Notes under the pieces: model-generated
What the model was told of the DNA's origin: nothing
Database searches by the model: none
The model's input: the letters and a program-made list of their open reading frames with translations, nothing else
Part shown: positions 1 through 60,562 of the stretch, one piece after another
How positions within the stretch are numbered: the first letter of the stretch is position 1
Layout of the letters: every line of letters starts with the position of its first letter
Translations under genes and position numbers: made by a program
Virus record (IMG/VR): IMGVR_UViG_3300002052_000004
Span: 1-60,562 of that record
DNA from: a virus
Taxonomy: Duplodnaviria > Caudoviricetes
DNA: 60,562 bases
Direction: 5' to 3' (one strand)

Positions 1-94
1 GCGGCTAAACTGGAGAGGAGTGTCGGAGCTGTTCCAGCGGAAGTTGCATCACAATTAGCTTTCTGGAAAACACAGAGAGATATTCATATGGGGT
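1..94. repeat. Terminal direct repeat, copy 1 (circular overlap)
   Basis: Bases 1-94 are identical to 60469-60562. Confidence 0.97.
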
Positions 95-195
95 ATATAA
101 AGAGAGATACTCCGACGATACAGCCAATGGCTGACCAACCTGAAACACTCGCGGAGCAATATGTAAGCGGAGACCTGGAAGGAGATTATTACTGA
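1..195 (+). CDS. 3' part of a putative head-tail adaptor spanning the circular junction (starts at 60277)
   Basis: The frame from ATG 60277 continues across the overlap (AAKLERSVGAVPAEVASQLAFWKTQRDIHMGYIKR...GDYY*). Its stop TGA 193-195 overlaps the next ATG. Total length 128 aa. Confidence 0.75.
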   Translation, partial: AAKLERSVGAVPAEVASQLAFWKTQRDIHMGYIKRDTPTIQPMADQPETLAEQYVSGDLEGDYY

Positions 196-635
196 TGCCA
201 GCTGTTCCTAGGATTAGAATCAATGTGAGAGATGTCGTACATTATGTTGGTGTAGTCGAGCGCTACTGGGAGGGTCAGGAAATGGAGATAATGAATCACT
301 TGAAAGACGAGGGACTGATAATATTGCGAGAGGAAGTCCCAAAAAGGTCAGGTAAGCTCGCGGCATCATGCTGGTCAGAGATTTCAGGAAAGACTGTACA
401 CATCGGAACGGGTGAACCGTACGCTGATATAATTGACGGTTATGGACGGTCGCCACCTTCGGAGGGTAGATACGTACCAGCTCTAGGGAAAAGGTTGGTT
501 AAGGTGTCGAAAACTAACCCTCGTATAGGGATACATCCAGGAAGTAAGAAGACACCTTTCTCTGAGAGGACCAGTGAGAGAGTTTTCATGATTGCCGAAG
601 AGAGAATGGAAAACGCACTGAGGAATATGCCATGA
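195..635 (+). CDS. Putative neck/head-closure protein (HK97 gp10-like)
   Basis: P-x-R-S-G-x-L-x-x-S and PYA...G motifs; position between adaptor and tail terminator. Confidence 0.65.
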   Translation: MPAVPRIRINVRDVVHYVGVVERYWEGQEMEIMNHLKDEGLIILREEVPKRSGKLAASCWSEISGKTVHIGTGEPYADIIDGYGRSPPSEGRYVPALGKRLVKVSKTNPRIGIHPGSKKTPFSERTSERVFMIAEERMENALRNMP

Positions 636-1048
636 GTGCACCTGAAGACTGGTGGGAGAGTGTATACGACCAGATTATTACACAGCTCATAGCGATGACT
701 GAGCTTGACAGCGAGTCAGTATTCTACGGAGAACGATTCACACCGGAGAAAACTCCAAGTGTATTCGTCGTGCCGACTGAAATTATCGGAGGGCCAGGAA
801 CTGTGCAGAAGGAAGATTATGATGCGAAATTCGATGTGGTTATCTTCGTGAACGACCCAAACACAAAGGATGGTATCATTGAGTCGCTTAAACTCGGAGT
901 GAAGATAAAGAATATGTTCATCGCGGATAGGACTCTAAACGGACTGTTAGAGAATTTGGACGCAACTGTACACAGACATTGGAGGGGAGTTGAAGGTTAC
1001 GAGGACCATTGGGTCCACGTAATACTGTCCTGCAGAAGCTGTATGTAG
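632..1048 (+). CDS. Putative tail terminator/completion protein
   Basis: 138 aa; synteny upstream of the tail tube; ADRTLNG motif. Confidence 0.55.
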   Translation: MSAPEDWWESVYDQIITQLIAMTELDSESVFYGERFTPEKTPSVFVVPTEIIGGPGTVQKEDYDAKFDVVIFVNDPNTKDGIIESLKLGVKIKNMFIADRTLNGLLENLDATVHRHWRGVEGYEDHWVHVILSCRSCM

Positions 1049-1066
1049 GAGGAATGCAAAACGAAA

Positions 1067-1252
1067 GTGAAATATATCGGTGCGTTTTCCCGTGGCCGCG
1101 ACCCCAGGATAGGCATAGTCGAGCACGGGAAAGTGTACGAAGTCAGTGAAGAGGTAGGGAAAGTTCTACTCTCTACCGGCCAGTATAAAGAAGTACGTGA
1201 AAAGATAGTAGAACCGAAAATAAAAACAAAGGAGGAAAAACCGATTGGCTAA
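1067..1252 (+). CDS. Small hypothetical virion-module protein
   Basis: ORF with upstream GGAGG; overlaps the tail tube start. Confidence 0.55.
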   Translation: MKYIGAFSRGRDPRIGIVEHGKVYEVSEEVGKVLLSTGQYKEVREKIVEPKIKTKEEKPIG

Positions 1253-2219
1253 ATGGTTAGGCATCGGCGAAGAGTCTGCATACATGACGAAAGGTACTGC
1301 AACTGTCTGGCTAGACTTCATTTCGGAGAGCGTCAGAGCAAGCAGAGAATTCATTGAGATACAGACGGTAAACGAACGGACACCGAGGTTTAGCATACCT
1401 GGACCGTTCAAAAGTGCTGGCGATATAGAGTGTCTAAGTAACACTGATGACCTTGGTTCGCTATTGGAGATGCTACTAGGTCCACCGGATACAGAAGGAA
1501 CTGCTCAGGGTACCACGGGTTATAAACACACGTGGAATACGATACCAAATGCTACATTGAAGTCGTATACCATGGAGATACAGAAAGAGATAACGACCTA
1601 TGAGAAGCTTCTATACGGAGCTGCGATAAAGTCATTGACTATCGATTGCCCCATTGCTGATAAAGTCGGTGTAACGGCATCGATATTAGCTGGTAAAGAT
1701 AAACTAGAAACCGCACAATCCCCAGGGACTGCAACTACACTTAAGCCACTAGTATACCATCAGAACGATGTGAGTCTCTTTGGTTCAGCTGCACCATGGG
1801 TTGAATCGATTAGCGTCACCATGGAGAATGGCTTCGACGAGGATGCATTCGTGCAAGGGGATTTGTTCCTACCGGAGCTGATACTCGGCCACTTCAAGGT
1901 AACTGGTACACTTGACCTAAGAGCTAAAGATTGGGATGCATATCAAAGATTCCTTGGAAGCGCATCTGCTGTGGAGCCATCTGCCGTAGTTGAAGAGTTT
2001 GAGATTCAGCTACAGATAGTTGGTGAAGAAGTCGACACAACGCCATACTATGCAACATTGGATATGAGAATGCCTAAGTGTCATTTCACAGAATTGGAGA
2101 TTCCAACAGAGCAGAGGAACAGACAGGTATACACTTTGCCGTTTGAGGCCTTATACGACGACAGTGAATCAACCGTACTGGATATAGAGCTGACGAATAA
2201 ACGGGCAACTACGATGTAG
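1245..2219 (+). CDS. Major tail tube protein
   Basis: 324 aa, beta-rich; N-terminal LGIGEESAY, YKHTW and SYTMEIQK motifs typical of tail tube proteins; upstream of chaperone and tape measure genes. Confidence 0.75.
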   Translation: MAKWLGIGEESAYMTKGTATVWLDFISESVRASREFIEIQTVNERTPRFSIPGPFKSAGDIECLSNTDDLGSLLEMLLGPPDTEGTAQGTTGYKHTWNTIPNATLKSYTMEIQKEITTYEKLLYGAAIKSLTIDCPIADKVGVTASILAGKDKLETAQSPGTATTLKPLVYHQNDVSLFGSAAPWVESISVTMENGFDEDAFVQGDLFLPELILGHFKVTGTLDLRAKDWDAYQRFLGSASAVEPSAVVEEFEIQLQIVGEEVDTTPYYATLDMRMPKCHFTELEIPTEQRNRQVYTLPFEALYDDSESTVLDIELTNKRATTM

Positions 2220-2675
2220 TTGTGCTTGCAATATAAAGGAGGTGATATATTGTCAGCAAAAGACTACAGGGCAAAGCGTCAATTGACTTTCAAAGTTCCG
2301 AGTGGTTTGGATTGGACGATACGAAAGATACCATTCCGAATCATGTGGAAGATGCTAGAGATACTGGGAATAGAAGTACCTGAAGGAATGACAGAAGAAG
2401 ACGCACGGGAGTATGTGAAAAAGGAACTGAAGGGTAAGAAAATTACACCGAAAGTTGTTGAAATCGTTAACTTAGTCGTTCCAGCGATATCATTGAAACC
2501 AAAAGTCGTAATAGGTGTGGCAACAGACGATGACGAACTTGGCATCGATGATATAGACATGGAAGACCTTATGGCGGTCTTTGGTAAAGGCATGGAGATT
2601 TCAGGTGCCACTGAGGATGCTGTAAAGGAACGTGAGTCCTTTCAGCCGGAGTCCCCTAGGAAAATTGGCGGGTAA
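2220..2675 (+). CDS. Tail assembly chaperone (G-like); true start probably TTG ~2250
   Basis: Position between tail tube and tape measure; RBS GGAGGTGA just before 2250. Confidence 0.65.
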   Translation: MCLQYKGGDILSAKDYRAKRQLTFKVPSGLDWTIRKIPFRIMWKMLEILGIEVPEGMTEEDAREYVKKELKGKKITPKVVEIVNLVVPAISLKPKVVIGVATDDDELGIDDIDMEDLMAVFGKGMEISGATEDAVKERESFQPESPRKIGG

Positions 2676-2871
2676 AGTTGCACAAGCGGTAAATAAAAGA
2701 CCTACTGATATGTTACCAGAAGACATAACAGGTACATCGGAATATGAGAAACTAATGCTTGATGCACGTATATTGCAAGAAGTGAGTGAAACGCCCCCTG
2801 ACTTTGGGCAGATGTCGACTCTCGATAAGATAAAGTGGAAGAGAAGAAATTGGCCTAAAAAGTATAGGTGA
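2632..2871 (+). CDS. Tail assembly chaperone frameshift extension (T-like)
   Basis: Overlapping ORF in the +1 frame with no RBS of its own; TCC-TTT-C at 2637-2643. Confidence 0.55.
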   Translation: MSPFSRSPLGKLAGKVAQAVNKRPTDMLPEDITGTSEYEKLMLDARILQEVSETPPDFGQMSTLDKIKWKRRNWPKKYR

Positions 2872-2875
2872 GAGT

Positions 2876-5077
2876 ATGTCAGTATCTGAGAAACGTATTA
2901 AGCTAGCTATCGCATGGATAGAGGAGCATCCAGAGACTCTTACGAGTGTTAAGGGAAAGATAGAGGAACTGGTTGTAGCCACTGACAAAGCGAAAGCTAT
3001 GATTCAGAAATACGTCCCCGAAGGAGCAAAACAGCAGAAGATACTAGCTGCTATAGACCAAGCAGCGATGAAACAAGGGGACAACATACTACGAAACGTA
3101 CTCGCCTATAAGTTGCTTACAAACGCACAGGAAGCTATGCGCCAAGCCTCAGAAAAGAACGCAAAGATGCTGGGAGAATGGGGGAGTAAGTTAGGACTTG
3201 CTGGGAGAAGAATAGGTTACTTCGGGAGAATGATGTTCTATAGCATTCGGAATATAATGCGACTTGGTACACAGTTCCTTCGAATGTTCATGGGATTGTT
3301 CAAGACAGCTGGAGATTTCGGTGCGGCGTTAGAGCAAGTGTCATTTGCAATGGCTCTTCTTGAAAGTCAAGGACTTGTAGCAGATGAAGCAATGACACTA
3401 TTCGGTGAAACTCAGGATATATTGATGGAAAAAGGACCGCAGATATGGGCGTTGTTTGAGGGATTTAAGGCTCTTTTCACATCACTCGCCGTCGTCATAG
3501 TGTCGGAACTTTTGCCTGAATTAACGGAACTTCTGAATACGTTAGCAGCACTTCTTAACAGAGAGGATGTAAGGCAATTAATACATGATATCATGGTAAC
3601 TGTGCTTGACCTAGCAGATGCATTTATAGAGGCAATACCTTCAATGTTACCGGTGATAAAAGGAATGCTTGACTTGGCTGTGGCAGCTAAGCCACTAATC
3701 GTTGCATTGTTGCCACTACTGCCTGTAATACTCGCTCTTTCGTTGGGTCTTTGGGCATTGGGTCCGATAATACAAGTGATTGGATTTATCATGCAAGTGG
3801 CAGGTTTCCTCACAGGTGGACTTGGAATAGCAATGACCACTTTATTACCAATAGTAGTAGCTCTTGCAGGTGCAGTCGCAGTCGGTGTAGGAGTCTTCTT
3901 ACTACTCAAAGATACACTTGGGACGACTAATGCTGCAATAGTTGCTATCGGAGCTGCAGTAGCCGCATTCATAACAATATTCTTCGGAGTGAAGGCACTG
4001 TTATTAAGTGTCGGAGCCGCTGGAGCAGCTGCTGCACCAGGAATTGTGGCCGCCGGAACAGCATTGGGTGCTGCAGGAGTTGCAGCAGCTCCAGCGATAC
4101 CGATTATACTTGCAATCGGAGCTGCTATAGCACTAGCTGGTGCAGGATTCCTTATGGCAGGAGCTGGGGTAATGCTTGCGGTTGACGCGGTGATTAGGTT
4201 GTTGGAAGCATTGCCTCAGCTTGTACCTATGGTACCTTACTTGTTTGCAATAGCTGCTGGATTGATGGCAATAGCTGTTGCAGGGATAGTATTGCTTCCC
4301 GCAGCACTTGGATTAGGAGCAGCTGCTGTTACACTTATGATATTCGCAGGTGCATTAGCAGTGGTTGCTGCACTTTCTGGGGCGATAGGAGTAGTAGCGA
4401 CCGGAATCTTACTCTTAGCTCAGAGCGTAGGCACACTCGTGAAGTCTATGGTAGGGATTATACCGCTAGTCGGACCGACACTTGCACTATCGACTGCGAT
4501 GTTTGCACTGGCAGCTGCCGGAGGAACTATGATGTTCGGAGCACTTGGAGTTACCGCAATGGCTGGTTCTCTCTTCGTACTTAGTGGAGGTATAGTTGCC
4601 CTAACCGGTGCAATCTGGGGATTGGTTGCAGCTGCGACAGCATTCGAAGCAGTTGGCGATACTGTAACAAGTATTGTCGGCGGAATTTCTGATGCAGTAG
4701 GTGGATTGGCTAATGCACTATTCGGACTCTGTTTCAGACATGCAACACCTATGGCAGAGAAGTTTGGGAAGAGTTTGGTAGCCGTACAGAGTGATATGAT
4801 AAATACAGAAAAAGGACTACGTGATATGAGAGACGAACTACTAGAACCATTCTCTTGGCAAGCGGTAGAAGTGGCAACTGGAGCGCCTGCGATAAGAGCG
4901 GCAGGTGAGAGAGTTGGAGAAGCTGAGCCGAAAGAGCAGCATATTACAATTGAGATGCCTGTCACTGTTGATTTGACTGGCGCTGTTATTTCGTCAGATA
5001 TGGATGTAGATGAAATAACAAATAAAGTAGGAGAGAAGTTAGGAGAAAAAGCAAGAGACTTGGTGACACTATTATGA
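2876..5077 (+). CDS. Tape measure protein
   Basis: 733 aa, Ala/Gly/Leu-rich helical protein with long hydrophobic stretches; follows the chaperones. Confidence 0.85.
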   Translation: MSVSEKRIKLAIAWIEEHPETLTSVKGKIEELVVATDKAKAMIQKYVPEGAKQQKILAAIDQAAMKQGDNILRNVLAYKLLTNAQEAMRQASEKNAKMLGEWGSKLGLAGRRIGYFGRMMFYSIRNIMRLGTQFLRMFMGLFKTAGDFGAALEQVSFAMALLESQGLVADEAMTLFGETQDILMEKGPQIWALFEGFKALFTSLAVVIVSELLPELTELLNTLAALLNREDVRQLIHDIMVTVLDLADAFIEAIPSMLPVIKGMLDLAVAAKPLIVALLPLLPVILALSLGLWALGPIIQVIGFIMQVAGFLTGGLGIAMTTLLPIVVALAGAVAVGVGVFLLLKDTLGTTNAAIVAIGAAVAAFITIFFGVKALLLSVGAAGAAAAPGIVAAGTALGAAGVAAAPAIPIILAIGAAIALAGAGFLMAGAGVMLAVDAVIRLLEALPQLVPMVPYLFAIAAGLMAIAVAGIVLLPAALGLGAAAVTLMIFAGALAVVAALSGAIGVVATGILLLAQSVGTLVKSMVGIIPLVGPTLALSTAMFALAAAGGTMMFGALGVTAMAGSLFVLSGGIVALTGAIWGLVAAATAFEAVGDTVTSIVGGISDAVGGLANALFGLCFRHATPMAEKFGKSLVAVQSDMINTEKGLRDMRDELLEPFSWQAVEVATGAPAIRAAGERVGEAEPKEQHITIEMPVTVDLTGAVISSDMDVDEITNKVGEKLGEKARDLVTLL

Positions 5078-5472
5078 CGTGGACAATTAAAAATATCGCA
5101 GAAACTGTGACGGTGGCGCTACCACAAGACCCCGAAGTGTATAAGGGGCAGTCTGCGAAGGTGTTGAAACAGCATCCAATGCAACAGCAGTATCCGTTTA
5201 TCTTTCCACATGGTGGAAAAGCTCGAATACTTAAATTGGAAGGTGCAGTACATGACAATACTAAGACTATTGCACAGATATATTCGGCATGGTTGAATCA
5301 GTTGGAGACATGGGCGGAGGATAAAGTGAGGATAAAGCTAACATGTGATAGCGGTAAAGGTCATACATCGGAAGAGATGTACTTGGCTAAATTTGACCAT
5401 GAGCCAAGGAAAGGATTCTTACATACTGTTTGGATAAAGATGGAACTTTGGAAGAAGGGGGCTGAGGATTGA
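5074..5472 (+). CDS. Putative distal tail protein
   Basis: 132 aa, immediately after the tape measure gene; ATGA overlap. Confidence 0.5.
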   Translation: MTWTIKNIAETVTVALPQDPEVYKGQSAKVLKQHPMQQQYPFIFPHGGKARILKLEGAVHDNTKTIAQIYSAWLNQLETWAEDKVRIKLTCDSGKGHTSEEMYLAKFDHEPRKGFLHTVWIKMELWKKGAED

Positions 5473-8400
5473 GCTACGAGTTACAATATGGTCCTTCATG
5501 GACTGCAGTTAAACCTGGCAGAGTTACGTATGGAGAGAGACAGAACAATCTACGTGCATGTGTTGCCACCGTGGCTAATACTTCTGCCAACAGGTCTGCT
5601 TTCACTCACAATACTGAGGTTAAAGTCTTTCTAAACGGTGACCAAATCTTATATGGACAAGTGAAGGCTCCGGTTGATGAGGGAGAGTTTCTTAAGGTAA
5701 AGATTGTTGATAGAGCAATTCAGCTTACAAGAGATGTATGGGAGAGGGACCAAGGACAGTCAGATAAGAAAGTAATTAAGTATACAACCTCTGCAGCAAG
5801 TACTATAGGTGGACATATACTATCAGGAACAGGATTCTCGCTTGGAGCTTGTCCAGGTACTACTGTGTCGATTAGATTTGAATATGTCACTAGGCTCCAA
5901 GCAATTGCTGCATTGGCAAAAGCACTTGGATTAGATTGGTGGGTCAATGACAATAAAATGGTATACATTGGAACTAACAATACAGCAAGAGGTACTATTG
6001 GAACATGTATGTGGGCAAAGAAGGAACCAGACGATGAGGCAAAGAGGGACCAGATATTTTTGAAGGGTGTAGATGACAATGGCACTGCCATTGAGGTGAC
6101 ATCTCCAGACCCGCCAACTGGTACTAATGCTGCTTACTTCACAGCTAGAAATCCTATGGATGCTACAACATTACAAATTGTAGCCGATGCTCTGTTAGCT
6201 GAGCTAAATCAGACTCAAAAGGTAGTAAAAGCGAATTATGCAGCTGCAGATGGTGTTGTTGGAACTAATGTTTTGCTGCGACCTGGTAACACCATGAATA
6301 TTAACTGGGGGACTGTTTCAGAGACTGCAATTGAAGTTATAGTAGTTGAGTTAAAGGATGAAAAGCTAACTGTTCATTGTGGAGTGTATAGGCCTGAAGT
6401 AGAAGAGTTGGAACGAGAACTTGGAGTTAAGATTGATATACAGGAAACAAGTTCTGTTGCTTGTTTTATGGATTGCCAGTTGCAGTGCCAGACATCTGAC
6501 CAAGTTTCTACACTAGCTGATGAGTTTGAAGGTACAGGAGTGTTATGGAACGAGATTAACGGTACCTGGGCTATAAGTGGTGGTTACTATAAACAAACGA
6601 ATACTGCATCTGCACACCATAAGAGTGTTTTGAAGTATTGTAAGTTTGCTGATGGTGAAGTGCAGGCAACATGTGTACCAAAGAATACATCAAAGGTATG
6701 TGGGGTGATAATGAGAAAGCAAGATGGTGCGGATACTTACTACTTTGCATGGCTAAACGTATCGACTGCTACAATAACACTATGGAAGATGATAGCTGGA
6801 ACACCTGCCATGATTACCAGTTATTCTGACGGGTCAATCTTATATGATACTGCTTATCGGGTAGCTATGCAGATACAAGGAGATGCTATTCGGGTATTTC
6901 TGAATGGGGAAAAGTTAATTGATACTACCGACGGTTCAATCACAGGAGCAGGGACTGCAGGATTAATCTCATATGCTGGGGAACACTGGTTTGAGAGATT
7001 CGCTTTCTATCCTGGTCAGTTTCCATCTGGTTGTACTGAGACTTGCCAAACGGAATGTCAATTGGGAGAACAGATATGTGCAAGTACTGGTAATTGCGAA
7101 TCTTCCTGTCAATCAACGCCATGTCAGTCACAAGATTGTGAAGCTGGTGGAATTTGTCAAAACGATTGTGAGGCCGGACATCGCTGCGAACTGACATGTG
7201 AATTTGCTTGCCAAGCAGGTTGTCAAATTTCAGAGGCATGTCAGTTAGCTTGTCAACCTGTGTGTCAGACAAGTTGCCAAGACTCTGGTACCTGCCAGGT
7301 GCAGTGTCAAGCAAGTGTACAGACTTGTGCACAGAGTGGACAATGTGAAAGTGCGTGTCAAGGTGCTTGTCAAGGTGTAGGTACATGTGAAGATGTATGT
7401 CAGACGGACAATCAAATGCATAGGATACTGACAGATTACAAAGCTGTATGGCATTGCAACGAAGAATCTGGTACTGATTTGTATGACTCTAGCAAGTATG
7501 GTAATCATGGCTCCGAGAATGGACCCACTACCATATATTCCGCTGGTAAGTTTGGTTACGGAAAGAAATACAATGGTTCGAGTAATTGGCACTCAATACC
7601 TCATTCTGCCAGCTTAAACATTACAGGCACAAAAATAACTATTATGGCATGGATAAAGACTGACGGTGGTGCTGGTAGCGGATACATAGTCTGCAAAAAC
7701 CTTGATGCTATCGGTAACATTCAGTATGCGTTGCTTTGGTACGCTACTGGTCCTGTGTTGAGGTTTTATGCCGATGGTGCACAACGCGGTAATGACTCTG
7801 GTACACTCTCAACAGGTATACTGTATCATGTTGCAGTAGTGTATAACGGTACTGATGTACGCTTTTATGTTAACGGTGAACTATCTGGTACACCTGGAGC
7901 GTGGACTTCTCCAATTACTAGTACAACTCATCCGTTGTGTATAGGTAGACGAAATGCAGGAACTTACTATGACGGAATGGTTGACGAAGTATGTATCCTA
8001 AAGGCAGCTTTGTCAGCAGCTGAGATAAAGGCTATATATAATGCTTCAGAACTACCTATCTTTGTTTGTGAGCAAGCTTGTGAAAGTACATGCCAAGGAA
8101 CAGAAGCCTGCGAAACAGGAGGCATTTGCCAAGATGCTTGTCAGCTTGGACACCGCTGTGAGTTGACTTGTGAAACAAATTGTCAAGTTGCGTGTCAAAT
8201 AGATTGTGAGACTACTTCTGCTTGTGAGACTAGTGGAGTTTGCCAAGGTATATGCGAGACTGGTCATCAGTGTGAGTTGACTTGTGAAACAGACTGTCAG
8301 GCAGGAACCCAAATTTGTGCAAGTTCAGGAGCTTGTGAAAGTTCATGCCAGAGTACACCTTGTCAAAGTCAAGATTGCGAAGCAGCTGGAGTATGCCAAG

Positions 8401-9098
8401 CAATATGTGAAGCAGGACATACCTGTGAAACAACTTGTCAAGATGAGTGTCAGGCATCATGTCAAAGTGCTTGTCAGGTATCGTGTCAAATTGCGTGCCA
8501 AGTATCGAACCAAATTTGTGCAAGTACTGGAAATTGTGAAAATGCGTGTCAGCAAACGTGCCAGCAAGCAAAGGCATGCGAGTCTGGTGGGGTATGCCAA
8601 GGCATCTGTGAAACTGGACATCTTTGTCAAGTTACTGCTCAGATATGTGATGGAACCCATTCCTGTCAAACCTCTGGACAAGTTGGTCACGAAGGTTACA
8701 CTGCAAAAAAGATTTCATGGACTAAAATACATGATACTGGAATGGGTTCAGAGCAGAAGGTTGAGGTTGGCTCATCATGGGACGTAATTCAGACTGCACT
8801 ATTTACTCCGGGTTCTGATGCACAAGCTTTAACTGGTGTTTTGGTAAGATGGGAAAGAGGTACAGTTGGTGGTGGATATGCAGAGGTTCAGTTTGCGTTA
8901 GTTGAAGGGGTGAATACTCGACATACTTGGTATGCGTATGTGAGTGGAGAACATCCAGATGGGCAGGTTTACATAATGTTACCCCTGCTATTCCCTGGTG
9001 GCACGTACCTTTATGTGAAAGGTCGAACAGCTTCAGGGTACGTGTATGTTAAGGCTGAAATAGAAGTATATCAGAGTCCTGAACATAAACATATTTAG
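5469..9098 (+). CDS. Tail hub/tip protein with LamG/ConA-like domains and Cys-rich CXXX (SCIFF-like) repeat tracts
   Basis: N-terminal ~330 aa resembles a hub/Tal domain. A LamG-like domain (WHCNE...DSSKYGNHG...ITIMAWIK...HVAVVYNG...YVNG...GMVDEV...ALSAAEIKAIYN) is present. Cys tracts at aa 522-644 (26 Cys) and aa 867-1066 (41 Cys). Confidence 0.8.
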   Translation: MSYELQYGPSWTAVKPGRVTYGERQNNLRACVATVANTSANRSAFTHNTEVKVFLNGDQILYGQVKAPVDEGEFLKVKIVDRAIQLTRDVWERDQGQSDKKVIKYTTSAASTIGGHILSGTGFSLGACPGTTVSIRFEYVTRLQAIAALAKALGLDWWVNDNKMVYIGTNNTARGTIGTCMWAKKEPDDEAKRDQIFLKGVDDNGTAIEVTSPDPPTGTNAAYFTARNPMDATTLQIVADALLAELNQTQKVVKANYAAADGVVGTNVLLRPGNTMNINWGTVSETAIEVIVVELKDEKLTVHCGVYRPEVEELERELGVKIDIQETSSVACFMDCQLQCQTSDQVSTLADEFEGTGVLWNEINGTWAISGGYYKQTNTASAHHKSVLKYCKFADGEVQATCVPKNTSKVCGVIMRKQDGADTYYFAWLNVSTATITLWKMIAGTPAMITSYSDGSILYDTAYRVAMQIQGDAIRVFLNGEKLIDTTDGSITGAGTAGLISYAGEHWFERFAFYPGQFPSGCTETCQTECQLGEQICASTGNCESSCQSTPCQSQDCEAGGICQNDCEAGHRCELTCEFACQAGCQISEACQLACQPVCQTSCQDSGTCQVQCQASVQTCAQSGQCESACQGACQGVGTCEDVCQTDNQMHRILTDYKAVWHCNEESGTDLYDSSKYGNHGSENGPTTIYSAGKFGYGKKYNGSSNWHSIPHSASLNITGTKITIMAWIKTDGGAGSGYIVCKNLDAIGNIQYALLWYATGPVLRFYADGAQRGNDSGTLSTGILYHVAVVYNGTDVRFYVNGELSGTPGAWTSPITSTTHPLCIGRRNAGTYYDGMVDEVCILKAALSAAEIKAIYNASELPIFVCEQACESTCQGTEACETGGICQDACQLGHRCELTCETNCQVACQIDCETTSACETSGVCQGICETGHQCELTCETDCQAGTQICASSGACESSCQSTPCQSQDCEAAGVCQAICEAGHTCETTCQDECQASCQSACQVSCQIACQVSNQICASTGNCENACQQTCQQAKACESGGVCQGICETGHLCQVTAQICDGTHSCQTSGQVGHEGYTAKKISWTKIHDTGMGSEQKVEVGSSWDVIQTALFTPGSDAQALTGVLVRWERGTVGGGYAEVQFALVEGVNTRHTWYAYVSGEHPDGQVYIMLPLLFPGGTYLYVKGRTASGYVYVKAEIEVYQSPEHKHI

Positions 9099-9122
9099 GA
9101 TGAACAATAAGGAGGTAGAAAA

Positions 9123-9419
9123 ATGGAATTGTTGAACGAAACATTTGAAGTAGAGACAAAGAAAAGCAAAGAATACACATTTGTTGCACAGAAAGGTCTT
9201 TCGGGAATGGATGTGTACGCCAAAGTTAACCCAACAGAGACCCAACTTTCACCAAGTGGAGTATCCATTGAAGTGACAAAGAAAGGAAAGATAGTTCGCG
9301 AGATACAACTGAAAAATGTAGCATTTGCCATTGGCAATGCTGAAGGTACCTACAAAGTAATAATTAAGAACAAGAATCCACTGACGGTGACAGGAACTGT
9401 AAGAGTAGTGACTGTATAA
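9123..9419 (+). CDS. Hypothetical beta-rich protein between the Cys-rich tail protein and the radical SAM gene
   Basis: RBS GGAGGT; stop overlaps the radical SAM start (TAATG). Confidence 0.7.
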   Translation: MELLNETFEVETKKSKEYTFVAQKGLSGMDVYAKVNPTETQLSPSGVSIEVTKKGKIVREIQLKNVAFAIGNAEGTYKVIIKNKNPLTVTGTVRVVTV

Positions 9420-10543
9420 TGGTCTGGCAAAGTCTCTCGTTGCACACGTCAAAGCGGTGCAGCCTGAGATGCAAATACTGTTTTCTAGATAAGAACCCTG
9501 AGGATGCTGACTGGAGTACACTAAAGGCAACCCTCGATTGGTGGTTCAAAGTTACCGGACAGAAGACTCATGTACACATCTTTGGGACAGAACCATTGAT
9601 TCGGTATGACCTGCTTCAGAATGTGTTTGAGTATGCAGACTTGTTAGCAAAGAGAACTAAGAAAACATTGACTAAGGGTATTACTACGAATGGAGTAGGG
9701 ATGACTAGAAGTGTAGCTAATTGGTTGACTAAGAATAAGGTGTCTTGCTTGTGTAGTATTGATGGCATGAGAGAGCAGCACGACAAATACAGAGTGTTTC
9801 CAAGCGGGAAGGGTAGTTGGGGTATTGTAAGTTCAAACTTTCGACGCTGGGTAAGTATGAACCCAAATGCTGAAGCGGCCATGACTGTAACACCAGATAG
9901 CATCCCGAAGCTTGCAGAGAATGTTGATGCTATCTACAAGTTGGGATTCTGGGCAGTTGCACTAAATAAATGTGTTGATTCGGGACCAACGTACACCAGT
10001 GAGGATTTTAAGGCTTTATCTCTTGCTTTCCGAAGGGTTAATGACTTGATTATCAAGTATGCTAAGAAGAAGGTGAAGAAACACATTATGTTCATCTCTA
10101 ACATGACAATTAAAAGAGCTCAAGGACGAGCAGTGAAGAATATAATGACATCCTGTGGTGCGGCAAAAGGTTCACTTGCTGCAGACATTTATGGAAAGAT
10201 ATACATTTGCCATAGGGGAGTGTTCGATTACGGAACATTCGGGGTGGGCAATGTTTGGGATGGGTTGGATATGCAGAAGATTCAGGAGTGGCGAGCCAGA
10301 AGAAATAGTCATTGTCTGCACTGTAGAATGGTGGAATGTTCTCCATGCTATGTTATCAATTTTATTCGCAACGGAGATGTGATGAAGACTCCATGGGAAT
10401 CATGTGTTTATAACGAGCTAGTACATGAGGCAAGTTATGACTTAGACAGACAGCTTAAGAGAGAGGGTTTGTATAAATGGTATTGTGGTACTCCTCTGAA
10501 ACCTCATCCTGTAATTCAGGTGAGGCAGAGAAATAAACTATAA
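9419..10543 (+). CDS. Radical SAM/SPASM-domain maturase
   Basis: CSLRCKYC (CxxxCxxC), FGTEPL, TTNG, SIDG...HDKYR; C-terminal SPASM-like CGAAKG...DIYGKIYICH...CLHC...CSPC...C. Confidence 0.9.
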   Translation: MVWQSLSLHTSKRCSLRCKYCFLDKNPEDADWSTLKATLDWWFKVTGQKTHVHIFGTEPLIRYDLLQNVFEYADLLAKRTKKTLTKGITTNGVGMTRSVANWLTKNKVSCLCSIDGMREQHDKYRVFPSGKGSWGIVSSNFRRWVSMNPNAEAAMTVTPDSIPKLAENVDAIYKLGFWAVALNKCVDSGPTYTSEDFKALSLAFRRVNDLIIKYAKKKVKKHIMFISNMTIKRAQGRAVKNIMTSCGAAKGSLAADIYGKIYICHRGVFDYGTFGVGNVWDGLDMQKIQEWRARRNSHCLHCRMVECSPCYVINFIRNGDVMKTPWESCVYNELVHEASYDLDRQLKREGLYKWYCGTPLKPHPVIQVRQRNKL

Positions 10544-10555
10544 GGAGGGTGAGAA

Positions 10556-10879
10556 ATGGACATATATCTACTGATGCTGATAGCTGTATGTGCTGGAGCA
10601 GCCGGTCGAACACTCTACCACTATCTGTTCAAAGTGCTAGACAATCCAGGACTGGCCTTTGATAAGAAATACATAGTAACAATGCTTATAGCTGTTCTTA
10701 TGACCATCATGTCGTCACCATTGCTTCTATTGAATGTAACAATTCCTCAAGGGAGCGATGGTTATATTGCAATTGCTACATTCGCCATTGGATGGACTTC
10801 GAACGACGTATTGAATCCACCTGTGTCTTTGGCAGCCAATACAATTACGAAATTGAAGGAGCTCGTGAATAACAAATGA
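10556..10879 (+). CDS. Small membrane protein (holin-like)
   Basis: Two to three hydrophobic helices; end of the late operon. Confidence 0.55.
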   Translation: MDIYLLMLIAVCAGAAGRTLYHYLFKVLDNPGLAFDKKYIVTMLIAVLMTIMSSPLLLLNVTIPQGSDGYIAIATFAIGWTSNDVLNPPVSLAANTITKLKELVNNK

Positions 10880-11334
10880 GTTCACTGACACCACAACAGA
10901 AGATTAACATATTAACCGTTGTGGTTATTGTACTCTTGATTGCTATGATAGGCTTCGCTTATGCTGCAGTTGTACAGACTTTGAGAATCCGGTCCGAAGG
11001 TGAGGTAAAGACCATTGGTGTCGAAGTGTATGCAGATGTTGGCTTGTTGATTCCAGTGAACAATATTAACTGGAGTGTCTTGGAACCTGGCGATGTTAGG
11101 AATTTAACAGTGTATGTAAAGAATGCTGGAAGTGCACCGTCTAATCTGTCTATGTGGACAGACGCTTGGAATCCACCTGTAGCTGAGACGTACATAGCAT
11201 TGACATGGGATTACGATGGAACAATACTAGAACCTGGACAAGTTATACCTGTGGTGCTTACTTTGACTGTCGATACAAATATTACTGGTGTTACCAAGTT
11301 CTCGTTTGACATATGGATATCAGCAGAAGGGTAA
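10876..11334 (+). CDS. Membrane-anchored exported Ig-like protein of a Bathyarchaeia-type family
   Basis: N-terminal TM helix, then GEVKTIGVEVY...INWSVLEPG...VYVKNAG...WNPP...LTWDYDG...FSFDI. Recognised from memory as a Bathyarchaeia paralogous family. Confidence 0.65.
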   Translation: MSSLTPQQKINILTVVVIVLLIAMIGFAYAAVVQTLRIRSEGEVKTIGVEVYADVGLLIPVNNINWSVLEPGDVRNLTVYVKNAGSAPSNLSMWTDAWNPPVAETYIALTWDYDGTILEPGQVIPVVLTLTVDTNITGVTKFSFDIWISAEG

Positions 11335-11340
11335 CACAAC

Positions 11341-11356
11341 CACCCATTTTTTTAAC
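11341..11356 (+). terminator. Oligo-T archaeal terminator after the late operon
   Basis: CACCCATTTTTTTAAC directly after the 11334 stop. Confidence 0.45.
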
Positions 11357-11385
11357 TTAGTCGAAAGAAATAAGGAGGTGAAAAT

Positions 11386-11736
11386 ATGGAAGTTACATTG
11401 CCAGAATCTATTCTGAAGTCGACTGGTCTCATGAGTGAGCTCGTGGATTGGTTGAGTCAGAGAAAACGGCTGGAAATACTGTTGTTCCTGCACAGGCGTG
11501 GCACTGTTAAATGGTCAGATGCTCATAAGGCGATAAATGTAAATGACGGAACGTATCGAAGAGCTTGTCGAGAGTTAGAACGATTAGGCTTAGCCGTTAC
11601 TATACCAATCGACCCAGTAAAAAACAGGTGGAGGCTAACGGACTTCGGATGTCTAATAACTGATGTCCTGCATCGCGCGATACGTGATATAGATGTCCTA
11701 ATCAGGAGTGAGCACAACACCACAGGCAGAGAATGA
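11386..11736 (+). CDS. Winged-helix (ArsR/HxlR-like) DNA-binding protein
   Basis: RLEILLFL...RACRELERLGL...WRLTDFG pattern. Confidence 0.7.
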   Translation: MEVTLPESILKSTGLMSELVDWLSQRKRLEILLFLHRRGTVKWSDAHKAINVNDGTYRRACRELERLGLAVTIPIDPVKNRWRLTDFGCLITDVLHRAIRDIDVLIRSEHNTTGRE

Positions 11737-11832
11737 TTAGCTGTCGGAAAGGCTAGGCAGAAAAGAGTGGAGAGATGCGCACACGGCTCTCATTTCTCCT
11801 CTCTCATTCACCTCTTTCTCCTAGACCCGAAA

Positions 11833-12210
11833 TCAGCTCCTTCTGCCTGCAACGGTGAATACCACTTTCCGTCCGTCCCTCTCTTTTTGTACATACCCCA
11901 TCAATAACAGTTGATTCAGATAACCAGACTCAACTGCTCGCCTTTTTTCAGTATTCTCTGCGATTTCTGATGCAGTGGCCCTACCTCCAAGTTTATTTAA
12001 AGTTACGAATGTTTGGAATAATTGCTTCGGTAAGGCTAAAACTTCCTTAAGTGACAATCCGAATGCTACTCTATCCACTGGAGCAATATTTTGTCGGATA
12101 GATTGCAATAGCCTGCACACGCTGTCATTGCCTTCCTCTGATTCAGCACGAAATCTTTTTATCTCCTCAGTTAATCGGTCAATTGCTTTTACCATACTTT
12201 TATAGCTCAC
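11833..12210 (-). CDS. Winged-helix transcriptional regulator
   Basis: ATASEIAENTEKRRAVESGYLNQLLLMGYVQKERDGRKVVF. Confidence 0.75.
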   Translation of the reverse strand: MSYKSMVKAIDRLTEEIKRFRAESEEGNDSVCRLLQSIRQNIAPVDRVAFGLSLKEVLALPKQLFQTFVTLNKLGGRATASEIAENTEKRRAVESGYLNQLLLMGYVQKERDGRKVVFTVAGRRS

Positions 12211-12221
12211 ACTTTCACCTC

Positions 12222-12701
12222 CTAACTTTCACTGAGTCTTTTCACTCGTTCGATTTGTCTATCAAGCCAATTCGGTGCATCTACGTTCACACCGAGTTCC
12301 TTCAACTTTTCTAATGTCTCTACAATCTCCGTTGGTATCGGTGTCATGTTAAAATCGGCATCCTTTATCTGTCTGTTCAGTGTTCTCATGAGGAACGCAA
12401 CTTCGTTGGAACGTTTCACTTCCCCAACGATTTTCTTCTGTTGAACTATCCGTTGGTTAAAGTGCTCTAAACGCTCCTGCAAGGTTGTTTTCTCAGTGTC
12501 CACATCTTCTAACTGTCTAAGTACCTTCTGTCTTTCCGTGAGAAGTATCTCGAGTCTTATCTCCTCATCACTTACAGTTGGTGAGGACACGGCAGCTTTG
12601 AGAATCCTCTCACACACCTGACTCATATTTATGTTGAGTTCTTTGCAGCGCGCGACAAGGTCTTCATCTAAGTAGAGAGTTGTTGTCTTCTTCCTTCCCA
12701 A
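12222..12701 (-). CDS. Ribbon-helix-helix (CcdA-like) protein with coiled coil
   Basis: KKTTTLYLDEDLVARCKELNINMSQVCERIL N-terminus. Confidence 0.65.
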   Translation of the reverse strand: MGRKKTTTLYLDEDLVARCKELNINMSQVCERILKAAVSSPTVSDEEIRLEILLTERQKVLRQLEDVDTEKTTLQERLEHFNQRIVQQKKIVGEVKRSNEVAFLMRTLNRQIKDADFNMTPIPTEIVETLEKLKELGVNVDAPNWLDRQIERVKRLSES

Positions 12702-12704
12702 ATG

Positions 12705-13253
12705 TCACACCTCCAATCCTTCCACAAATATCATTTCCTCGGGTAGCTGGTCGATTGAAAAAACTGACGTTTCTACCACTCTGAATTCGACCGGCTCAGA
12801 CCAAAGGAATTTTGGACTTCTGCGTAGTCGCTTATGAATTCGCTGGTACTTATCGTAACCAAAGCATTCACCCAGCAGAGGTCTAAAGTCTGTTAAGATG
12901 GGAAACATCTTACATCCATACGGGCGAGCGCCGTATATAGTGCAATGGTTCTTCCATTTCTCCGTGTTTAAGAGAAACGGACACTTATCACCTTTGTACA
13001 ACTTGTAAGTCTTCTCGCCAGCGTCCCCTAAGTACTTATTGATAAAAGAGGCCAAACCTTCGACGGAATCACTATAACCGAGATATTTGCTGACTCTCTT
13101 CAGGTCAAACGGACCCCATTGTGCACCAATCTTACAACACTTTCCACAACGTTGACACTCGAATGGTATGAATATATCTCCGTCGGTGAAATGCATTATA
13201 CATCCTAGGATTAAGCCTTTTTTCCTATAGTCCTTAGACGTCTGAAGTTCCAT
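12705..13253 (-). CDS. YkgJ/FliB-like CxxCxxCC Zn/Fe-S cluster protein
   Basis: FECQRCGKCC...CPFL...CTIYGARPYGCKMFP. Confidence 0.85.
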   Translation of the reverse strand: MELQTSKDYRKKGLILGCIMHFTDGDIFIPFECQRCGKCCKIGAQWGPFDLKRVSKYLGYSDSVEGLASFINKYLGDAGEKTYKLYKGDKCPFLLNTEKWKNHCTIYGARPYGCKMFPILTDFRPLLGECFGYDKYQRIHKRLRRSPKFLWSEPVEFRVVETSVFSIDQLPEEMIFVEGLEV

Positions 13254-13586
13254 TTACATTCTACCTCTTTATCCTCTTATCATCCCACTTCACAGGTCTC
13301 TCACTCTGGAAATCATCACAGAACTTATTCCAGAGATTTATGAGCCGTATATCCAAGTCATGGCAATACTTACTTCTGCCATCACACTTCTTCCCAGTGG
13401 TTGCACATATTCCCATTTACTCACACTCCTCGCAGCGACTTCGCAGCACATTCGTCGGCAAAGCTGCACAAGCCTTCTTACTCGATTCTTCGCACCACTT
13501 ATCGTAGCAGTCCACACGCCATTCACAATTATGGACTTTCTCTGCAGGACATTTCATAAAGTAACCTAAACAAGGCGGTTTCTCAC

Positions 13587-14843
13587 TCATTTTTTCTCCT
13601 CCTTCTTTTTCTTTCCTCGTAGTTCTTCCGATAACACGAGCCCTCCGTCAGCAGTAGGTCTAAGTACCTTCATCCTCACAAGTTCGTCAATGAGCTGTTG
13701 CGATTGTTTCCAGTCCTTACCGAATGAGAGCAATTCATCCTTTAGTTCAAACCTACCCATATATCCTCCGTGCTCTCTCATAACGAGGAGTACTTCTGCA
13801 TACTCGCTCCCTCGACGGATAGTATCTCTATACCGTGCCTCTTCGAGAAGAAGTCTCTCAATAGTCGGGTCGACTGTAACATACAGCTCGTGGTCGAATC
13901 TGCCTCTCATAATTTGATATCCCATTATCTGATGGTCATAGAGTTGCTCTTCCCAGTGAGAGAACTTGTGGTCATCATATAACTTGTATACAGTCGAATC
14001 GAAGTCAACTTTTTCTATACCTTTAACCTTCTCCTTAAGTTGCTTTATCTCCAATCTAATTCTATCCGTCCGAACAGGGTTGAATCGCTTATTCTTCGCA
14101 GCTCTCCGTGCTAGCTTAATCTGCAGCAAGTCTTGTTTTGTCGGGATGAAATAGATGAAAAGAAATCTCCTCGCCATTCCGCGTCGTAAGTCAAATCTTG
14201 CAGGCTGCGTCCCCACCCATAATGTAAGAAACGTTTCGTAACCTATCGGACCAGCTGCAAGGTCTTTATAAACCCACCCGGAGTCAAGTGCACCGAGTAA
14301 TGCCGGGTCAAGTTGCTTACTGTGCTCCTGTTTCAACATCTCAGAGATTGCTGAGAACTCCTCTATTCCGATGATTGAAAAACCGTGGGTTCTACAAATG
14401 CCAGGCTTCTCTACAGTCTTCCCTCCATCGAATCTTGTCGTACCTACGAAGCCAGCTTCTGTCATCGCACCTTTCATCACACCTTCTATGCCCGAATCCT
14501 GTAGAAGTGCTTGCGTCCCTCGGAGATATTGCTCGAGCCAGAAAGTCTTCTCTCCACCTGGCGGAGCGATAAACATCACGTGATTACGTAAGTCAGGCGT
14601 ACGCCTACCGAGGAAATATATATGATTCTTCTTATTGTGCAGGTTAAGCAAGTGCGAACCGATGGAGCAATTGTAAAACGGCGGGAAGCGGTCAACATGA
14701 CAGCATCCAGCATCTTTGAGCTCTGCAAGTATCATCTCATATACATCTGTCATATTGGTACCTCTCCTTTCGGTAGTTGTAAACAAATCTCCCCGTTGAT
14801 TAATCTGATAACCGGATGTTTCCCGAGGGATAACAATCGCCAA
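13587..14843 (-). CDS. MCM-like AAA+ ATPase/helicase (likely start 14753)
   Basis: Walker A-like APPGGEKT, MTEAGFVG, Walker B IGIEEF, Arg-finger-like ARRF, C-terminal winged helix. Confidence 0.6.
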   Translation of the reverse strand: MAIVIPRETSGYQINQRGDLFTTTERRGTNMTDVYEMILAELKDAGCCHVDRFPPFYNCSIGSHLLNLHNKKNHIYFLGRRTPDLRNHVMFIAPPGGEKTFWLEQYLRGTQALLQDSGIEGVMKGAMTEAGFVGTTRFDGGKTVEKPGICRTHGFSIIGIEEFSAISEMLKQEHSKQLDPALLGALDSGWVYKDLAAGPIGYETFLTLWVGTQPARFDLRRGMARRFLFIYFIPTKQDLLQIKLARRAAKNKRFNPVRTDRIRLEIKQLKEKVKGIEKVDFDSTVYKLYDDHKFSHWEEQLYDHQIMGYQIMRGRFDHELYVTVDPTIERLLLEEARYRDTIRRGSEYAEVLLVMREHGGYMGRFELKDELLSFGKDWKQSQQLIDELVRMKVLRPTADGGLVLSEELRGKKKKEEKK

Positions 14844-14889
14844 TAAGTGTCCATAAGAGAGAGCCAGTACTGTGGAATGATTAAAGTTG

Positions 14890-15642
14890 TCATATGTTCG
14901 CTAGCCCCTTCATCTTCATGAATGTCTTCTCCCCGATACCTTCCATGACTAGGACTTGTGATGGATTATACTTTATCGCGTGCAGCACTCCAAACAGCCC
15001 GCCGAATTTCTTAACCAATCTTATCGCTAACTTAGGTGAGATATCCAGAGCTCTCGCCACAACAGCAACTGACCGAACTCGACTGTACTCTTTAAGTTTC
15101 TTCCTCTTTGGCATCAGCAATTTCCCCTCTTCGACCTTCTCCGCCACCTTTATAATTTCTTCGAGCCATTCTTCCGCAGGTTGCTCGGTCCAAATTAAAT
15201 TCATATCATACCTGACTACAGTCGCACCAATTGCGCCGTAAATCGAATTCCTATTGAGCGTCTGTTTGCGCTTAGCGAACTGCTCCTCCACGGTCACAAT
15301 CTTACCTGTGACCAAGAGGAATCCAATACGCTTATACGCAGAACACTGTGCATACATTCTGTTAAGTTGTTTGAATAACCTCGGAGTTTCTCCGCGTCTC
15401 GCGAATATAGAGTTAACCAAGTCGCCGACATCTTTTCTCTCAAAGACACACATCGGTGATGCAAAGTCTCCAACAGTCAGTGCCATCTGCTTAAATCCTC
15501 TCTTTATCGCAAGCTTCCGAATATCTAATGGCTCGCGTGAATCAACAAACATCTTCAGCATATTTCCACCTCCAGCTAATACTGTACCCACATCGACCAC
15601 AGTGAGCTCCTCCAGTTGTGCAGTATAGTTCTCGTGAACCAC
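14890..15642 (-). CDS. ERCC4/XPF-type nuclease with HhH domain (likely start 15561)
   Basis: VDSRE...VGDF...FERK motifs; C-terminal MEGIGEK helix-hairpin-helix. Confidence 0.85.
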   Translation of the reverse strand: MVHENYTAQLEELTVVDVGTVLAGGGNMLKMFVDSREPLDIRKLAIKRGFKQMALTVGDFASPMCVFERKDVGDLVNSIFARRGETPRLFKQLNRMYAQCSAYKRIGFLLVTGKIVTVEEQFAKRKQTLNRNSIYGAIGATVVRYDMNLIWTEQPAEEWLEEIIKVAEKVEEGKLLMPKRKKLKEYSRVRSVAVVARALDISPKLAIRLVKKFGGLFGVLHAIKYNPSQVLVMEGIGEKTFMKMKGLANI

Positions 15643-15660
15643 ATCTGGGACAATATTCCA

Positions 15661-15924
15661 TTATTCTTTCTTCCTCCTTCTTCTCCAACTATCCGTGTGA
15701 CTATGATGGTCTTCGCACCTTAACTCCTTCCCCTTCGGATTAAAGTACTCCTTACTATTCGGTCTACTTCTCTTCCCGTATGGGACTATGTGGTGGATTT
15801 GAATATTCGCCGTGCCACCACACACGACACATTTTCCGCCTAGTAAAAAAATGAGGCGATTACGCATCCGTCGATATCGTTGCTTGTCATACTCCCGTTT
15901 TCTCTGCTTGTCCTTGTACGGCAT
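15661..15924 (-). CDS. HNH endonuclease
   Basis: GGKCVVCG...QIHHI...LRCEDHH. Confidence 0.75.
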   Translation of the reverse strand: MPYKDKQRKREYDKQRYRRMRNRLIFLLGGKCVVCGGTANIQIHHIVPYGKRSRPNSKEYFNPKGKELRCEDHHSHTDSWRRRRKKE

Positions 15925-16046
15925 GGTTTAATGGCTTCCCACAGAACGGACAGATTGTAACACCACCGGCTGTTGCTGGTGATTTCACTAACCACGGTGG
16001 AACCGGTGAGTAACAATGTGGACATCTCACGTACTTCTTCGGAGCT

Positions 16047-16709
16047 TCACTTGACAGGGTCAACAACTCCTGCGGCATCGAACCCTTTCTTTCTCTGTAC
16101 ACAGGCATTACACTTCCCACAGGGATGTTCTTTGCCTTCATAGCACGACCAAGTCTTCTCCCATGGAGTTCCCAGAGCTTCTCCTCGCAGGACTATCTCA
16201 CACTTCGTATCATCTATCAGTGGTACAACAACATGTGGTTTATCTCTTGAGCCGTATCGTAACATTACATTAATTGCATTAACATACGTAGGTCTTGTAT
16301 CTGGGTATCCTCCACTGTCAATCCAATTGAAGCCTGTGTAGATTTCCTTTGCTCCAACGACTTCCGCTACTGCCGCGCATAGTGCGAGGAAGATTGTATT
16401 CCTCATCGGTACGTATGTAAGTGCGCTGCCAGTCTTCTCCCAGACATCTTCATCCTCCTCATGTTCAGGCACATCAATGGTCTCGTTCGTTAACGCGGAA
16501 CCACCAATTTGTCTAAGGTCAATCTTTATCACCTTATACAGTACATTATAGTGCTTTGCGAGTTTCGCTGCCGCATTCATCTCTTTCTCGTGTCTCTGTC
16601 CGTAGTCAAAGGTTACTGCGAGAACATTCACTGCGTCGTGATGTCTCACTGCTAATCCAAGTGCGACTGCACTGTCCATTCCACCACTAAGCATTACTAT
16701 TGCTTTCAA
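16047..16709 (-). CDS. queC: 7-cyano-7-deazaguanine synthase
   Basis: SGGMDS, FDYGQRH, TYVPMRN, YPD, TWSCY...CGKCNAC. Confidence 0.95.
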   Translation of the reverse strand: MKAIVMLSGGMDSAVALGLAVRHHDAVNVLAVTFDYGQRHEKEMNAAAKLAKHYNVLYKVIKIDLRQIGGSALTNETIDVPEHEEDEDVWEKTGSALTYVPMRNTIFLALCAAVAEVVGAKEIYTGFNWIDSGGYPDTRPTYVNAINVMLRYGSRDKPHVVVPLIDDTKCEIVLRGEALGTPWEKTWSCYEGKEHPCGKCNACVQRKKGFDAAGVVDPVK

Positions 16710-17008
16710 GACTTTTCACCTCCCTTTACGCTTTTCTTTTCTGTTTCCTTCGTTTCCTCGGTTTTCGGAGGCTCTACAACTTTAGGTACCGGTGTAGGTT
16801 TAAGGAATGCTAGTAGCTCCTCCGAAAGTTCCTTCTCCAGTTTCTTCACTGTCGCAGTTATCTTCCTTTCCTTTGCTTTCCCGTCAAGTCCAGTCGTGTT
16901 TACGGATTCGAACTTCTCTGCTGGAAGACTAACTGTCACTCGTGTTGTATTTGCCGCCGTAATTACTTTCTTTACTTCATATTGCATATTCTCACCTCCT
17001 TGTTCCAT
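16706..17008 (-). CDS. Hypothetical protein
   Basis: ORF within the que cluster; RBS GGAGGTGA before an internal Met. Confidence 0.55.
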   Translation of the reverse strand: MEQGGENMQYEVKKVITAANTTRVTVSLPAEKFESVNTTGLDGKAKERKITATVKKLEKELSEELLAFLKPTPVPKVVEPPKTEETKETEKKSVKGGEKS

Positions 17009-17576
17009 ATATCAACTTTAGTGCCTCGTTTCTCGGTGGTTCAAAGTTGAGAAAGACCCCCCGTACTGCGTTTGTCACGGTGTACGCATTCGTATGTGCT
17101 GGCATACCGTAATCAAACTTTCCTCCGACTAACATGCAGGTATGCGTCCCTTCGATAACTACCATGCATCCAAGTGGTTCGAGACATTCATCGATTACAT
17201 CTGCCAACTCCGTATTCATTCCCTCCTGTATCTGTGGTCGCTTAGATATCGCTCGAACAGCACTAACGAACTTTGAAAGTCCGACAATCTTCTTGTGCGG
17301 AATGTACGCGATGTGTACTTTACCAAAGAACGGCCAGAGATGATGACAACACATAGAGACGAACTCTATATCCTTCACGATTACCATCTCACCGTGTTCG
17401 ACAGACAATGGTCGCTCAAAGAACTTCCTAATATCGATGCCAACTCCTGCTGTCATGTCCTTATACAGGTCAACAATCCTCCTCGGTGTCTCCTCCAACT
17501 CGTCAGTGAGCTCTATGCCACAACATAGCAGTAGGTCTCTCGCTTTACGTTCCTTTTCTTTCTGTGTATGCTCCAA
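16992..17576 (-). CDS. folE: GTP cyclohydrolase I
   Basis: ETPRR, SMCCHHLWPFFG, GLSKF, PQIQE, HTCM. Confidence 0.95.
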   Translation of the reverse strand: MEHTQKEKERKARDLLLCCGIELTDELEETPRRIVDLYKDMTAGVGIDIRKFFERPLSVEHGEMVIVKDIEFVSMCCHHLWPFFGKVHIAYIPHKKIVGLSKFVSAVRAISKRPQIQEGMNTELADVIDECLEPLGCMVVIEGTHTCMLVGGKFDYGMPAHTNAYTVTNAVRGVFLNFEPPRNEALKLIYGTRR

Positions 17577-17769
17577 CTATTTCACCTCCAATAACTACCC
17601 TCGTAATGGTATTTGTGTACGGTTGCAAGACCATACAGAATCGAACTCCACTTTGCAATCGTTACATTTAGCCTCGACAACTAGTTCACCCATCTCTATG
17701 TCAAATCTCACTTCATGCAAATGCAGTTCAACATCTTCGGACCTGCATCTGGGACAAATAACCATTTAA

Positions 17770-18462
17770 TCACCTCCCTCTCGCTCCGTGCCATAATAGC
17801 TTGTGTAACTGAGGAAGTATGCGAATATTCCGTCCGTTCTCCTGCACCCAGCTGATAATCTTCTTCATCAGTTCGAGGTCATTATCGACAGGCTGAATAC
17901 ATACCTGTTCGAAGTTATACTTATAATCAAGTCGTTTCACTACTGTAAAGTCTGTTTCGTTAGCTACGACGAACTTAAACTCTGCGATACCTGTAGCTCT
18001 GAATTCCTTTATTATAGCAGTGCTGAACGTTTCGCCGGATGAGGGTAACTTCGGGGAAACTACCCAGTGAGTCGGCGACCATTCCTTCGATGGACTCTTC
18101 GTACAGTTCGTCTCAATATGTACTTTCATGTAGAAGAGCCGCTCCATTAATTCAGTTAAATTTTGAACAAGTGGCTCTCCGCCTGTAATGACCACCATCG
18201 GTTGCTCTAGTCTCAACACCTCTCTCGCGATGAACTCCTCAGATAGTTCTAAATGGTCACCTCTATATGCATACTTCGTGTCACACCATTTGCAACGCAA
18301 ATTACATCCATAGAGTCTTATAAACGTACACGGTGTACCTATGTAGAACCCTTCACCCTGTATAGACTTGAATATCCCACCTCTCACGATTTTAAGCAAT
18401 CCCATACCTCCTCGAATAATAACCTGAGTACCTTCCACCAAGACGGCGTACGAAATGTCCAA
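17770..18462 (-). CDS. queE: 7-carboxy-7-deazaguanine synthase (radical SAM); likely start 18405
   Basis: SIQGEG, FIRLYGCNLRCKWCDT, ITGGEP, IETN, SPK, PQLHK. Confidence 0.95.
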   Translation of the reverse strand: MDISYAVLVEGTQVIIRGGMGLLKIVRGGIFKSIQGEGFYIGTPCTFIRLYGCNLRCKWCDTKYAYRGDHLELSEEFIAREVLRLEQPMVVITGGEPLVQNLTELMERLFYMKVHIETNCTKSPSKEWSPTHWVVSPKLPSSGETFSTAIIKEFRATGIAEFKFVVANETDFTVVKRLDYKYNFEQVCIQPVDNDLELMKKIISWVQENGRNIRILPQLHKLLWHGARGR

Positions 18463-18596
18463 GAAAGTGTCACAGGCTTGTCAACGAAGTCCAACTTAAT
18501 TCGAACATTCTCTGGGGTTAACACTATATGGTCAGGTAATGGCATTCTACTTAGCTGTCGCTTTAACGCCCAATAGAACACCCTATCCTTTATCAT
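18384..18596 (-). CDS. Hypothetical protein
   Basis: ORF in the - strand operon. Confidence 0.4.
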   Translation of the reverse strand: MIKDRVFYWALKRQLSRMPLPDHIVLTPENVRIKLDFVDKPVTLSWTFRTPSWWKVLRLLFEEVWDCLKS

Positions 18597-18881
18597 CTTC
18601 TTTCTCTCCTGTTAACCTGCCTTAATCAAGAATAGCAACACGCATATCGTTGCAATAACAGTACACAAGATATAAAGAACCCCATAATCTCCACAGTCGG
18701 ATATCTCTATAAGAGCGTCTAAATCAGGTTTGTGTTTGTCGTTTTCTTTTTGTTTCTTCATCTTTATTTCGTCCTTCCGTATTTCGCTCTAACTTTTCAA
18801 TCACCCAGTCGGTACTATCCACGATGAACTTCACGAATCTCCGTACGGCCCATTTGAGCACCTTCCGGATGAGTTTCCACA

Positions 18882-19286
18882 TCAGACCACTGCTCCTTGA
18901 TTCGGTCCCTCACAAAGCATGAAGCCCACATTTTTAATTCCATGAACCATCAACAGTCTTTTCTGAATCTCTTTCGAAATGTCTTCTACTGTTGGAATGC
19001 CGTCAACTGTAACGATGTTTAAATGTACACCGAGCCCTTTGTCTACAATTACTGTGTTTACCTCCTGCCAATATAATTCATCTCTCTTCGATATAATCAA
19101 CGCATGGTCGAATTCTTTAATTATTGTCTTAATAATTCCGAAGTCAACGAACTCTCCTTCTTCACATTCTATAACCATATCTCTCACGAAATACGTGTGA
19201 CCATGTAATGCTCCACACTTCGGGTGCTCCGGTATATAATGTGCGGAGTTAAACGTCAACTCTTTTATATACAATGTATTGAGCAA
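18882..19286 (-). CDS. queD: 6-carboxytetrahydropterin synthase
   Basis: FNSAH...CGALHGHTY, VDFG, FDH, PTVE. Confidence 0.93.
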   Translation of the reverse strand: MLNTLYIKELTFNSAHYIPEHPKCGALHGHTYFVRDMVIECEEGEFVDFGIIKTIIKEFDHALIISKRDELYWQEVNTVIVDKGLGVHLNIVTVDGIPTVEDISKEIQKRLLMVHGIKNVGFMLCEGPNQGAVV

Positions 19287-19499
19287 TCTCTCACCTCCAT
19301 TCTTTTCTGTAGTTTCATCGTCCGATATTTCTTCTTCCGACGAGACTTATCCATATCCATTCGGTCAAATCGCGCTTCTGTTCGGTAGGTTAACTCTCGC
19401 CGTTTAGTTTTTCCCATTTCTACCACTCTTCGTCTTCTTCATCTTCCCATTCTTCTTCTTCCTCTGTCACAGTTGATTCATCCTCTTCTTCTTCCTCTG

Positions 19500-20261
19500 T
19501 CATGCGGCTATCACCTCCCTGTGGTTCTGCCAGCATGGGCAGTCTAAGATATACGAACAATACCGACAGAAACGTGACGCTCGGCAAGGGAAATAATTAT
19601 CCTCATGGGCTTGACGAAAATCTCCCACCCACTTCCTTACCCGTCTAACCGTGGAGTATTTCACTTCCTCGCTCCACGACTTATTCAACTGCGGATTATA
19701 GTAACCGATGTAATTGCACGGCCAGTCAAACTTCCCTGACCGGTTTATTCCCATGTTATAGAAAGTCAACTCATCGCGCATCTTACTCTCCATGAACCAC
19801 TTGCCCGTTTTGTACTCTATATTCATAAGAGCCTTACACACTGGCAACCGGTCAATCCTATCAATCGTATAAGTCGAATCACCGAGGTCTAACTCTAACT
19901 CCGTTGCAATAGGTTTCCAGTAGATTATCGCAGCATCTGGTCCGACCATAAAAGCTAATCTTACCCATTCTCCTGCCTCCCATTGAAGGAAGTTCCACAT
20001 CCATTCACGGAGTATGGCATTCTTCTCGGGCAAAAATCCTCGAAGGATTGTAAATACACTTTCCTTTGTTCCACATCCCATAAGTCTCTCAACATCCACT
20101 TCGTCGAAGAAATTCTTCGCGAGCTTATGAAATGCTCTGCCGAATTGCATCTCCACTCCATTAATCAACGGTCGGTTCAAGAGCCATCTCTGTTCATAAA
20201 ACCTCGGACAGATTGCCCACATCATGAGCTTGCTCTTACGAACCACAACCATGTTGAGCAT
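19500..20261 (-). CDS. Cas4-like PD-(D/E)XK exonuclease
   Basis: N-terminal CP, GRAFH, IDRID, IEYKTG, C-terminal CRYCSYILDC cluster. Confidence 0.85.
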   Translation of the reverse strand: MLNMVVVRKSKLMMWAICPRFYEQRWLLNRPLINGVEMQFGRAFHKLAKNFFDEVDVERLMGCGTKESVFTILRGFLPEKNAILREWMWNFLQWEAGEWVRLAFMVGPDAAIIYWKPIATELELDLGDSTYTIDRIDRLPVCKALMNIEYKTGKWFMESKMRDELTFYNMGINRSGKFDWPCNYIGYYNPQLNKSWSEEVKYSTVRRVRKWVGDFRQAHEDNYFPCRASRFCRYCSYILDCPCWQNHREVIAA

Positions 20262-20313
20262 CTCGCAGTTACATATTCCCTGAACCTCTATTTAACTTTT
20301 TGGGTGCAAATGT

Positions 20314-20571
20314 TCATTCAGCATACTCCACAGGCCCTAACGCCTGTAAACCTCTATTCGTACCTGTTAGCTTCAATATTCGTGACCGTGGAAAGTATAT
20401 CGGATGTGAGTTATCGAACTCCTCAGGAGGTAATATCTTCATATCCCAGATGTATGCAAACGGGCAGATGTGTGAAAGTCTGTCTGAGAATACGGTGTCT
20501 ACCGCCTCAATCGGACATCTGTCGCAGAAGAAGAAATCTATTGCTTTGTGTATCGCTCTACCTAGGTCCAT
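20314..20571 (-). CDS. Hypothetical protein
   Basis: ORF overlapping the end of PolB. Confidence 0.45.
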   Translation of the reverse strand: MDLGRAIHKAIDFFFCDRCPIEAVDTVFSDRLSHICPFAYIWDMKILPPEEFDNSHPIYFPRSRILKLTGTNRGLQALGPVEYAE

Positions 20572-23300
20572 TTTGACAACTTCAACTCCTTTGTTTCCTT
20601 CATTTCAAGAGGCCTTGACTTCACTTCGTGATGTAGGACAACCTTCCCTTTGAACTTCTTTGTCTTCTTCCCTTCGGTAACCTCCTCCCAATCTACACCG
20701 ATAGCGTTGAAGAGGGGTTTGAAATGGTTCGTCAATACCAATCCTCTCATCTTCTCCCAGTCTACGAACGGGTAGAGTTCATCTGGCATCCTCTCATCGG
20801 TCTCGGTCAAGCAAATAACATCTGTATCACAACCTCGCTCGGTTTCTGCCAAAGCGTTAGTCTTAAATTTCCTTCCCTCTGCGTACTTCCTCTTACGTTC
20901 CTCTCTCATAAGGTCTTTAGTTTTCGCTCCCTTAATCTTCTTCTTCGTCGCAGTCGTCCTCCGACCGAGCATCCAGAAGAGTAACGGCTTCTTATCCTCG
21001 CGGAAAACCTTCCCGAAACGCTCCGTCATGTAATCGCAGCCATCCTTCCAAGGGTTACGTGCTATATACTTCTCCTCATGCAATCCCCTCGGTAGACCGA
21101 TAGTATTCATCAGCTGTTCAGGTAATGTCATCCATGCATGTTTAATGAGTGCCTTTGCTCCTTCCACTTGTTTCTTCACTAGGACTAACTCCAACCATCG
21201 TAACATCAATCTTCTCGTATATGATGGCGTACTACTTCTCCTCGGTGCAAGTCCGACAACGTAAAGATTATTATTCTTATCCGTATATGCATACCTTTTC
21301 TTCGCCGCTGTAATCCTTCCTCTCTTCTTCTCAATCTTCGGAACGAATATAATCCGTCTACAGTATTGCTCATACTTCGCCTCGATGTTGAATGTCGCTC
21401 CTGCCCTCCACGCAATCCTCTTAAGTGTCTTATTAACTATTGTTTCAATCACCCGGCCTTCTTCTGGCATATCTGTGCGAAGTTGTGTGAAGAGTGAATC
21501 CGTATCACCGTATCTTACTTTATATCCTCCTTTCTCACAATCTATCTTACACTCGAGTAACGCTTTCCTACCGAGGAATGTTATTGCCCTCCTCACAGCA
21601 TCACTGTACAATCGGAAGTTCTCATAGCCGGTAACTCCGTAGTAACTGCACGCGAGAAACTTGTGAAGCGTCTCCAACATCTTATTCATTTCATAGTTAG
21701 GATGTGTTGGAGACATCGTTCGCAGTATTGCCCTATACTTCTCCCTCTCCTCCATGTCGTATCGTACTGCTTTCGGCAAGATTCCTTCTGGTTTCCGACG
21801 AAAGTGCATTACCGTACCATCTTCCATCGGACCGACAATAATGTCATCCCACCGCCAATCCTTCGAGTCGGCAACAAATGTCTCAGGCGAGAGGTTATAC
21901 ACCCGAATCAACATGGGGTACAGGGCTTTCTCGTCTATTATTACAATGTGTTCATGAATCCCTATGTCAGGGAGGAGTACTATCGCTCCTTTCACTCTAT
22001 GCTTCTTTCCGTACTCTCTCGTCGGTAATGGCGCATCTCCACGAAGTCTAAGTAATCGCGTATCTATCAACCGCGAGTTATGTATAGCAAACTCGAGAGG
22101 AAGACCGACTATCCTTCGGAGCCTGTCGAAGTACGCAACAAGTTGTTTCTCCTTATCGAGAATATACAGTGCGTACGCATCCCCCGCACAATACTCCGCC
22201 CATTTAAGAGGGTGCTTCGAACGACTCTCTCTTACCTTATCGCCAAGGTCAACATAATAAAACCCGCACTCTTTCTCCATAACCAAGTGGAAGTCGAATG
22301 TGCTTGTAAAATCCTTCCCTGGTATGACTCTCTTTGCACCTTGCCTCCCTCCGGCCCACTTCCTATACATCTTGTAGAAGTCAATCATCGAGATACCTTT
22401 CACTCGCGATACAAGCCGCCATTTCTTTACCTGAGGTGTTCCTACCTTCCTAGCAATATCCTTTCGCACACCTCTCTGGGGTTTGAACTTACTCTCCGTG
22501 AGTCCGAACGGCGAGAGACGTTTCAAAACACTATGTAACTGCAACTTCTCTCCGCGTCTAATCCAGTACGGCCAATCAAACCCATCGGAGTAGTAACCCC
22601 CTGCTGCATCGAAGTCTTGCCAAACCGACCATAGTGTAGCGTCATGAATCATCGGTCTCTCTTCGTCATATAAGTAAATCGTCGGTTTGACTTTCACATC
22701 CCACTCTCTGCCACCGAGCTTTCTATGAAACGTAATCGGTAGTGTTATGGCATTCTTACAGCCAATGAATCCTTTAGGAATCGGTAGCTCCTCTGTGATG
22801 GGTAAATCCGTTTTAAGCATAAAAAGCGTGAGGTCTTTCGTGTAGTTATTACTGAACTGAAAACTCACAATCGGCCAGATAGGGTCCCTTGGTTTCGCCA
22901 TAATCTCAGGCGGTGTCTCCACTTCGATGTCGAAATAACCTTTCTTCGGCGGGATATCTAAACTCGGTGCAGCGAAAATCTCTCCATTCTCTAAGCCGTA
23001 ACCGCACTTTACCCCTTTGTCGAGCAAGTACCGCCACTCGAAAAGTATGTCTGCCTCGCAGTGATACTTAAACTTATCTCGGAGTCTCCTGACCTCACTC
23101 GGCATTACTGTATCTACCCGTTGAATCGAGTCTCCGAAGAGATTCTTTCCCGCTCCTGTTCCATTCGCCCAGAAGTGAGGAACCTTTCCGTCGATTCGAT
23201 GTGACTGCCTCACTCTATTCTTATCCCTACTACGGAGAAATATTACGGGCTTGCCACCTATCGGATGATAGCCCTGATTCATAAGGTCGAATCTATTCAT
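20562..23300 (-). CDS. polB: Family B DNA polymerase
   Basis: Exo I FDIE, Exo II FDWPY, Exo III YCAGD; polymerase motifs DEKALYP, KFLACSYYG, YGDTDS, KKRYA. Confidence 0.95.
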   Translation of the reverse strand: MNRFDLMNQGYHPIGGKPVIFLRSRDKNRVRQSHRIDGKVPHFWANGTGAGKNLFGDSIQRVDTVMPSEVRRLRDKFKYHCEADILFEWRYLLDKGVKCGYGLENGEIFAAPSLDIPPKKGYFDIEVETPPEIMAKPRDPIWPIVSFQFSNNYTKDLTLFMLKTDLPITEELPIPKGFIGCKNAITLPITFHRKLGGREWDVKVKPTIYLYDEERPMIHDATLWSVWQDFDAAGGYYSDGFDWPYWIRRGEKLQLHSVLKRLSPFGLTESKFKPQRGVRKDIARKVGTPQVKKWRLVSRVKGISMIDFYKMYRKWAGGRQGAKRVIPGKDFTSTFDFHLVMEKECGFYYVDLGDKVRESRSKHPLKWAEYCAGDAYALYILDKEKQLVAYFDRLRRIVGLPLEFAIHNSRLIDTRLLRLRGDAPLPTREYGKKHRVKGAIVLLPDIGIHEHIVIIDEKALYPMLIRVYNLSPETFVADSKDWRWDDIIVGPMEDGTVMHFRRKPEGILPKAVRYDMEEREKYRAILRTMSPTHPNYEMNKMLETLHKFLACSYYGVTGYENFRLYSDAVRRAITFLGRKALLECKIDCEKGGYKVRYGDTDSLFTQLRTDMPEEGRVIETIVNKTLKRIAWRAGATFNIEAKYEQYCRRIIFVPKIEKKRGRITAAKKRYAYTDKNNNLYVVGLAPRRSSTPSYTRRLMLRWLELVLVKKQVEGAKALIKHAWMTLPEQLMNTIGLPRGLHEEKYIARNPWKDGCDYMTERFGKVFREDKKPLLFWMLGRRTTATKKKIKGAKTKDLMREERKRKYAEGRKFKTNALAETERGCDTDVICLTETDERMPDELYPFVDWEKMRGLVLTNHFKPLFNAIGVDWEEVTEGKKTKKFKGKVVLHHEVKSRPLEMKETKELKLSKWT

Positions 23301-23659
23301 GCGTTTTTCCTCGCCTCCTGTTCTTTCTTCTCCTTCGCGAGCTCTGCATAATACTCTCCTATAGTTAAATGACTATACGCGGGCATCGTATAATCATCCA
23401 ATGGAGTTACGAAGTCAAAGAATATCATCGGGTCACTTAAGATAATGTCTATACGCCCTTTCTCGTTTATCCATGTCTCAAGATAAGTTGCGAAGCTATC
23501 TTGGTCTTCATCATCCCAAAAGAACCAACCATGTACGATGCTTATCCATTTAAGGTTGTCAGTTCCTCCACTATTATAATCAACCTGTGGATAGCCGTAA
23601 TCCTCTAACCCTATGTTGGAGCCTGTAGTCACTGTAAGAGCTATCTTATCTTCTTTCAT
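23297..23659 (-). CDS. Hypothetical acidic protein
   Basis: ORF with RBS, translationally coupled to polB. Confidence 0.6.
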   Translation of the reverse strand: MKEDKIALTVTTGSNIGLEDYGYPQVDYNSGGTDNLKWISIVHGWFFWDDEDQDSFATYLETWINEKGRIDIILSDPMIFFDFVTPLDDYTMPAYSHLTIGEYYAELAKEKKEQEARKNA

Positions 23660-23806
23660 TCTTCTTCCTCCTATGAGCGCCCCAATATGTTCGACATCTT
23701 ATCAGACACATATCACAATTCGTCCCTGCACACATCTCAACCATCACTTTACTACCTCCTTTGTCCGTTTGGTCTATGTTGTCGTAGTAGTCGTAGTAGT
23801 CGTAAA

Positions 23807-24514
23807 TTAAACACTATGTGCAACCTCCAAGAGCTTGTTGATGTTCCAGCGCAGAACATCAAGATACGGTGCAGTTAACTTAGTGTACTCAAAATTACAC
23901 CTCTTCCCTTCGTGCTGTCTGAACACATCGATATACTTCCCAGCGAGTGCTGCGGAGAACGGCATCGATGTATCAACGGAACGAATGAGTCCCTTCGGGT
24001 AGCAGAGGAGCTCGGCGAGTAAATCGCAACCGATAAGATGGTGCTCCTTATTTTTCGCGAGCCATCCTTTGCTGTGTAAGTAGTTGACCACCTGTGGTCT
24101 TAAGTGAAGTTGCTTCTCTAACCATATCGGAAAACACAGTACATCGAGCTCCGGAATCTTTGCGAACTCTAGATAACACGCAATAAAGCTCTCAGCATTG
24201 AACCCTTGTGGAACCGCTGCGAACTTCAAACCATACTTCGGGTGTTTCGCATACTTCCCAACGAACTCCATAGTTGAGCTGATATCATTAATCACATCAG
24301 GTAGGACTATCTCATTCGCTCCCATCTGTTGTGCAAGTCCAACAAGTTCATCCATATCCAGTGGTGTACCTGTCTCGTACGTGCCGTTATCTACCATCTT
24401 ATACTTGTTCTCATTAACAAAGAACTCTGTCGCGTTCTGCGGTAGGATGAAATGTATATCACCGAACCTTGTGTACTCCAAAAGATTCTTCGGTGCGATT
24501 AATCCGACTTTCAC
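23807..24514 (-). CDS. dpdA: TGT-fold DNA deazaguanine transglycosylase (DpdA-like)
   Basis: TGT-like motif series MVDNG, LPD, VPQG, HHLIG, SVDTS; genome also encodes folE/queD/queE/queC. Confidence 0.65.
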   Translation of the reverse strand: MKVGLIAPKNLLEYTRFGDIHFILPQNATEFFVNENKYKMVDNGTYETGTPLDMDELVGLAQQMGANEIVLPDVINDISSTMEFVGKYAKHPKYGLKFAAVPQGFNAESFIACYLEFAKIPELDVLCFPIWLEKQLHLRPQVVNYLHSKGWLAKNKEHHLIGCDLLAELLCYPKGLIRSVDTSMPFSAALAGKYIDVFRQHEGKRCNFEYTKLTAPYLDVLRWNINKLLEVAHSV

Positions 24515-24517
24515 ACT

Positions 24518-24781
24518 TTAACCTCCTTTACAACTAGTTCTCGGTAGATTTATCTTCTTCGTAAGACGTTCGTGTACCTTTTCTGCGTAATTAGCTAAGT
24601 CCATCATTTCTTCAGCAAGGACTTTGACAGTAGACTCATTGATTGGTATGTTGGCTGCTCGCGCTGCTTTGAATCGTATCTGTTGCAGAATCATATCTAA
24701 CGGGCAGGTGTCATAGAACTTTTTGTACGTTTGATTTCGTCCTTTAGTAATCCGTTCGCGTTCATCGTTAAATGTGTTCAT
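24518..24781 (-). CDS. Nucleotide-modification-associated (Nmad1/MazG-like) helical protein
   Basis: RNQTY...IRFKAAR...MDLANYA pattern; adjacent to the DpdA-like gene. Confidence 0.55.
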   Translation of the reverse strand: MNTFNDERERITKGRNQTYKKFYDTCPLDMILQQIRFKAARAANIPINESTVKVLAEEMMDLANYAEKVHERLTKKINLPRTSCKGG

Positions 24782-24793
24782 TTCACTCCCTCC

Positions 24794-25030
24794 TCATAAC
24801 ATTTCATTCCAAATAGCTTCAATCTCGGTTTGGTTTTCAACCTTTACTATTTTCCTACAGCGTATTGCCCAAACGAACGGTTTGTCTCCACACGGTTGAT
24901 ATAGTGAAAGTATCTCCCACCCGTGGTCTCTTAATATCTTTAGAATTCTATCCACAGGACCCTGCTGCAAGTCTACTTCAACATGGCGGATGTCTTCTTT
25001 CTGTAGGAACCGGACGGTATATTGTATCAT
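24794..25030 (-). CDS. Hypothetical protein
   Basis: ORF with RBS GAGGTGA. Confidence 0.55.
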   Translation of the reverse strand: MIQYTVRFLQKEDIRHVEVDLQQGPVDRILKILRDHGWEILSLYQPCGDKPFVWAIRCRKIVKVENQTEIEAIWNEML

Positions 25031-25039
25031 ATTCTCACC

Positions 25040-25312
25040 TCACTTTAACCTCTCGTAACTGCTAAACTCCTCGAACTTCTCTACATCGATTATCGGAACG
25101 TACCCGTGCTTCTGTTCATCCGAAGTCTTAATAGTCAAGTTCTCCATACCGATGAACTTTCCGAGTCGCTCCTTGTAGCGCACTACCCAAACTACTGTTA
25201 CGTCTACAGCAATCTGCCCGATGTAATAGAGGTCTTTAAACCTGTAAATCCTGTTTGCTCCGAATAGCATAAGGTCTTGTAGTGTAGACAACCAAACTGC
25301 AACAACTTTCAC
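25040..25312 (-). CDS. Hypothetical protein
   Basis: ORF with RBS; C-terminal VPIIDVE. Confidence 0.55.
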   Translation of the reverse strand: MKVVAVWLSTLQDLMLFGANRIYRFKDLYYIGQIAVDVTVVWVVRYKERLGKFIGMENLTIKTSDEQKHGYVPIIDVEKFEEFSSYERLK

Positions 25313-25436
25313 TGTGACTCCTCCATAAGTATGTGGGGATGTCCTCTCAGGGACTTACGTACCTCTTTACCTATCAGGGTGCTTCTACTCTGCCCTTGTT
25401 GAGAACATCCCCTGCATGGCATGCAACATGATAAGT

Positions 25437-26160
25437 TCATAAACTCACCAACACCTTATGAGTGTTTAGAAACTCGTTTGGAAAAAGTTCTCTAGCATAG
25501 AGTAGTGCAATTCTTGCCTTTTCCTTCCATTTGGAACCTCTACGCTCAATCCAGTATTGTCTAAGACCCATTTTCGCGTCGTCTTTAAGGTCGTAGATTG
25601 ATGTTATAAGTTCAACTTCCACAGCTTTCTCTCGACTCATTTACACACCTGCCAGTTGCTCCCAGGCGAGCATTCTTTGCATTGAGCTATATGCGTACTG
25701 CTGTAAACCTTCTTGTTAAAGTAGTCATCCTTCAGAACCCAGATGAATACCTCTCTTCCACACTTCTTGCACTTGTTCAACACTCGCTCGCAGACATCCT
25801 GATTGATAATCTCCTCTAGTGCCTTCGTGAGAGGTTTCCCATACTTCTTCTTAATCTCCTCAGCGATGTCTCTCCGTATCCAAACGCTCTCTATCACCCA
25901 CTCGCTCACGTCTTTTGTGCTCATCTTGTCGGCTCCCCTAAGTATCCGCCTTTTGTAGAATCGCTATTGAATCTTGCTCCCTCTGGCGTAGCATATATAG
26001 CATCTCCCAGTCGGCGAACAAAGAAATGATGTCCATCAGCTGTCTTCACCCAGAAGCAACCAGCATGGCGTATGGGCAATCTCTTCCCTTTGTCAGAAGT
26101 GACTTTCGTTTGCAATATGTTCTCAAGAACCATCTTCTCTCTCTCGCTAAGTCTTACCAT
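25437..26160 (-). other. Three coupled small hypothetical CDSs (25437-25640, 25637-25924 Zn-finger, 25921-26160)
   Basis: Overlapping ATGA junctions; two CxxC pairs in the middle ORF. Confidence 0.55.
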
Positions 26161-26969
26161 ACTTTCACCCCCAAGTCCTCTTCTAACTTATCAAGAACCG
26201 CTTTAAACGTAATATCCGTAAACACTGGTCGCCATCCTTTCTTGAATCTACACTTCGTCACGAACGCCTTGTACTCTACTGGTTTCCCAGGTGGCTCGAA
26301 CCTCTTAGCATGGATAACCAAATCGAACCTATGTGGAAGTGCTCTCTCTACTCTCGGTCTGAACGTCCCTGTCGAATCCCCACTAACATAAACATCCTGT
26401 GGATGTGCGGTGCAAATCAGATGGACTGGTTTTGCTAGCAACCGGAAGATTATCGTCTTAATCCTGTGTCTCGCTTTCGGCCAGTTGAAACGCAAAAGTT
26501 GTCCAGTGGATTTTGCTTTCACGCCAACTCCCTCCAGCCATTCCTGTATCCAGTCCCAAATGTCTGTCAATGAGTCAATCACTACTACTCCTGCGATAGG
26601 ATTCTCTGGTGTAACTTTGTCTGTAAACTCCTTAATCGCTGTGAGCTGTCGCTCCAAGTTCGTTAACGCTACAAACGGGTCGGGCATATCACTATTCGGG
26701 TCAAGGTACGTTGCATCACTCCAGTGTATCTGTTTGAGCTCTTCCTCTGAGAAATGCTGGAACAACGGTGGTGCTCCTAGCTCCGTATCCCAGTAGAACA
26801 CAGGTGGACATACTTTCACTGCACTGAGACAAAATCCTGACTTCATCGTATCCGTATCACCGAAGATAAGTACTTTCAATCCAGTCTTGTGTGTCGCAAC
26901 GACATCAGCTTTCTGGAACACCTTATCTACCGTTTCGGCTGGTCCTGCTCCCCATCCCATACATCTCAC
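26154..26969 (-). CDS. AAA/RecA-like ATPase (Sak4-like recombinase)
   Basis: GDTDTMKS P-loop-like, WDTELG, VVIDSLT, LICTAH, FDLV. Confidence 0.75.
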   Translation of the reverse strand: MRCMGWGAGPAETVDKVFQKADVVATHKTGLKVLIFGDTDTMKSGFCLSAVKVCPPVFYWDTELGAPPLFQHFSEEELKQIHWSDATYLDPNSDMPDPFVALTNLERQLTAIKEFTDKVTPENPIAGVVVIDSLTDIWDWIQEWLEGVGVKAKSTGQLLRFNWPKARHRIKTIIFRLLAKPVHLICTAHPQDVYVSGDSTGTFRPRVERALPHRFDLVIHAKRFEPPGKPVEYKAFVTKCRFKKGWRPVFTDITFKAVLDKLEEDLGVKVW

Positions 26970-26973
26970 CTCC

Positions 26974-27168
26974 TCACTCTATATTAATTTCCGTTACCAA
27001 GTCGAAATCAATCTTCCAGTGCTTACCAACCACTTTTGGTATCGCGTCTCCCATTGTGCAAACTGTATCTGAACCTATTTGAATATAGATGTTATCCACG
27101 CTAAATCCTAGCTCTATAGCTTTTTCACGTAACTTCTTAAGTTTTTCGCGCATAGTTGCTTCGTTCAC
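26974..27168 (-). CDS. Hypothetical protein
   Basis: ORF with RBS GGAGG. Confidence 0.5.
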   Translation of the reverse strand: MNEATMREKLKKLREKAIELGFSVDNIYIQIGSDTVCTMGDAIPKVVGKHWKIDFDLVTEINIE

Positions 27169-27179
27169 ATTTATCCCTC

Positions 27180-27692
27180 CTAACCCTCATGTTGACAGAT
27201 GTGTGCTGTCACACTACTCACACCTGCTTTATATCCTTCCAAGTATGCTTCTGAAACAATTGCGTTCTTCGCTAACTGTCGGAGGAGTGCAAACTCCGCG
27301 GACGGATATTCAACTTGCGCGTGGAGACCTTTCTGTTTCCAGCTATCCTTCTTCTGGTCATTTATTCCAGAGAGAACTCTCTCAAGCGTACTACCAGACA
27401 AAGTTCCATTTATCGCTTTCTCAATAGCGCTTTGCCTATTCTTCATCAAAGTTCGTAGGAACTTCTTGTGCTCCTCATATGGGTTTTCTGAGAACGTCTT
27501 GTAGTGACACTCGAGACACAACAACCGGCAATTTTCCATCTTAATGTTCGAATTATCTCCATCAGCATGATGTCTATGGAAGCCTTGAACCAATGGATTG
27601 AAGCACGTGCTGTTTGCACACACTCCATCTTGTTTCTTAAATACTTCATCAACTATCCACTGTGGAAAGTTCTTTCTTGTCTTCTCGCTCAT
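27180..27692 (-). CDS. HNH endonuclease with helical C-terminal extension
   Basis: RKNFP...KQDGVCA...C...HHADGDNSN...NCRLLCLECH; RBS GGAGGTGA places the start at ATG 27692. Confidence 0.85.
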   Translation of the reverse strand: MSEKTRKNFPQWIVDEVFKKQDGVCANSTCFNPLVQGFHRHHADGDNSNIKMENCRLLCLECHYKTFSENPYEEHKKFLRTLMKNRQSAIEKAINGTLSGSTLERVLSGINDQKKDSWKQKGLHAQVEYPSAEFALLRQLAKNAIVSEAYLEGYKAGVSSVTAHICQHEG

Positions 27693-27729
27693 ACATTTCA
27701 CCTCCAGCTCTCGAGTGGTCATACGTTGG

Positions 27730-28680
27730 CAGGTCGGTAACATGGTCTCTGCGGAGACCGCTCATGCTGAGTTTTCACAAGACCACATCCTGAGGGTCAC
27801 TCAGGCAAGTCATGTCTCTGGGGCTATGCGTTGGGTGCCAGAGCTCTCAGCATAGGAGTTTCTTTCACCTCCCTCGTAGAGCGCATCACTCTACTAGTTA
27901 CCCCGCTGTGCGGCCACTTATACCCCGTTCGTTACCTTATGAGGGATTATCCCACATTGGTATGCCTACCTGTGCAGTCTAAAGGACCTTCTTGATTCGG
28001 AGTCTTCCAGGTGTGTTACCTAGTCAACCCATGCCTTCAAGAAGGGGGTGTTTCCTTCATACTTTTGCAGTGGGCCTTTGTTGGGCAGCTTCTCGGTGCT
28101 GCGACCTCCCTAATACAACCCTCTCCGAGCCGGTCCGGAATCAAACCCGAACCAGAGGGTTGCCTCGCTTGCCGCACGGATTCCCGAGCTGCCTCTCAAC
28201 GAGGGCATATGGGAAGCACGGTACTCGAGGTCGTGCTTTCAGCCATGTACTAAGTAACTGCGTCCTGCATGAGGTGGCGTCTTACGACGTAGGCCTCTCG
28301 ACAGCTACGCAATTACTCAGCCCTTTCTCCTCACCAGGTGGGGCTTCCAACGACCTTTCACGGATGATGCACAGCGTACCGACCTGACCTCACGCGCGCA
28401 TACGTGTGTAGTTCATCCAGGTTTTCAAGGCCAGGAATCTACCTTTTTCACAGCGACTTTGGTTCGGTCGTGCATTATGGACATGCTCTTTAATCGGATT
28501 ATTTAGCTGCACATCGACCTATCTCGGCTGGGGTGAGCCAAACCGAGTTTAGTTTAAATAATGGGAAGGTTAATGGTGTCCTGGTTAGCGAGGCTAAATG
28601 CCAAAGTGACTCCCTCAAACTTACAACTCTAAGGCTGAGATGGTCACTGGAGTAGCTTTCTCGACCAGAACATCCATTTC
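27730..28680 (-). ncRNA. Candidate large structured non-coding RNA
   Basis: Gap of ~950 bp with no credible ORF and many complementary segments: 27730-27739/28377-28386, 27764-27771/27846-27853, 27970-27976/28368-28374, 28116-28124/28154-28162; GNRA-type loops on the - strand. Confidence 0.65.
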
Positions 28681-28690
28681 ATCTCTGTAC

Positions 28691-29932
28691 TTACTGTACT
28701 GGTGTCGCTTCTGGCATTACGACAGTCTGCTCCTCTGGCGCAGTTCTGAATATCGGTATAGCCCATATGGCTACGGCATTCAAGTTGACTCTCTGTACGT
28801 CTGGTAGCACCTCTCTCTTCTCCCGATCATACCCTGGTCCAATGTTCGTTCGGCCAACTACATAGACTCTCGAATCTGGTCCGAAGGTATCTATGACATG
28901 CTTCAACTCCGTTGGTACCCAGCAAGGTGTTCCCTCTGCTCCAAGGTCTTCTTTGCTTACATCCTCCAATACCATCATGTAACTCCCGTAATCCGTTGGT
29001 GTCCTGTTTATCCAAGTCACGTCAGCTTCGACGATGACTAGCCGTCTCTTGTCGTTCTTGTTTGCATTATGCCAGGCCATCAGTTCGTCTAACGAGCTTT
29101 TCAATGCTTCCGGCGCTGTTTGGAATATCTTGATTATCCTCTCCGTGGTTATTGGTTCATACTCCGGAAGCACTATCGGCTCAAACCGTGCCTGTGTTGA
29201 CCAGTTCATATGATATATATTCGGCGTATCACTCGACAAGTTCAACCTCGTTCGGAATCCCTTTCCGAGTGGCGGCATTGGTAACTCATTCGGGTCTCCT
29301 GCATTGCACATCGTTGCGAGGAGTTTGAAATTCCCTCCCCCCGCTGGTCTACCGAAGCTTAAGAGAGTTCGAATATACCTCGGAAGTAACGGCTTTCCAT
29401 AACTCGGGCTCTTTCTTCCTTTGACATTCTTCTCCGGGTCAGGTTTAACCATCCATTGTCTAGTATCTAACGGTGTCCCTGCTGGATAAACTTTGTCGCC
29501 GAACTGTGTATCCTCTCCGAGGACTTTCTTCTCAGCAACTGCTTGTGCTCTTGTCTCTTCGTTTGCATATAAATCCGCTTTCTCTTCCCTCTCTGAACGT
29601 GTTACGTCAATCGCTCCTGAGAGGCCCAGAGTGATGTAGTCGTAAGGTTTTGCTGGTGAACGCAGTGACGATTTAATCTTAAGGTAAACTCTGTGCCTTG
29701 CGGTACTGTCATACCACTCGGCAGTTTTCCCTGCAACGCCTTGTTTGAATATCGCTAGTTGCTCCTCGTACATCTTAGTTAGCTCAGCAAATGGTTTCCC
29801 TAGGGCTTGTGACCACGCTGTTAACTTCGCCAAAGTCTCCGCTGGCACAGCTGGTGCGGTTGGTGCAACTGGTACTGCTGCCGTTTTTTCTTCTTCTACA
29901 CTCATGGCGTTTTTCACCTCCTGTCCTGCCAT
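28691..29932 (-). CDS. Putative single-stranded DNA-binding (RPA/OB-fold) protein
   Basis: C-terminal OB-like segment (VIVEADVTWI...MVLED...CWV...FGPDSRVYVVGRT); located in the replication module. Confidence 0.5.
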   Translation of the reverse strand: MAGQEVKNAMSVEEEKTAAVPVAPTAPAVPAETLAKLTAWSQALGKPFAELTKMYEEQLAIFKQGVAGKTAEWYDSTARHRVYLKIKSSLRSPAKPYDYITLGLSGAIDVTRSEREEKADLYANEETRAQAVAEKKVLGEDTQFGDKVYPAGTPLDTRQWMVKPDPEKNVKGRKSPSYGKPLLPRYIRTLLSFGRPAGGGNFKLLATMCNAGDPNELPMPPLGKGFRTRLNLSSDTPNIYHMNWSTQARFEPIVLPEYEPITTERIIKIFQTAPEALKSSLDELMAWHNANKNDKRRLVIVEADVTWINRTPTDYGSYMMVLEDVSKEDLGAEGTPCWVPTELKHVIDTFGPDSRVYVVGRTNIGPGYDREKREVLPDVQRVNLNAVAIWAIPIFRTAPEEQTVVMPEATPVQ

Positions 29933-30276
29933 TATGTGACTATGATATGTGTCCTGCAGTACTCAAAAATACTATGCTCATCTACTGCAGTGCACATTTT
30001 GAAAATGCACCCACATTTACATTCGTATACTTCCATTTGCGCGGAACATGTCGGGCATACAATAACACTATTCGGTGGGTGTAGAAATCTTGCTACGACA
30101 AAATAAAAGTACCGCCCATCCCTCGTGCGGTCGAGTCTCCGACCTTCATAAGCCCTTTGTACAAGTCTCCTCGTCGCACGATAACTTAATCCTAACTTCG
30201 GCGTGAGTTCCTCTATCTTCCACGCTGTGCGGAACATTAACCGCTCCCATTCTACTCTCCGCTTTTCTCTCGCCAA
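29932..30276 (-). CDS. Winged-helix plus Zn-ribbon protein
   Basis: IEELTPKLGLSYRATRRLV...RTRDGRYFYF; CPTC...CKC. Confidence 0.6.
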   Translation of the reverse strand: MAREKRRVEWERLMFRTAWKIEELTPKLGLSYRATRRLVQRAYEGRRLDRTRDGRYFYFVVARFLHPPNSVIVCPTCSAQMEVYECKCGCIFKMCTAVDEHSIFEYCRTHIIVT

Positions 30277-30391
30277 AACCTATCCACCCCGCCAATAGGT
30301 GTTATCATATAATTAGGAAGAAGCTCCGAAGAGCTTCCTACAACCTCGTTCGTTTGACAATTAGTTCCTTTGTCATCTGAGCTCAACTCAT

Positions 30392-30455
30392 CACCCGACC
30401 AGAAAAAACATTTGGTTTCTGGTTTCGCCAGAATCTCACTGGCTCGTCAGGGGCG
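30392..30455 (-). ncRNA. Hammerhead ribozyme (type I topology)
   Basis: - strand: CGCCC-CUGACGA-GCCAG(UGAGAUU)CUGGC-GAAA-CCAGAAA(CCAAAUGUU)UUUCUGG-UC-GGGUG; complete core and three stems. Confidence 0.9.
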
Positions 30456-30519
30456 TTTCGCCGACCGATGTTTGTACATCGTTAGTGGAATATTCCACCA
30501 CTGTACTCTCACTGGACCC

Positions 30520-30783
30520 CTATGTTCCTACTGGTAGTTTCTCACTATACACATGGAAGTATCGCCAAATGATTTCGGCCAACATGACTATCAAAGGTAT
30601 GACAATGACAAATATCACCCAAGCATAGAGTAGTTCAGCGACTTGTTCTGTTAAGACAAAGGACGGTTCGAACACTGTTCGAAGCGTGTAAATGACGGCT
30701 AAGACCAAACCGATGACTAAGCTGAGAAACTTCGTTCCCATGTGATTAGATTTTGCCTTACTTTCAGACACCGAAGAGTCCAC
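30520..30783 (-). CDS. Small two-TM membrane protein
   Basis: Two hydrophobic helices; RBS GGAGG. Confidence 0.6.
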   Translation of the reverse strand: MDSSVSESKAKSNHMGTKFLSLVIGLVLAVIYTLRTVFEPSFVLTEQVAELLYAWVIFVIVIPLIVMLAEIIWRYFHVYSEKLPVGT

Positions 30784-30856
30784 CTCCTACCACGGGTGCG
30801 TGTACCTCGTGATTGTTACAAAAAGGGGTAGTGAGAGGAGTGGTGAGTCTGCTCAA

Positions 30857-31204
30857 CTACAACCCCTCAGTTTCCTCGGTTTCTTCACCCTCTTCAGTTT
30901 CTTCAGCCTCTACAGCCTCTTCCACTTTCTCTTCCTCCACAGGCGCGAGAACTGGAAGTCCGACTGCGGTCCTAGCTACCCACCAAGAGCGGTTGCCTTC
31001 CCATCCTCTGGTGGCAACGCCGTTTTTCTCCATTCTCTTCAGACGAGAGAAGGCAGTGCCATTCTCAACGCCTAGAAAGGCGGCAACCTCTTTGGTCGTG
31101 TGCATCTCTTTGCTAAGGTATTCGAGCAATTTCTCGTTGCTCACCTTGCTTATCTGAGGCTTGGACTCCTGAAGATTCTTGAAGTCCCCTAGAGCTTTTG
31201 GCAT
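30857..31204 (-). CDS. Winged-helix protein of the MPK(S/A)L paralog family, with acidic tail
   Basis: RBS AGGAGGTGA before ATG 31204; TTKEVAAFLGV...RLKRMEKNG; Glu-rich C-terminus. Confidence 0.75.
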   Translation of the reverse strand: MPKALGDFKNLQESKPQISKVSNEKLLEYLSKEMHTTKEVAAFLGVENGTAFSRLKRMEKNGVATRGWEGNRSWWVARTAVGLPVLAPVEEEKVEEAVEAEETEEGEETEETEGL

Positions 31205-31271
31205 AGATGTTTCACCTCCTTGTGACCATGCAGAGTCTATGCGACTCGCATTAAGTCTTACCCTGACCAGA

Positions 31272-31285
31272 TTTATAAATCTTTC
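31272..31285 (-). promoter_or_regulatory. Archaeal BRE-TATA promoter (GAAAGATTTATAAA)
   Basis: Purine-rich BRE plus TTTATAAA; near-identical copies at 31396-31411 and 37668-37683. Confidence 0.65.
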
Positions 31286-31375
31286 TGTTCGGGGTAAGAG
31301 TGCAATGTGTGAACCATCAAACGTTTCCAACAGCTACCCAATCCTCCACGTCGTCTTTTGTAGCAAGTGATGTGA

Positions 31376-31750
31376 CTAATCTTTACCTGAACTTTTATTT
31401 AAATCTTTCCGTTCAATGTTGGGGTTCCACAAATTGAGGAACTTTTCCGAAAGCATATATCGGAGAGGCCCTGATTTATTTCTTCTTATCCACGTCAGGA
31501 CGCCTTTATCTCCAAGCAAATGAAGCACAGTCAATATATTCGACCGAGACTTTCCGTATACGGCGTAGAATACATTCGTGGTCACGATATTCAACCCCAT
31601 CTCACGCAACGCCAAGAATATCTTTACCGAGCGTACTTGGGCGGATGATATCCTACTAAGTTTCATCTTCTTCAGCGTGAAATGTATCTTCACATCGTCG
31701 ATTTTACGCATCTCCGCCTTTATCTCTCCAACTATCTCTTCGTCTTTCAC
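31376..31750 (-). CDS. Putative winged-helix DNA-binding protein
   Basis: KSRSNILTVLHLLGDKGVL...RYMLS. Confidence 0.55.
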   Translation of the reverse strand: MKDEEIVGEIKAEMRKIDDVKIHFTLKKMKLSRISSAQVRSVKIFLALREMGLNIVTTNVFYAVYGKSRSNILTVLHLLGDKGVLTWIRRNKSGPLRYMLSEKFLNLWNPNIERKDLNKSSGKD

Positions 31751-31936
31751 TTCGCTCCCTCCTTCCTGTAACTAAATATCGGAACTGGTAGGATTATGAA
31801 AGGTGCTCCTTTCATCTTTTCATCTACAAACTTCTTTGCATCACCTTCTTCGGTCATGCAAATAGCAGTAGTACCGTCTATTACTATTTGATAGATGAAT
31901 CCTTCGTGTTTAGGTTCTGGCAAACTTATCCACCTC

Positions 31937-34403
31937 CTATGGTTTTGTCCGTACTTCGACTGTTAGAGTTCCTGTACAGTTCTTGCGAACTCTAACATAG
32001 ATTGCAAAAGGTAACCTGTTCCAAACATGGCAACCTTGTAATGACATCGGTCCACCATTGTCATGATGTGTCATCACTATCTCTTGCTTTCCTCTATTAA
32101 CAAGTGTAGATTTTTCTCCCACGCTAACCACCTCCGAGGTTTATAATCTGGTATCTCTGCCGTACACGGAACTTACACTTCTCGCACATATAATCCTCCC
32201 AGTATACGTGCACTCTCTTCCAGCCCTCTCCCATGATTTCCGTGCCTTGGTTAACTCTAACCATATCCCTATTGCACTTGAAACAATACGGCATATTCAC
32301 TCCTCAGGTTTGAAATCACTACAAGTCTTACGTACCGTCTTGCACTCAGTGCATTTAGTATTATCACAATGTTCATCCCAGTACTCACAATACGACTTCT
32401 CATCAACATTTGCACATTTCAGGCACAAGCAATCTGGTACACCAGTTGGAGTATCTTCTGAAACTTTTTTCCAGTCTACTGGAGGCAACGGTCCGAGTGT
32501 CGCTCCAATGAGCCTCTTTGCTATCTCAATATTCTTCTCATGTTGTTCCTCTTTCGTCTTTCTTTCCCGCTCAATAGCTGCTGCTATTCTCTCTTCCCGA
32601 GTCATTCCCGTTGCCTTTCTCATTCCTCTTTTTCCCATATTCATTCCTCCTTTCGAAGCTTATAACCTATCGCCCAGATGATGAATCCTCCCTTGACACG
32701 AGAGATAACTACTATATTGTCAGTCATTCTCAACCCTTGTTTGATGCATTCATCTTCAATCTTTTCAATAGCCATACGTATCTTCATCTTCCGAAAGTCT
32801 CTGCGAGAGATGCCTCTTACATGTACTGGCATCATTACCTCGCACTCTAATGTCTGAAGATTCCTCTCACGAATGTTCTTAAGATGTTCGTGCAGTTCAT
32901 GTCTGTCAGTCAACGGTAGACTACATATACCTCTGGGTATCGGAGGCCACTCCTTCCTCATAGTCTTAGTTCTCATGTATTCACCTCCTCGTTACATGTT
33001 GTTTTATGCTATCAGCTACAACTGACACAATGTCGCTAATGACATTGTCTACATCACTCTCTTCTATGTAGTACTCATCCATATCCCAATACTCTGGTAG
33101 ATTAAAGTACCAATCCGCTTGGTAGATAATTTCAAGTATCTTCTCCTTGAGCGTCAACGGACGAGAGTATCCACATTGAGGGCATAGATACTTCTCTGGA
33201 ATACCTTGGTCATCATTAACTATGTGCAGATATTGCTTTGCAGAGTAGGAACCTACACATCCTGTTGGACAATCCAATCATCTCACCTCCTATTGCTCCT
33301 GCATGCATTTCAAACACAAGTCATCATCCTCGTCGTAACAATCTGAACAAACATCGTTGCCACACCTATCACATGTATGAGGATCTTTGGTTAGCTTCCC
33401 ACATATCATGCACCAATAATCTCCTGCCACACTGTCACCTCCTACCTTATTTTAGCCTTAGGCTCGAACTTTGTAATCTCGCAAGAGGCGCAGGGCTCCT
33501 TCTTGAAATCCTTATCCTCATGTTTGCAACTACCACATAACGTGATAGTGCAATCCGGTACTACTCCGTACCAATTTCGTATCTCACTAACCTTCATGCT
33601 TCCACCTCCGTTACTTTTCCAGCTTTCTCAAAGTCGTGTAACCACTCAAGTACTCGTAACGCTATCTCAAGACAAGCATCGAAATCACCTTTGCGATTCG
33701 CATCACAAAAGTCATGCCAGTAACCAGGGTCTATATCGCAAGGACTAAATGCTGGGCAAGGGTTACATAATGCTTCTTCAGCTTCCGGTGTTGCTTCTCT
33801 AACATACTGACAGAACCCACATTCATGTGTCATGATGCTCACATACTTTTTCTTCTCTATAGTGAGCACATGCTTTATCCATTGATGTACAGTGGATTCA
33901 TAGTACGGTCTCGGAACAGTTTCTAATTTCTCCATTCATTCCACCTCCATAACTTTACTCTGGTCCATACGGGCATGCATACATTACCTTAATCCCTCCA
34001 CGAATCATGCGCAATAAGTTTGAATTCTTTGCCGTGAACTCCGCCCACACTTCTCCACCCTCGAGTTTCCTTTGCTCGAGCAACTTCGTAACATTCCGCC
34101 TAAACAATCCCTTCTGTTCGGGAACTTTAACCACTCCGATTGCTATGGAGTTACCATTCGGCCAGTCAGCTAACACTGCGATGTCTCTCCCTCTTCAACA
34201 AACCACTTAACAAGAAACTCCATTAACTGACCAGCAAGAGGGTTTACCCGCTTTAAATATGCAATATCTCTATTTGGGCAGATAATGTCTAATTCTTTCA
34301 CCGCGTCAGCAATAATCACCTTTATTCCGCTATGAAGAGTATCGAACCTATTATTAGGTACGTGTAGAAGGAATTCATCTATTCTTCTTCCTAGTTGTCC
34401 CAT
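31937..34403 (-). other. Cluster of small hypothetical early CDSs, several Cys-rich (31937-32131, 32297-32644, 32641-32976, 32981-33277, 33594-33935, 33955-34176, 34170-34403)
   Basis: Co-oriented, tightly packed ORFs, mostly with GGAGGTG RBS. Confidence 0.6.
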
Positions 34404-34424
34404 CTTTTACACACCTAGTTCCTT

Positions 34425-34778
34425 TTATTGAGCCTCCCATGGAAATACTATCCACTTAACGGTCTTCTCGTACATCCACGCTGTCGGGATAACTTTACTC
34501 CTCTTATGATAGTACAGAGTGGCAGTCATGTTACTTCGAAAGGGCTCGAGCGTTCCTCCAGAATCAGCTATATCATCCACAATAAGTGTACCGCGCGTTA
34601 TCTCCGTCCTATCCACTATAAGTGGTATGTCCATTAAGTGTGATAATCGTACAGCTACGACCAACCCACCTCTCGGTATACCGAAGACATCAAGAAACTT
34701 TGTCCCTCGAAATAAACGCTTTATCATTTGGCAAGCAGTATCGAACTGCTCCCATGTCATGAACTCTAAGTCTGTCAT
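34425..34778 (-). CDS. Purine phosphoribosyltransferase (type I PRTase)
   Basis: GIPRGG, LIVDDIADSGGTL PRPP-binding loop, WIVFPWE. Confidence 0.9.
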   Translation of the reverse strand: MTDLEFMTWEQFDTACQMIKRLFRGTKFLDVFGIPRGGLVVAVRLSHLMDIPLIVDRTEITRGTLIVDDIADSGGTLEPFRSNMTATLYYHKRSKVIPTAWMYEKTVKWIVFPWEAQ

Positions 34779-34901
34779 CTTCTTCTCCTCAAGCTATTCC
34801 TAGCAACAATAGCATAAACGCCAACCTATATCGTCTCGTATGCATGGATAATATGAACGCTGTCGCGAGTGGCATCGTACAAAAGTATGCCATCCAATTC
34901 A

Positions 34902-35578
34902 TTAATCCTCATCCTCCACCTTTTTCTTCGCCAATACACTCTTTCGATACTCCTTTGATTGCTTACCGTGCTTCTTCATATGCCTACCGATACCACCGAC
35001 TTTACTGCCCGGTTGCGGTACGCGAATTGTACATCGTCCAGGGTATCCGTGAACAACTCTATGCTCTTGCTCAGTATACTCAGTCAATACCTTCTCTCTT
35101 TCTCCTTCTATGTGATGCCCTAATCTTTTCTTCCAGAGCTCCGTAAAGTGGTCTTCTGACTTAGCTGGCGTTGATACAACTATAGCCTTCGGTAAGTCCT
35201 TCCCGCGTAACTGTCGCCACCAACGTTTAAGCGTTTCTTTAATTGTCATGCTCTATACCCCAAGTTCTTTCCACGTAGCTTCTCGAAGAACTCTTGCATC
35301 TTTTGCCGTCGTTCCTCTGCTTTCTTCGCCATTATCTTGTAATACTCTGGCTCATATTTCTTGAACCACTGGTCAATCTTTACTATAGACCAGTAATCCA
35401 TAGTCAGTACATCCGCTAATGCCATAGCTACATTAAATGGCATTTCCACTCTCTGAATCACCGACAATATCATGTTGAGCAATGCTTGTCTATGTGCATT
35501 GAGGCACTCAAGGCAAGTGAGTGCATCTGCTTTCGGCGCACTACAATCTGCGTGTTCTTCGAATTGACAATTCTTCAT
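34902..35578 (-). other. Two hypothetical CDSs (34902-35249, 35246-35578)
   Basis: Translationally coupled ORFs. Confidence 0.55.
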
Positions 35579-35955
35579 TCTATCACCTCTAGTACCTTTA
35601 TACTTCCGAACGATATATTCTTCTCGAGGAACTCTTTGAGTCCTGCTGTCATCCGCTTATACTTAAACACCGGCGGAGCTTTCCCATTCCGTGTTGTGTC
35701 AAGTACCATATGGTACAAGTCAGCTATCTCAAGCGTTGGATGCCGCGGTAACATTTCACCTTGCCGACAAGCCGCGCAACCAAAGAGCACTAACTTATTC
35801 TGGAACTTTCTACTCCCTTCGTATCTAGCGGTCAGTGATAAGTTGTGACACCACGGGCAAGTCCACGGTCCTGTTTTCATAATCCTTCTATAACGAGCTT
35901 GTCGCGCAAGAATTATCCTTCGTCTAAGGTCAGGTACTTTACTCTTCTTACCCAC
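35575..35955 (-). CDS. Elf1-like Zn-ribbon transcription elongation factor
   Basis: Basic N-terminus MGKKSK, WTCPWC...CAAC, LEIADLYHMVLD (compare Elf1 EPxDVYxxWxD). Confidence 0.55.
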   Translation of the reverse strand: MGKKSKVPDLRRRIILARQARYRRIMKTGPWTCPWCHNLSLTARYEGSRKFQNKLVLFGCAACRQGEMLPRHPTLEIADLYHMVLDTTRNGKAPPVFKYKRMTAGLKEFLEKNISFGSIKVLEVIE

Positions 35956-36733
35956 CGTACTTCACCCTCGTGCCTTTAACACTCACTCCTGTAATCAGTT
36001 TGAGATACCCTCGGAGAGAGACTGTCACGCTGGCAATCTGCTCATCCGAGAGTATCGCTGGAGGGTTGAATGTCGTAACCACATTTATCTGGTAGAGCAC
36101 GTGCATCTTCGTGCCGCAAATCGGGCAGAGCCACTCTACTGTCTCACTGGGGACGTTATCCGCATGGAGACATTTTGAGCATCTAATCGTGAACGGCATT
36201 CTTTCAATTTCTCCTTTAGTGCTTCCTTCGTTGGTGCTTGAATAACAAAGCCACAGAGACAAATGTAGACAACATGTGTTCGGTGTCTCTTTACCTTACC
36301 GTCTCTTCCACACTTCGGACACTTCTTTCTCCTCGAGTGCCTTAATCTCTTCATTTAAACATTCTCCCTCGCCGGACATCCTGGTTTCTTGAACATATCA
36401 CACAACAGTTTCCGACAGTTTCCCTCTTTGTTAGTCGACCAGTTCGGGAAGTGTGGACACTTAGTTGACAAATCCAATATCGAACGCTGTTGTTTCTTCT
36501 TCACCCCTTTCTGTGGCTTATCCGTGAGATAGAAAAAGAAATCAACATCTTTCGGCATTTGTTCTCCTCCAGTTGCTTTTCGAGTCGCATGTTTTACATA
36601 CAGCGTTCGTTGCAGCTTCCAGTAGAGCCTTCGTGCCTCTAATCCTAACAGTAGAGTATATTCCTGCGCCACATTCACTGCACACATTGTACGCTCTTGG
36701 CAGTTTCCCCATTACTCTTCTCTCTCCGTCCAA
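35948..36733 (-). other. Small Zn-finger and hypothetical CDSs
   Basis: Overlapping ORFs with CxxC pairs. Confidence 0.45.
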
Positions 36734-36984
36734 GCAATGTGTATCACGAACAACTCTGCACCTTCATATCTCGTCTGTACATATCCCTGACGTTCCAGGT
36801 TTCTGATGGCTGATGCAAGTATATGATACTTGAGATGCAACACATGTGCGAGCTTCTCTACAGAGAATTCCTTGTTCCTGTCGGCTAAGTACGACTCTAT
36901 CCGTCGGCTAGTTGGGTCCACGGAGTTTCCCTCCCTTTTCCTTCGGACCGTACCAGTATCTTTTCCCATCGTACTTCCTATCAA
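36712..36984 (-). CDS. Winged-helix protein
   Basis: FSVEKLAHVL...AIRNLERQGYV. Confidence 0.6.
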   Translation of the reverse strand: MIGSTMGKDTGTVRRKREGNSVDPTSRRIESYLADRNKEFSVEKLAHVLHLKYHILASAIRNLERQGYVQTRYEGAELFVIHIAWTEREE

Positions 36985-37213
36985 TCACACCGTCATCGAA
37001 AAGTTTGTTCAATGCATTCATCGTTCGAAACTGTGTGACCCTCTTATTCACGAAGTCCTTTCCTTCCCAGATTTCCTTGACTGACAGTGAGTTACTCGTC
37101 CTCTTGCCGTACTCAATGACCTTCCGTGCTATCTCATTCCATTCAACCTTCTTTCCGCCTTGTTTCGCTTCAGTTTCCTGAAGCTTCCGAAAGTCTTCTA
37201 AACTTTTTGGCAT
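36908..37213 (-). CDS. Winged-helix protein of the MPK(S/A)L paralog family
   Basis: MPKSLEDFRKLQ...GGKKVEW...FRTMNALNKL...YWYG. Confidence 0.7.
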   Translation of the reverse strand: MPKSLEDFRKLQETEAKQGGKKVEWNEIARKVIEYGKRTSNSLSVKEIWEGKDFVNKRVTQFRTMNALNKLFDDGVIDRKYDGKRYWYGPKEKGGKLRGPN

Positions 37214-37398
37214 GTCTCTTTACCACCTCCGATACTATATGCTTGGCGGTCATGCCGCACCAAGCTTCATAAGTACGGAAAGTTGAAGCTAGCAACCATT
37301 TCTAGGAGTGAAGAGGGCTCTTATGCGGTTAGCCCTCACGGGGGTATTTGTTTTACCAGTGCATGGACACACCGCCGCAATCCCGCTCTGTCTAGTGA

Positions 37399-37599
37399 TT
37401 AACTAGCTCTCGCGATTCTCTTCATCTCCTCTTTGCGTACAACACCTAGCTTCTCCGTGTCTAAGAGCTTGCCTTTACCATCTGAGGTTAACTTCATAAC
37501 TTCATACTCTGTCTTCATACCATTGTCGTGGTCATCAAAGACTAAATGAAAAACCTTAGAGACATCGTCGGGATTGTACACACGAACCATCATTCTCAT
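37399..37599 (-). CDS. Hypothetical protein
   Basis: ORF with RBS, downstream of a BRE-TATA element. Confidence 0.55.
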   Translation of the reverse strand: MRMMVRVYNPDDVSKVFHLVFDDHDNGMKTEYEVMKLTSDGKGKLLDTEKLGVVRKEEMKRIARAS

Positions 37600-37668
37600 C
37601 TACCTCTCACCTCCTTCACTCGCTCACTCGTGAAACAAATCTCTCTGATAGTATTTCCCGCCCCACCT

Positions 37669-38154
37669 TTATAAATCTTTCCGTCCACGTTCAAGCCTCG
37701 TACACACGAACTTATATGCTCGTTTCGCTCGAGGAGTAAATCTCTTAATGTACTCCTTTATACGTTCCAACTCCCGTGTTGTATACTGCCGTTCAGCATT
37801 ACTTAAATGTTTCGATATTACTTTCAGGCGTGAATCGATATATGGTAATATAAACATCACAGCTTCACGTTTTATGACGAGATATGGTAAGAGTGTTTCG
37901 AGGAAATGTTTACATACTGGCAACTGGTAAACATAGAAGATGAATCCAGTATTTGCTTTTGTTATAAGACCTCTTGGAAATCGTTGTTTTATCAACTCTA
38001 ACACTAGTCGGTGCTGATTGCTGATTGAAATCTGTACTCGCAGGTACTCGCAATGTGGACTTGCAACGTGAATAGACCCTTCTCCATCGAATATTCCAGC
38101 GATGTATTCTACCGATAACATATTTGTTCCACATTTAATCCTTGGATGGAACAA
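37669..38154 (-). CDS. LAGLIDADG homing endonuclease (single motif; likely start 38121)
   Basis: YIAGIFDGEGSI motif, LLPYLVIKRE. Confidence 0.88.
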   Translation of the reverse strand: MFHPRIKCGTNMLSVEYIAGIFDGEGSIHVASPHCEYLRVQISISNQHRLVLELIKQRFPRGLITKANTGFIFYVYQLPVCKHFLETLLPYLVIKREAVMFILPYIDSRLKVISKHLSNAERQYTTRELERIKEYIKRFTPRAKRAYKFVCTRLERGRKDL

Positions 38155-38194
38155 ATATTTAAACGTTTCGGTTCATTAGTCAAATCTTTTGGTT

Positions 38195-39344
38195 CTATCC
38201 CCACGTTACAGTTCTTTTAACCAAGAACGGACGGAAATGCTTCAGGATAACGCTTAACTCTTCACGCGTTGGTTTATCTTCCCATTCGTGCCAATTGATA
38301 ACGTCCTCTATTCTATCCAGGTCATGGTCATCACTCTCGTCGGTAGTGACAATGTAGTCACCTTCACAACACTCTCCGGCAAGTACCGTCAACACGCTCA
38401 CTATCGTATCAGCTGGTACCTCATCCAGCTGGCATTCTATAAGCGCATCGAGGAACTTTGTATTCTCATCTGGTAGCACTAGTACGATAGACTTCTCGCC
38501 ATTCTTATTGATGTTCGCGATACTCTCTTCGAGTTTCATTTACTCACCTCCTTCAACAGTAATAAACAATCCATTTGGATATCGCTTAACTCCTGTAGCC
38601 ATTGCAATAATCGCCATATCATTAGCCCTAAATCGTTTACACTCCCAGCTCTCTAACAACTCGACGTCAAGTTGAGTTTCTGGAATCAGCTGCACTCCAT
38701 TCTTGTGCAATACAAATTTCACATCGTCACCTCCCTGTTACGCTCTCAACTAAGCCGTGCTTCATGAGGTAGTGACTTACTTGCGGATGGTCTGCCAGTG
38801 CGATGATTAGTTTCTCAAGAAGCATCCTATCTGTCATGTGCTTTACCGTTGGACACAGTTTTACTTCCACCTCTATCACCTCCACCAATTGAATATCTTT
38901 CTCCAACCGCGCTTCTTCTCGATGTATTCTTCCAGTGCGGAGATGAAGTAGTAGAAATTCTTCCCGTGCTTCTCAGAGAATCGTGCTCCAATTACTCCCT
39001 TCTTCACTGCTCTCTCTAACAAGGACCTCGCGGTGTTCACGTGTATCTCGAAATGTTGAGCTACGTCAGCTGCCGATGGACATTTATCCTCGTAGGACAT
39101 CTCCTGCACGAACCTTATTACATCTTCAACTTCTGTCATTCTATCACCTCCACCACATGAAACGTTTATGTTTATGTTCTCGGAGCGCGTAGTGCTTCCT
39201 AACCTCATCTGACCAACCTACACCAAGTTTAGCCATTAGCTCAGCAGCTCTTTGCTGGGTCTCCACTCCACAGCAATTCCGAACTCGCATAAGGAAAGTC
39301 GTCAGTTCTCTGACCAACTCTCCACTGATTATATACTCAGTCAT
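38195..39344 (-). other. Small early CDSs (38195-38539, 38540-38722, winged helix 38876-39139, 39144-39344)
   Basis: Co-oriented ORFs with RBS; SAADVAQHFEIHVNTARSLLERAVKKG winged-helix pattern. Confidence 0.6.
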
Positions 39345-39396
39345 ATGCTCACCTCCATACTATATCGGTGAGACCCCAAAAGGAGGGAAAAACCGA

Positions 39397-39498
39397 CTAC
39401 CTCTTGATGACTGCATATGCCAGCCCTGCCACTAATAGGAAGAGCAGACTGATAGTCACCATTAGGTCACCTGTCGTCATATACACAGTGATGTCCAA
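39397..39498 (-). CDS. 33-aa hydrophobic peptide (type I toxin-like)
   Basis: RBS AGGAGGTGA, TTG start, MDITVYMTTGDLMVTISLLFLLVAGLAYAVIKR*; not in the ORF track. Confidence 0.6.
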   Translation of the reverse strand: MDITVYMTTGDLMVTISLLFLLVAGLAYAVIKR

Positions 39499-39667
39499 TT
39501 GGGGACTCACCTCCTGGTACTGATGTACCTGTGACTTATGGTTTTCCCCTTTTGTTGGGGTACAACCTTTTCCAGTGATTTGCCTGTTTGTGGTCGTTCA
39601 GTTCCCTTTCTGTGGGATACGACCGTGGGCAGAATTCACATGGGAACTTATTCACTATCTCACCTCC

Positions 39668-42600
39668 TTATGGATTGAATCCGCAAGTCATACAGTAACC
39701 GGACCGTGATACGTTACTTTCACTGACATTCTTGCTGTAAGGTTGTCCGCAACACATACATGTTCCGTTCTCGATGTTCAGATTCTCGGATTCCCAAGCC
39801 ATACGCTGGTCTTCGTTCTCCCTTTCCCAATCAAAGTCCTCTTCTGCTTGCCTAGCCGGTTTCTCAAACTTCTCTCTACCATGTGGACATAGGCCCAAAT
39901 TATCACCTCCTATAGTCTGATTCACAGGGCCAGTTTTCCGATTTACTTACACACTAACTTGTAAGTAACCTCGGTGTGCGTGACTTCTTTCTCTTCCCTC
40001 ACTATTCGGCACCTTGGTATTGTCTCCGGACCGTAGACATTCACGCGGACATTGTCTACCTTACCTCGGTAGTTCACTCCGTCTGATTCTGCACCTTTGT
40101 TGAGTCGTACGTGTAACGCCTTTGCAACATCATGCGCGTGCTCAAAGTGCGCGGTCTCCAAGTATATCTGCTCATCTCCAAAGAGATTCATCGGTTCACT
40201 TCGCAGTTGTTCGGCCAACTTTATCTTCATCTGCTTCACTTTCAAGAGTCTGTCCCGTCTTCTTCCCATCCTCTCCAATTCGTTTCCGTAGTCACGCTCT
40301 ATCTTCGCCAGCAATTTCACCTTCCATTCTTCCATTTATATCTTCACCTCCTTTGGCATGAGTAACTCCTTATGCTCATACATCCTCTCCAACTCCTCCT
40401 TCGTTCGAAGCACACCAGATTTACTGTGCCTCTCGAACTGATTGAAGGGATTGTACGCATAATGCTCACATGGTTCAAGGAAGTCCACTCTCTTATTACA
40501 CCGACTGGACTTCTTGTTCTTACAGTAGTGCTTCGGCAAAGTACTGCCATTCCTCTTCATCTCCGCTGAAATGTACACTCCCGCCAACCTTGGCGTGACT
40601 TTCAGTACATACCAACAGAGCTGGCATATATGGTCAATCCCTGTCTTCGTCGGTTCCACTTACATCACCTCTGTAAGTATAACTGGATTAGCCTCTGGGT
40701 ACTTTTCCCTTGCTTTCTTCTTTGCCAAATCAAAAGGCGTGTAACCTTTGATACTCCGATGCTCTCGCATTGCTTTCTGAACGTCGGCCCCTTTAACAAA
40801 GACCTTCCCTACTTTGATGAACTTGTTATCCTTTATCGTCTCAACTCGCCACGTCGAATCAGGAATAGGCTTTGTTCCCTTACGGTATCTGCTCTCCACT
40901 TTTCTTCCCCTCCTTAATATGGGCGTAAACTACTCCTCTCTGTACACGAATCCGTATGACTCTCTCATCGTCAAGTTGACTCACTGCCTTCTGAATGAGC
41001 CATCGCTCTTCGTTGAACTGCTCCGCTAACTCATCCATAGTGTATGCCAACTCTGGCTCCGTTTCGAGAAACTCCTTAATCCTCTCCTTCAGCTCAATAA
41101 GTTCCATACTTCTTCCAACTCCTGTGAACTTTCACGAACTTTCCTCCACACTTTTTGCATGCCCAACCGAGTGGGTGTCGTTTATTCCTCTCAACCGGGT
41201 CGGGAACTAAACGTCCTCCACAGTCAGGACATCTTCGAGCTGTCAACCTTTTTACCTTCCGAAGTTTGTCTTAGCAATCGCTTCAATTGCCGCCTCTATA
41301 TCCTTAATTTCCACTTTGAACGGACCGTACTCTCCTTTGTGTGTCTTCGGCGGTTTAATCACTAACCACCCTTTGTCCAATGATGGCTGCAATGTCACAT
41401 CATAGTCACAGTTGTCGGTCTCGTTCATACGAGCCATTCTCGCGAGGATTACTACATCATGTACCACTCATATCACCTCCTTATGGGTCTCGATATACCT
41501 TCCTCTCAAACCGATTCTGTGCGATGCAAGCTCCCTCTTCAAGTATTGCCTCCTCGAGGCTCACAGGGTCTATGTAACCTATCTCTGCTAGTTCTTGAAG
41601 TGCTTCTAACTCCTCTAACCCTTGCCTCTCCGTAATCTCTCTCCTCTCAGACGGGTCGAGGAAATCCATGAATGGGTCGTAGTCACCGACACAGAATGCC
41701 GCGTACTGTTGTGCGGCATCATCATCGTTCCCTCGCGCTCTTGCTTCATCGTAAGCTTTACTCCACTCCATGTCCTTTACTTTCCTCTTCCCCCATTCTC
41801 GCAGTTCCATGAACTCGTTCACACTCATCGGTTGCCACTTCGGTAAGTTTGGCATTAATCCATTAAAACTCACATGCTCACCTCCTACCATGTTACGTGT
41901 TTGAAATGTTCCTCCCAGAACTCATTTATCTTTACCTCAACTTCGACCCATTTGAATCCTCGCTTTGCGATAAATGGATATCCGGCTGAAAAGGCCTCTT
42001 TCCTCCCATTTGGTCCAGTGAAGTATACAGCAGCCATTTCAGCGGTTATCTCCTCGAACGATTGTTCCATATCAAGTTTCTTCAGTGCCTTTTGCCCAAG
42101 CTCTGTGATAACATACTTCGCTGGTTTCATAACATTCAAGTGTGTGCGTTTCACTAGTCCACGAATTAACAGTGTTTCAAGGAATTTTGAACTCCAAGCA
42201 GTTACCGGCCGAAATATCTCATGATTGTGCTCTTTACCATCAGCGAGTTTCCGCAATGCCCAATGATGCCTTCCAAGTGTTCTCATTTTCATACTACTCA
42301 CCTCGCATCTGGCAAGCTATCATCCTTTCAGGTGTGTATTCTTCACAGCACCAACATCTACCACAATCATGTACGTGTTTACAGAACCAAATGAGGAAAT
42401 CCTCATGCGTCTCAAACATACTCTGACAGCTTTCACACACACCACTCCAATGTGCTGTGAAGAACAGTCCACAACACTTACAGCGATAGTAGTGAACTTC
42501 TAGAACTTCTAATCTAATCGGACTCATGTTGGGTTTATCTCCTGCGCAATGTACTGGTCGTTGTTGAACGACCTCTTCTCGTCCCTCTTCTTCTGCCACT

Positions 42601-44045
42601 CATTTTTCCTTCTCCGTGCATCCCTCACTCTCTCATACACACTCCTAGGTGTTTGCTGTCCTCTGTGTGAAGGTAGGCCTCGGAGTTCATCCATACTCTT
42701 CGGCACACTTATCCCTCCACCACTGTGACTTTTCGTTGGAGCTTCATACAATATACGGTCACAGTGTCTCCGTGTTCTTCAATTTCATCCTGGTTTGCAT
42801 ACGAACACCAATACTCTCTTCCGCCTTTGTAGTTCACCACACATCCATCCTCTACTCCACACTCCGTCCATTCATCAGGGACGATGCCATGTATTGGTTT
42901 TCCTTTGCCATTGAGACTTACACAGACAAGTAGTGGTTTCCTTTCAAGAGGAGCTATCTCCCCTTTCGCTATCTTCAACTCACATCTGTTACAAGGGTTC
43001 TCATATCCATGAACGCACTTCTCTGTGCACACTTTGTCACACACTGTGCAGACACATTGTTTACACTGTTCCGAATCGTATAACGCTAACTTCGAAGTGT
43101 TCATTTCGCTAACCACTCCTTTACTACAACGAGTGCGTCGAGGAAACCACTGAAACTAACAAAGTCATCTCTGCTCCATTTCTCTAGAGTTGCATTGAGA
43201 CGTGTTCGCAAACTTTCTGGTAATTCAGCGTACGTTTTCATAACCATCCTCATCTCACAACGGGCCTCTTCTTGGTCATATCCGTTTTGCTGCAGGAATG
43301 ATATGTACGTCTTCACCCATTCCAATTTCCACACCTCGTAGCATCTTGCCAGCATCCATACATCACTCATTGTTCATTCACCTCCTATATCTCCTGTTCA
43401 TGGACAACTATTTCGAAATCGTAGAGCCATCCACCAAGTCCTGTTTCTTTCTTCATACTAACGATATCTTTGAACTGTCGCCTGCTGATGGTTATCAGCA
43501 TCACTTCCAAAGTACCGTCTTCCTTTTCATAGACCTCACCGAATACTCCACCATCGGCTCTCCGAACATATCCGACTAACTTGTTCATGGTTTTGTTCAC
43601 CTCTTTCAATTTTTCATCGAAAATACTATCCCTCTCCACCTTTATAAAACTTGCGGACATAGTTCAATCAGGTAGTTATTGTGGGTGCTCTAGCTTTCTG
43701 AAGTAATTCCTGATAGTCGAGTTGAGTGTATGTATCCAGTAAGGCTATCATACATTCCAGACAATAAGTCTTCCCAAGAAATTCGAACATGGCTAACTTC
43801 TCTCCAGTCGTACTGGCATCCCGATGATTTACACACCATACGATACTCTTCATAGGGTCTTGTTCAATTATGCGAATTCCTACGACCTGCCTATTCTTTG
43901 CCGAGCTAAACGCTTCTGTCGGTCGTTTACATCTCGGGCATGCTTTCGGGTTCTCAACTCTCGGTACCCACTTATAATGACAGTGTTTACATTCCACCTG
44001 TTGTACTTCGATTACTTGCTCCTCTTCATCGCTCAAACCTATCAC
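39668..44045 (-). other. Early-gene region of ~14 small hypothetical CDSs, including winged-helix (40880-41107, 41885-42301) and Zn-finger proteins (42294-42599, 42709-43116, 43668-44045)
   Basis: Dense co-oriented ORFs with GGAGGTGA RBS; CxxC pairs. Confidence 0.6.
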
Positions 44046-44072
44046 CTCATGTGATAAGTCTATGTGTGAACC

Positions 44073-44090
44073 TATATATAAATTTTTTGA
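44073..44090 (-). promoter_or_regulatory. BRE-TATA promoter of the early operon
   Basis: TCAAAAAATTTATATATA about 30 nt upstream of the 44045 start. Confidence 0.55.
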
Positions 44091-44496
44091 TGATGATTAC
44101 TGATGATGATGATGATTGTCGTAAATAGTGAGATATGATGTAGTCATCATATGTCGTCATCATCAACTAAGGAAAAAATATGACGACTATGATTTACTCC
44201 CACGTTCAGTAGTCTATGTGAAATAGAAATCCACGTGGTTCCGCTGCTTATATGGGCAAGAACAGGCTCCAGATGGTGGATTAGGGTTCGGTAAGACTCA
44301 AGACATGTATCTTAAGAGATGCGAAACTGTCGCTCCGGTTCCGGTCGCTCCCGTAAAAGCCTTTGTGTATGTGCCGCGCCGCTCCTACATGTGCCAGGTT
44401 CCGGCGGCAAGTGGGTTTGACGAACCCCCAACTCCCCGCGCAGCCACCGCTGCAAGGCTAGGCTGCACTTCGGCATTGTGCGAGGGTGAGGCTTGC

Positions 44497-44610
44497 TCAA
44501 CCCTCTGCACGCTTCGTAACTTTTCCGTTAACTACATCGTACTCCAGCTCTACGATGAGGTCGTGCAAATCATCGTAGAGCGCTTGCAGGTACTTTTGTA
44601 TTGGTTCCAA
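44497..44610 (-). CDS. 37-aa acidic peptide
   Basis: RBS GGAGGTGA, TTG start, MEPIQKYLQALYDDLHDLIVELEYDVVNGKVTKRAEG*. Confidence 0.5.
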   Translation of the reverse strand: MEPIQKYLQALYDDLHDLIVELEYDVVNGKVTKRAEG

Positions 44611-44683
44611 TGATTCACCTCCTTATATGTTTATTGTTGTACAAAAAAGGGGGAATTGGTCGTTGTCATCAACAGTTGAAGTG

Positions 44684-44950
44684 TTACTTCAACTGAGCGT
44701 CACCATAGTAGTAGGTGCCTTTCAAGTCACGGCATTGTAATCTTCGTCCAGTCACTGCGCGCTGTAACAGTTTCATTGTCCTGAAGCGTGATACTTTCTT
44801 TTGTACCATCTTCGTGTGAACTTCGGATACACTCCAGAACTTGCCACTTTCAATGATACTTTTGACTATGGGCGCAAAGTCAATTTTCTTTCCACCCTTT
44901 CGTTTCGGATTGATAGTGCAGTTTTGTAGTTCGGTTAGAGACTTTGGCAT
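44684..44950 (-). CDS. Winged-helix protein of the MPK(S/A)L paralog family
   Basis: MPKSLTELQ...GGKKIDF...SVSEVH...FRTMKLL...YYYG. Confidence 0.7.
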   Translation of the reverse strand: MPKSLTELQNCTINPKRKGGKKIDFAPIVKSIIESGKFWSVSEVHTKMVQKKVSRFRTMKLLQRAVTGRRLQCRDLKGTYYYGDAQLK

Positions 44951-45477
44951 TTTAATGATTCACCTCCTTCACATCTGTATTGAACAAAAAATGAGGGGTT
45001 ATTAGTTGGTTGTAGAAAGTTAATTCGTATATTTGTTTGTTAGTGTATATTAATAGTGTTATTGTAAAGTGGTCATTGTAAATGTTAAGAAAGAATTGAT
45101 TTTGTAGTGTTGTTATTGTATGTGGTTGAGTTTTTTGTTGTTGTTTCATTTTTGTTCAAGAGATTATAATACCGTATTACAATATAAAGTTTGTTACTAT
45201 GATTGAAATATGATACAACTATGATATATTACACAATATTATGCGGTTTAAGTCGACAGATTGTCGGTCAAAGAACTCTTAAGTCTTAAGTCTTGTATCG
45301 TAAGATTTGCTAGACGACTTTGCCATTTTTTTTAAGCCTCTCGCCTCTCCTGAGACACACGACTTGAGTCGTACGACTTGCGATACGTGAGCTAAAAAGT
45401 ATAGGAGCTATGTCTTATGTCTTATGTCAGGTCGAACATGACATATGTCACATGTCAGGACACTCATGACTCATATC

Positions 45478-45675
45478 GTAAGATTTAAGATAAGGGTGGT
45501 TGGAGAATGGAAGTGGTAGTGGATAGTAGTTTGGTTGTTTAGGTTTGTGGAGTGGTAATGGAAAGTGGAGTGGAGTTGGAGAATGGTGTAGTAGAATTGG
45601 ATGTGGAAGTGGATTAGTAATGTGTGGGATAGTGGGTATGGAGAGGATGGATATGGAGTGGTAATTAGTAGTGGT
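45478..45675. repeat. 198-nt cytosine-free, GG-rich low-complexity tract
   Basis: No C on the + strand between 45477 and 45676; recurrent TGGA/GTGG units. Confidence 0.9.
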
Positions 45676-45890
45676 CATCGTACGTCTTATGACTTGTGTA
45701 ATGAGTCTTATATCTTACTTAACAAAAAACATGTCGCAAGATATGAGATACGAGACCGAGGCAGCTTTTCCCCTACTGGTTTCTCATAAAAAGTCATCCG
45801 AACCCTATCTTGCACTTGGTTTCCCTGAAGTTATCCCATCAGAACACACCATTCACTGTCTACACTCCTCACACTGTACTCTCCCTCCAC

Positions 45891-45906
45891 GTAACATTTA
45901 AATATA
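45891..45906 (+). promoter_or_regulatory. TATA box of the late (packaging) operon
   Basis: GTAACATTTAAATATA about 50 nt upstream of the terS ATG. Confidence 0.5.
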
Positions 45907-45954
45907 TGCTCACCTAAAATATACTCGACAGAACTCTCTAACCGAGGTGGGAAC

Positions 45955-46476
45955 ATGGGAGATTGTAAAGTCTGCAACCATCCGAGAGCTACAGAGATAA
46001 TGCAGAAAGTCTTCGCCGGCGAAATGAATTACACTGATGCAGCGAAGGAATTCAACATACCCGTACCGACAGTGTGGAACTGTTTCAAAGAACACTGGCA
46101 ACAGGAAATCACGGACAAAGGAGTAGCATTAACGCTTAAAGACGTAAAGAATCCAGATGACTTTGTTACCGTACTGAAGGGATTCATTGCTAAGCTTATC
46201 AAGCAAGTAGATGATGCGATGGGTCAACCAGCAAATACATATAATGCCACTGCTGTGACGAAGCTTTCGAAAGAACTTCGAGAGATGATGAGAGACATTC
46301 TTGAGTTCGAGGGAAAGCTCAAAACAGGACCACTTGTGCAACTTAACGTTCTGCAAACACAATTCACGAAGCTCACATCTGTAATCTTCTCTGAAATGTG
46401 TTCCGAATGTCAAGCAAAACTTCTCAAAGTTCTACCAGAACTTACAGAAACTCAGCCTCCGACAATTACTGCATAG
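45955..46476 (+). CDS. Putative terminase small subunit
   Basis: CxxCxH plus HTH N-terminus and helical body; first gene of the late operon, upstream of terL. Confidence 0.55.
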   Translation: MGDCKVCNHPRATEIMQKVFAGEMNYTDAAKEFNIPVPTVWNCFKEHWQQEITDKGVALTLKDVKNPDDFVTVLKGFIAKLIKQVDDAMGQPANTYNATAVTKLSKELREMMRDILEFEGKLKTGPLVQLNVLQTQFTKLTSVIFSEMCSECQAKLLKVLPELTETQPPTITA

Positions 46477-46487
46477 GAGTTAATCAA

Positions 46488-46913
46488 ATGGAACGTCCAC
46501 ATCTGTGTCCAGACGAAACATGCAACCCTCTGTATTGTAATTATGATAGAAGGAATTTTGACAAAGGATACTCATACTTCTGTTGGGGTAAGATAAAGAA
46601 AGAGCATGTTTTCGTTGCAGGTGAAGTAGAACATAAGAATCAATTCCATCAGTGTATCTACACGCCTCTCAAAGGTCACATAGTATTCTTCATAACCACA
46701 GATGACGCATGGACAGATTTTCTCGGTTCTTGTACAGTTATGGATTTCGAGGAAGAGCTTGTCTGTGATGAATGTGGACCGATTAGTAGAGCGAGCAGCA
46801 ATTTGCATGCCTTTCCTAAGGAGGGCACTAAACTTTGCTCGAAATGTGCAGTACGGTTAGGAAAACTTACGTGGCATCCTGAGAAAAAGAGGTATTGGTA
46901 TGAATCAACTTAA
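46488..46913 (+). CDS. Cys-rich Zn-finger protein
   Basis: RBS GGAG before ATG 46488; multiple Cys pairs. Confidence 0.6.
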   Translation: MERPHLCPDETCNPLYCNYDRRNFDKGYSYFCWGKIKKEHVFVAGEVEHKNQFHQCIYTPLKGHIVFFITTDDAWTDFLGSCTVMDFEEELVCDECGPISRASSNLHAFPKEGTKLCSKCAVRLGKLTWHPEKKRYWYEST

Positions 46914-48360
46914 AAGACTGCAACTTATTCTCAAAGCGAAGCAGGACCCTAATTTTTTCCTCTCGGAACCGTACTTTATCGGAGATTTCGACCCTTACCC
47001 TGTCCAGAGAGAAGTTTTTTGTGACTTTTACAACGGAAAGTTTAAAGAACTTGACATGGTAGCTGGAATGGGCGGAGGAAAGTCTGCACTTGGCTCATTT
47101 TTCATCGCATACGATGCAATGGACATACTTGTTCGCCAAGACCCTGCGAAGGACTATGGTTTATCCTCACACTCACTCATCACGCAATTTGCAATTGCAA
47201 GAAGTCAAGACCAAGCAGCTGATACGGTATTCGCGGAAGTACAGGAAAGGATGCGTGCACCGTTCTTTATGGAATATCGTCCGAAGATAAAAGAATACAG
47301 CGTAACCTTTCGGAAGCATCGTGATTTAGAGATACACGCAGGAGGAGCTGTTTCTGCTGGTTCACTCATGGGCCGGAACTTGAAAACAGTAGTGTTCGAC
47401 GAAATTACCTCGTACGATGAGACAAAATCCCAAAGAGGTGCTTGGCAGGTATACACGCGCTTACGGAAGTCAACGAATCGATTTGGCTTTGACGGACATG
47501 TACTTGCAATAAGTATGTGTTGGCACGATAATGACATCATCATGACTCTTGTAAGACGGAACGCAAATGACCCTCATACGCTCACACGCAGCTACACAAC
47601 ATGGGAGATGAATCCGAATAAACCGTTTAATTCTCCGGAGATGCAGGCTGAGTTGAAGCAAGACCCAGCGACATTCTGGAGAGATTATGGTATCAAGCCC
47701 CATATGGCTCTTGAAACATACTACCCAGACCTTACTGTGATAAACTTCGGTGGAAGAGAAAATGTATTCGCAAACCTTCAAGTGAATTTTGAGAACATAG
47801 AAGTTCTTGACAGGAAAGAAATTGGAGTCATTCCGGTTGAATCCGGGCATACATACATTCTTTCCGCTGACCCGAGCGTAAACAACTGCCGATTTGGTCT
47901 CGCGTTACTACACGTAGAGGGAAAGAAAGTCATCATAGATGGTCTGTTTCGACTCGTACCTAAGGAGAAAGGTAAAGAACTCAACCCGTACAAAGTTCGA
48001 AAACTGCTCGTTGCCATCTGTAAGACCTTCCCGGTGGTGTATTTCATCACTGACCAATGGGCATATAATGAGGCAATCGCTGATATAAAGAACCTTGGGG
48101 TTAGAGTTCTGTTCAAACCGTTGCGCAAAGAAGAGCACGATGAGGTTAAGAGTGCTTTCTTTGACAAAACCTTAGAATTATGCGAGTACGAACCAATATT
48201 AGAGGAGTTCAAACAGATGCTGGTGCTAGATAGTAAACGCATAGGTATGATTCGCGGCGGGTACATCGACACCGTTGATGCCCTTACCCGCGGATACTGG
48301 GCGATAAAGGAACACATGATGAATCGTCCATATCTACCAATTGCCGTGGAGGTGATATAA
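46900..48360 (+). CDS. terL: Terminase large subunit
   Basis: PVQ, Walker A GMGGGKS, Walker B VVFDE, TWEMNP, RNase H-like SADPS, TDQW, DTVDA. Confidence 0.9.
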   Translation: MNQLKRLQLILKAKQDPNFFLSEPYFIGDFDPYPVQREVFCDFYNGKFKELDMVAGMGGGKSALGSFFIAYDAMDILVRQDPAKDYGLSSHSLITQFAIARSQDQAADTVFAEVQERMRAPFFMEYRPKIKEYSVTFRKHRDLEIHAGGAVSAGSLMGRNLKTVVFDEITSYDETKSQRGAWQVYTRLRKSTNRFGFDGHVLAISMCWHDNDIIMTLVRRNANDPHTLTRSYTTWEMNPNKPFNSPEMQAELKQDPATFWRDYGIKPHMALETYYPDLTVINFGGRENVFANLQVNFENIEVLDRKEIGVIPVESGHTYILSADPSVNNCRFGLALLHVEGKKVIIDGLFRLVPKEKGKELNPYKVRKLLVAICKTFPVVYFITDQWAYNEAIADIKNLGVRVLFKPLRKEEHDEVKSAFFDKTLELCEYEPILEEFKQMLVLDSKRIGMIRGGYIDTVDALTRGYWAIKEHMMNRPYLPIAVEVI

Positions 48361-49821
48361 TTGCCAGTAACGAGAAAATTCCTGTCAAGTCTCCCTCCAA
48401 GGAAGGTGCAATTACAAGATACAATCAGTGGTCCGCCGATAATTCAAGCTCTAGAGTCCGCACTTCAACCAATGCAAGGGACTAGGAATCGTTATAAGAC
48501 TTACCAGAGTTTTCTTCGAATGGACCCAGAGATAAATAACGCCGTGACGAGACTTTCTCTACTTGTACAGTTCGCGTACAAAGGTGTAGTCATTCGTGCA
48601 GGGAAAGAACTCACTACAGACGAAGAGACATTGCTGAAAAATGCAAAGGACTTTGCAAAAACCATGGACTTCCGTGGAAGATTCTTCTACATTGCGAAAC
48701 ACCTTCTCCGTGATGGTGATGAAGTTTTCGTTACACACACGGATAATGCTGCAGCAGCCAACCTTGGTGTGCAACAAATTCAACCGTTGCCGATTACGAA
48801 GTTAACAGGAGTGACCGATGAGGGTCAGATAGGTAAAACAGATACAAATATCGTCGGTCCTGCAATGATTTACGTAGTGAATGAGAGCGACGAGTCAAAG
48901 CGACAAAAGTTCCCACAGAATGATAAGCAGAAAGTATATCATGTCGCATTGGATAATCATGCTGAGGAAATATATGACAACATGGGAAGATACACTTTCG
49001 GTGTTTGGTCAGAAAGTCCCTTAGAAGCTCTTCGTACGAGGGTTCTCTGGAAACAAGCGATACTTATCGCAGACATTCTCTGGCGATATAGAAATGTGCC
49101 GAGAGAGGTGCATGAACTTGACGTGTCGATGTTTAAACCAGAGGATTTCACAGGAGAAACCCCTGCTGCACGATTGTCAAACTACCAGACAGCTATACGA
49201 GCCTACCTTAGAGCGTACGCGGATGAGATTAAGAAGAAGAAAGTTGACCAAGGGTATGTTATCCCATCAGGTACGAAGATTTACTACACTGAACCGAAAC
49301 GCGTTGCGTACACTTCACCGAATGAAGTTATTGACCAGATTAATGAGAGTATTATCAAAGGGTTGTCTGCATATGACGTTGAAGCGGGAACATATGCGAC
49401 GGCACTTGTTGTGAGTTCATATGTCGTACTTCTGCCAGACTTGATAGCTGTGAAGATTAAGGACATCCTTCTAGAGGTTCTTAAAATGCATTTACGCAAG
49501 AAACACAATACGACAGATGAAAATCTCGAGAAGGTTGATATTAGGATTTCACTGGTACTTGACATCTTCAGAGGAGAACTAATTCGTCAAATGGCATTGC
49601 TCGCTGCAACAGGAACGCAAACAATCGATGAGTTGCGTGATTATATCGGACAAGACCCGATAACTGATAAGCAAGCTGAGCGGCTCATAGAAATTGTCGG
49701 TAAAGGTCGCAGTGGGCAATATGTGCAAACTCTTCTTGACTTACTCCGTGATTCTGAACGGAGAACAGAACCTCGGGAAACTACTCCTGAGTCGAAGAGA
49801 GAAATACAGGAAACCACTTAA
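48361..49821 (+). CDS. Portal protein
   Basis: 486 aa directly after terL; MDPEI, LLRDGD, GVWSESPLE, TIDELR. Confidence 0.8.
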   Translation: MPVTRKFLSSLPPRKVQLQDTISGPPIIQALESALQPMQGTRNRYKTYQSFLRMDPEINNAVTRLSLLVQFAYKGVVIRAGKELTTDEETLLKNAKDFAKTMDFRGRFFYIAKHLLRDGDEVFVTHTDNAAAANLGVQQIQPLPITKLTGVTDEGQIGKTDTNIVGPAMIYVVNESDESKRQKFPQNDKQKVYHVALDNHAEEIYDNMGRYTFGVWSESPLEALRTRVLWKQAILIADILWRYRNVPREVHELDVSMFKPEDFTGETPAARLSNYQTAIRAYLRAYADEIKKKKVDQGYVIPSGTKIYYTEPKRVAYTSPNEVIDQINESIIKGLSAYDVEAGTYATALVVSSYVVLLPDLIAVKIKDILLEVLKMHLRKKHNTTDENLEKVDIRISLVLDIFRGELIRQMALLAATGTQTIDELRDYIGQDPITDKQAERLIEIVGKGRSGQYVQTLLDLLRDSERRTEPRETTPESKREIQETT

Positions 49822-49835
49822 ATGGGGGTGAAAAT

Positions 49836-50429
49836 ATGGTAGCTACGGTAAGTATTTATTTCGATACTGGTGGTTCAGATGCTGCACCGGCAACTGAAAC
49901 AGATGTTGACGTTCTCGGTCCTCCGAATCTTCGGTTTAAGTTAGCTGACAACCCAACGATAGATACTAATGATAAGCTTGTCATTCCAGCTTCCGGTGAT
50001 TACTACAGTATGTGGAAACAAATCTATCTGTATTGCGATAACCCTGATGGTAACTCAATTGATAACTTGAGGCTCTACTCTGATGGTACTAATAACTTTG
50101 GTACTGGCGTTGACCTAGAGGTGGGTACAACTTCTCCATTCCCTGAGAAAACGAATACTTCCGATGCAGGGTATGAGGTTGCAACGAAAACAGGCGATAG
50201 CGGAGATGAAATGACTGCAAATCACGCTGGTGTATCTGCAAAGGCAAGCATATTCACATACTCTGAAGGTTCGCCGCTGTCTCTGACAATTAGTGAGTCA
50301 GGCGGTGTGATTGATGCTGCAGGTGAAACAAGCGACTACTTTGTTCTACAGATGAAAATCTCTGATACCGCAGGTCCAGGTGAACTACCGGTTGATGAAC
50401 AGTTGACAATAAAGTACGATGAATCCTGA
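49836..50429 (+). CDS. Putative virion structural protein
   Basis: Acidic, Thr/Ser/Gly-rich beta protein in the head module; ends YDES. Confidence 0.55.
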   Translation: MVATVSIYFDTGGSDAAPATETDVDVLGPPNLRFKLADNPTIDTNDKLVIPASGDYYSMWKQIYLYCDNPDGNSIDNLRLYSDGTNNFGTGVDLEVGTTSPFPEKTNTSDAGYEVATKTGDSGDEMTANHAGVSAKASIFTYSEGSPLSLTISESGGVIDAAGETSDYFVLQMKISDTAGPGELPVDEQLTIKYDES

Positions 50430-50904
50430 GCTAACCATCAGGAGGTGTAATATGGTGCAAAATGTAGAACACTTCGTAGAAGTTACGCCTCCTCTCACCT
50501 GGAGAGCGACCTATAATGATGGCACGGTACTGAGCCAATACAACCCTGATGGGTCGAAGAACAGTTACAACAATCTCGATAGGGAGGGTCTTACAGCATT
50601 TGAATTGCTGAACAAAGCAACAGGGCAGACCATCATTGTTATTCATCTTGACAAAGGTAAGAAACTCATCTGGAGAATGCGTGTTGCTCTTAGACTGGGA
50701 TATATGACAAAGCAACGCGTGCATCTTATTGGTTGGCAGGAGAACAAAATTCTCTTCCGTATTCGAAATTTCGCGATATGCCGAAAGGTTGAAACTATCT
50801 GTGCGATATTCGGTGATGGGCATATTGAGGTCACGGGTGGTTTCAAGAAAAAACATCCGTGGCTCTATCCAGTAATCTTGAGAGAGGCTGAGAAGCTTGA
50901 GTAA
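50419..50904 (+). CDS. Hypothetical protein (likely start 50452)
   Basis: RBS GGAGGTG before ATG 50452. Confidence 0.55.
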   Translation: MNPELTIRRCNMVQNVEHFVEVTPPLTWRATYNDGTVLSQYNPDGSKNSYNNLDREGLTAFELLNKATGQTIIVIHLDKGKKLIWRMRVALRLGYMTKQRVHLIGWQENKILFRIRNFAICRKVETICAIFGDGHIEVTGGFKKKHPWLYPVILREAEKLE

Positions 50905-51214
50905 GTACATCCGTCACGGGCAATGTAATCGTTGCGGTGAATGCTGTAAACAAGTAGGTGCCCGTATTATGGTTTCGAAAGACACAGGACTCTGTAGATT
51001 TCTCATTGAGAAACCTAAGGGAGTCTTCTCTTGTCGGATTACGATGGATATCTTCCGTAAAAGAGTGAAAAAACCAGGGAGCGTAACGGAGAAGCAATAT
51101 CAATACTGGCTGAATGAGTGTCAACCGTTTCCTAATCCAGATGACCCAGCACATTGTCCGCCAAGGTATGTACTTCCCAAGAAGTGTGGGTATCAGATGA
51201 TTGAGGTGAAATAG
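50897..51214 (+). CDS. CxxCxxCC (YkgJ-like) Cys-cluster protein
   Basis: GQCNRCGECC...CRFL...C...CQPFP...CGY. Confidence 0.7.
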   Translation: MSKYIRHGQCNRCGECCKQVGARIMVSKDTGLCRFLIEKPKGVFSCRITMDIFRKRVKKPGSVTEKQYQYWLNECQPFPNPDDPAHCPPRYVLPKKCGYQMIEVK

Positions 51215-52399
51215 TTGGTTACAGAGGAAAGAAATGCAACGACTTTACAAGCTGCCGGACAGTGGGCGAATGAATCCAACTTTACTGGAGCACATAGTGG
51301 CAGCTGTATGAATGAAGATACTGATGGTCACGTTTCTGGAGAGTTCAGTTTCAACTTCTCAGTCATTCCAGATGGCGCGACAATTGATGGTATCGAAGTT
51401 TTACTGCACTGTATTGCAGGGGACGGAGATGATGATTTAACAGTTGAGCTCTACGATTCAGTAAGCACATGGAGATTGAAAGACGTAGTTGACCCCGGTA
51501 GTGGTGCAGCATGTGGTGATTGTGTCGATAAGACAGTAGGGGGCGCAACTGACACCTGGGGAGGTACATGGACAGGTGCACATATCAAATCTTCAAGCTT
51601 CCGAATCCGAGTCACAGCAGTAAAAGCGGCTAAGGCAGGTGGATACTGGGCGTGTGATTACTGTCTCGTCACGGTTCATTATACTGCAGTAACATCAAAT
51701 ACGAAGGACTTTACAGCTGACGCGATTTTAAAAGCAATTGGAACGAAAAACTTCTCGATGGATGCGATGTTAAAGTTCGTTCAAACAAAGGTTTTCAACA
51801 CTGACGCATTGTTAAAACACGTACAGACGAAAGCATTTGATGTTGACGCATTGCTAAAAGCTGTGCCTACAAAGACTTTTGATGTAGATGCGATACTTCT
51901 AAAGGCACAGACAATAGATTTTACCGTTGATGCGCTTTTAACTGTACCGCAAACGATAGATTTCACAACGGACGCAGTACTTAAGCTTTCACCGAAGAAA
52001 ACCTTCGATGTAGACGCGATTTTGACGCAAGCTCTGACGAAAACCTTCACGGTAGACGCGATTTTAGCATTTGTACAGACGAAAACATTTACGGCAGATG
52101 CAATATTGTTCTTGAAACCAACGAAAAGTTTCACTGTGGACGCACTATTAAAGGCAATTCAAGCAAAAACCTTCACGGTGGATGCATTACTCCTGCAATC
52201 TGTGGAGAAAACATTCGTTGTGGACGCAATTCTTACGAAGTCTTTCACAAAGACGTTTGAAGTTGATGCACTTCTTACGAAAACTCTAACGAAAAGTTTC
52301 ACATGTGACGCAATTCTCGAAGGTGGAGTACCGCCAGAACCTGTAGTTGACCGTGTACCTTCACCCAGTCCGTCAGTATCTGTGAGCGTGAGTATATGA
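51215..52399 (+). CDS. Putative fibre protein with 15 tandem 14-aa repeats
   Basis: N-terminal beta domain (IPDGATIDGIEV), then KxFxVDA(I/L)Lxxxx(T) x15 at 51704-52318. Confidence 0.75.
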   Translation: MVTEERNATTLQAAGQWANESNFTGAHSGSCMNEDTDGHVSGEFSFNFSVIPDGATIDGIEVLLHCIAGDGDDDLTVELYDSVSTWRLKDVVDPGSGAACGDCVDKTVGGATDTWGGTWTGAHIKSSSFRIRVTAVKAAKAGGYWACDYCLVTVHYTAVTSNTKDFTADAILKAIGTKNFSMDAMLKFVQTKVFNTDALLKHVQTKAFDVDALLKAVPTKTFDVDAILLKAQTIDFTVDALLTVPQTIDFTTDAVLKLSPKKTFDVDAILTQALTKTFTVDAILAFVQTKTFTADAILFLKPTKSFTVDALLKAIQAKTFTVDALLLQSVEKTFVVDAILTKSFTKTFEVDALLTKTLTKSFTCDAILEGGVPPEPVVDRVPSPSPSVSVSVSI

Positions 52400-53775
52400 A
52401 AATCGTGAGACCTGATAAAGAATTTACCTTAACCGCGACAGTAAAGGATGAAAGGGGAAGACTTACTGACCCTGAGACACAAGAAATTACGATAAAAGAC
52501 CCTTGGAAAGACCCGATAATAACCTTAACTACGCCAGAAAGAGTCGATAAAGGACTTTACCGTGCTGTGTTTAAGCTACCAAAAGACGTGGAGGAAGGCA
52601 CTTGGATAATTGAATGGCTCATTACTGTTCATAGAAGAGCGGCTGTACAGAAGACAGAGATACAAGTTTCAAGGAAGGTTATCGGAAAGAGAGAGCTGCA
52701 GATGGAAGTTAGACTGAAAGATTACTTCATAAACTTCATAGGAGAAAGGGAAGTTTCATCAATTATGCTCAAAAGTTTGTCGAAAAAAGTGCTCGTAGAC
52801 TGTGGAGAAGGCAAAAGTATTCCAGAAGGAGTGACGGAAATCATCGTAACTCATGCACATCCAGAGAATGCATTCGGATTGAAAAGCAAAAAACTTAGTT
52901 ACCCTGTATATGTGAACAAATTTACAAACCCCATCCTGGTGAAGAAGAACTTCCCGTTCCGGCGGAAAATCTTCTGGAAGAAAGCATTTCAAATCGGTGA
53001 GATGAACATCACTCCTGTGCCTGTTTTACATTCGGTGAACGCACCAATGACAGGACTAATAATCGAACTCGGTGGGTATAAAGTTGGTTACTTTCCGGAG
53101 GTACTTGGCATACACGATAAGTCTGTGCTGAATCAACTTAACCTATACATCGGTGACGGGAAGTCCCTCGATGAGGATATTGTCAGCCAGAGGGAGAAGA
53201 AGAAATTCGGTCACGCATCTATTCGTACACAACTTGCTTGGTTACAGAAAGCAGGTGTTAAACGTGCCCTCTTCGTAAACCTCGGAAAATGGGCGAGAGA
53301 CTCTTCAATTGTGCGAGAGGTATTTAAAGCTCTCGGAGTTGAGTTTGATATGAAAGTTGTTGCTGTTAACAGTGACTACCGTATACATATCTCGGACAAG
53401 TTAGCCCTTCAGAAACGTCTTCCGAGGGTAACCACTCTGGAAGATTTATTGAGTCATTGCAGAGCACCAATTGCTCTCGAAAAGGGTAGCACCGTTATCA
53501 TCAGTGGAACGGTGAAGCCAGGAGAAATGGAAGGCAGCGTTGAACTTCAACAAATGCAGGGCGATGAGACATTAATCCTCCTGAATGTTAGTGACATTCT
53601 CCCACCGGACATCGCAGAGCGTCTTCTGCAGAAATATTCCGATAAGTACAGTGAAGAAGCCGCGGACTCTGTGCGTAATCTCGCTTTATCCTCCGGTCGT
53701 AGATTAGCGACAATTGTTGACATGAATTCTGCACGAGAGAAAGAAGAAAATCCAAAGGAGAGTAATGAACAGTGA
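52396..53775 (+). CDS. Ig-like domain fused to a metallo-beta-lactamase-fold domain
   Basis: LVDCG, THAHPEN (degenerate HxHxDH), VLHS, IGDG, GHAS. Confidence 0.7.
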   Translation: MKIVRPDKEFTLTATVKDERGRLTDPETQEITIKDPWKDPIITLTTPERVDKGLYRAVFKLPKDVEEGTWIIEWLITVHRRAAVQKTEIQVSRKVIGKRELQMEVRLKDYFINFIGEREVSSIMLKSLSKKVLVDCGEGKSIPEGVTEIIVTHAHPENAFGLKSKKLSYPVYVNKFTNPILVKKNFPFRRKIFWKKAFQIGEMNITPVPVLHSVNAPMTGLIIELGGYKVGYFPEVLGIHDKSVLNQLNLYIGDGKSLDEDIVSQREKKKFGHASIRTQLAWLQKAGVKRALFVNLGKWARDSSIVREVFKALGVEFDMKVVAVNSDYRIHISDKLALQKRLPRVTTLEDLLSHCRAPIALEKGSTVIISGTVKPGEMEGSVELQQMQGDETLILLNVSDILPPDIAERLLQKYSDKYSEEAADSVRNLALSSGRRLATIVDMNSAREKEENPKESNEQ

Positions 53776-54044
53776 ACTTTCCATCTCCATCTCCTCATCG
53801 AACATTCGAACGAACATCTCCACAACCTTTAAATACTTGCTCGGGAATATTACATATGAACCTCTCGCTAATGCTGGTGAAAGGCAGTCCGCGCAGGAGA
53901 AGTGTACAAATGTTAGGCTCTTATTGCAGTTCCCTCCGTGCTGTAACAAGGAGCTCTGAAATACTACTCGATTGGTCCCATCGAGCGGTGCTTCAACGAA
54001 ACTTTGTGCACTTCTCCGGTAGGATAATGAGGTGAGAAGAAAAA

Positions 54045-55472
54045 ATGCCATTACCAAGTCCGAATAAAGATGAAACACGAGACGCTTACGTTAATCGCTG
54101 TGTTTCATTTGTGCATAGCGAAAGCAAGGAAAAAGTCGCGAATGCGCAAGCTGTAGCGATGTGCATAAACAACTTCAACAGGAAACATAAAAACCTTGAA
54201 CGAAAGGTATTCCTCCATGTACATCCTACGTATAAAGCGCTTGGAAACGCTCTGGTCGTAACAGGAGAACTCCTCAAACCTGGCATATTCATTGGTCTTG
54301 ACGGTGTTCCGACTAGATATACTGAAGAATTTATCAATCGGGTGAAGAACTCAATCGTTGGGAAACCAATTCGTTTCGCACACAAAATCTCCCCTAGTCC
54401 AGTTCTTCCAGAGATAGAGCAGGGAGAGACAGTTGGATTCTGGACAGGTGTGAAACGCGGTAAAACATTAGGTGTCAAAGGATATGTTTTTAACCCCATT
54501 GCGATAGAGTACTTAAACACCCATCCAAACATCGGTCTTTCTGCGGAAGCCGATGTTGTCACATCAATCAAACCGGGCGTTGGTATAGAAAACGCCGAAA
54601 CTGGAATGCTTACGGGCGGAGTCATGATAGAAGACCCTGCTTGTCCGACGTGCAGAGTCACGTCCACCCGTGAGGTAAACCTCCAAAGCGAGGAAAAGGT
54701 GAGTGACGCGTTGAGCGCAACTACGGATACGACAGGAGATAGCAAACCATTCATAGAGTTAGTCGAGGAAGAGGGATTGAAACTCCCAACACGAGCTGAG
54801 TTCCTGGATAATATGGTGCAGCAACTAACTAAGGCGGGTATCAAAGAAGAGACGATTGGCAAGATTCGAACGTACTTGGAGAAAGGAATTAACTCCCCTA
54901 TCAAAGTGCCAAAACCATCGACGCAAGAAGCTGAGCTTCTTAGCGCACTAACGGTAGAACTTGCAGGGGATAAACAAGAGGATTTCAAGAAATTCATGGA
55001 AGGCTGTGTACCGAAGGACGGTATACAGAAGTGCGTACTACAGTGGAAAGAGAAGAACCAGGCAGCGAAACCTCCAGAAGTACCTCCACCTCCGAGAACA
55101 GCAGAGACCCCCACGGAGAAGGAGAAGGAGCTGGAGGATAAACTGACGCAAACTAAAACGGAACTTGAAGGTCTGAAGAAGGTTGTCGGCCTTCAGGAAA
55201 AGGAGAAGTTCGAGGCATTGACAGAAGACATTAAATCGTACGACAAAGACTTCAAGGCTGAAAGATTCCTTGAAGGTGTGACTTGTCCGGTGACGAAGAA
55301 CAAGATGTTACAGGGATATCTGTCCGTTCTGAAGAAACATGTGAAACCAATCAACCTACAGATCGGGGAGGAAAAGGCTCGTACGCAAGTCAAGAGCTTA
55401 ACAGATGAGATGTTCGGACCGAACGCAACCTTTGAGTCAATCTTTGGTATTAAAGACGAAAAAGGTGAATAG
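54045..55472 (+). CDS. Prohead protease/scaffold protein
   Basis: MPLPSP...YVNRC...QAVAMC N-terminus, GKPIRFAH, GLSAE, DPAC, coiled-coil C-terminus; upstream of the capsid genes. Confidence 0.7.
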   Translation: MPLPSPNKDETRDAYVNRCVSFVHSESKEKVANAQAVAMCINNFNRKHKNLERKVFLHVHPTYKALGNALVVTGELLKPGIFIGLDGVPTRYTEEFINRVKNSIVGKPIRFAHKISPSPVLPEIEQGETVGFWTGVKRGKTLGVKGYVFNPIAIEYLNTHPNIGLSAEADVVTSIKPGVGIENAETGMLTGGVMIEDPACPTCRVTSTREVNLQSEEKVSDALSATTDTTGDSKPFIELVEEEGLKLPTRAEFLDNMVQQLTKAGIKEETIGKIRTYLEKGINSPIKVPKPSTQEAELLSALTVELAGDKQEDFKKFMEGCVPKDGIQKCVLQWKEKNQAAKPPEVPPPPRTAETPTEKEKELEDKLTQTKTELEGLKKVVGLQEKEKFEALTEDIKSYDKDFKAERFLEGVTCPVTKNKMLQGYLSVLKKHVKPINLQIGEEKARTQVKSLTDEMFGPNATFESIFGIKDEKGE

Positions 55473-55474
55473 AC

Positions 55475-55930
55475 ATGTCTGAAGTTAGAGGAGCAGATTC
55501 AAACGAGTCGCGAGAATGCTCAGATGCTTTAGATGCTGAGGGATACGTCCTCGGTATGCCAGATGCAAACGGTATTGTGGCGAAATGTGCAGCTGATGCA
55601 CAGGTCTATGGTGTCGCACAGAAGTCAACGAAACATCCTATAACGGGAACTGCGGAAGCAGACAAAGAAGTCGGTGTACTCCGTGCACCAAAGTTTGCAA
55701 TGGTACAGTACAACAACGGTGTTGGTGAGACGATTTCCGTTGGAAGTCTTCTCTCAATGAAAGGAGCGAACGCCGCAGGATGTTGCAGAGAACACTCTTG
55801 GACGACATGGGCCGCCGGAACAGGAACTGAGCGAAAGACACTTGTTGGGATAGCTCTTGAAGCAAAAGCACAATCAACCTCCGGATTAGTCAAGTGTATT
55901 CTACTTTGCCCATCGTTCCCGATGCAATAG
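55475..55930 (+). CDS. Capsid decoration/cement protein
   Basis: YGVA...VGIALEA motifs; between scaffold and major capsid genes. Confidence 0.6.
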   Translation: MSEVRGADSNESRECSDALDAEGYVLGMPDANGIVAKCAADAQVYGVAQKSTKHPITGTAEADKEVGVLRAPKFAMVQYNNGVGETISVGSLLSMKGANAAGCCREHSWTTWAAGTGTERKTLVGIALEAKAQSTSGLVKCILLCPSFPMQ

Positions 55931-55942
55931 TGGTGAATAACG

Positions 55943-56878
55943 TTGCCAGAAACATTAGGTGCAGTATTAGAAGACGTGGTTCGGCAAGTTGCCCTGCAGT
56001 TGACCACATCTGATCAAGTACTAAGACGCGACGTTATCAGGAACTTCATCTACAGAGGTGCAGGCGTCCTAACTGACGCTACTATGATTTTCCCCGAGAA
56101 GTTCTACAACGGACTGGATATACAGACGGAATTCAACAGTAACCTTGATGTCGACTACCCTGTAGCTGAAGGTGCTGAGGGAGAAGAGGGACGAATCGAG
56201 TGGACTAAGTTCTACATGATTCTGGAGAAAGCGGAAGGAAGCTTCAAAATTACGGATGAAGCTAAAATCCGTGGATACCAGAACAAACAGTGGACGACAG
56301 GTGTCCGCTCGCTTGCTAGAGCCTACGCGAAGAAAAAGAACTATGACATCCTCAGCAAGATGGTTGCAGGATTCACATTATCTAATGCCACAGGTGGCGC
56401 TTGGGATACTAGTACGGATTATGTCGTTAGCGACATAGGTGCTGGTATAAATGCAATTCTCGAAGATGAAACAGCAGACATTGCATTGAGAGACATTCGG
56501 AACATGGTTGTTGCCCTACCAATAAAGGCGTTTAATATCGCCGCACAACTTACGACAATCGCCAATTTAAAAATGAGCTTTGCTGACTATATCAGAGGAC
56601 AATTCCCTGGCCTGAAGATTGTCCCGTTCAAAGAGATATCCAAGTCTACTGGGCTTGGAGGCGGAGACGACGGATACGTTGTCGTTACAGGCGAAGAGAC
56701 AGGTGAACATGGTGTATACCGTGCGGGGTTAGTTCCACTAGTGGAGCAGAAACGTAAAGGCGCATCTACGAAATACACAGTCCGACAATTCTTCGCAAGC
56801 AAGGTAGTTCCTGACTCAGATGCTGTCGCTACTTCCAGTCGTATCTATCAGATGACAGGCATCTTAGGTACGCCGTAG
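55943..56878 (+). CDS. Major capsid protein (HK97 fold, inferred)
   Basis: 311 aa; VAEGAE, FKITDEA; canonical position. Confidence 0.75.
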   Translation: MPETLGAVLEDVVRQVALQLTTSDQVLRRDVIRNFIYRGAGVLTDATMIFPEKFYNGLDIQTEFNSNLDVDYPVAEGAEGEEGRIEWTKFYMILEKAEGSFKITDEAKIRGYQNKQWTTGVRSLARAYAKKKNYDILSKMVAGFTLSNATGGAWDTSTDYVVSDIGAGINAILEDETADIALRDIRNMVVALPIKAFNIAAQLTTIANLKMSFADYIRGQFPGLKIVPFKEISKSTGLGGGDDGYVVVTGEETGEHGVYRAGLVPLVEQKRKGASTKYTVRQFFASKVVPDSDAVATSSRIYQMTGILGTP

Positions 56879-56995
56879 CACTTCGGTGCGTAGCGGTGAC
56901 AGTGTAACAAACTTTCCGTCTTGGCCCGGAGGGGCAGACGTTAAACAAACCGTGGGAGGGACGAAACCTCCAAATATCTCTAATGAAGTGGTGTT

Positions 56996-57334
56996 ATGAG
57001 CAAAGAGGAGAAACATAATCCCGGTCTTTTCGTTACACATGCGGAGTGCGCAAAAAATATGCGAACCTTGCGGAATGAGATTCGTCGCGCTAGAAGAGAG
57101 TTAACAAAAGAACTCAATGGTACAAGCATGGATGTGAAAAAAATAAAGAATGCGCTAATCGGAGAGGATTTAAAAGGCGGAGGAATAGTAGGAAAGATAA
57201 ATGCTATTGAGGATAAGCTAAAGAAGAAGTGGGGACCGAAGGAGTATGCTACAGTCATAACAGCAATCATCGTAGGATTCGGCGGTATTGCGGCCGCAGC
57301 AGTAGGAGTCTTACCGCACCTATTGGGAGGTTAA
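56996..57334 (+). CDS. Coiled-coil protein with C-terminal TM helix
   Basis: Hydrophobic C-terminus; GGGIVGKINAIE. Confidence 0.6.
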   Translation: MSKEEKHNPGLFVTHAECAKNMRTLRNEIRRARRELTKELNGTSMDVKKIKNALIGEDLKGGGIVGKINAIEDKLKKKWGPKEYATVITAIIVGFGGIAAAAVGVLPHLLGG

Positions 57335-57357
57335 TATACGGGAGGTGTACATAAGAC

Positions 57358-58572
57358 ATGTCAAAACCTGAGTTAAGTGGAATTCCACCAATTTGGACCA
57401 GAGAGGATGTGGAAGCACTTAGAGACCATGCTCTCGAAGGAATTGGTAGCTTCATGATACGTAAGGACGGTAGTAACTTTGAAGCAATCTATAATAGTGG
57501 ACCAAATCTAGCCGGTACACTTCTTGCTGCGGCAACATCAACTGATGCATTGGCTACTTTTCAAGCAGTTGAGTCTGTTGCGTTGGTTAACCAAACCATC
57601 CACATAAAGCATGCTGATTATAACTTCTCTGCAAAGTGGGAACCCGCAAAGAAGTTGAGATTAATAGGAGAAGGATTGGGAACGAGATTACTACCAGATG
57701 GTGCATTTGATGCAATCGATACAACCAACCTATCGTTACTCAATCTGGTGTGGAGAGATGCAGACTCAGTAGACCATGATGCATGTCTTGACCCAAGCTA
57801 TTTTGAACCAGTATATAAGAGTGGTAGTTATGGTCGGAAGACTACATTTGAGGATACTTATATGTACGAACAACCGAATCCGTACAATGTGGTGGGTACT
57901 ACACAAAAGATTTGGTCAAGAATCTGGTATTGGCCTAGGGTGACAGACCTCGATATTCTAAACTTAGCTTTTGGAGCAAGCTTTGACATCAATAGTATAA
58001 CCGGGACGTTGCTGGTTTCGGAAAGACTGACAGACCTCACATCTATGAATAATACTGAACTGCAACAAAGCTATACATCAATAGGGACAGGGTTAATAGC
58101 TGCTGATGCTACTCAAACTATTGACCATCCTACTGGTGGTTTATTTGACCCTTACACAATTGATAATCTAAAGGTTGAGTTAATATTCCGAATGCAAAGT
58201 GGAGGACAGTCTGCACAAATAGCTAATGTTGATTTGTTTCTAGGTTGCGGAGAGATGTTTGTTGGAAACCAACTTCTCATGAAACTCCACGGTAAAGGAT
58301 TTGTTCTTCCATCATTTGTCTTTGCGACACTTGGAGCTGCACCTGCAAATGAAACGCACCTAAAACTTGATACTGGTGACGGTATTATAGGGGCATGGGC
58401 AGAAAAGGTGTTTGATAGTGAAACAGCAGGGCTCTTTCAAGCTGCAGACCCAGTAGACAGAAAGGTCCCACTCCTTATTACTTCAGATGGTCTAATTGTT
58501 ACGGGTGGGGTGACGACCTCACAACACCAAGTTGTTTTTGTTGAGGGAATGTCTGGGGTGTTTACAAGATGA
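57358..58572 (+). CDS. Putative virion fibre/spike protein
   Basis: N-terminal motif resembling the start of a beta-helix (IHIKHADY...LRLIGEG); late module. Confidence 0.5.
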   Translation: MSKPELSGIPPIWTREDVEALRDHALEGIGSFMIRKDGSNFEAIYNSGPNLAGTLLAAATSTDALATFQAVESVALVNQTIHIKHADYNFSAKWEPAKKLRLIGEGLGTRLLPDGAFDAIDTTNLSLLNLVWRDADSVDHDACLDPSYFEPVYKSGSYGRKTTFEDTYMYEQPNPYNVVGTTQKIWSRIWYWPRVTDLDILNLAFGASFDINSITGTLLVSERLTDLTSMNNTELQQSYTSIGTGLIAADATQTIDHPTGGLFDPYTIDNLKVELIFRMQSGGQSAQIANVDLFLGCGEMFVGNQLLMKLHGKGFVLPSFVFATLGAAPANETHLKLDTGDGIIGAWAEKVFDSETAGLFQAADPVDRKVPLLITSDGLIVTGGVTTSQHQVVFVEGMSGVFTR

Positions 58573-59936
58573 GTTGGAAAGGTACACTTCGCGAAATGTC
58601 GGAACCTCATGATTTCGACCCTAATGACTTCCAGGCAGGGGCATTTGCTGTTGGTGCGCAATATTTGGGTGTGCTCACCGAGAAGGGCGGTTGGAAAGGC
58701 AACATGAATTCACTTTCGCGTATGGCTGAAGCTTATTCCTGGTCTTTACTTGATGAGCCATGGGACTCACAAGGTACCTGGATAAAGGTGGGAGATGGTA
58801 TTGTTTGGATTACAGATGGATACCTCCTTTTGTGGAGCCAACCAGGACCCGTTGCACTCTATAAAGTATTGGATGGTGGATTACCAACTCAGTACACAAT
58901 TGAGGTCCAACGACTACTGACTGATGATGTCTGGTCTGATTTGAATGTTGATGACGGTGAACATTTCGTAGCGATTAGGCTAGATAGAGAGAATTATAGA
59001 TTTGGAGTAATGAACAACGCTGGTTCATACGTATGGATTACTGCCCCAGAATACATAGAGGAAACTTTTACCTATACATGGCGATTTGTGGTTGATAGTG
59101 AGGGACACAGTATAAAGGCTTACTGGTCTTGGCTTGGATTACCCTTCACTTACATTGGAGAATGGACTGACATAAGACATACCCAAGAGTCGGATGGATT
59201 TGTTTGGGTCGGCGTTGCTAACACTGCTCAAACTACACAAGAGTACGACTTAAAGATTGCTCCTGGTCTTCATCCTCCACCCGACATCTCACCAGAGTTA
59301 GTAAAGTTAAATTCTGTACTTACTGAGAAGGGTGTTTGGAAAGGTACATTAGAAAGTATAAGTACAGAAATGATACTGTGGGACATAATGTCTGAAGAGT
59401 GGAGTTCACTAGGTACTTGGGGAGTCTCAGAAAACATAACTTCCATAATTAGTCCGCCTGGGCAACTATATCAAGCACCTGGTGCTGCGTATGGTGGCTT
59501 TCGTTATAAGACTCTTGGTGGTGGTTTGCCATCAAAATACACAGTAGAGTTCCGGGTGAAGGTAGATGATTGGGACGACGACGGGACTCAATTCCGCAGT
59601 ATGGCCGATGGTGAACATCTGGTTAAGTTTCAGATGTGGCCAGGTATGATAGGTGTTATGAACAGCAGCGGAAGTTACAACACCATAAACCTTGCAACAG
59701 GAGGATGGCACATATGGCACCTGCTTGTTGACTCCGCCAACGAGAATGTGAAGGTTTATAGAGATTTTGAGTATATTGGCGAATTTACCAGCCTGAAGGA
59801 TGATGTCACTAGTGACGGTTATGTTTCTACAGGATTTGCTACTGGTGCCAAATATCACGAGGATTATTGGAGAATCCATACTGGGTTACAAGTACCCTTT
59901 CGAGGGAAACTAAGAGGAGTGTTGAGTGAAAAATGA
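58569..59936 (+). CDS. Virion protein with two tandem ConA/LamG-like domains
   Basis: Internal duplication (LTEKGxWKG...W..GTW...YKxLxGGLPxxYTxE...DGEHxV...YIGExT). Confidence 0.6.
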   Translation: MSWKGTLREMSEPHDFDPNDFQAGAFAVGAQYLGVLTEKGGWKGNMNSLSRMAEAYSWSLLDEPWDSQGTWIKVGDGIVWITDGYLLLWSQPGPVALYKVLDGGLPTQYTIEVQRLLTDDVWSDLNVDDGEHFVAIRLDRENYRFGVMNNAGSYVWITAPEYIEETFTYTWRFVVDSEGHSIKAYWSWLGLPFTYIGEWTDIRHTQESDGFVWVGVANTAQTTQEYDLKIAPGLHPPPDISPELVKLNSVLTEKGVWKGTLESISTEMILWDIMSEEWSSLGTWGVSENITSIISPPGQLYQAPGAAYGGFRYKTLGGGLPSKYTVEFRVKVDDWDDDGTQFRSMADGEHLVKFQMWPGMIGVMNSSGSYNTINLATGGWHIWHLLVDSANENVKVYRDFEYIGEFTSLKDDVTSDGYVSTGFATGAKYHEDYWRIHTGLQVPFRGKLRGVLSEK

Positions 59937-60277
59937 TAGTATTCGATATGCATCGTGGGGACGATAAACTCTACGAACTTATCGTAACAGATAAGAATAC
60001 GGGTAACGCTGTTGACATCACTGGATGTATGCTAACGATGACTTGGAAGGAGAATAAAAAGGACAGTGGTTATTACCTCCAGAAGACCAATGGCAGTGGG
60101 ATAACTTTAACTGACCCGACAAATGGTAAGGCTGAGATAGCAATTGACAAGACTGATACGTCAGGGTTGGATAAGTATAAAGAATACTTCTTTGATGTGT
60201 ACATACTGAAAACTACTGGTAAAGGAGAAACCTTACTCGAAGGGAAGTTTAAAGTTCATGAGGATGTGACAACATAA
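59933..60277 (+). CDS. BppU-like Ig-fold virion protein
   Basis: RGDD...AVDITG...TDPTNGK...DT...FDV...EGKFKV..DVT. Confidence 0.7.
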   Translation: MIVFDMHRGDDKLYELIVTDKNTGNAVDITGCMLTMTWKENKKDSGYYLQKTNGSGITLTDPTNGKAEIAIDKTDTSGLDKYKEYFFDVYILKTTGKGETLLEGKFKVHEDVTT

Positions 60278-60562
60278 TGGTAGATGCACAAGACGTGAGA
60301 GACGTACTTGCAAAGCTTTCGACTTTACGGGTACACGATGATACGATAAATAAACAAATAGGGCTTGCGAATACCATTGTGGAGAATGAAAGTGCCGATG
60401 GTATACTGGAGGCAACACTGGAGAGTGCAAGGTTAGTTATCGCTACTCATCTGACTCTTGCGGCGTATGCGGCTAAACTGGAGAGGAGTGTCGGAGCTGT
60501 TCCAGCGGAAGTTGCATCACAATTAGCTTTCTGGAAAACACAGAGAGATATTCATATGGGGT
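60277..60562 (+). CDS. 5' part of the putative head-tail adaptor (continues to position 195)
   Basis: TAATG coupling at 60275-60279; MVDAQDVRDVL...; open through the end of the window. Confidence 0.75.
   Translation, partial: MVDAQDVRDVLAKLSTLRVHDDTINKQIGLANTIVENESADGILEATLESARLVIATHLTLAAYAAKLERSVGAVPAEVASQLAFWKTQRDIHMG
60469..60562. repeat. Terminal direct repeat, copy 2
   Basis: Identical to bases 1-94. Confidence 0.97.

Follow-up and report, generated by a model that had tools for sequence, protein, structure and literature searches.

The closest described systems are enzymes that build thioether links into peptides or proteins. As described in the cited passages, CrpC of Methanococcus voltae adds ranthionine links to CrpA, a 28.8-kDa protein whose processing partly persisted without the RRE, and QhpD puts Cys-Glu and Cys-Asp thioethers into a protein subunit that is kept within a larger assembly (Dieter et al. 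2026, PMC13692751). PapB is described as linking Cys to the carbon beside the carboxylate of Asp or Glu, at distances of i+1 to i+7 (PMC12373016), and NxxcB as coupling Cys, through a radical beta-thioether, to the carboxamide residue that precedes it by three positions, with Gln tolerated (PMC9389541). Here we describe a viral locus that invites comparison with these systems. Because its tail-tip hub protein carries Cys-Gln/Glu tracts and a thioether-type enzyme is encoded two genes downstream, the sequence suggests that the virus probably cross-links its own tail chemically. In the literature searched, we found no paper on a virus cross-linking its own tail or on this pairing of tract and enzyme, and neither "phage" nor "viral" appears in the main text of PMC13692751.

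The window, which is the whole 60,562-nt stretch of DNA analysed, is a complete tailed-virus genome. Sequencing runs that hold the whole 60-kb stretch are labelled marine sediment metagenome and may be its source. The tail genes follow the order tube, chaperone, 733-aa protein, 132-aa protein, and then the 1209-aa protein considered here (Table 1). The 132-aa protein, in the distal-tail-protein position, had no PHROG or Pfam match, and neither did the 107-aa protein after the enzyme, which has a 45%-identical homolog after the enzyme in a related contig (L002) as well. The 1209-aa protein starts at a TTG codon that shares nucleotides with the stop codon of the preceding ORF (..GGATTGAGC..).

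Table 1. Tail-region genes of the window, with the domains and Cys tracts of the tail-tip hub protein
Feature	Position (nt)	Strand	Basis or remarks
Tail tube protein	1245..2219	+	PF18906 Phage_tube_2, E 1.3e-22; phrog_290 minor tail protein, E 2.4e-28
Tail assembly chaperone-like protein	2220..2675	+	phrog_4336 tail assembly chaperone, E 7.6e-5; DUF7391, E 1.5e-6
733-aa protein, tape-measure position	2876..5077	+	Position and size only; sole match weak (phrog_5218, E 2.4e-4)
132-aa protein, distal-tail-protein position	5074..5472	+	Stop overlaps tail-tip gene start
Tail-tip hub protein (Tal-like), proposed substrate	5469..9098	+	1209 aa, 81 Cys
N-terminal baseplate-hub domain, residues ~1-320	5469..6440	+	AlphaFold2 model and Foldseek
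Cys tract 1, residues 332-340	6462..6488	+	3 Cys, spacing 4
First lectin-like (ConA/CBM-like) domain	6501..7031	+	Levanase CBM chains 4b1l/4azz, E 6e-4
Cys tract 2, residues 522-644	7032..7400	+	26 Cys in 123 residues
Laminin_G_3 (ConA-like lectin/glucanase) domain, residues 703-854	7575..8030	+	PF13385, E 8.1e-27, 94.7 bits
Cys tract 3, residues 867-1066	8067..8666	+	41 Cys in 200 residues
C-terminal domain	8667..9098	+	Conserved in L003 (27% identity) and P0168
98-aa beta-sandwich protein, without Cys	9123..9419	+	8-strand model; stop overlaps enzyme start
Radical SAM enzyme, SPASM-type Cys, proposed thioether synthase	9419..10543	+	PF04055, PapB model, CteB 5wgg
107-aa hydrophobic protein, after enzyme	10556..10879	+	Included solely for positional conservation

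An earlier note on this DNA had called the 1209-aa protein a tail-tip protein, and both gene order and fold agree. An AlphaFold2 model of residues 1-344 (pLDDT 78.5, pTM 0.75) gave 71 matches in Foldseek with E no higher than 0.001 and with TM scores of 0.60-0.65 for the top ones, and the leading matches were contractile-injection-system and phage baseplate hubs. These included the Mu baseplate (9ki1_G, E 1.3e-15), Mu gp44 (1wru, E 2.1e-14), the tail of Haloferax tailed virus 1 (9h4p_BD, E 2.2e-15), and the phage 80alpha baseplate (6v8i_AE, E 6.9e-12). Since the modeled N-terminal region resembles baseplate hubs such as Mu gp44 and T4 gp27, we take the protein to be the central tail-tip protein; by its predicted hub fold and its place after the tape-measure gene, it is a baseplate hub/Tal protein (gp27/gp44-like). 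Among 148 proteins remotely homologous to the hub domain, in which the matches lay mostly close to the N terminus, just 1 carried Cys tracts, making the tracts rare insertions. The two LamG/ConA-like domains proposed earlier fared differently: the second is a clear Laminin_G_3 domain, and the first (residues ~345-521) is a weaker call, with TS_C at 22.1 bits (under the cut-off of 27), a levanase CBM match, and 19 residues that match part of the second domain (E 0.005). The C-terminal domain had no sequence match in the PDB.

The three Cys tracts lie exactly where the earlier note had placed them, as does the stretch quoted from near 8448-8519. A loose fourth group of three Cys (residues 391-411) falls within the first lectin-like domain and breaks the repeat rule. 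Spacing between grouped Cys is most often 4 residues (37 times), followed by 6 (21 times), 7 (5 times), and 5 (4 times), and of the 73 grouped Cys, 39 are followed by Gln and 24 by Glu (63/73 together), much as had been claimed. Gln or Glu also stands three residues ahead of 37/73. A DNA pattern for five consecutive C[QE]xx units occurred 4 times in the window versus 0 in 100 shuffles. Tracts 2 and 3 together hold five copies of a 22-residue module, with an invariant Gly-His and four Cys, and four copies of a second module; because the repeat modules share only 60-78% DNA identity, the tracts are not the product of recent slippage. The likeness to SCIFF precursors held for the shared repeat grammar and failed for homology: TIGR03973 reached 6.6 bits (E 7.5, cut-off 50) on residues 975-1035, where the quoted stretch lies, and did not match the whole tracts. 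For tract 2, a search of NCBIfam with E allowed up to 10 found no family.

The product of 9419-10543 belongs to the radical SAM superfamily (PF04055, 33.8 bits, over the cut-off of 29.5). Its cluster motif, C14-x3-C18-x2-C21, and seven SPASM-type Cys (C246, C264, C299, C302, C307, C310, and C329, spaced Cx12Gx4C ... Cx2Cx4Cx2C ... C) are invariant in 9/9 family members, ten Cys altogether, and all seven SPASM Cys of CteB, the ligands expected for two auxiliary 4Fe-4S clusters, align with invariant Cys of the enzyme. Pfam SPASM PF13186 itself gave no match to the enzyme at E up to 0.1, nor any at E up to 1 in a six-frame search of the genome. The model search that had been suggested placed PapB NF047865 highest among 60 NCBIfam families (183.6 bits, cut-off 340, covering model positions 3-329 of 330), ahead of the SCIFF maturase TIGR03974 (131.1, cut-off 425), nif11 (125.2), and QhpD TIGR03906 (121.6, cut-off 453), and far above the anaerobic sulfatase maturase TIGR03942 (58.7, cut-off 349; PDB 4k37, E 8.8e-14). 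Because the enzyme scores under the curated cut-off of every named family, its exact function is not settled by homology.

The closest solved structure is CteB 5wgg (E 2.8e-45, versus ~1e-13 for anSME). The residues described in proximity to the CteB catalytic site are F, F, T, S, H, and Q (PMC10288494). We mapped them via the CteB alignment, in which the PDB chain numbers exceed those of the paper by 3 at all six sites; the equivalents here are F22, F55, T89, S113, H265, and R266, so that 5/6 are identical, and family members P0009 and P0010 have 6/6. Judged by sequence, the enzyme groups with the thioether-forming PapB, CteB, and QhpD and not with anSME or PqqE, a placement that the analysis supports. 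As had been observed earlier, it has no N-terminal RRE: the alignment opens at enzyme residue 4, which corresponds to CteB chain residue 97, and only 17 open codons precede the start. The PqqD-like RRE domain PF05402 was also absent from the whole genome at E up to 1. We count this lack, which bears on how the enzyme would recognize its substrate, against the main reading.

The enzyme gene had been described as lying two genes downstream in the same operon, and this description stands. The tail-tip and enzyme genes can be linked since they share a strand, stop and start codons overlap, and the region from 5469 to 10543 has no terminator-like site on the plus strand. The intervening 98-aa ORF has a Shine-Dalgarno AAGGAGG 7 nt upstream of its start, and its stop overlaps the enzyme start (TAATG). 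Homologs with 60-66% identity occupy the same place in L002 and L004. The idea that this protein is an accessory replacing the RRE was not supported: its model (pLDDT 83.2; 8 strands, no helix) is an all-beta PPC/GOLD-type sandwich, not an RRE-like winged helix, and is similar to GOLD/PPC domains and to the C-terminal domain of Tk-SP (TM 0.73-0.75), and the protein is missing in other phages with a tract and enzyme pair, such as L127. There were no other Cys-rich ORFs of at least 25 aa in 9000-12300, and the 98-aa neighbor has no Cys, leaving the tail-tip protein as the sole candidate substrate near the enzyme.

The same arrangement recurs in other viruses. L003 and L004, relatives with readable contigs, encode enzymes with 68% and 81% identity to this one; in both, a tract of this kind lies directly upstream of the enzyme and the gene order of the window is kept. 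A homologous tail protein with 115 Cys (P0121) and an enzyme homolog (P0008) have a common source, each on a single 73943-nt contig, and a second pair (P0168, 57 Cys; P0007) likewise has a common source with a single 9412-nt contig each; the members of each pair presumably share a contig. Co-occurrence had been named beforehand as a check, and a DNA-pattern scan of viral contigs for C[QE]xx tracts returned at least 114 loci. Complex tracts, for which a threshold chosen after the loci were seen required 6 or more different xx pairs within an ORF of 150 aa or longer, were found at 13 loci among the matches listed, with a related enzyme in the locus for 8 and elsewhere in the record for 2 more (10/13). 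In the remaining 3, the contig breaks off within the Cys ORF on its downstream side. Among the same listed matches, the enzyme was found in 0/39 control loci without an in-frame tract and in 3/62 loci with simple or short repeats, 2 of these 3 having short but real tracts (Fisher test, 10/13 versus 3/101, p = 1e-9). PapB was the best NCBIfam model for 9/10 partner enzymes in these records, and one viral contig (L192) encodes a true CXXX-repeat maturase member (TIGR04115, 614.3 bits). The analysis therefore supports co-occurrence of complex-tract proteins with such enzymes across independent viral contigs.

Taken together, these observations lead us to lean toward a tail-tip hub protein whose tracts are stapled by the enzyme through thioethers. 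The enzyme would act on the newly made protein in the host cytoplasm. At each site, SAM would be cleaved and hydrogen abstracted from a side-chain carbon of the acceptor residue, for which the likeliest candidate is the Gln or Glu found with nearly every Cys; this carbon would then be linked to Cys sulfur bound at an auxiliary Fe-S cluster, giving a non-alpha thioether. With up to ~70 repeats per chain, low-complexity linkers may become covalently stapled, non-reducible stalks bearing two lectin-like domains and the C-terminal domain on three Cys-Gln/Glu-x-x tracts, and such stalks might serve to hold receptor-binding domains. This reading draws support from the enzyme class, the sole candidate substrate, the linkage, conservation in the family, recurrence in independent viruses, and the rarity of the tracts. 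Counted against it are the sub-cut-off family scores with no Pfam SPASM match, the described restriction of PapB to acidic acceptors when Gln exceeds Glu in these tracts, a Gly-His and four-Cys module that would also suit metal binding, and the post hoc threshold for complex tracts. The reading in the earlier note is, as a whole, partly supported.

It is conceivable, though unlikely, that the enzyme modifies the tracts by other chemistry, such as a sactionine (sulfur-to-alpha-carbon) link, anSME-like Cys oxidation, or another radical reaction. The uniformly sub-cut-off scores would allow this, and sactisynthases are described as sequence-divergent and poorly separable by full-length similarity (PMC10288494), but the catalytic-site proximity residues are nearly those of the ranthisynthase CteB, whereas Ser alone matches among the six residues (Y, T, I, S, K, L) described as targets of mutation in StsB, a sactisynthase. 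The anSME models score much lower, and the near-invariant Gln/Glu next to Cys suits a side-chain acceptor. Alternatively, the tracts could be metal-binding or disulfide structural repeats that need no enzyme, with the radical SAM protein serving another host or viral target. A conserved Cys/Gly-His module offers potential ligands for Zn or Fe-S, and the enzyme has neither an RRE nor a detectable docking domain. We consider this quite unlikely given the enzyme in 10/10 informative independent complex-tract records versus 0/39 controls (among the matches listed), the same gene order in L003 and L004, and no other Cys-bearing candidate near the enzyme.

The tracts might also form a polyprecursor that is modified and then excised to yield small free thioether peptides. 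Such peptides would be a RiPP encoded by the virus and would not stay in the virion. The repeat grammar is like that of RiPP cores, and elsewhere small repeat-only proteins (140-315 aa) adjoin related enzymes. Here, however, the tracts sit between folded domains of a hub protein with a conserved C-terminal domain, scans of neighboring genes revealed no protease or exporter family, and no leader-like repeat or obvious cleavage motif separates the units, all of which makes release very improbable.

The proposed stapling of the hub protein has partial counterparts in several known systems. In the CXXX-repeat system, a radical SAM/SPASM enzyme accompanies targets in which every fourth residue is Cys, but the window's enzyme reaches only 110.8 bits on its maturase model TIGR04115 (cut-off 350), and the tracts 11.9 and 10.7 on target models TIGR04114 and TIGR04117 (cut-offs 20 and 50). 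To our knowledge, the chemistry of this family has not been published. CteB (5wgg/5why) is the nearest structure, with its SPASM Cys and most catalytic-site proximity residues shared, but its N-terminal domain has no counterpart here, and the SCIFF system differs in both maturase (131.1 versus 425 bits) and precursor (6.6 versus 50). As in QhpD/QhpC (quinohemoprotein amine dehydrogenase), the modified subunit would remain part of an assembly; that system is cellular, makes three links in a small subunit, and uses an RRE and leader.

For NxxcB/NxxcA of streptococci, the likeness is the Gln/Glu three residues before many grouped Cys; the described product is one link in a short quorum-regulated peptide, and no NxxcB-named model was among the best 25 NCBIfam families for the enzyme. 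PapB/PapA (freyrasin) provides the top-scoring model, and the Cys-Glu spacings in the window fall inside its described range. However, PapA bears its six links within a short peptide, as opposed to a 1209-aa protein, and in the cited part of PMC12373016 PapB docks on a leader via its RRE and uses acidic acceptors only, with Gln not reported. The nearest precedent is CrpC/CrpA, in which, as described, a radical SAM/SPASM enzyme makes several non-alpha thioethers in a whole Cys-repeat protein encoded alongside, not in a short peptide (PMC13692751). CrpC is a TIGR04463 member with an RRE, whereas the window's enzyme, which has none, scores 46 bits against a cut-off of 525, and CrpA is described as cellular, with a leader-like N terminus and a C-X-X-Q/D motif (PMC13692751). 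The proposed substrate here is instead a viral baseplate-hub protein with internal tracts and Gln/Glu at +1 from Cys. By analogy, the CrpC/CrpA, PapB, and NxxcB precedents, as described in PMC13692751, PMC12373016, and PMC9389541, lend support to thioether stapling of this tail-tip protein.

The 1209-aa protein contains 81 Cys residues, and its three tracts hold 3, 26, and 41 of them at exactly the nucleotide positions claimed in the earlier note. Successive Cys residues were 4 apart in 37 instances and 6 apart in 21, and the residue after Cys was Gln (39) or Glu (24) for 63 of the 73 grouped Cys residues. This Gln/Glu at +1 is the sole fixed-distance relation within the tracts; Gln/Glu at +5 (47/73) and at -3 (37/73) is a result of the 4-residue Cys spacing. 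The DNA pattern of five consecutive units occurs 4 times in the window versus 0 in 100 shuffles. A 22-residue module, C-E/Q-x-x-G-x-C-Q-x-x-C-E/Q-x-G-H-x-C-E/Q, is present in five copies and a second module in four, and both recur in the homologs P0121, P0168, and L004 (the L003 fragment has the first module only). Simple slippage is ruled out as the origin of the tracts, as the modules are 60 to 78% identical at the DNA level, with Cys, Gln/Glu, and one Gly-His pair preserved. The likeness to SCIFF precursors put forward earlier was not upheld as homology: by family-model scans, the tracts are members of neither the SCIFF nor the CXXX-target family. NCBIfam scans of the tracts gave no significant match, and a protein atlas queried with tract 3 gave no usable match.

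The window (60562 bases) has direct terminal repeats and a completeness rating of 100%, and its tail module occupies the plus strand from 1 to ~11.7 kb. An AlphaFold2 model of residues 1 to 344 of the 1209-aa protein (input alignment of 18 rows; pLDDT 78.5, pTM 0.75) matched the Mu baseplate protein 9ki1_G (E 1.3e-15), as well as Mu gp44 (1wru), the Haloferax tailed virus 1 tail (9h4p_BD), the phage 80alpha baseplate, T4 gp27, and VgrG, with TM scores of 0.5 to 0.65. This baseplate-hub fold, taken with the gene order, identifies the protein as the central tail-tip (Tal-like) protein and bears out its earlier assignment to the tail tip. Following the hub are a mini-tract, a lectin-like domain (levanase carbohydrate-binding module [CBM] match, E 6e-4), tract 2, a Laminin_G_3 domain (E 8.1e-27), tract 3, and a C-terminal domain of 143 residues; of the two LamG/ConA-like domains reported next to the tracts, the second is solid and the first weaker. 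Conserved counterparts of the C-terminal domain occur in L003 and P0168, and it has no sequence match in the PDB. Remote homologs of the hub domain number 148 (E <=0.001); the match is mostly near the N terminus, in proteins 161 to 4335 aa long, and P0121 alone among them carries Cys tracts, which argues that the scaffold is common and the insertion of tracts into it rare.

Features of the window considered in this analysis
Feature	Position	Strand	Remarks
Tail tube	1245-2219	+	PF18906, E 1.3e-22
Chaperone-like protein	2220-2675	+	
79-aa ORF	2632-2871	+	Overlaps end of chaperone-like gene in other frame
733-aa protein		+	Tape-measure position
132-aa protein		+	Without family; precedes 1209-aa protein gene
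1209-aa protein	5469-9098	+	Follows 132-aa protein in gene order
Tract 1	6462-6488	+	
Tract 2	7032-7400	+	
Tract 3	8067-8666	+	
98-aa protein	9123-9419	+	
Radical SAM enzyme	9419-10543	+	
152-aa protein	10876-11334	+	No family match
Family B DNA polymerase	20562-23300		
101-aa Cys protein	42294-42599	-	
135-aa Cys protein	42709-43116	-	
T4-like portal	48361-49821		
459-aa protein	52396-53775	+	Metallo-beta-lactamase-fold domain (PF12706, E 1.1e-7); weak MG2 match

Elsewhere in the genome, the 79-aa ORF lies at the end of the chaperone-like gene, in tailed phages a frequent site of a programmed frameshift product. The 152-aa protein, with a hydrophobic N-terminal segment followed by seemingly strand-rich sequence, ends the tail operon behind the enzyme and a 107-aa hydrophobic protein, and the gene of the 459-aa protein is among those downstream of the portal. 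No tRNA genes were found in the window. Two sequencing runs that hold the whole stretch and are labeled marine sediment metagenome may be its source; runs X3 and X4, from other studies, contain a few identical 150- to 230-nt pieces of the tail gene at low depth, and no RNA run among those listed holds the stretch.

The enzyme scored above the cutoff for PF04055. Among 60 NCBIfam families, PapB was best (183.6 bits over the full model length), followed by the SCIFF maturase, nif11, QhpD, and CXXX-repeat maturase families, and all of these top scores, PapB included, were below the curated cutoffs. The kinship with thioether-forming maturases proposed earlier was supported: PapB ranked best and anSME was low (58.7). 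The SCIFF- and CXXX-maturase cutoffs were not reached, and the Pfam SPASM model gave no match to the enzyme. By family profile, the closest solved structure was CteB (E 2.8e-45; anSME, ~1e-13). The three cluster Cys residues and seven SPASM-type Cys residues are invariant in 9/9 family members, and the latter align with the seven of CteB. Of the six residues of CteB in proximity to its catalytic site, as listed in a passage of PMC10288494, five are matched in the enzyme and all six in two family members. The enzyme lacks an RRE, since its alignment begins at residue 97 of the CteB chain, only 17 open codons lie upstream, and it has no PqqD-like domain; none was found in the whole genome. Close relatives came from metagenomes only (8 proteins, 32 to 82% identity). 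Cellular genomes yielded distant relatives, none with >27% identity over the full length, and searches of viral contigs with the enzyme alone and then with the family alignment yielded no relative.

The 98-aa ORF has a strong ribosome-binding site, and its stop codon overlaps the start of the enzyme gene. Homologs occupy the same place in L002 (60% identity) and L004 (66%), and in L003 the position is taken by a divergent ORF of 118 aa. The protein has no Cys, and its predicted fold is an eight-strand beta-sandwich with PPC/GOLD-type likeness and is thus not an RRE, which speaks against the suggestion that it makes up for the missing one. Complex prediction for the enzyme and the 98-aa protein gave a score of 0.00 (mark, 0.32), which weighs neither for nor against an interaction.

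In the related loci L003 and L004, a tract-bearing tail gene lies directly upstream of enzymes 68% and 81% identical to that of the window. P0121 and P0168, which carry the same modules, are each probably on the same contig as an enzyme homolog, judging from a common source and a single contig of equal size. A DNA-pattern scan of viral contigs found at least 114 loci. Among the matches listed, an in-frame tract was absent from 39 loci, none of which had a related enzyme; in another 62 the repeats were simple or short, for the most part tandem DNA repeats translated in one frame or another, and 3 of these loci had the enzyme, 2 of which carry short real tracts. Complex tracts (at least six distinct xx pairs of C[QE]xx within an ORF of at least 150 aa) were present in 13 of the listed loci, 8 with the enzyme in the locus and 2 more with it elsewhere in the record; in the other 3, the contig ends within the Cys ORF on its downstream side. 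The co-occurrence expected from the earlier note was therefore observed, at 10/13 complex-tract loci versus 0/39 loci without an in-frame tract among the matches listed. A Fisher test on the listed matches (10/13 versus 3/101) gave p = 1e-9, a value whose weight is lowered, with the pattern unaffected, by a complex-tract threshold fixed after the loci had been viewed.

PapB was the best NCBIfam model, below its cutoff, for 9 of 10 partner enzymes tested. The L192 partner is a true CXXX-repeat maturase (TIGR04115; 614.3 bits versus a cutoff of 350). On that viral contig (10436-12857), the maturase adjoins a 258-aa protein with 62 Cys residues, and its nearest neighbor in the enzyme tree is an enzyme of Desulfocucumis palustris. 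The tree (FastTree) has 87 rows, namely the best 85 of at least 280 aa from 154 long-match loci plus 2 added, with L197 to L200 left out as duplicates of the same records; it has many long branches and is informative for the immediate clade of the window and the scatter of phage enzymes only. The window clusters with L002 and L003 (support 100), joined next by L019 and the viral L094 (support 96), and the remaining phage enzymes that neighbor Cys tracts are spread over four or more additional positions. This scatter suggests more than one origin of the tract-enzyme pairing.

There was some diversity among other Cys-tract proteins. Twelve metagenome contigs (L005 [6014-8352], L006, L007, L008, L013, L014, L015, L021, L032, L040, L050, and L055) each encode one or two Cys-triplet proteins of 140 to 315 aa, composed almost entirely of repeats with Cys at every third residue (41 to 86 each, often C-E/Q/D/N-x), immediately upstream of a radical SAM enzyme that is PapB-like and 28 to 29% identical to that of the window; the L006 cassette comes after a tail fiber-like gene (phrog_4176, E 2.7e-14). 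Scans of 10 further Cys-tract proteins gave just weak Ig-like domains in one protein with Pfam and, with PHROG, one Hoc-like head decoration protein, two matches to an amidase family, and three to phrog_6085. The Hoc-like protein (L098, 730-2433, minus strand; phrog_10993, E 1.6e-89) has a C[QE]xx tract, and the edge of the contig carries part of a radical SAM gene, so the pairing may extend to capsid decoration proteins. The amidase-family proteins (phrog_5107; L159, 4561-6951, E 1.7e-7; L182, 3557-5716, E 1.8e-4) adjoin PapB-like enzymes and may represent tail-associated lysins in which the linkers are stapled. In the 172-kb viral record G003, a radical SAM match (L197/L198/L200, 70912-72441) lies inside an 851-aa open frame, which may be a fusion to another domain; the record also encodes a 1350-aa protein with 122 Cys residues (L164). 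P0169, P0170, and P0171 (903 to 1390 aa, 70 to 94 Cys in C[QE]xx tracts) belong to precomputed Pfam family PF27846, which was not matched in a Pfam scan of the 1209-aa protein. Within the window, the 101- and 135-aa Cys proteins were rejected as alternative substrates; they have scattered CxxC pairs and no repeat, lie ~32 kb away on the other strand, and are zinc finger-like and unrelated to the repeat tracts.

The feature is real, comparative support for it is strong, and the chemistry is plausible. We consider it fairly probable, and the best-supported reading of these sequences, that the enzyme adds many intrachain non-alpha thioethers, joining tract Cys residues to neighboring Gln/Glu side chains prior to tail assembly; the cross-links would then form reduction-proof stalks carrying the lectin-like domains. 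Each tract geometry is possible given the precedents described in passages of the respective papers: PapB uses acceptors at i+1 to i+7, C-terminal to Cys (PMC12373016), the acceptor of NxxcB lies three residues upstream, with Gln tolerated (PMC9389541), and CrpC acts on a whole protein and is partly active without its RRE (PMC13692751).

A different chemistry on the same Cys residues is unlikely, and slightly more so is the alternative of metal-binding or disulfide repeats with an enzyme unrelated to them, a reading that the Cys/Gly-His module favors and the co-occurrence of tracts and enzyme disfavors. Excision of modified peptides from the tracts seems very improbable. Returning to thioether formation, there is perhaps an even chance of a stronger version, in which an RRE-less thioether synthase turns ~320 Cys-Gln/Glu repeat residues per chain into an unbroken ladder of sulfur-carbon staples (at most ~200 links per virion for a tail tip of three chains). 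Such a structure would be the first in a virion to be welded enzymatically by thioethers, through a strategy arisen repeatedly in uncultured phages with enzymes of several lineages. More boldly still, some links might connect one chain with another and so fasten all three into a covalent trimer.

The known substrates of radical SAM thioether chemistry are short secreted peptides and, as of 2026, a single archaeal protein. If the proposal is true, a virus applies this chemistry to its own host recognition apparatus, in a new class of virion maturation step that is covalent, irreversible, and redox independent. This would explain how long fibers are stiffened without disulfides in phages of reducing habitats and would offer a source of RRE-less enzymes that accept large folded substrates with dozens of sites, useful for protein stapling. 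Annotation rules for RiPP clusters would miss the whole substrate set, because the "precursor" would be a 1209-aa structural protein. A full-text literature search, judged on titles and abstracts, returned no paper in which a virion protein is cross-linked by a radical SAM enzyme, and phages go unmentioned in the main text of the CrpC paper (PMC13692751). The proposed working mode is like that of CrpC/CrpA, PapB/PapA, and QhpD/QhpC, although the enzyme of the window falls below the curated threshold of every one of them.

Follow-up and report, generated by a model that had tools for sequence, protein, structure and literature searches.

The window analysed here, a stretch of 60,562 nucleotides, is the complete 60.5-kb genome of a tailed, archaeal-type virus. 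Within its replication/recombination module, which comprises the SSB, HNH, Sak4 and PolB genes, the minus strand carries a gap of 998 nt between a gene for an ssDNA-binding protein and one for a small nuclease. The features of the locus, in minus-strand order, are as follows.

28691..29932, minus strand: upstream gene, 413 aa, encoding a multi-OB-fold RPA/SSB-like ssDNA-binding protein (alignment, AlphaFold2, Foldseek)
27693-28690, minus strand: non-coding gap of 998 nt, from the stop of the 413-aa gene (28691) to the start of the 170-aa HNH gene (27692)
28572..28678, minus strand: BHB-1, a 107-nt hairpin with a perfect bulge-helix-bulge (BHB) motif of the hBHBh' form (helix probabilities 0.93-1.00)
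28553..28562, minus strand: AT-rich TTATTTAAAC separating the two BHB stems (read from the sequence)
27698..28536, minus strand: BHB-2, a slightly relaxed BHB in a 23-bp long-range closing stem (helix probabilities 0.74-0.99)
27710..28520, minus strand: RNA of 811 nt that contains the ornate core and is predicted to be excised and circularised (from the geometry of BHB-2)
27730..28386, minus strand: ornate core of ~657 nt with a multi-branched interior, closed by a 10-bp stem (MEA fold; inverted repeat I1; z -6.85 for 27727-28390)
28249-28321, minus strand: 73-nt hairpin in the core with a 15-bp stem (fold)
28115-28163, minus strand: 49-nt hairpin in the core (fold)
27180..27692, minus strand: downstream gene, 170 aa, encoding an HNH nuclease (Pfam, PDB profile, AlphaFold2)

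An earlier note, made from the sequence alone, had described a large non-coding gap in a minus-strand operon, and the gap proved to be real: its longest minus-strand ORF is 46 aa, and its dicodon coding score is close to zero on both strands (0.008 and 0.085), compared with 0.64-0.74 in the neighbouring genes, which belonged to the training set, and 0.29 in the HNH gene, which did not. GC content reaches 0.54 at 28001-28500 versus 0.43-0.48 in the surroundings, and the region lies 7-10 points over the genome. A tRNA/tmRNA scan found neither kind of gene. Two DNA runs that we compared were identical to the window, with zero variants, and no RNA run was listed as containing the window sequence.

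The upstream protein is complete, as a four-protein alignment shows its C-terminus to be kept in homologues with a conserved ...PEA..VQ end. Its AlphaFold2 model (pLDDT 73) gave 44 matches in the PDB at E<=0.001 with Foldseek, the top ones being CTC1, Teb1, TEBP-alpha, POT1 and SSB. The downstream protein begins with a beta-beta-alpha-metal domain, after which come three long helices (AlphaFold2 pLDDT 89), and 10 of the 11 members of its family match the Pfam HNH family. The best PDB profile match of this family is the HNH domain of IscB (E 0.0047), covering only the generic HNH core, and Foldseek returned zero matches at E<=0.001, with top weak rows that mix McrA, TasH, Cap5 and T4 endonuclease VII; the protein is a generic small HNH nuclease. 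Homologues with 31-44% identity were found at eight loci; at none of these is the gene preceded by a non-coding gap or is anything similar to the RNA present, so the idea that the RNA stays linked to the HNH gene was not upheld. In a distant relative (L003) a single base separates the SSB-like gene from the gene for a Sak4-like ATPase that comes next, the RNA-HNH block being absent between them; relative to L003, the present virus carries ~1.7 kb extra, made up of the RNA, the HNH gene and a 64-aa ORF. The region has no tblastx similarity to related loci. The best relatives in protein-led searches were P0002 (62% identity) and P0009 (57%), which probably lie on one contig, each having a longest contig of 16,533 bp.

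The region is non-coding and folds on the minus strand far beyond chance. The full 997 nt that we folded gave z-scores of -6.32 (minus strand) and -3.85 (plus strand) with 20 shuffles each, and the core (27727-28390) gave -6.85 and -4.0 (25 shuffles each). Eleven coding controls of equal length ranged from -1.87 to +2.73 (25 shuffles each), so that the core lies well beyond them in this comparison with shuffled sequence, a check that the earlier note had named. Stems and helix probabilities were taken from the maximum-expected-accuracy (MEA) fold, which contains three of the four nested long-range stems proposed in that note, at 27730-39/28377-86 (p 0.94), 27763-71/27846-54 (p 0.93) and 28115-24/28154-63 (p 0.92). 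The two arms of the fourth, 27970-76/28368-74, could pair, yet the fold prefers 27904-11/28369-76 (p 0.96). All four named hairpins are present, and the last stem stops 25 nt before GGAGGUGA, in agreement with a 3' end placed ~25 nt ahead of the ribosome-binding site. As one perfect 10-bp inverted repeat per 1 kb is expected ~0.5 times by chance by our own arithmetic, the evidence for structure is the overall energy and not single stems.

Rfam 15 gave no match at the gathering score anywhere in the window. At E<=10, the interval 27500-28900 yielded five chance-level rows (11.7-17.6 bits), with no match to GOLLD, ROOL, OLE, raiA or HEARO or to Intron_gpI, Intron_gpII or their domain models. No rRNA model matched either. 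The covariance models agree with the earlier failure to match the sequence to known RNAs or to group I/II introns. A group I/II self-splicing intron was rejected, given that no ribozyme model matches and that the C-terminus of the upstream gene is complete; because this gene ends at the C-terminus common to its homologues, no exon is missing.

We also looked widely for a second copy of the RNA. Searches by blastn (word 11) found no homologue in phage records, at either E 1e-5 or E 10, or in plasmids, and the whole records of seven related viruses and two archaeal MAGs contained none. Among 401 + 401 sampled archaeal genomes from two phyla there were only six matches of 20-29 nt, at six query positions, which is chance level. 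Two single-sequence covariance models run over 24 sources (412,740 nt) matched the window itself and nothing else. Exact 22-mer and 18-mer scans of IMG/VR gave no copy of the RNA, single-query searches of IMG/VR with the 413-aa protein, the HNH protein and PolB gave no close relative, and the sole return of a metagenome scan was a 1.4-kb contig of the same virus. A GC-rich island of virus G805, which carries a member of the same HNH family, has no similarity to the RNA. The new RNA class suggested in the earlier note stays putative: none of the collections searched contained a second copy, and the RNA stands as a single sequence.

A BHB marks the site at which EndA, the tRNA-splicing endonuclease of archaea, cuts the introns of tRNAs, the stems from which pre-rRNA is processed and, in rare cases, the leaders of mRNAs. 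An RNA ligase then links the exons to each other and closes the released piece into a circle. Two such motifs, both missed in the earlier note, bracket the RNA. Both are present in the MFE fold in the canonical orientation, each 3-nt bulge lying 3' of its central-helix strand, and in the MFE and MEA folds alike they have the same 4-bp central helix, CGAG/CUCG. In BHB-1 this helix is formed by CGAG at 28660-28663 and CUCG at 28589-28592, flanked by two pure bulges (AAA, 28657-28659; CUA, 28586-28588), by a helix h of 9 bp plus 5 more (28664-28672/28577-28585) and by a helix h' of 4 bp (28653-28656/28593-28596). In BHB-2 it is formed by CGAG at 28523-28526 and CUCG at 27712-27715, with bulges AUA (28520-28522) and AGA (27709-27711), an outer helix h of 5+5 bp (28527-28536/27698-27708) and a helix h' of 5+4 bp (28515-28519/27717-27721). 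The outer helix contains the ribosome-binding site of the HNH gene, GGAGGUGA (27698-27705). BHB-2 departs from the canonical form in an A bulged in the outer helix (27703) and an extra unpaired A (27716) facing the first bulge, the latter being the reason that we class it as relaxed and not strict. As isolated stems, BHB-1 and BHB-2 have energies of -26.0 and -30.6 kcal/mol, respectively.

The canonical orientation was derived from the tRNA rule, given in PMC4090602, which places the first two bases of the anticodon within the central helix. We assumed a cut after the second nucleotide of each bulge, which is our own derivation from the tRNA 37/38 splice site and from the placement of anticodon nucleotides in the central helix given by that paper. 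Cutting at the predicted positions in BHB-1 would release a 71-nt hairpin (28587-28657), and the geometry of BHB-2, combined with the assumed cut position, points to a putative product of 811 nt.

Several controls bear on whether these motifs could be expected by chance. None of 185 dinucleotide shuffles (0/45 and 0/140) contained a strict or relaxed BHB, nor did any of 30 other 997-nt windows of the minus strand, and the plus strand of the region has no BHB. Across 120 overlapping 1-kb windows covering the transcribed strand of the whole genome, BHB-1 was the only strict BHB in MFE folds. BHB-1 was present in all four alternative windows that contain it, and BHB-2 formed in every one of six folded windows, which were 856-2301 nt long. 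A search by pattern without folding, however, gave 613 chance matches on the minus strand, and BHBs are therefore cheap in sequence terms. The BHB test was post hoc, this being one among many features examined, and the fold with its BHBs is a thermodynamic prediction from one sequence, since no homologue turned up from which covariation could be read. Support comes from a relative, virus G805, in which the one match in 21 windows is a strict BHB of strong pairing (6 + 4 + 9 bp) that encloses an 83-aa ORF. Against this, the one BHB found near an HNH homologue (L006) surrounds a small ORF and an AT-rich stretch that resembles a promoter; such motifs may arise without function.

We put at roughly 45% the probability that the host tRNA-splicing endonuclease excises the RNA from the operon transcript and that ligation turns it into a circle, as in pre-rRNA and BHB introns. 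From the computed fold, which has both motifs on the minus strand, we infer transcription, cutting, circularisation and any function of the circle. The gap would encode a highly structured ncRNA of ~0.8 kb, transcribed from the minus strand between the ssDNA-binding protein gene and the HNH gene; cutting of both BHBs by the host endonuclease would release the 71-nt hairpin and the 811-nt ornate RNA, both most probably in the form of circles that resist exonucleases, and the mRNA on either side would be re-ligated. The AT-rich TTATTTAAAC between the two stems is a candidate archaeal TATA-like box. Should it serve as a promoter, transcription would begin within the outer helix of BHB-2, which counts against processing. 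Nor would excision bring an evident gain for HNH expression, because the ribosome-binding site stays in a 10-bp hairpin after the predicted event.

The closest parallel in architecture comes from pre-rRNA, in which, according to PMC7714728, BHBs in the processing stems give rise to circular pre-16S and pre-23S RNA. Here, as there, a long helix of flanking sequences surrounds a large structured RNA with the BHB in mid-helix, two stems stand in tandem on one transcript and a large circular product is predicted. The present RNA differs in not being rRNA (Rfam), in lying in a viral protein-coding operon and in its relaxed second motif, and its processing is a prediction only. That paper also states that (alpha-beta)2 and epsilon2 endonucleases tolerate non-canonical bulges. 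Known instances of BHB processing comprise tRNA introns, rRNA precursors and, by the account of the same 2020 paper (PMC7714728), only two cellular mRNAs; it describes BHB introns in archaeal mRNAs, namely one in cbf5 of Crenarchaeota and, in Haloferax volcanii, one of 46 nt within the 5' UTR of HVO_1309. These share with the present locus a BHB-bounded piece in the leader of a protein gene and its removal by the host tRNA-splicing endonuclease with circularisation, which here is predicted. The contrast is in size and role: the HVO_1309 intron, a cellular one, has 46 nt, whereas the viral piece has 811 nt and is elaborately folded, and here the excised part, not the mRNA, looks like the product. 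A search of the full-text literature found no description of a BHB in an archaeal virus transcript.

The same closing stem could instead act in cis. The RNA would then be a structured linear ncRNA or giant 5' leader whose closing stem hides the ribosome-binding site and whose folding sets the level of the nuclease, the BHB geometry being incidental; we regard this as unlikely. In its favour, GGAGGUGA is paired with UCACC-CCAGC 830 nt upstream at p 0.98-0.99, a second exact copy of GGAGGTGAAA inside the RNA (27863-27872) could permit alternative pairing, and the minus strand has no run of at least 5 T between the RNA and the HNH gene, so that the two are probably co-transcribed. The duplex that hides the ribosome-binding site is, however, not clearly beyond chance, as its energy of -32.7 kcal/mol is attained by 49/1000 shuffles of the upstream RNA, and two out of 12 other genes form an equally strong duplex with their own upstream kilobase. 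Moreover, an ornate domain of 800 nt far exceeds the need for hiding a ribosome-binding site, the HNH homologues at the eight other loci all lack a leader, and two BHBs sharing one central helix are left unexplained. The two BHBs are equally unaccounted for if the RNA is a free-standing, linear, trans-acting ornate RNA of the GOLLD/ROOL kind, perhaps with its own promoter at ~28555, without endonuclease processing and with a function unrelated to its neighbours, which seems to us more unlikely. GOLLD and ROOL are, according to PMC12286853, large ornate RNAs often found in phages or prophages, and the present RNA resembles them in its viral setting, its strong fold and its 0.6-0.8 kb of protein-free, many-helixed sequence. 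The candidate TATA-like box upstream would suit such an RNA too, but no terminator precedes the HNH gene, no second copy was found and no Rfam match to GOLLD, ROOL, OLE, raiA or HEARO emerged at E<=10; the host is also archaeal and not bacterial, and a single BHB-bracketed sequence without a family stands in place of their families.

Large archaeal rRNA introns bounded by BHBs exist, some with endonuclease genes, and this precedent raises the prospect that the locus is what is left of a mobile insertion, for example an intron of archaeal type in decay or a cassette with a homing endonuclease, or else DNA captured from a foreign source, structured by origin and now functionless. The ~1.7 kb that L003 lacks, the GC excess of 7-10 points and the lower score of the HNH gene in the virus codon model (0.29, though the gene lay outside the training set) would fit such an origin. 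We nevertheless think it improbable: the region shows no vestige of a reading frame, tblastx gave no similarity between it and related loci, nothing similar occurs in the 802 sampled archaeal genomes, the fold is intact (z -6.85), and decay does not predict two intact processing motifs. The earlier note had suggested a complex with the HNH protein; on that reading the RNA would serve as guide or scaffold like the omega-RNA (HEARO) of IscB and IshB. A structured RNA directly 5' of an HNH-only ORF of ~170 aa is the arrangement and size that PMC11610941 reports for IshB within the HEARO/omega-RNA systems of IscB, IsrB and IshB, and among PDB sequences the HNH family is matched best by the HNH domain of IscB. 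This RNP is not supported by our results and strikes us as very improbable, since the RNA is absent from all eight homologue loci, the nuclease is generic and the flanking genes adjoin in L003. The RNA is also 3-4 times larger than its HEARO counterparts, HEARO is not matched at E<=10, Pfam scans showed no transposase or IS ends and thus no transposon context, and the IscB match is weak (E 0.0047), limited to the generic HNH core and unaccompanied by any Foldseek match at E<=0.001. A PLMP motif was not seen in the HNH protein sequence. Equally little credence attaches to an element acting as DNA, for example an origin of replication or a site for recombination or packaging. Its position inside the replication/recombination module (SSB, HNH, Sak4, PolB) would suit that role, but the region is GC-rich and free of repeats save two direct repeats of 10-11 nt, the AT-rich, repeat-laden gap at 45006-45670 is far more origin-like, and one strand folds clearly better than the other and alone has the BHBs.

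Excision by the host endonuclease remains our preferred reading. In its fullest form, an archaeal virus uses the tRNA/rRNA splicing machinery of its host to make an 811-nt circular ncRNA and a 71-nt circular hairpin, a mimic of pre-rRNA processing; we hold this version only tentatively and consider it somewhat doubtful. Were it correct, the virus would encode a large structured RNA that enzymes of the host turn into a circle. This would add a new biogenesis route for giant ornate RNAs and a new viral use or disturbance of host RNA maturation and, taken together with BHB cassettes in related viruses, would point to an undescribed viral strategy of BHB-driven RNA circularisation. The RNA ring could be a scaffold or a decoy, or it could keep the endonuclease and ligase of the infected host occupied.

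Three smaller observations concern the sequence of the RNA. Contig L002 departs from the virus sequence at ~28059, within the RNA, and continues into a tail that, at 94.7% over 132 nt, matches a pilin gene region like that of Aenigmatarchaeota; the two parts join at a shared word of ~13 nt. We rejected the contig as an integration site and read it as an assembly chimera. Should the BHB model fail, the region would still be about as strongly folded a non-coding kilobase as could be wished for, but it would remain an orphan. Finally, GUGAAA occurs five times in the RNA versus 0.64 per kb genome-wide, an excess that in part reflects the ribosome-binding-site consensus.

In total, 998 nt separate the stop of the 413-aa gene (28691) from the start of the 170-aa HNH gene (27692), and the gap of about 950 bp claimed in an earlier note is indeed non-coding, with a longest minus-strand ORF of 46 aa and a dicodon coding score of about zero on both strands. 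GC content is 0.54 in the gap compared with 0.43-0.48 around it. In the comparison with shuffled sequence that the earlier note proposed, 997 nt of the gap had folding z scores of -6.32 (minus strand) and -3.85 (plus strand), and the core (27727-28390) of -6.85 and -4.0, respectively, whereas 11 coding controls of matched length in this genome ranged from -1.87 to +2.73. This overall energy carries the weight, as a lone 10-bp inverted repeat is expected by chance about 0.5 times per kilobase (our own arithmetic). All four hairpins named earlier reappeared in the maximum-expected-accuracy fold, as did three of the four long-range stems; the 5' arm of the fourth prefers another partner. Collectively, these results make the gap a genuine non-coding element that folds strongly and is most likely a minus-strand RNA.

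At 27696-27705 and 27863-27872 the minus strand carries two identical 10-nt stretches, GGAGGTGAAA. The first is the ribosome-binding site of the HNH gene, the second lies in the loop of a hairpin within the RNA, and they could compete for a shared upstream partner. Among 1000 shuffles, 49 gave a duplex as strong as the one hiding this ribosome-binding site, as did 2 of 12 control genes; taken alone, the duplex is not significant.

Two bulge-helix-bulge motifs (BHBs) are present in the minimum-free-energy fold of the 997-nt stretch. BHBs are the target of the archaeal splicing endonuclease, described in an excerpt of PMC7714728 as a helix of 4 bp with a 3-nt bulge on either side. We required each 3-nt bulge to lie 3' of its central-helix strand, an orientation that follows from the tRNA rule excerpted from PMC4090602, whereby the first two anticodon bases fall within the central 4-bp helix.

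28572-28678, minus strand: BHB-1, perfect; top strand 9 bp, CGAG, bulge AAA, 4 bp; bottom strand 4 bp, CUCG, bulge CUA, 9 bp
27698-28536, minus strand: BHB-2, relaxed; top strand CCAGC, CGAG, bulge AUA, GGUCG; bottom strand UGACC, extra A, CUCG, bulge AGA, GCUGG

The central helix, CGAG/CUCG, is identical in both. Immediately after the 413-aa gene, BHB-1 surrounds a hairpin of 71 nt. BHB-2 sits within the 23-bp outer closing stem of the RNA, departs from a strict motif by one extra A opposite the first bulge, and its predicted cuts would release 811 nt, the entire ornate domain.

A pattern search without folding is uninformative for BHBs (613 minus-strand matches). In predicted folds they are rare. 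None contained a BHB among 45 and 140 dinucleotide shuffles of the region, among 30 other 997-nt minus-strand windows or on the plus strand of the region. BHB-1 was the sole match in a scan of the transcribed strand of the genome in 120 overlapping 1-kb windows, which is blind to motifs spanning more than one window. In alternative fold windows of 856-2301 nt, BHB-2 recurred in six of six and BHB-1 in four of four. Folded alone, the stem of BHB-1 reaches -26.0 kcal/mol and that of BHB-2 -30.6 kcal/mol; the cut-off of the H. volcanii circRNA study was -9 kcal/mol (PMC7714728, in excerpt). These tests are post hoc, run after many other features of the region had been examined, and the case is a thermodynamic prediction on one sequence.

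According to the same excerpted study, cleavage at BHBs is followed by ligation of the products, with the piece cut out becoming a circle, BHBs in rRNA processing stems yield circular pre-16S and pre-23S RNA, mRNA introns of this type occur in the 5' UTR of HVO_1309 and in cbf5 mRNA, and irregular bulges are tolerated by (alpha-beta)2 and epsilon2 enzymes (PMC7714728). On these precedents we propose that an operon transcript spanning the RNA is made on the minus strand, from which a host enzyme would cut the 71-nt hairpin and the 811-nt RNA, most likely as circles. The reading we favour, at slightly under even odds (about 0.45), is also the most specific: a giant RNA bracketed by BHBs that host enzymes of tRNA/rRNA processing release and circularise. 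The relaxed form of BHB-2 is a weak point of this prediction. Another is a possible TATA-like box at 28553-28562: if it is a promoter, transcription would start inside the outer helix. As the HNH ribosome-binding site would still be paired after excision, no benefit to HNH expression is evident. If true, release and circularisation would place a known BHB mechanism in a new, viral setting, different from earlier cases.

The earlier note had instead suggested that the RNA might form an RNP with the HNH protein, which lies just downstream.

Downstream of the RNA, in order: HNH gene, 64-aa ORF, Sak4-like ATPase

The HNH family is real, with Pfam HNH matching 10 of its 11 members and an AlphaFold2 model (pLDDT 89) of an N-terminal HNH core plus three long helices, yet it is generic. 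Its best PDB profile match is an IscB HNH core (E 0.0047), and Foldseek gave no match at E<=0.001, the weak ones including McrA, TasH, Cap5 and T4 endonuclease VII. The arrangement is similar to that of IshB with its omega-RNA (PMC11610941, in excerpt), but the defining linkage is absent: in all eight homologue loci (six IMG/VR contigs and two contigs binned in archaeal MAGs; 31-44% identity) the HNH gene is tightly packed behind another ORF, and none has an upstream gap or similarity to the RNA. An HNH RNP is thus not supported. Nor does a known class account for the element. Rfam 15 gave no match at gathering score across the window and only five chance-level rows (11.7-17.6 bits) at E<=10 within 27500-28900, leaving GOLLD, ROOL, OLE, HEARO, RNase P, rRNA and group I/II introns unmatched, in agreement with the first reading of the sequence; a tRNA/tmRNA scan found none. 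An intron in the upstream gene is excluded, the C-terminus of the 413-aa protein being common to three homologues. A recognisable decayed gene, or a protein ORF explaining the region, was rejected for want of a coding signal or tblastx similarity to related loci.

The AlphaFold2 model of the 413-aa protein shows OB folds in tandem and had 44 Foldseek matches in the PDB (E<=0.001), with CTC1, Teb1, TEBP-alpha, POT1 and SSB at the top, which points to a predicted RPA/SSB-like single-stranded-DNA-binding protein. In a distant relative (L003; SSB-like protein 32% identity), the Sak4-like gene (E 4e-20) follows one base after the SSB-like gene, so the window virus carries about 1.7 kb extra.

The RNA is an orphan, with no relatives in the phage, plasmid, related-virus, sampled archaeal genome and IMG/VR collections searched. 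By protein, the closest relatives are an SSB-like homologue (62% identity) and an HNH homologue (57%), which probably share one contig, as each reports a 16,533-bp longest contig. A 1.4-kb metagenome contig (L002) follows the viral sequence without a difference from 29309 to 28055, a point within the RNA, and runs beyond about 28059 into an AT-rich archaeal pilin-like gene start; its positions 1233-1364 match a contig of an Aenigmatarchaeota MAG at 94.7% identity (132 nt). It is probably an assembly chimera, given a join at a shared word of about 13 nt.

Contigs sharing the HNH family provided further features, G805 being a related 77-kb virus that includes L032.

L032 13520-14180 (G805 51520-52180), minus strand: ORF-poor, GC-rich island
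G805 52723-53040 (inside L032), minus strand: strict, strong BHB in the predicted fold, the sole match in 21 windows
L006 4397-4742, plus strand: strict BHB in the predicted fold, about 250 nt upstream of an HNH homologue

The island (GC 0.55-0.62 compared with 0.40 for the genome; z -3.8 minus strand, -2.7 plus strand) has no Rfam match or similarity to the window RNA and is not near the HNH gene of G805. An 83-aa ORF lies within the G805 BHB (h 6 bp, central 4-bp helix CUCC/GGAG, bulges AGA and UUA, h' 9 bp). The L006 BHB (h 5 bp, central helix UCCC/GGGA, bulges AGC and UAG, h' 10 bp) was the sole match in 56 windows across nine loci, in a region folding at z -2.4; its meaning is doubtful, given that a small ORF and AT-rich, promoter-like sequence lie inside it.

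With its 60,562 bp and direct terminal repeats, the window constitutes a complete virus record.

16047-19286, minus strand: preQ0/archaeosine-type gene set (QueC, GTP cyclohydrolase I, radical SAM QueE-like, PTPS)
37669-38154, minus strand: 161-aa LAGLIDADG homing-endonuclease ORF (Pfam E 2.8e-5), the second endonuclease gene of the virus
45006-45670: AT-rich gap of 665 nt (GC 0.33) between divergent gene blocks

Together with the preQ0 set, Pfam matches to tail tube, portal, family-B DNA polymerase, ERCC4 nuclease and archaeal DUFs and the encoded TrmB-type and MarR-type regulators indicate a tailed virus of archaeal type. The preQ0 genes suggest modification of viral DNA with a 7-deazaguanine derivative. 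Among public runs, viral sequence occurred in only two marine-sediment DNA metagenomes and in no RNA runs. A GC-rich 185-nt gap (37214-37398) lies 270 nt downstream of the LAGLIDADG ORF, with no BHB in the 120-window scan. A hammerhead type III-like motif (30417-30470, minus strand) lies within a gap of 243 nt that precedes the 114-aa and 413-aa genes; the sole Rfam row at E<=1 across the genome, it scored 29.6 bits against RF00008, below the gathering score of 48.5 (E 0.029 for the whole window), and has the cores CUGACGAG and CGAAAC, a GUC cleavage triplet and a weak stem III (4/7 pairs). The AT-rich gap at 45006-45670 is packed with short direct repeats of GTCTTATGTC and GGAGTGG types and is likelier a genome origin or control region.

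Follow-up and report, generated by a model that had tools for sequence, protein, structure and literature searches.

A type I hammerhead ribozyme in an intergenic gap of an uncultured, probably archaeal tailed virus

The minus strand at positions 30455 to 30392 of the window, by which we mean the whole 60,562-nt stretch analyzed here (IMG/VR record IMGVR_UViG_3300002052_000004), carries a complete type I hammerhead motif lying between genes of the same orientation. We put at roughly 0.8 the probability that it is a genuine hammerhead that self-cleaves and processes the minus-strand transcript. The initial annotation had proposed a hammerhead at this place, and direct reading of the sequence reproduces all of its coordinates (Table 1). 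Hammerheads in archaeal tailed viruses and in phage operons are already published (PMC3088659; Halorubrum virus Serpecor1), and the present ribozyme adds a well-supported case to a known type without being a new kind of element.

The invariant core is complete (C3 U4 G5 A6 N7 G8 A9, G12 A13 A14, N16.2 U16.1 H17), with zero deviations from the consensus; the C3/G8, G10.1-C11.1 and A15.1-U16.1 pairs are all present, and stems I, II, and III comprise 5, 5, and 8 bp, respectively. The elements follow one another in the type I permutation, that is, the 5′ strand of stem I, CUGANGA, hairpin II, GAAA, hairpin III, UH, and the 3′ strand of stem I, with stem I open and stems II and III capped by loops. 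The stem III hairpin (30398-30423) has a 10-nt loop, and a run of six U residues is found at 30408-30403. Folded alone, the 64-mer reaches its energy minimum (-20.7 kcal/mol) in precisely the hammerhead junction, which is retained in a 171-nt context. An 81-nt slice shortened on the 3′ side adopts a competing fold instead, and its energy does not stand out (z = -1.24; 25 of 200 shuffles are equally good). Misfolding is also conceivable from the inverted repeats, in which CCAG/CUGG recurs in stems II and III, and a GGCG-AAA-CGCC hairpin (30462-30452) could occupy four of the five bases needed for stem I. The 171-nt fold further predicts a possible extension of stem I (30383-30464) to about 11 pairs across a tandem G.A plus A.A internal loop. 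In hammerheads, fast cleavage is supported by a tertiary contact of stem I with loop II; here loop II is of the class-consensus type, and the predicted extension would place a possible internal loop in stem I. A reading of the GUGAUGA stretch as a C/D-box sRNA was rejected, with the sR12 model giving just 12.3 bits and no CUGA box following.

Table 1. Coordinates of the ribozyme, its parts and the neighboring features in the window
Feature	Positions	Strand	Basis
Type I hammerhead ribozyme, minimal form with 5-bp stem I	30392..30455	-	sequence, descriptor, R1, MFE fold
Stem I, 5′ strand CGCCC	30455-30451	-	sequence
Core CUGACGA (C3-A9, N7 = C)	30450-30444	-	sequence
Stem II GCCAG/CUGGC	30443-30439 + 30431-30427	-	sequence
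Loop II UGAGAUU	30438-30432	-	sequence
Core GAAA (G12, A13, A14, A15.1)	30426-30423	-	sequence
Stem III hairpin ACCAGAAA/UUUCUGGU, 8 bp including A15.1-U16.1	30423-30416 + 30405-30398	-	sequence; inverted repeat
GUC triplet	30399-30397	-	sequence
Stem I, 3′ strand GGGUG	30396-30392	-	sequence
Predicted cleavage site, C17 (30397) / G1.1 (30396)	30396..30397	-	hammerhead consensus applied to sequence
Possible extended stem I, UCGGC-GA-A-A-CGCCC with GGGUG-A-U-GA-GUUGA	30383..30464	-	MFE fold, 171-nt context
Upstream gene, 87-aa protein with two hydrophobic segments	30520..30783	-	ORF
Two hairpins between upstream stop and ribozyme	30466..30498	-	inverted repeats and fold
Next long downstream gene, 114 aa from TTG 30276 or 101 aa from ATG 30237	29932..30276	-	ORF
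Unsupported 44-aa ORF; its GGUGA-4nt-UUG ribosome site coincides with stem I 3′ strand	30252..30386	-	ORF
Two tandem BRE/TATA-like promoter motifs (GAAAGATTTAWAWA)	31272..31409	-	motif scan; about 820-950 nt upstream of ribozyme

A chance origin of the motif is unlikely. Our own type I descriptor, in which the conserved core is mandatory, matches exactly one site in the window, both strands included. In its loose form (stems of at least 4/3/4 bp), it is matched by 2 of 300 and by 13 of 1500 dinucleotide shuffles, and in a strict form that is still looser than the real stems (5/5/6), by none of 1500. We trained a covariance model, R1, on 80 distinct viral type I hammerheads, leaving out the window; it gives 56.6 bits (E = 4.1e-17) at 30392-30455, a score to be read with the fact that its training set was gathered by a pattern seeded from the core and loop II of this very motif. 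The runner-up site in the genome reaches 11 bits, and by R1 the genome holds a single hammerhead copy. In scans with hammerhead covariance models, the check proposed with the initial annotation, the viral class model matched the site and no Rfam family reached its gathering score. That Rfam thresholds are unmet, and that no conserved counterpart was found in the loci reached, are points in favor of an inactive look-alike, either fortuitous or decayed. We regard this as highly improbable in view of the shuffles and the R1 score just given, the consensus state of every core position, and the behavior of Rfam itself: for six clear members of the viral class described below (L002, L003, L005, and L136 to L138), the same Rfam models give no match at E<=0.01, so the subthreshold score here reflects model coverage and not a defect of the motif.

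The best Rfam match also raises the question of register. Over 30470-30417, Hammerhead_3 reaches 29.6 bits (E = 1.2e-4), and taken at face value it would describe a type III hammerhead cutting at an upstream GUC (30465-30463), with GGCG-AAA-CGCC as stem I and stem III open. This is hardly credible. The score lies far under the gathering value of 48.5 and derives from the common core and stem II; the stem III pairs of this register are nonstandard and number only three (ACC/GGU), with a C bulged at position 2.1 beside the core, and the GUC at 30465-30463 would itself be taken up by stem I if that stem is extended, whereas the type I reading has perfect stems of 5 and 8 bp and the high class-model score. 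The type I topology is shared with Rfam Hammerhead_1 (RF00163) and RAGATH-1-hammerhead (RF03152). Of these, Hammerhead_1 is absent from the output, in which only the best overlap within a clan is kept and Hammerhead_3 outscored it. RAGATH-1-hammerhead gives a partial match in the type I register over the 3′ two-thirds (19 bits against a gathering score of 56.3, E = 0.19), with its 5′ element (model positions 1-22) unmatched in the window.

Judged by its sequence, the type I hammerhead of the window belongs to an abundant viral class. The core-plus-loop pattern matched at least 120 stretches in IMG/VR, and 135 of the 144 core-pattern matches are type I hammerheads located between genes, although stems I and III were not part of the search pattern. 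IMG/VR contigs contain at least 135 type I copies whose core, stem II, and loop II are near-identical to those of the window. Among 99 distinct class members, N7 is C in 29, as it is here, and UGAGAUU, the commonest loop variant, is found in 56. The stems covary across the class, both sides changing in 11 of 14 pairs in an alignment whose rows were pre-selected for pairing. The class has a characteristic layout: in 92 of 113 contexts, the upstream stop codon ends -2 to 0 nt from stem I, and the following start codon comes at about 19 to 39 nt from the cut (median 27.5 nt). The window departs from this layout: 64 nt separate the stop codon from stem I, and the next long ORF starts 120 or 159 nt past the cut, or 10 nt if the unsupported 44-aa ORF is real.

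Relatives of the virus were reached through several of its proteins. Three contigs whose TerL is 55% to 57% identical (L136, L137, and L138) carry hammerheads directly after gene stop codons; those of L136 and L137 occupy the same site just past the portal gene, with different stems. Within this one TerL-defined lineage the intergenic sites vary, a pattern that fits repeated gain and loss better than it fits a fixed regulatory site. The 413-aa protein encoded downstream of the window ribozyme has three homologues besides itself in the protein collection, two of them 62% and 57% identical and encoded on contigs of 16.5 and 11.3 kb, and a single-sequence search of viral contigs with it found no relative. 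An alignment-based viral scan with the same protein reached two distant loci that lack a hammerhead of the class, the best R1 score there being 10.4 bits. The one related virus reached through this gene (32% identity; a 55.9-kb record, 93% complete) has no hammerhead of the class (0 matches). A metagenome scan returned one identical 1364-nt contig that ends short of the ribozyme. Four DNA runs contain the stretch or parts of it, three from marine-sediment metagenomes and one from a seawater metagenome, and one of the four may itself be where this DNA came from. A contig from a second sample is identical across the site, and the contigs of these runs, showing no differences across the ribozyme, offer no natural covariation. 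No RNA run containing the virus was found in the sequencing-run search. Against 50,697 phage records, blastn queries with 5 kb surrounding the site and with the 64-mer gave no match, nor did tblastn of the portal protein against phages, and the literature search found no paper on this particular virus.

Examination of the surroundings of the ribozyme agrees with the earlier description of its position and orientation. It lies in a 243-nt gap downstream of the 87-aa gene (stop codon TAG, 30522-30520), one of the larger gaps in a tightly packed block whose ORFs, from about 12 to 44 kb, all lie on the minus strand. The 87-aa protein has holin and 7tm matches, all subthreshold. Two upstream hairpins had been described, and both exist: CGAUGU/ACAUCG pairs 30481-30476 with 30471-30466 around the loop ACAA, and the second is a palindrome, GUGGAAUAUUCCAC, at 30498-30485, for which the arms originally given (GUGGAA/UUCCAC) imply a 2-nt loop that cannot form, the predicted fold having a 4-nt loop instead. 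The labels of winged-helix and SSB genes for the downstream neighbors found no support: searches of Pfam, PHROGs, and PDB sequences returned no match for the 114-aa or the 413-aa protein, and the 413-aa protein, the one of the two covered by the NCBIfam scan, matches nothing there either; its AlphaFold model is unusable (mean pLDDT 43). The weak HTH matches come from a 157-aa ORF two genes upstream, not from the downstream genes.

Candidate transcription signals are located on both sides of the ribozyme. The BRE/TATA-like motif has three exact copies on the coding strand, and 12 matches at up to two mismatches compare with 4.65 ± 2.24 in shuffles; no recurrence of the motif was found further downstream in the minus-strand block. 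A perfect TTTATATA stands 37 nt ahead of the first gene of the block. Between the ribozyme and the 114-aa gene there is a weak TATA-like element, ATTATATG, at 30313-30306, at the same 37-nt distance before TTG 30276. In the interval 29800-31400, one sigma-70 promoter was predicted against 1.6 in shuffles, at or below expectation, and two intrinsic terminators against 1.1, a count likewise reported as at or below expectation.

For the preferred reading, we propose the following course of events. The minus-strand block would be transcribed through the gap after the membrane-protein gene, and the RNA would fold as a three-way junction and self-cleave 3′ of C17 (30397/30396). The 5′ product would retain nearly the whole ribozyme and end in a 2′,3′-cyclic phosphate, and the 3′ product, which leads into the 114-aa and 413-aa genes, would start with a 5′-hydroxyl at GGGUGAUGAG. 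A short message for the regulator and the membrane protein would thereby likely be split from the downstream genes, so that one half could be more stable or better translated than the other. For intergenic phage hammerheads, too, the proposed role is to process long viral transcripts (PMC3088659).

The same ribozyme may act at the end of the upstream unit rather than as an internal processing site. It could make the 3′ end of the regulator and membrane-protein unit, or insulate that unit by trimming read-through, while the 114-aa and 413-aa genes are expressed mainly from their own downstream promoter. Archaeal transcription is terminated by oligo-T tracts, and in an archaeal host the U6 run within stem III could add termination at almost the position of the cut. 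This arrangement, which we consider rather unlikely, would suit the comparatively large gap in a packed block, the unusual distance of the ribozyme from the next long ORF relative to the class, and the spacing of the element at 30313, which equals that of TTTATATA. That element, however, lacks the GAAAGA BRE-like half common to the three exact motifs and is unmatched at up to two mismatches, and the class as a whole sits just 5′ of start codons. A different role for the cut would be that of a translation gate, in which the 3′ strand of stem I (GGGUGA) followed by UGAG-UUG forms the ribosome site and start of the 44-aa ORF (30386-30252), hidden while paired and exposed at the cleaved 5′ end. 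The 4-nt spacing between GGUGA and the start is the modal one in the genome (10 of 26 GGTGA sites, with a TTG start at 7 of 26), and Shine-Dalgarno (SD)-like motifs precede 63 of 94 starts compared with 19.5% of control positions. Within the class, L136 and L137 have GGAGG after GUC and then 8 to 9 nt to an ATG, and an SD-like motif lies within stem I in 4 of 113 contexts (for example, L015). Against the gate stands the ORF itself, which has no homologue, is not a called protein in a set of 5.8 billion proteins, and passes through a strong UUCG-capped hairpin; its two matches in a representative library were dismissed as one chance match of about 27 bits repeated inside repeat proteins. In addition, an extended stem I of about 11 pairs, if real, would not be released spontaneously after cleavage, and the motif was spotted post hoc, all of which leaves the gate distinctly improbable. 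We give similarly long odds to a combined device in a probably archaeal virus, with partial termination at the stem III oligo-U (30408-30403), a cut of the read-through RNA 6 nt downstream, and a 5′-OH RNA that starts exactly at the ribosome site locked in stem I (GGGUGA-UGAG-UUG). If true, a span of about 80 nt would link the termination and processing of the transcript to the unmasking of a small ORF for translation.

Published work on phage and halovirus hammerheads counts in favor of the preferred reading of a self-cleaving, transcript-processing ribozyme. According to Perreault et al. 2011 (PMC3088659), intergenic hammerheads of prophages cleave in vitro and in vivo, and in the haloviruses HF1 and HF2 a mapped transcript 5′ end lies within 3 nt of the hammerhead cleavage site. 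The phage and prophage hammerheads of that article resemble the one in the window in having a consensus core and a place between co-oriented genes of tailed-virus operons. They are also alike in that several related viruses have ribozymes at varying intergenic sites. The window differs in having a single genome copy and not a gene-flanking cluster, in the 64 nt and two hairpins that precede stem I, and possibly in an extended stem I.

Among tailed viruses of haloarchaea, hammerheads are reported as HHphage of HF1 and HF2 (PMC3088659) and in Serpecor1, which is also covered by PMC7230728. In Serpecor1 (MN901521.1), the annotated ncRNA at 63562-63629 is a type II hammerhead (RF02276, 39.1 bits against a gathering score of 37) lying 12 nt ahead of a helicase start. 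Like the window, these are archaeal or probably archaeal tailed viruses in which the ribozyme belongs to an early or replication-side block, shares the orientation of the genes there, and occupies the space that separates a small gene from the one after it, and the gene repertoires are similar (PolB, a PD-(D/E)XK nuclease, an ERCC4 nuclease, HNH, and many small proteins). The ribozymes themselves differ, the one in the window being type I with a fully consensus core, the Serpecor1 copy type II, and the HF1 and HF2 copies marked by atypical core insertions, as described in PMC3088659. The contexts differ as well: family searches found no helicase among the neighbors of the window ribozyme, and no RtcB ligase, which Serpecor1 encodes, was found among the window ORFs scanned.

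The present case therefore adds one hammerhead to the ribozyme catalogue of uncultured tailed viruses, probably an archaeal one, and leaves the knowledge of hammerheads unchanged in kind; the biological role of such viral ribozymes is so far a proposed one. It also bears on annotation practice: since the Rfam models miss the abundant viral type I class at curated thresholds, routine annotation under-reports the class.

An archaeal host for this uncultured marine-sediment tailed virus appears probable from its gene content. The TerL is of the MJ0330_N type (PF27249). Among the tblastn matches of PolB, haloarchaeal tailed viruses give the best coverage, with about 21% identity, and by structure PolB lies nearest a cluster that is 88% Archaea, the other neighboring PolB clusters being bacterial. 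Hef/Xpf-like nuclease matches were also obtained, far under the cut-offs. A TerL profile run against 185,579 species genomes found no provirus, hence no direct host link. The BRE/TATA-like motifs count toward an archaeal host, and the strong SD use fits both domains.

The minus strand at 30455-30392, in the gap between the 87-aa membrane-protein gene and the 114-aa gene, reads CGCCC-CUGACGA-GCCAG-UGAGAUU-CUGGC-GAAA-CCAGAAA-CCAAAUGUUU-UUUCUGG-UC-GGGUG. As the initial annotation had observed, with all its coordinates correct for the minus-strand sequence, this is a hammerhead with a full core and three stems. The invariant positions are complete (C3-A9, with N7 = C; G12, A13, A14, and C17), the closing pairs G10.1-C11.1 and A15.1-U16.1 are both present, and stems I, II, and III comprise 5, 5, and 8 bp, respectively. 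The open helix is stem I, which makes the permutation type I; the cut is predicted to fall after 30397 and before 30396. Folded alone, the 64-mer adopts precisely the hammerhead junction as its minimum-energy structure (-20.7 kcal/mol). A fold of the 171-nt context retains this junction and lengthens stem I through a tandem G.A plus A.A internal loop into a second 5-bp helix (span 30464-30383), while an 81-nt slice without the 3' partner of the extension takes another fold of ordinary energy (z = -1.24, matched by 25 of 200 shuffles). Stem I has a competitor in a GGCG-AAA-CGCC hairpin (30462-30452), and the repetition of CCAG/CUGG in stems II and III makes misfolds possible. The two hairpins previously described upstream also exist, but the loop of the palindrome GUGGAAUAUUCCAC is necessarily of 4 nt and not of 2 nt as had been implied. 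The identity of 30455-30392 as a hammerhead is well supported, and we infer its cleavage and function from the sequence.

Our own type I descriptor, applied to both strands of the window with dinucleotide shuffles as controls, matches exactly one site. Loose stems of 4/3/4 bp were matched in 2 of 300 and 13 of 1500 shuffles, and stems of 5/5/6 bp, which are looser than the real ones, in none of 1500. In the scan with hammerhead models that had been proposed, none of the 4227 Rfam families matches the window at curated thresholds; Hammerhead_3 and RAGATH-1-hammerhead appear below threshold. The best match in E-value mode is Hammerhead_3 (29.6 bits vs a gathering score of 48.5). Its register, which cuts at the upstream GUC (30465-30463) and takes the GGCG-AAA-CGCC hairpin as stem I, was rejected, since the core and stem II, common to both registers, account for the score; in this alignment the stem III pairs carry a non-standard flag, and next to the core there is a bulged C. 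RAGATH-1-hammerhead aligns the type I register once the upstream part is removed (19 bits, E = 0.19). The sub-threshold result reflects model coverage, because the same library at E <= 0.01 misses plain type I hammerheads elsewhere, leaving unreported those at the pattern sites of viral loci L002, L003, and L005 as well as those of L136-L138, the contigs with terminase relatives.

The near-exact pattern CTGACGAGCCAG-N5-9-CTGGCGAAAC was found in four IMG/VR contigs, none of which has protein homology to the window; three carry a complete type I hammerhead with a stop codon before and the next start after it, and in the fourth the match is cut off by the locus end. A broader pattern, in which nothing beyond the core and the first five bases of loop II was fixed, matched at least 120 IMG/VR stretches. 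Of the 144 matches in the fetched loci, 135 are accompanied by both a stem I (3 bp or longer) and a stem III hairpin that ends in U-H, and 9 lack this arrangement; both stems lay outside the search pattern. For the 99 distinct sequences whose stem I reaches 4 bp or more, the base at N7 is U (62), C (29), A (5), or G (3); 56 have UGAGAUU as loop II, and the triplet at the cleavage site is GUC (88) or GUA (11). The window variant is therefore mainstream for the class. In an alignment of the 80 sequences whose stem III spans no more than 24 nt, from which the window was left out and whose rows were pre-selected for pairing, 98.9% of cells pair, both sides change in 11 of 14 pairs, and the covariation score is 0.699 vs 0.171 for shuffles and at most 0.112 for slid partners. 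The covariance model built from this alignment (R1), applied unfiltered to the complete window, scores 56.6 bits at 30455-30392 (E = 4.1e-17); the second-best site reaches only 11 bits (E = 0.33), and this is thus the only hammerhead of its class in the genome.

The search for large-terminase homologues gave 26 beyond the protein itself; every one is metagenomic and carries PF27249. A profile from 21 terminase homologues led to 14 short IMG/VR contigs, and R1 finds hammerheads in three of them (L136, L137, and L138; see the table). In the L138 copy, stem III starts with CCAGAAAC, just as it does in the window. One site, right behind the portal gene, is shared by the L136 copy and the L137 copy at 7338-7400, which differ in stems II and III. 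By tblastx, L136 10574-10783 matches window 49570-49779, and the post-portal site of the window is a mere 14-nt gap in which the R1 scan finds no hammerhead. Hammerheads therefore recur in this viral lineage at changing sites. Stem I has GGAGG as its 3' strand in both L136 and L137, with the ATG of the post-portal gene 8-9 nt on, which places a Shine-Dalgarno sequence within the ribozyme helix. The 413-aa neighbour protein has three homologues. One identical metagenome contig ends before reaching the ribozyme site, a contig of a second sample is identical over it, and a distant relative (32% identity; record 93% complete) gave no hammerhead match.

Upstream of the ribozyme, a 157-aa ORF has weak helix-turn-helix matches, all under curated cut-offs, and the 87-aa protein has two hydrophobic segments; the winged-helix and SSB labels once given to the downstream genes found no support. 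In the minus-strand block, the coding strand carries recurrent copies of a motif, GAAC-GAAAGATTTAWAWA, that look like archaeal-type promoters; those near 31.3-31.4 kb have ~40 nt in common. With up to 2 mismatches the BRE/TATA-like motif gives 12 matches vs 4.65 +/- 2.24 in shuffles (0 of 100 reach 12), and there are no more on the minus strand between 31272 and 12 kb. In the simplest reading, the transcript would begin ~0.8-0.95 kb upstream of the ribozyme and cross two small genes and the ribozyme, then the 114-aa and 413-aa genes. After self-cleavage, the upstream message would retain the body of the ribozyme and end in a 2',3'-cyclic phosphate, and the downstream message would begin with a 5'-OH; such ends are established for the hammerhead family.

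Of 113 distinct class contexts in loci L002-L125, 92 have an upstream stop codon (mostly TAA) that ends no more than 2 nt from where stem I begins (-2 to 0 nt), a coupling to the ribozyme helix that suggests interplay with terminating ribosomes. In the window this distance is 64 nt, and the next long ORF follows after 120 or 159 nt compared with a class median of 27.5 nt. The position is slightly atypical, and these two departures lead to two alternatives. The downstream genes may have their own promoter, with the ribozyme mainly finishing the upstream unit: a weak TATA-like ATTATATG (30313-30306) lies 37 nt ahead of TTG 30276, the same spacing at which a perfect TTTATATA precedes the first gene of the minus-strand block, and in an archaeal host the U6 run in stem III (30408-30403) could contribute termination as well, oligo-T tracts being terminators of archaeal transcription. 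It is unlikely that the bases after the cut serve as the ribosome site of a 44-aa ORF (30386-30252), for which no homologue was found and which is not among the called proteins, although G-GGUGA-UGAG-UUG right behind the cut is the modal ribosome site of this genome. A perfect 7-bp hairpin with a UUCG tetraloop, GAAGCUC-UUCG-GAGCUUC (30320-30337, minus strand), is located 60 nt past the cleavage site and just upstream of ATTATATG.

The proposed processing of a transcript spanning the ribozyme would fit the role suggested for intergenic phage hammerheads in two reports (PMC3088659, PMC6765202). The former, from 2011, describes intergenic hammerheads in phage and prophage operons and, for haloviruses HF1/HF2, a hammerhead that precedes the helicase gene by 13 nt, with a mapped transcript 5' end at most 3 nt from the cleavage site; another names the hammerhead among conserved non-coding features of the HF1 group (PMC7230728). 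The window hammerhead belongs to this already described kind of element. It is type I with a consensus core, whereas the hammerhead annotated in the record of Halorubrum virus Serpecor1 is type II (39.1 bits vs a gathering score of 37). Serpecor1 (MN901521.1) also encodes an RtcB ligase (35158-36522). RtcB joins 2',3'-cyclic-phosphate and 5'-OH ends, the products of a hammerhead cut, and was not found among the window ORFs scanned. Three hammerheads within ~2 kb of L005, an unrelated viral contig (6856-6911, 7524-7579, and 8713-8775), show the clustered arrangement described for prophages.

The virus had been called archaeal, and an archaeal host is indeed probable, with two points neutral or against. 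The terminase family is named for a Methanocaldococcus protein, the best-coverage PolB tblastn matches are haloarchaeal tailed viruses (~21% identity), the gene repertoire is similar to that of Serpecor1, and the ERCC4 nuclease, nearest Hef/Xpf models, and the BRE/TATA-like motifs also count for this host. Of the structural clusters that neighbour PolB, the nearest is 88% archaeal, and the others are viral or bacterial. Strong Shine-Dalgarno use is compatible with both domains and hence neutral, and no provirus was found in species genomes.

Coordinates of hammerheads in terminase-relative contigs and of features in the window
Feature	Position	Strand	Remarks
L136 hammerhead	10826-10876		R1 44 bits; directly follows TAA stop codon
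L137 hammerhead	7338-7400		R1 29.1 and 17 bits for the two L137 copies; starts right behind TAA stop codon
L137 hammerhead	1490-1536	minus	second L137 copy; bases just before without stop codon
L138 hammerhead	1-41		R1 29.6 bits; clipped by contig end; directly after TAA stop codon
BRE/TATA-like motif GAAAGATTTAWAWA	31409-31396 and 31285-31272	minus	exact, tandem
BRE/TATA-like motif GAAAGATTTAWAWA	37681-37668	minus	third exact copy
GAAC-GAAAGATTTAWAWA motif	44075-44088		also listed
LAGLIDADG endonuclease ORF	37669-38154	minus	free-standing; stop codon within a TATA-like motif
HNH endonuclease-like ORF	27180-27743	minus	
QueC	16047-16709	minus	
FolE	16992-17576	minus	
QueE-like	17770-18462	minus	
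ERCC4-domain nuclease	14890-15642	minus	archaeal Hef/Xpf models nearest, far under cut-offs
Protein with antitoxin CcdA-like N-terminus	12222-12701	minus	

The complete 60,562-bp record has direct terminal repeats and represents a tailed virus; it encodes a tail-tube protein, a T4-like portal, a large terminase, and a family-B DNA polymerase. Its genes lie on the minus strand between ~12 and 44 kb and on the plus strand to either side of this block, and its DNA is also present in marine-sediment metagenomes. Genes of 7-deazaguanine (preQ0-type) metabolism are grouped (QueC, GTP cyclohydrolase I [FolE], and a QueE-like radical SAM enzyme), a pathway presumably serving viral DNA modification. 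The plus-strand tail-gene block ends with a radical SAM/SPASM peptide maturase (9419-10543, plus strand), nearest to PapB-type ranthipeptide maturases (183.6 bits vs a cut-off of 340).
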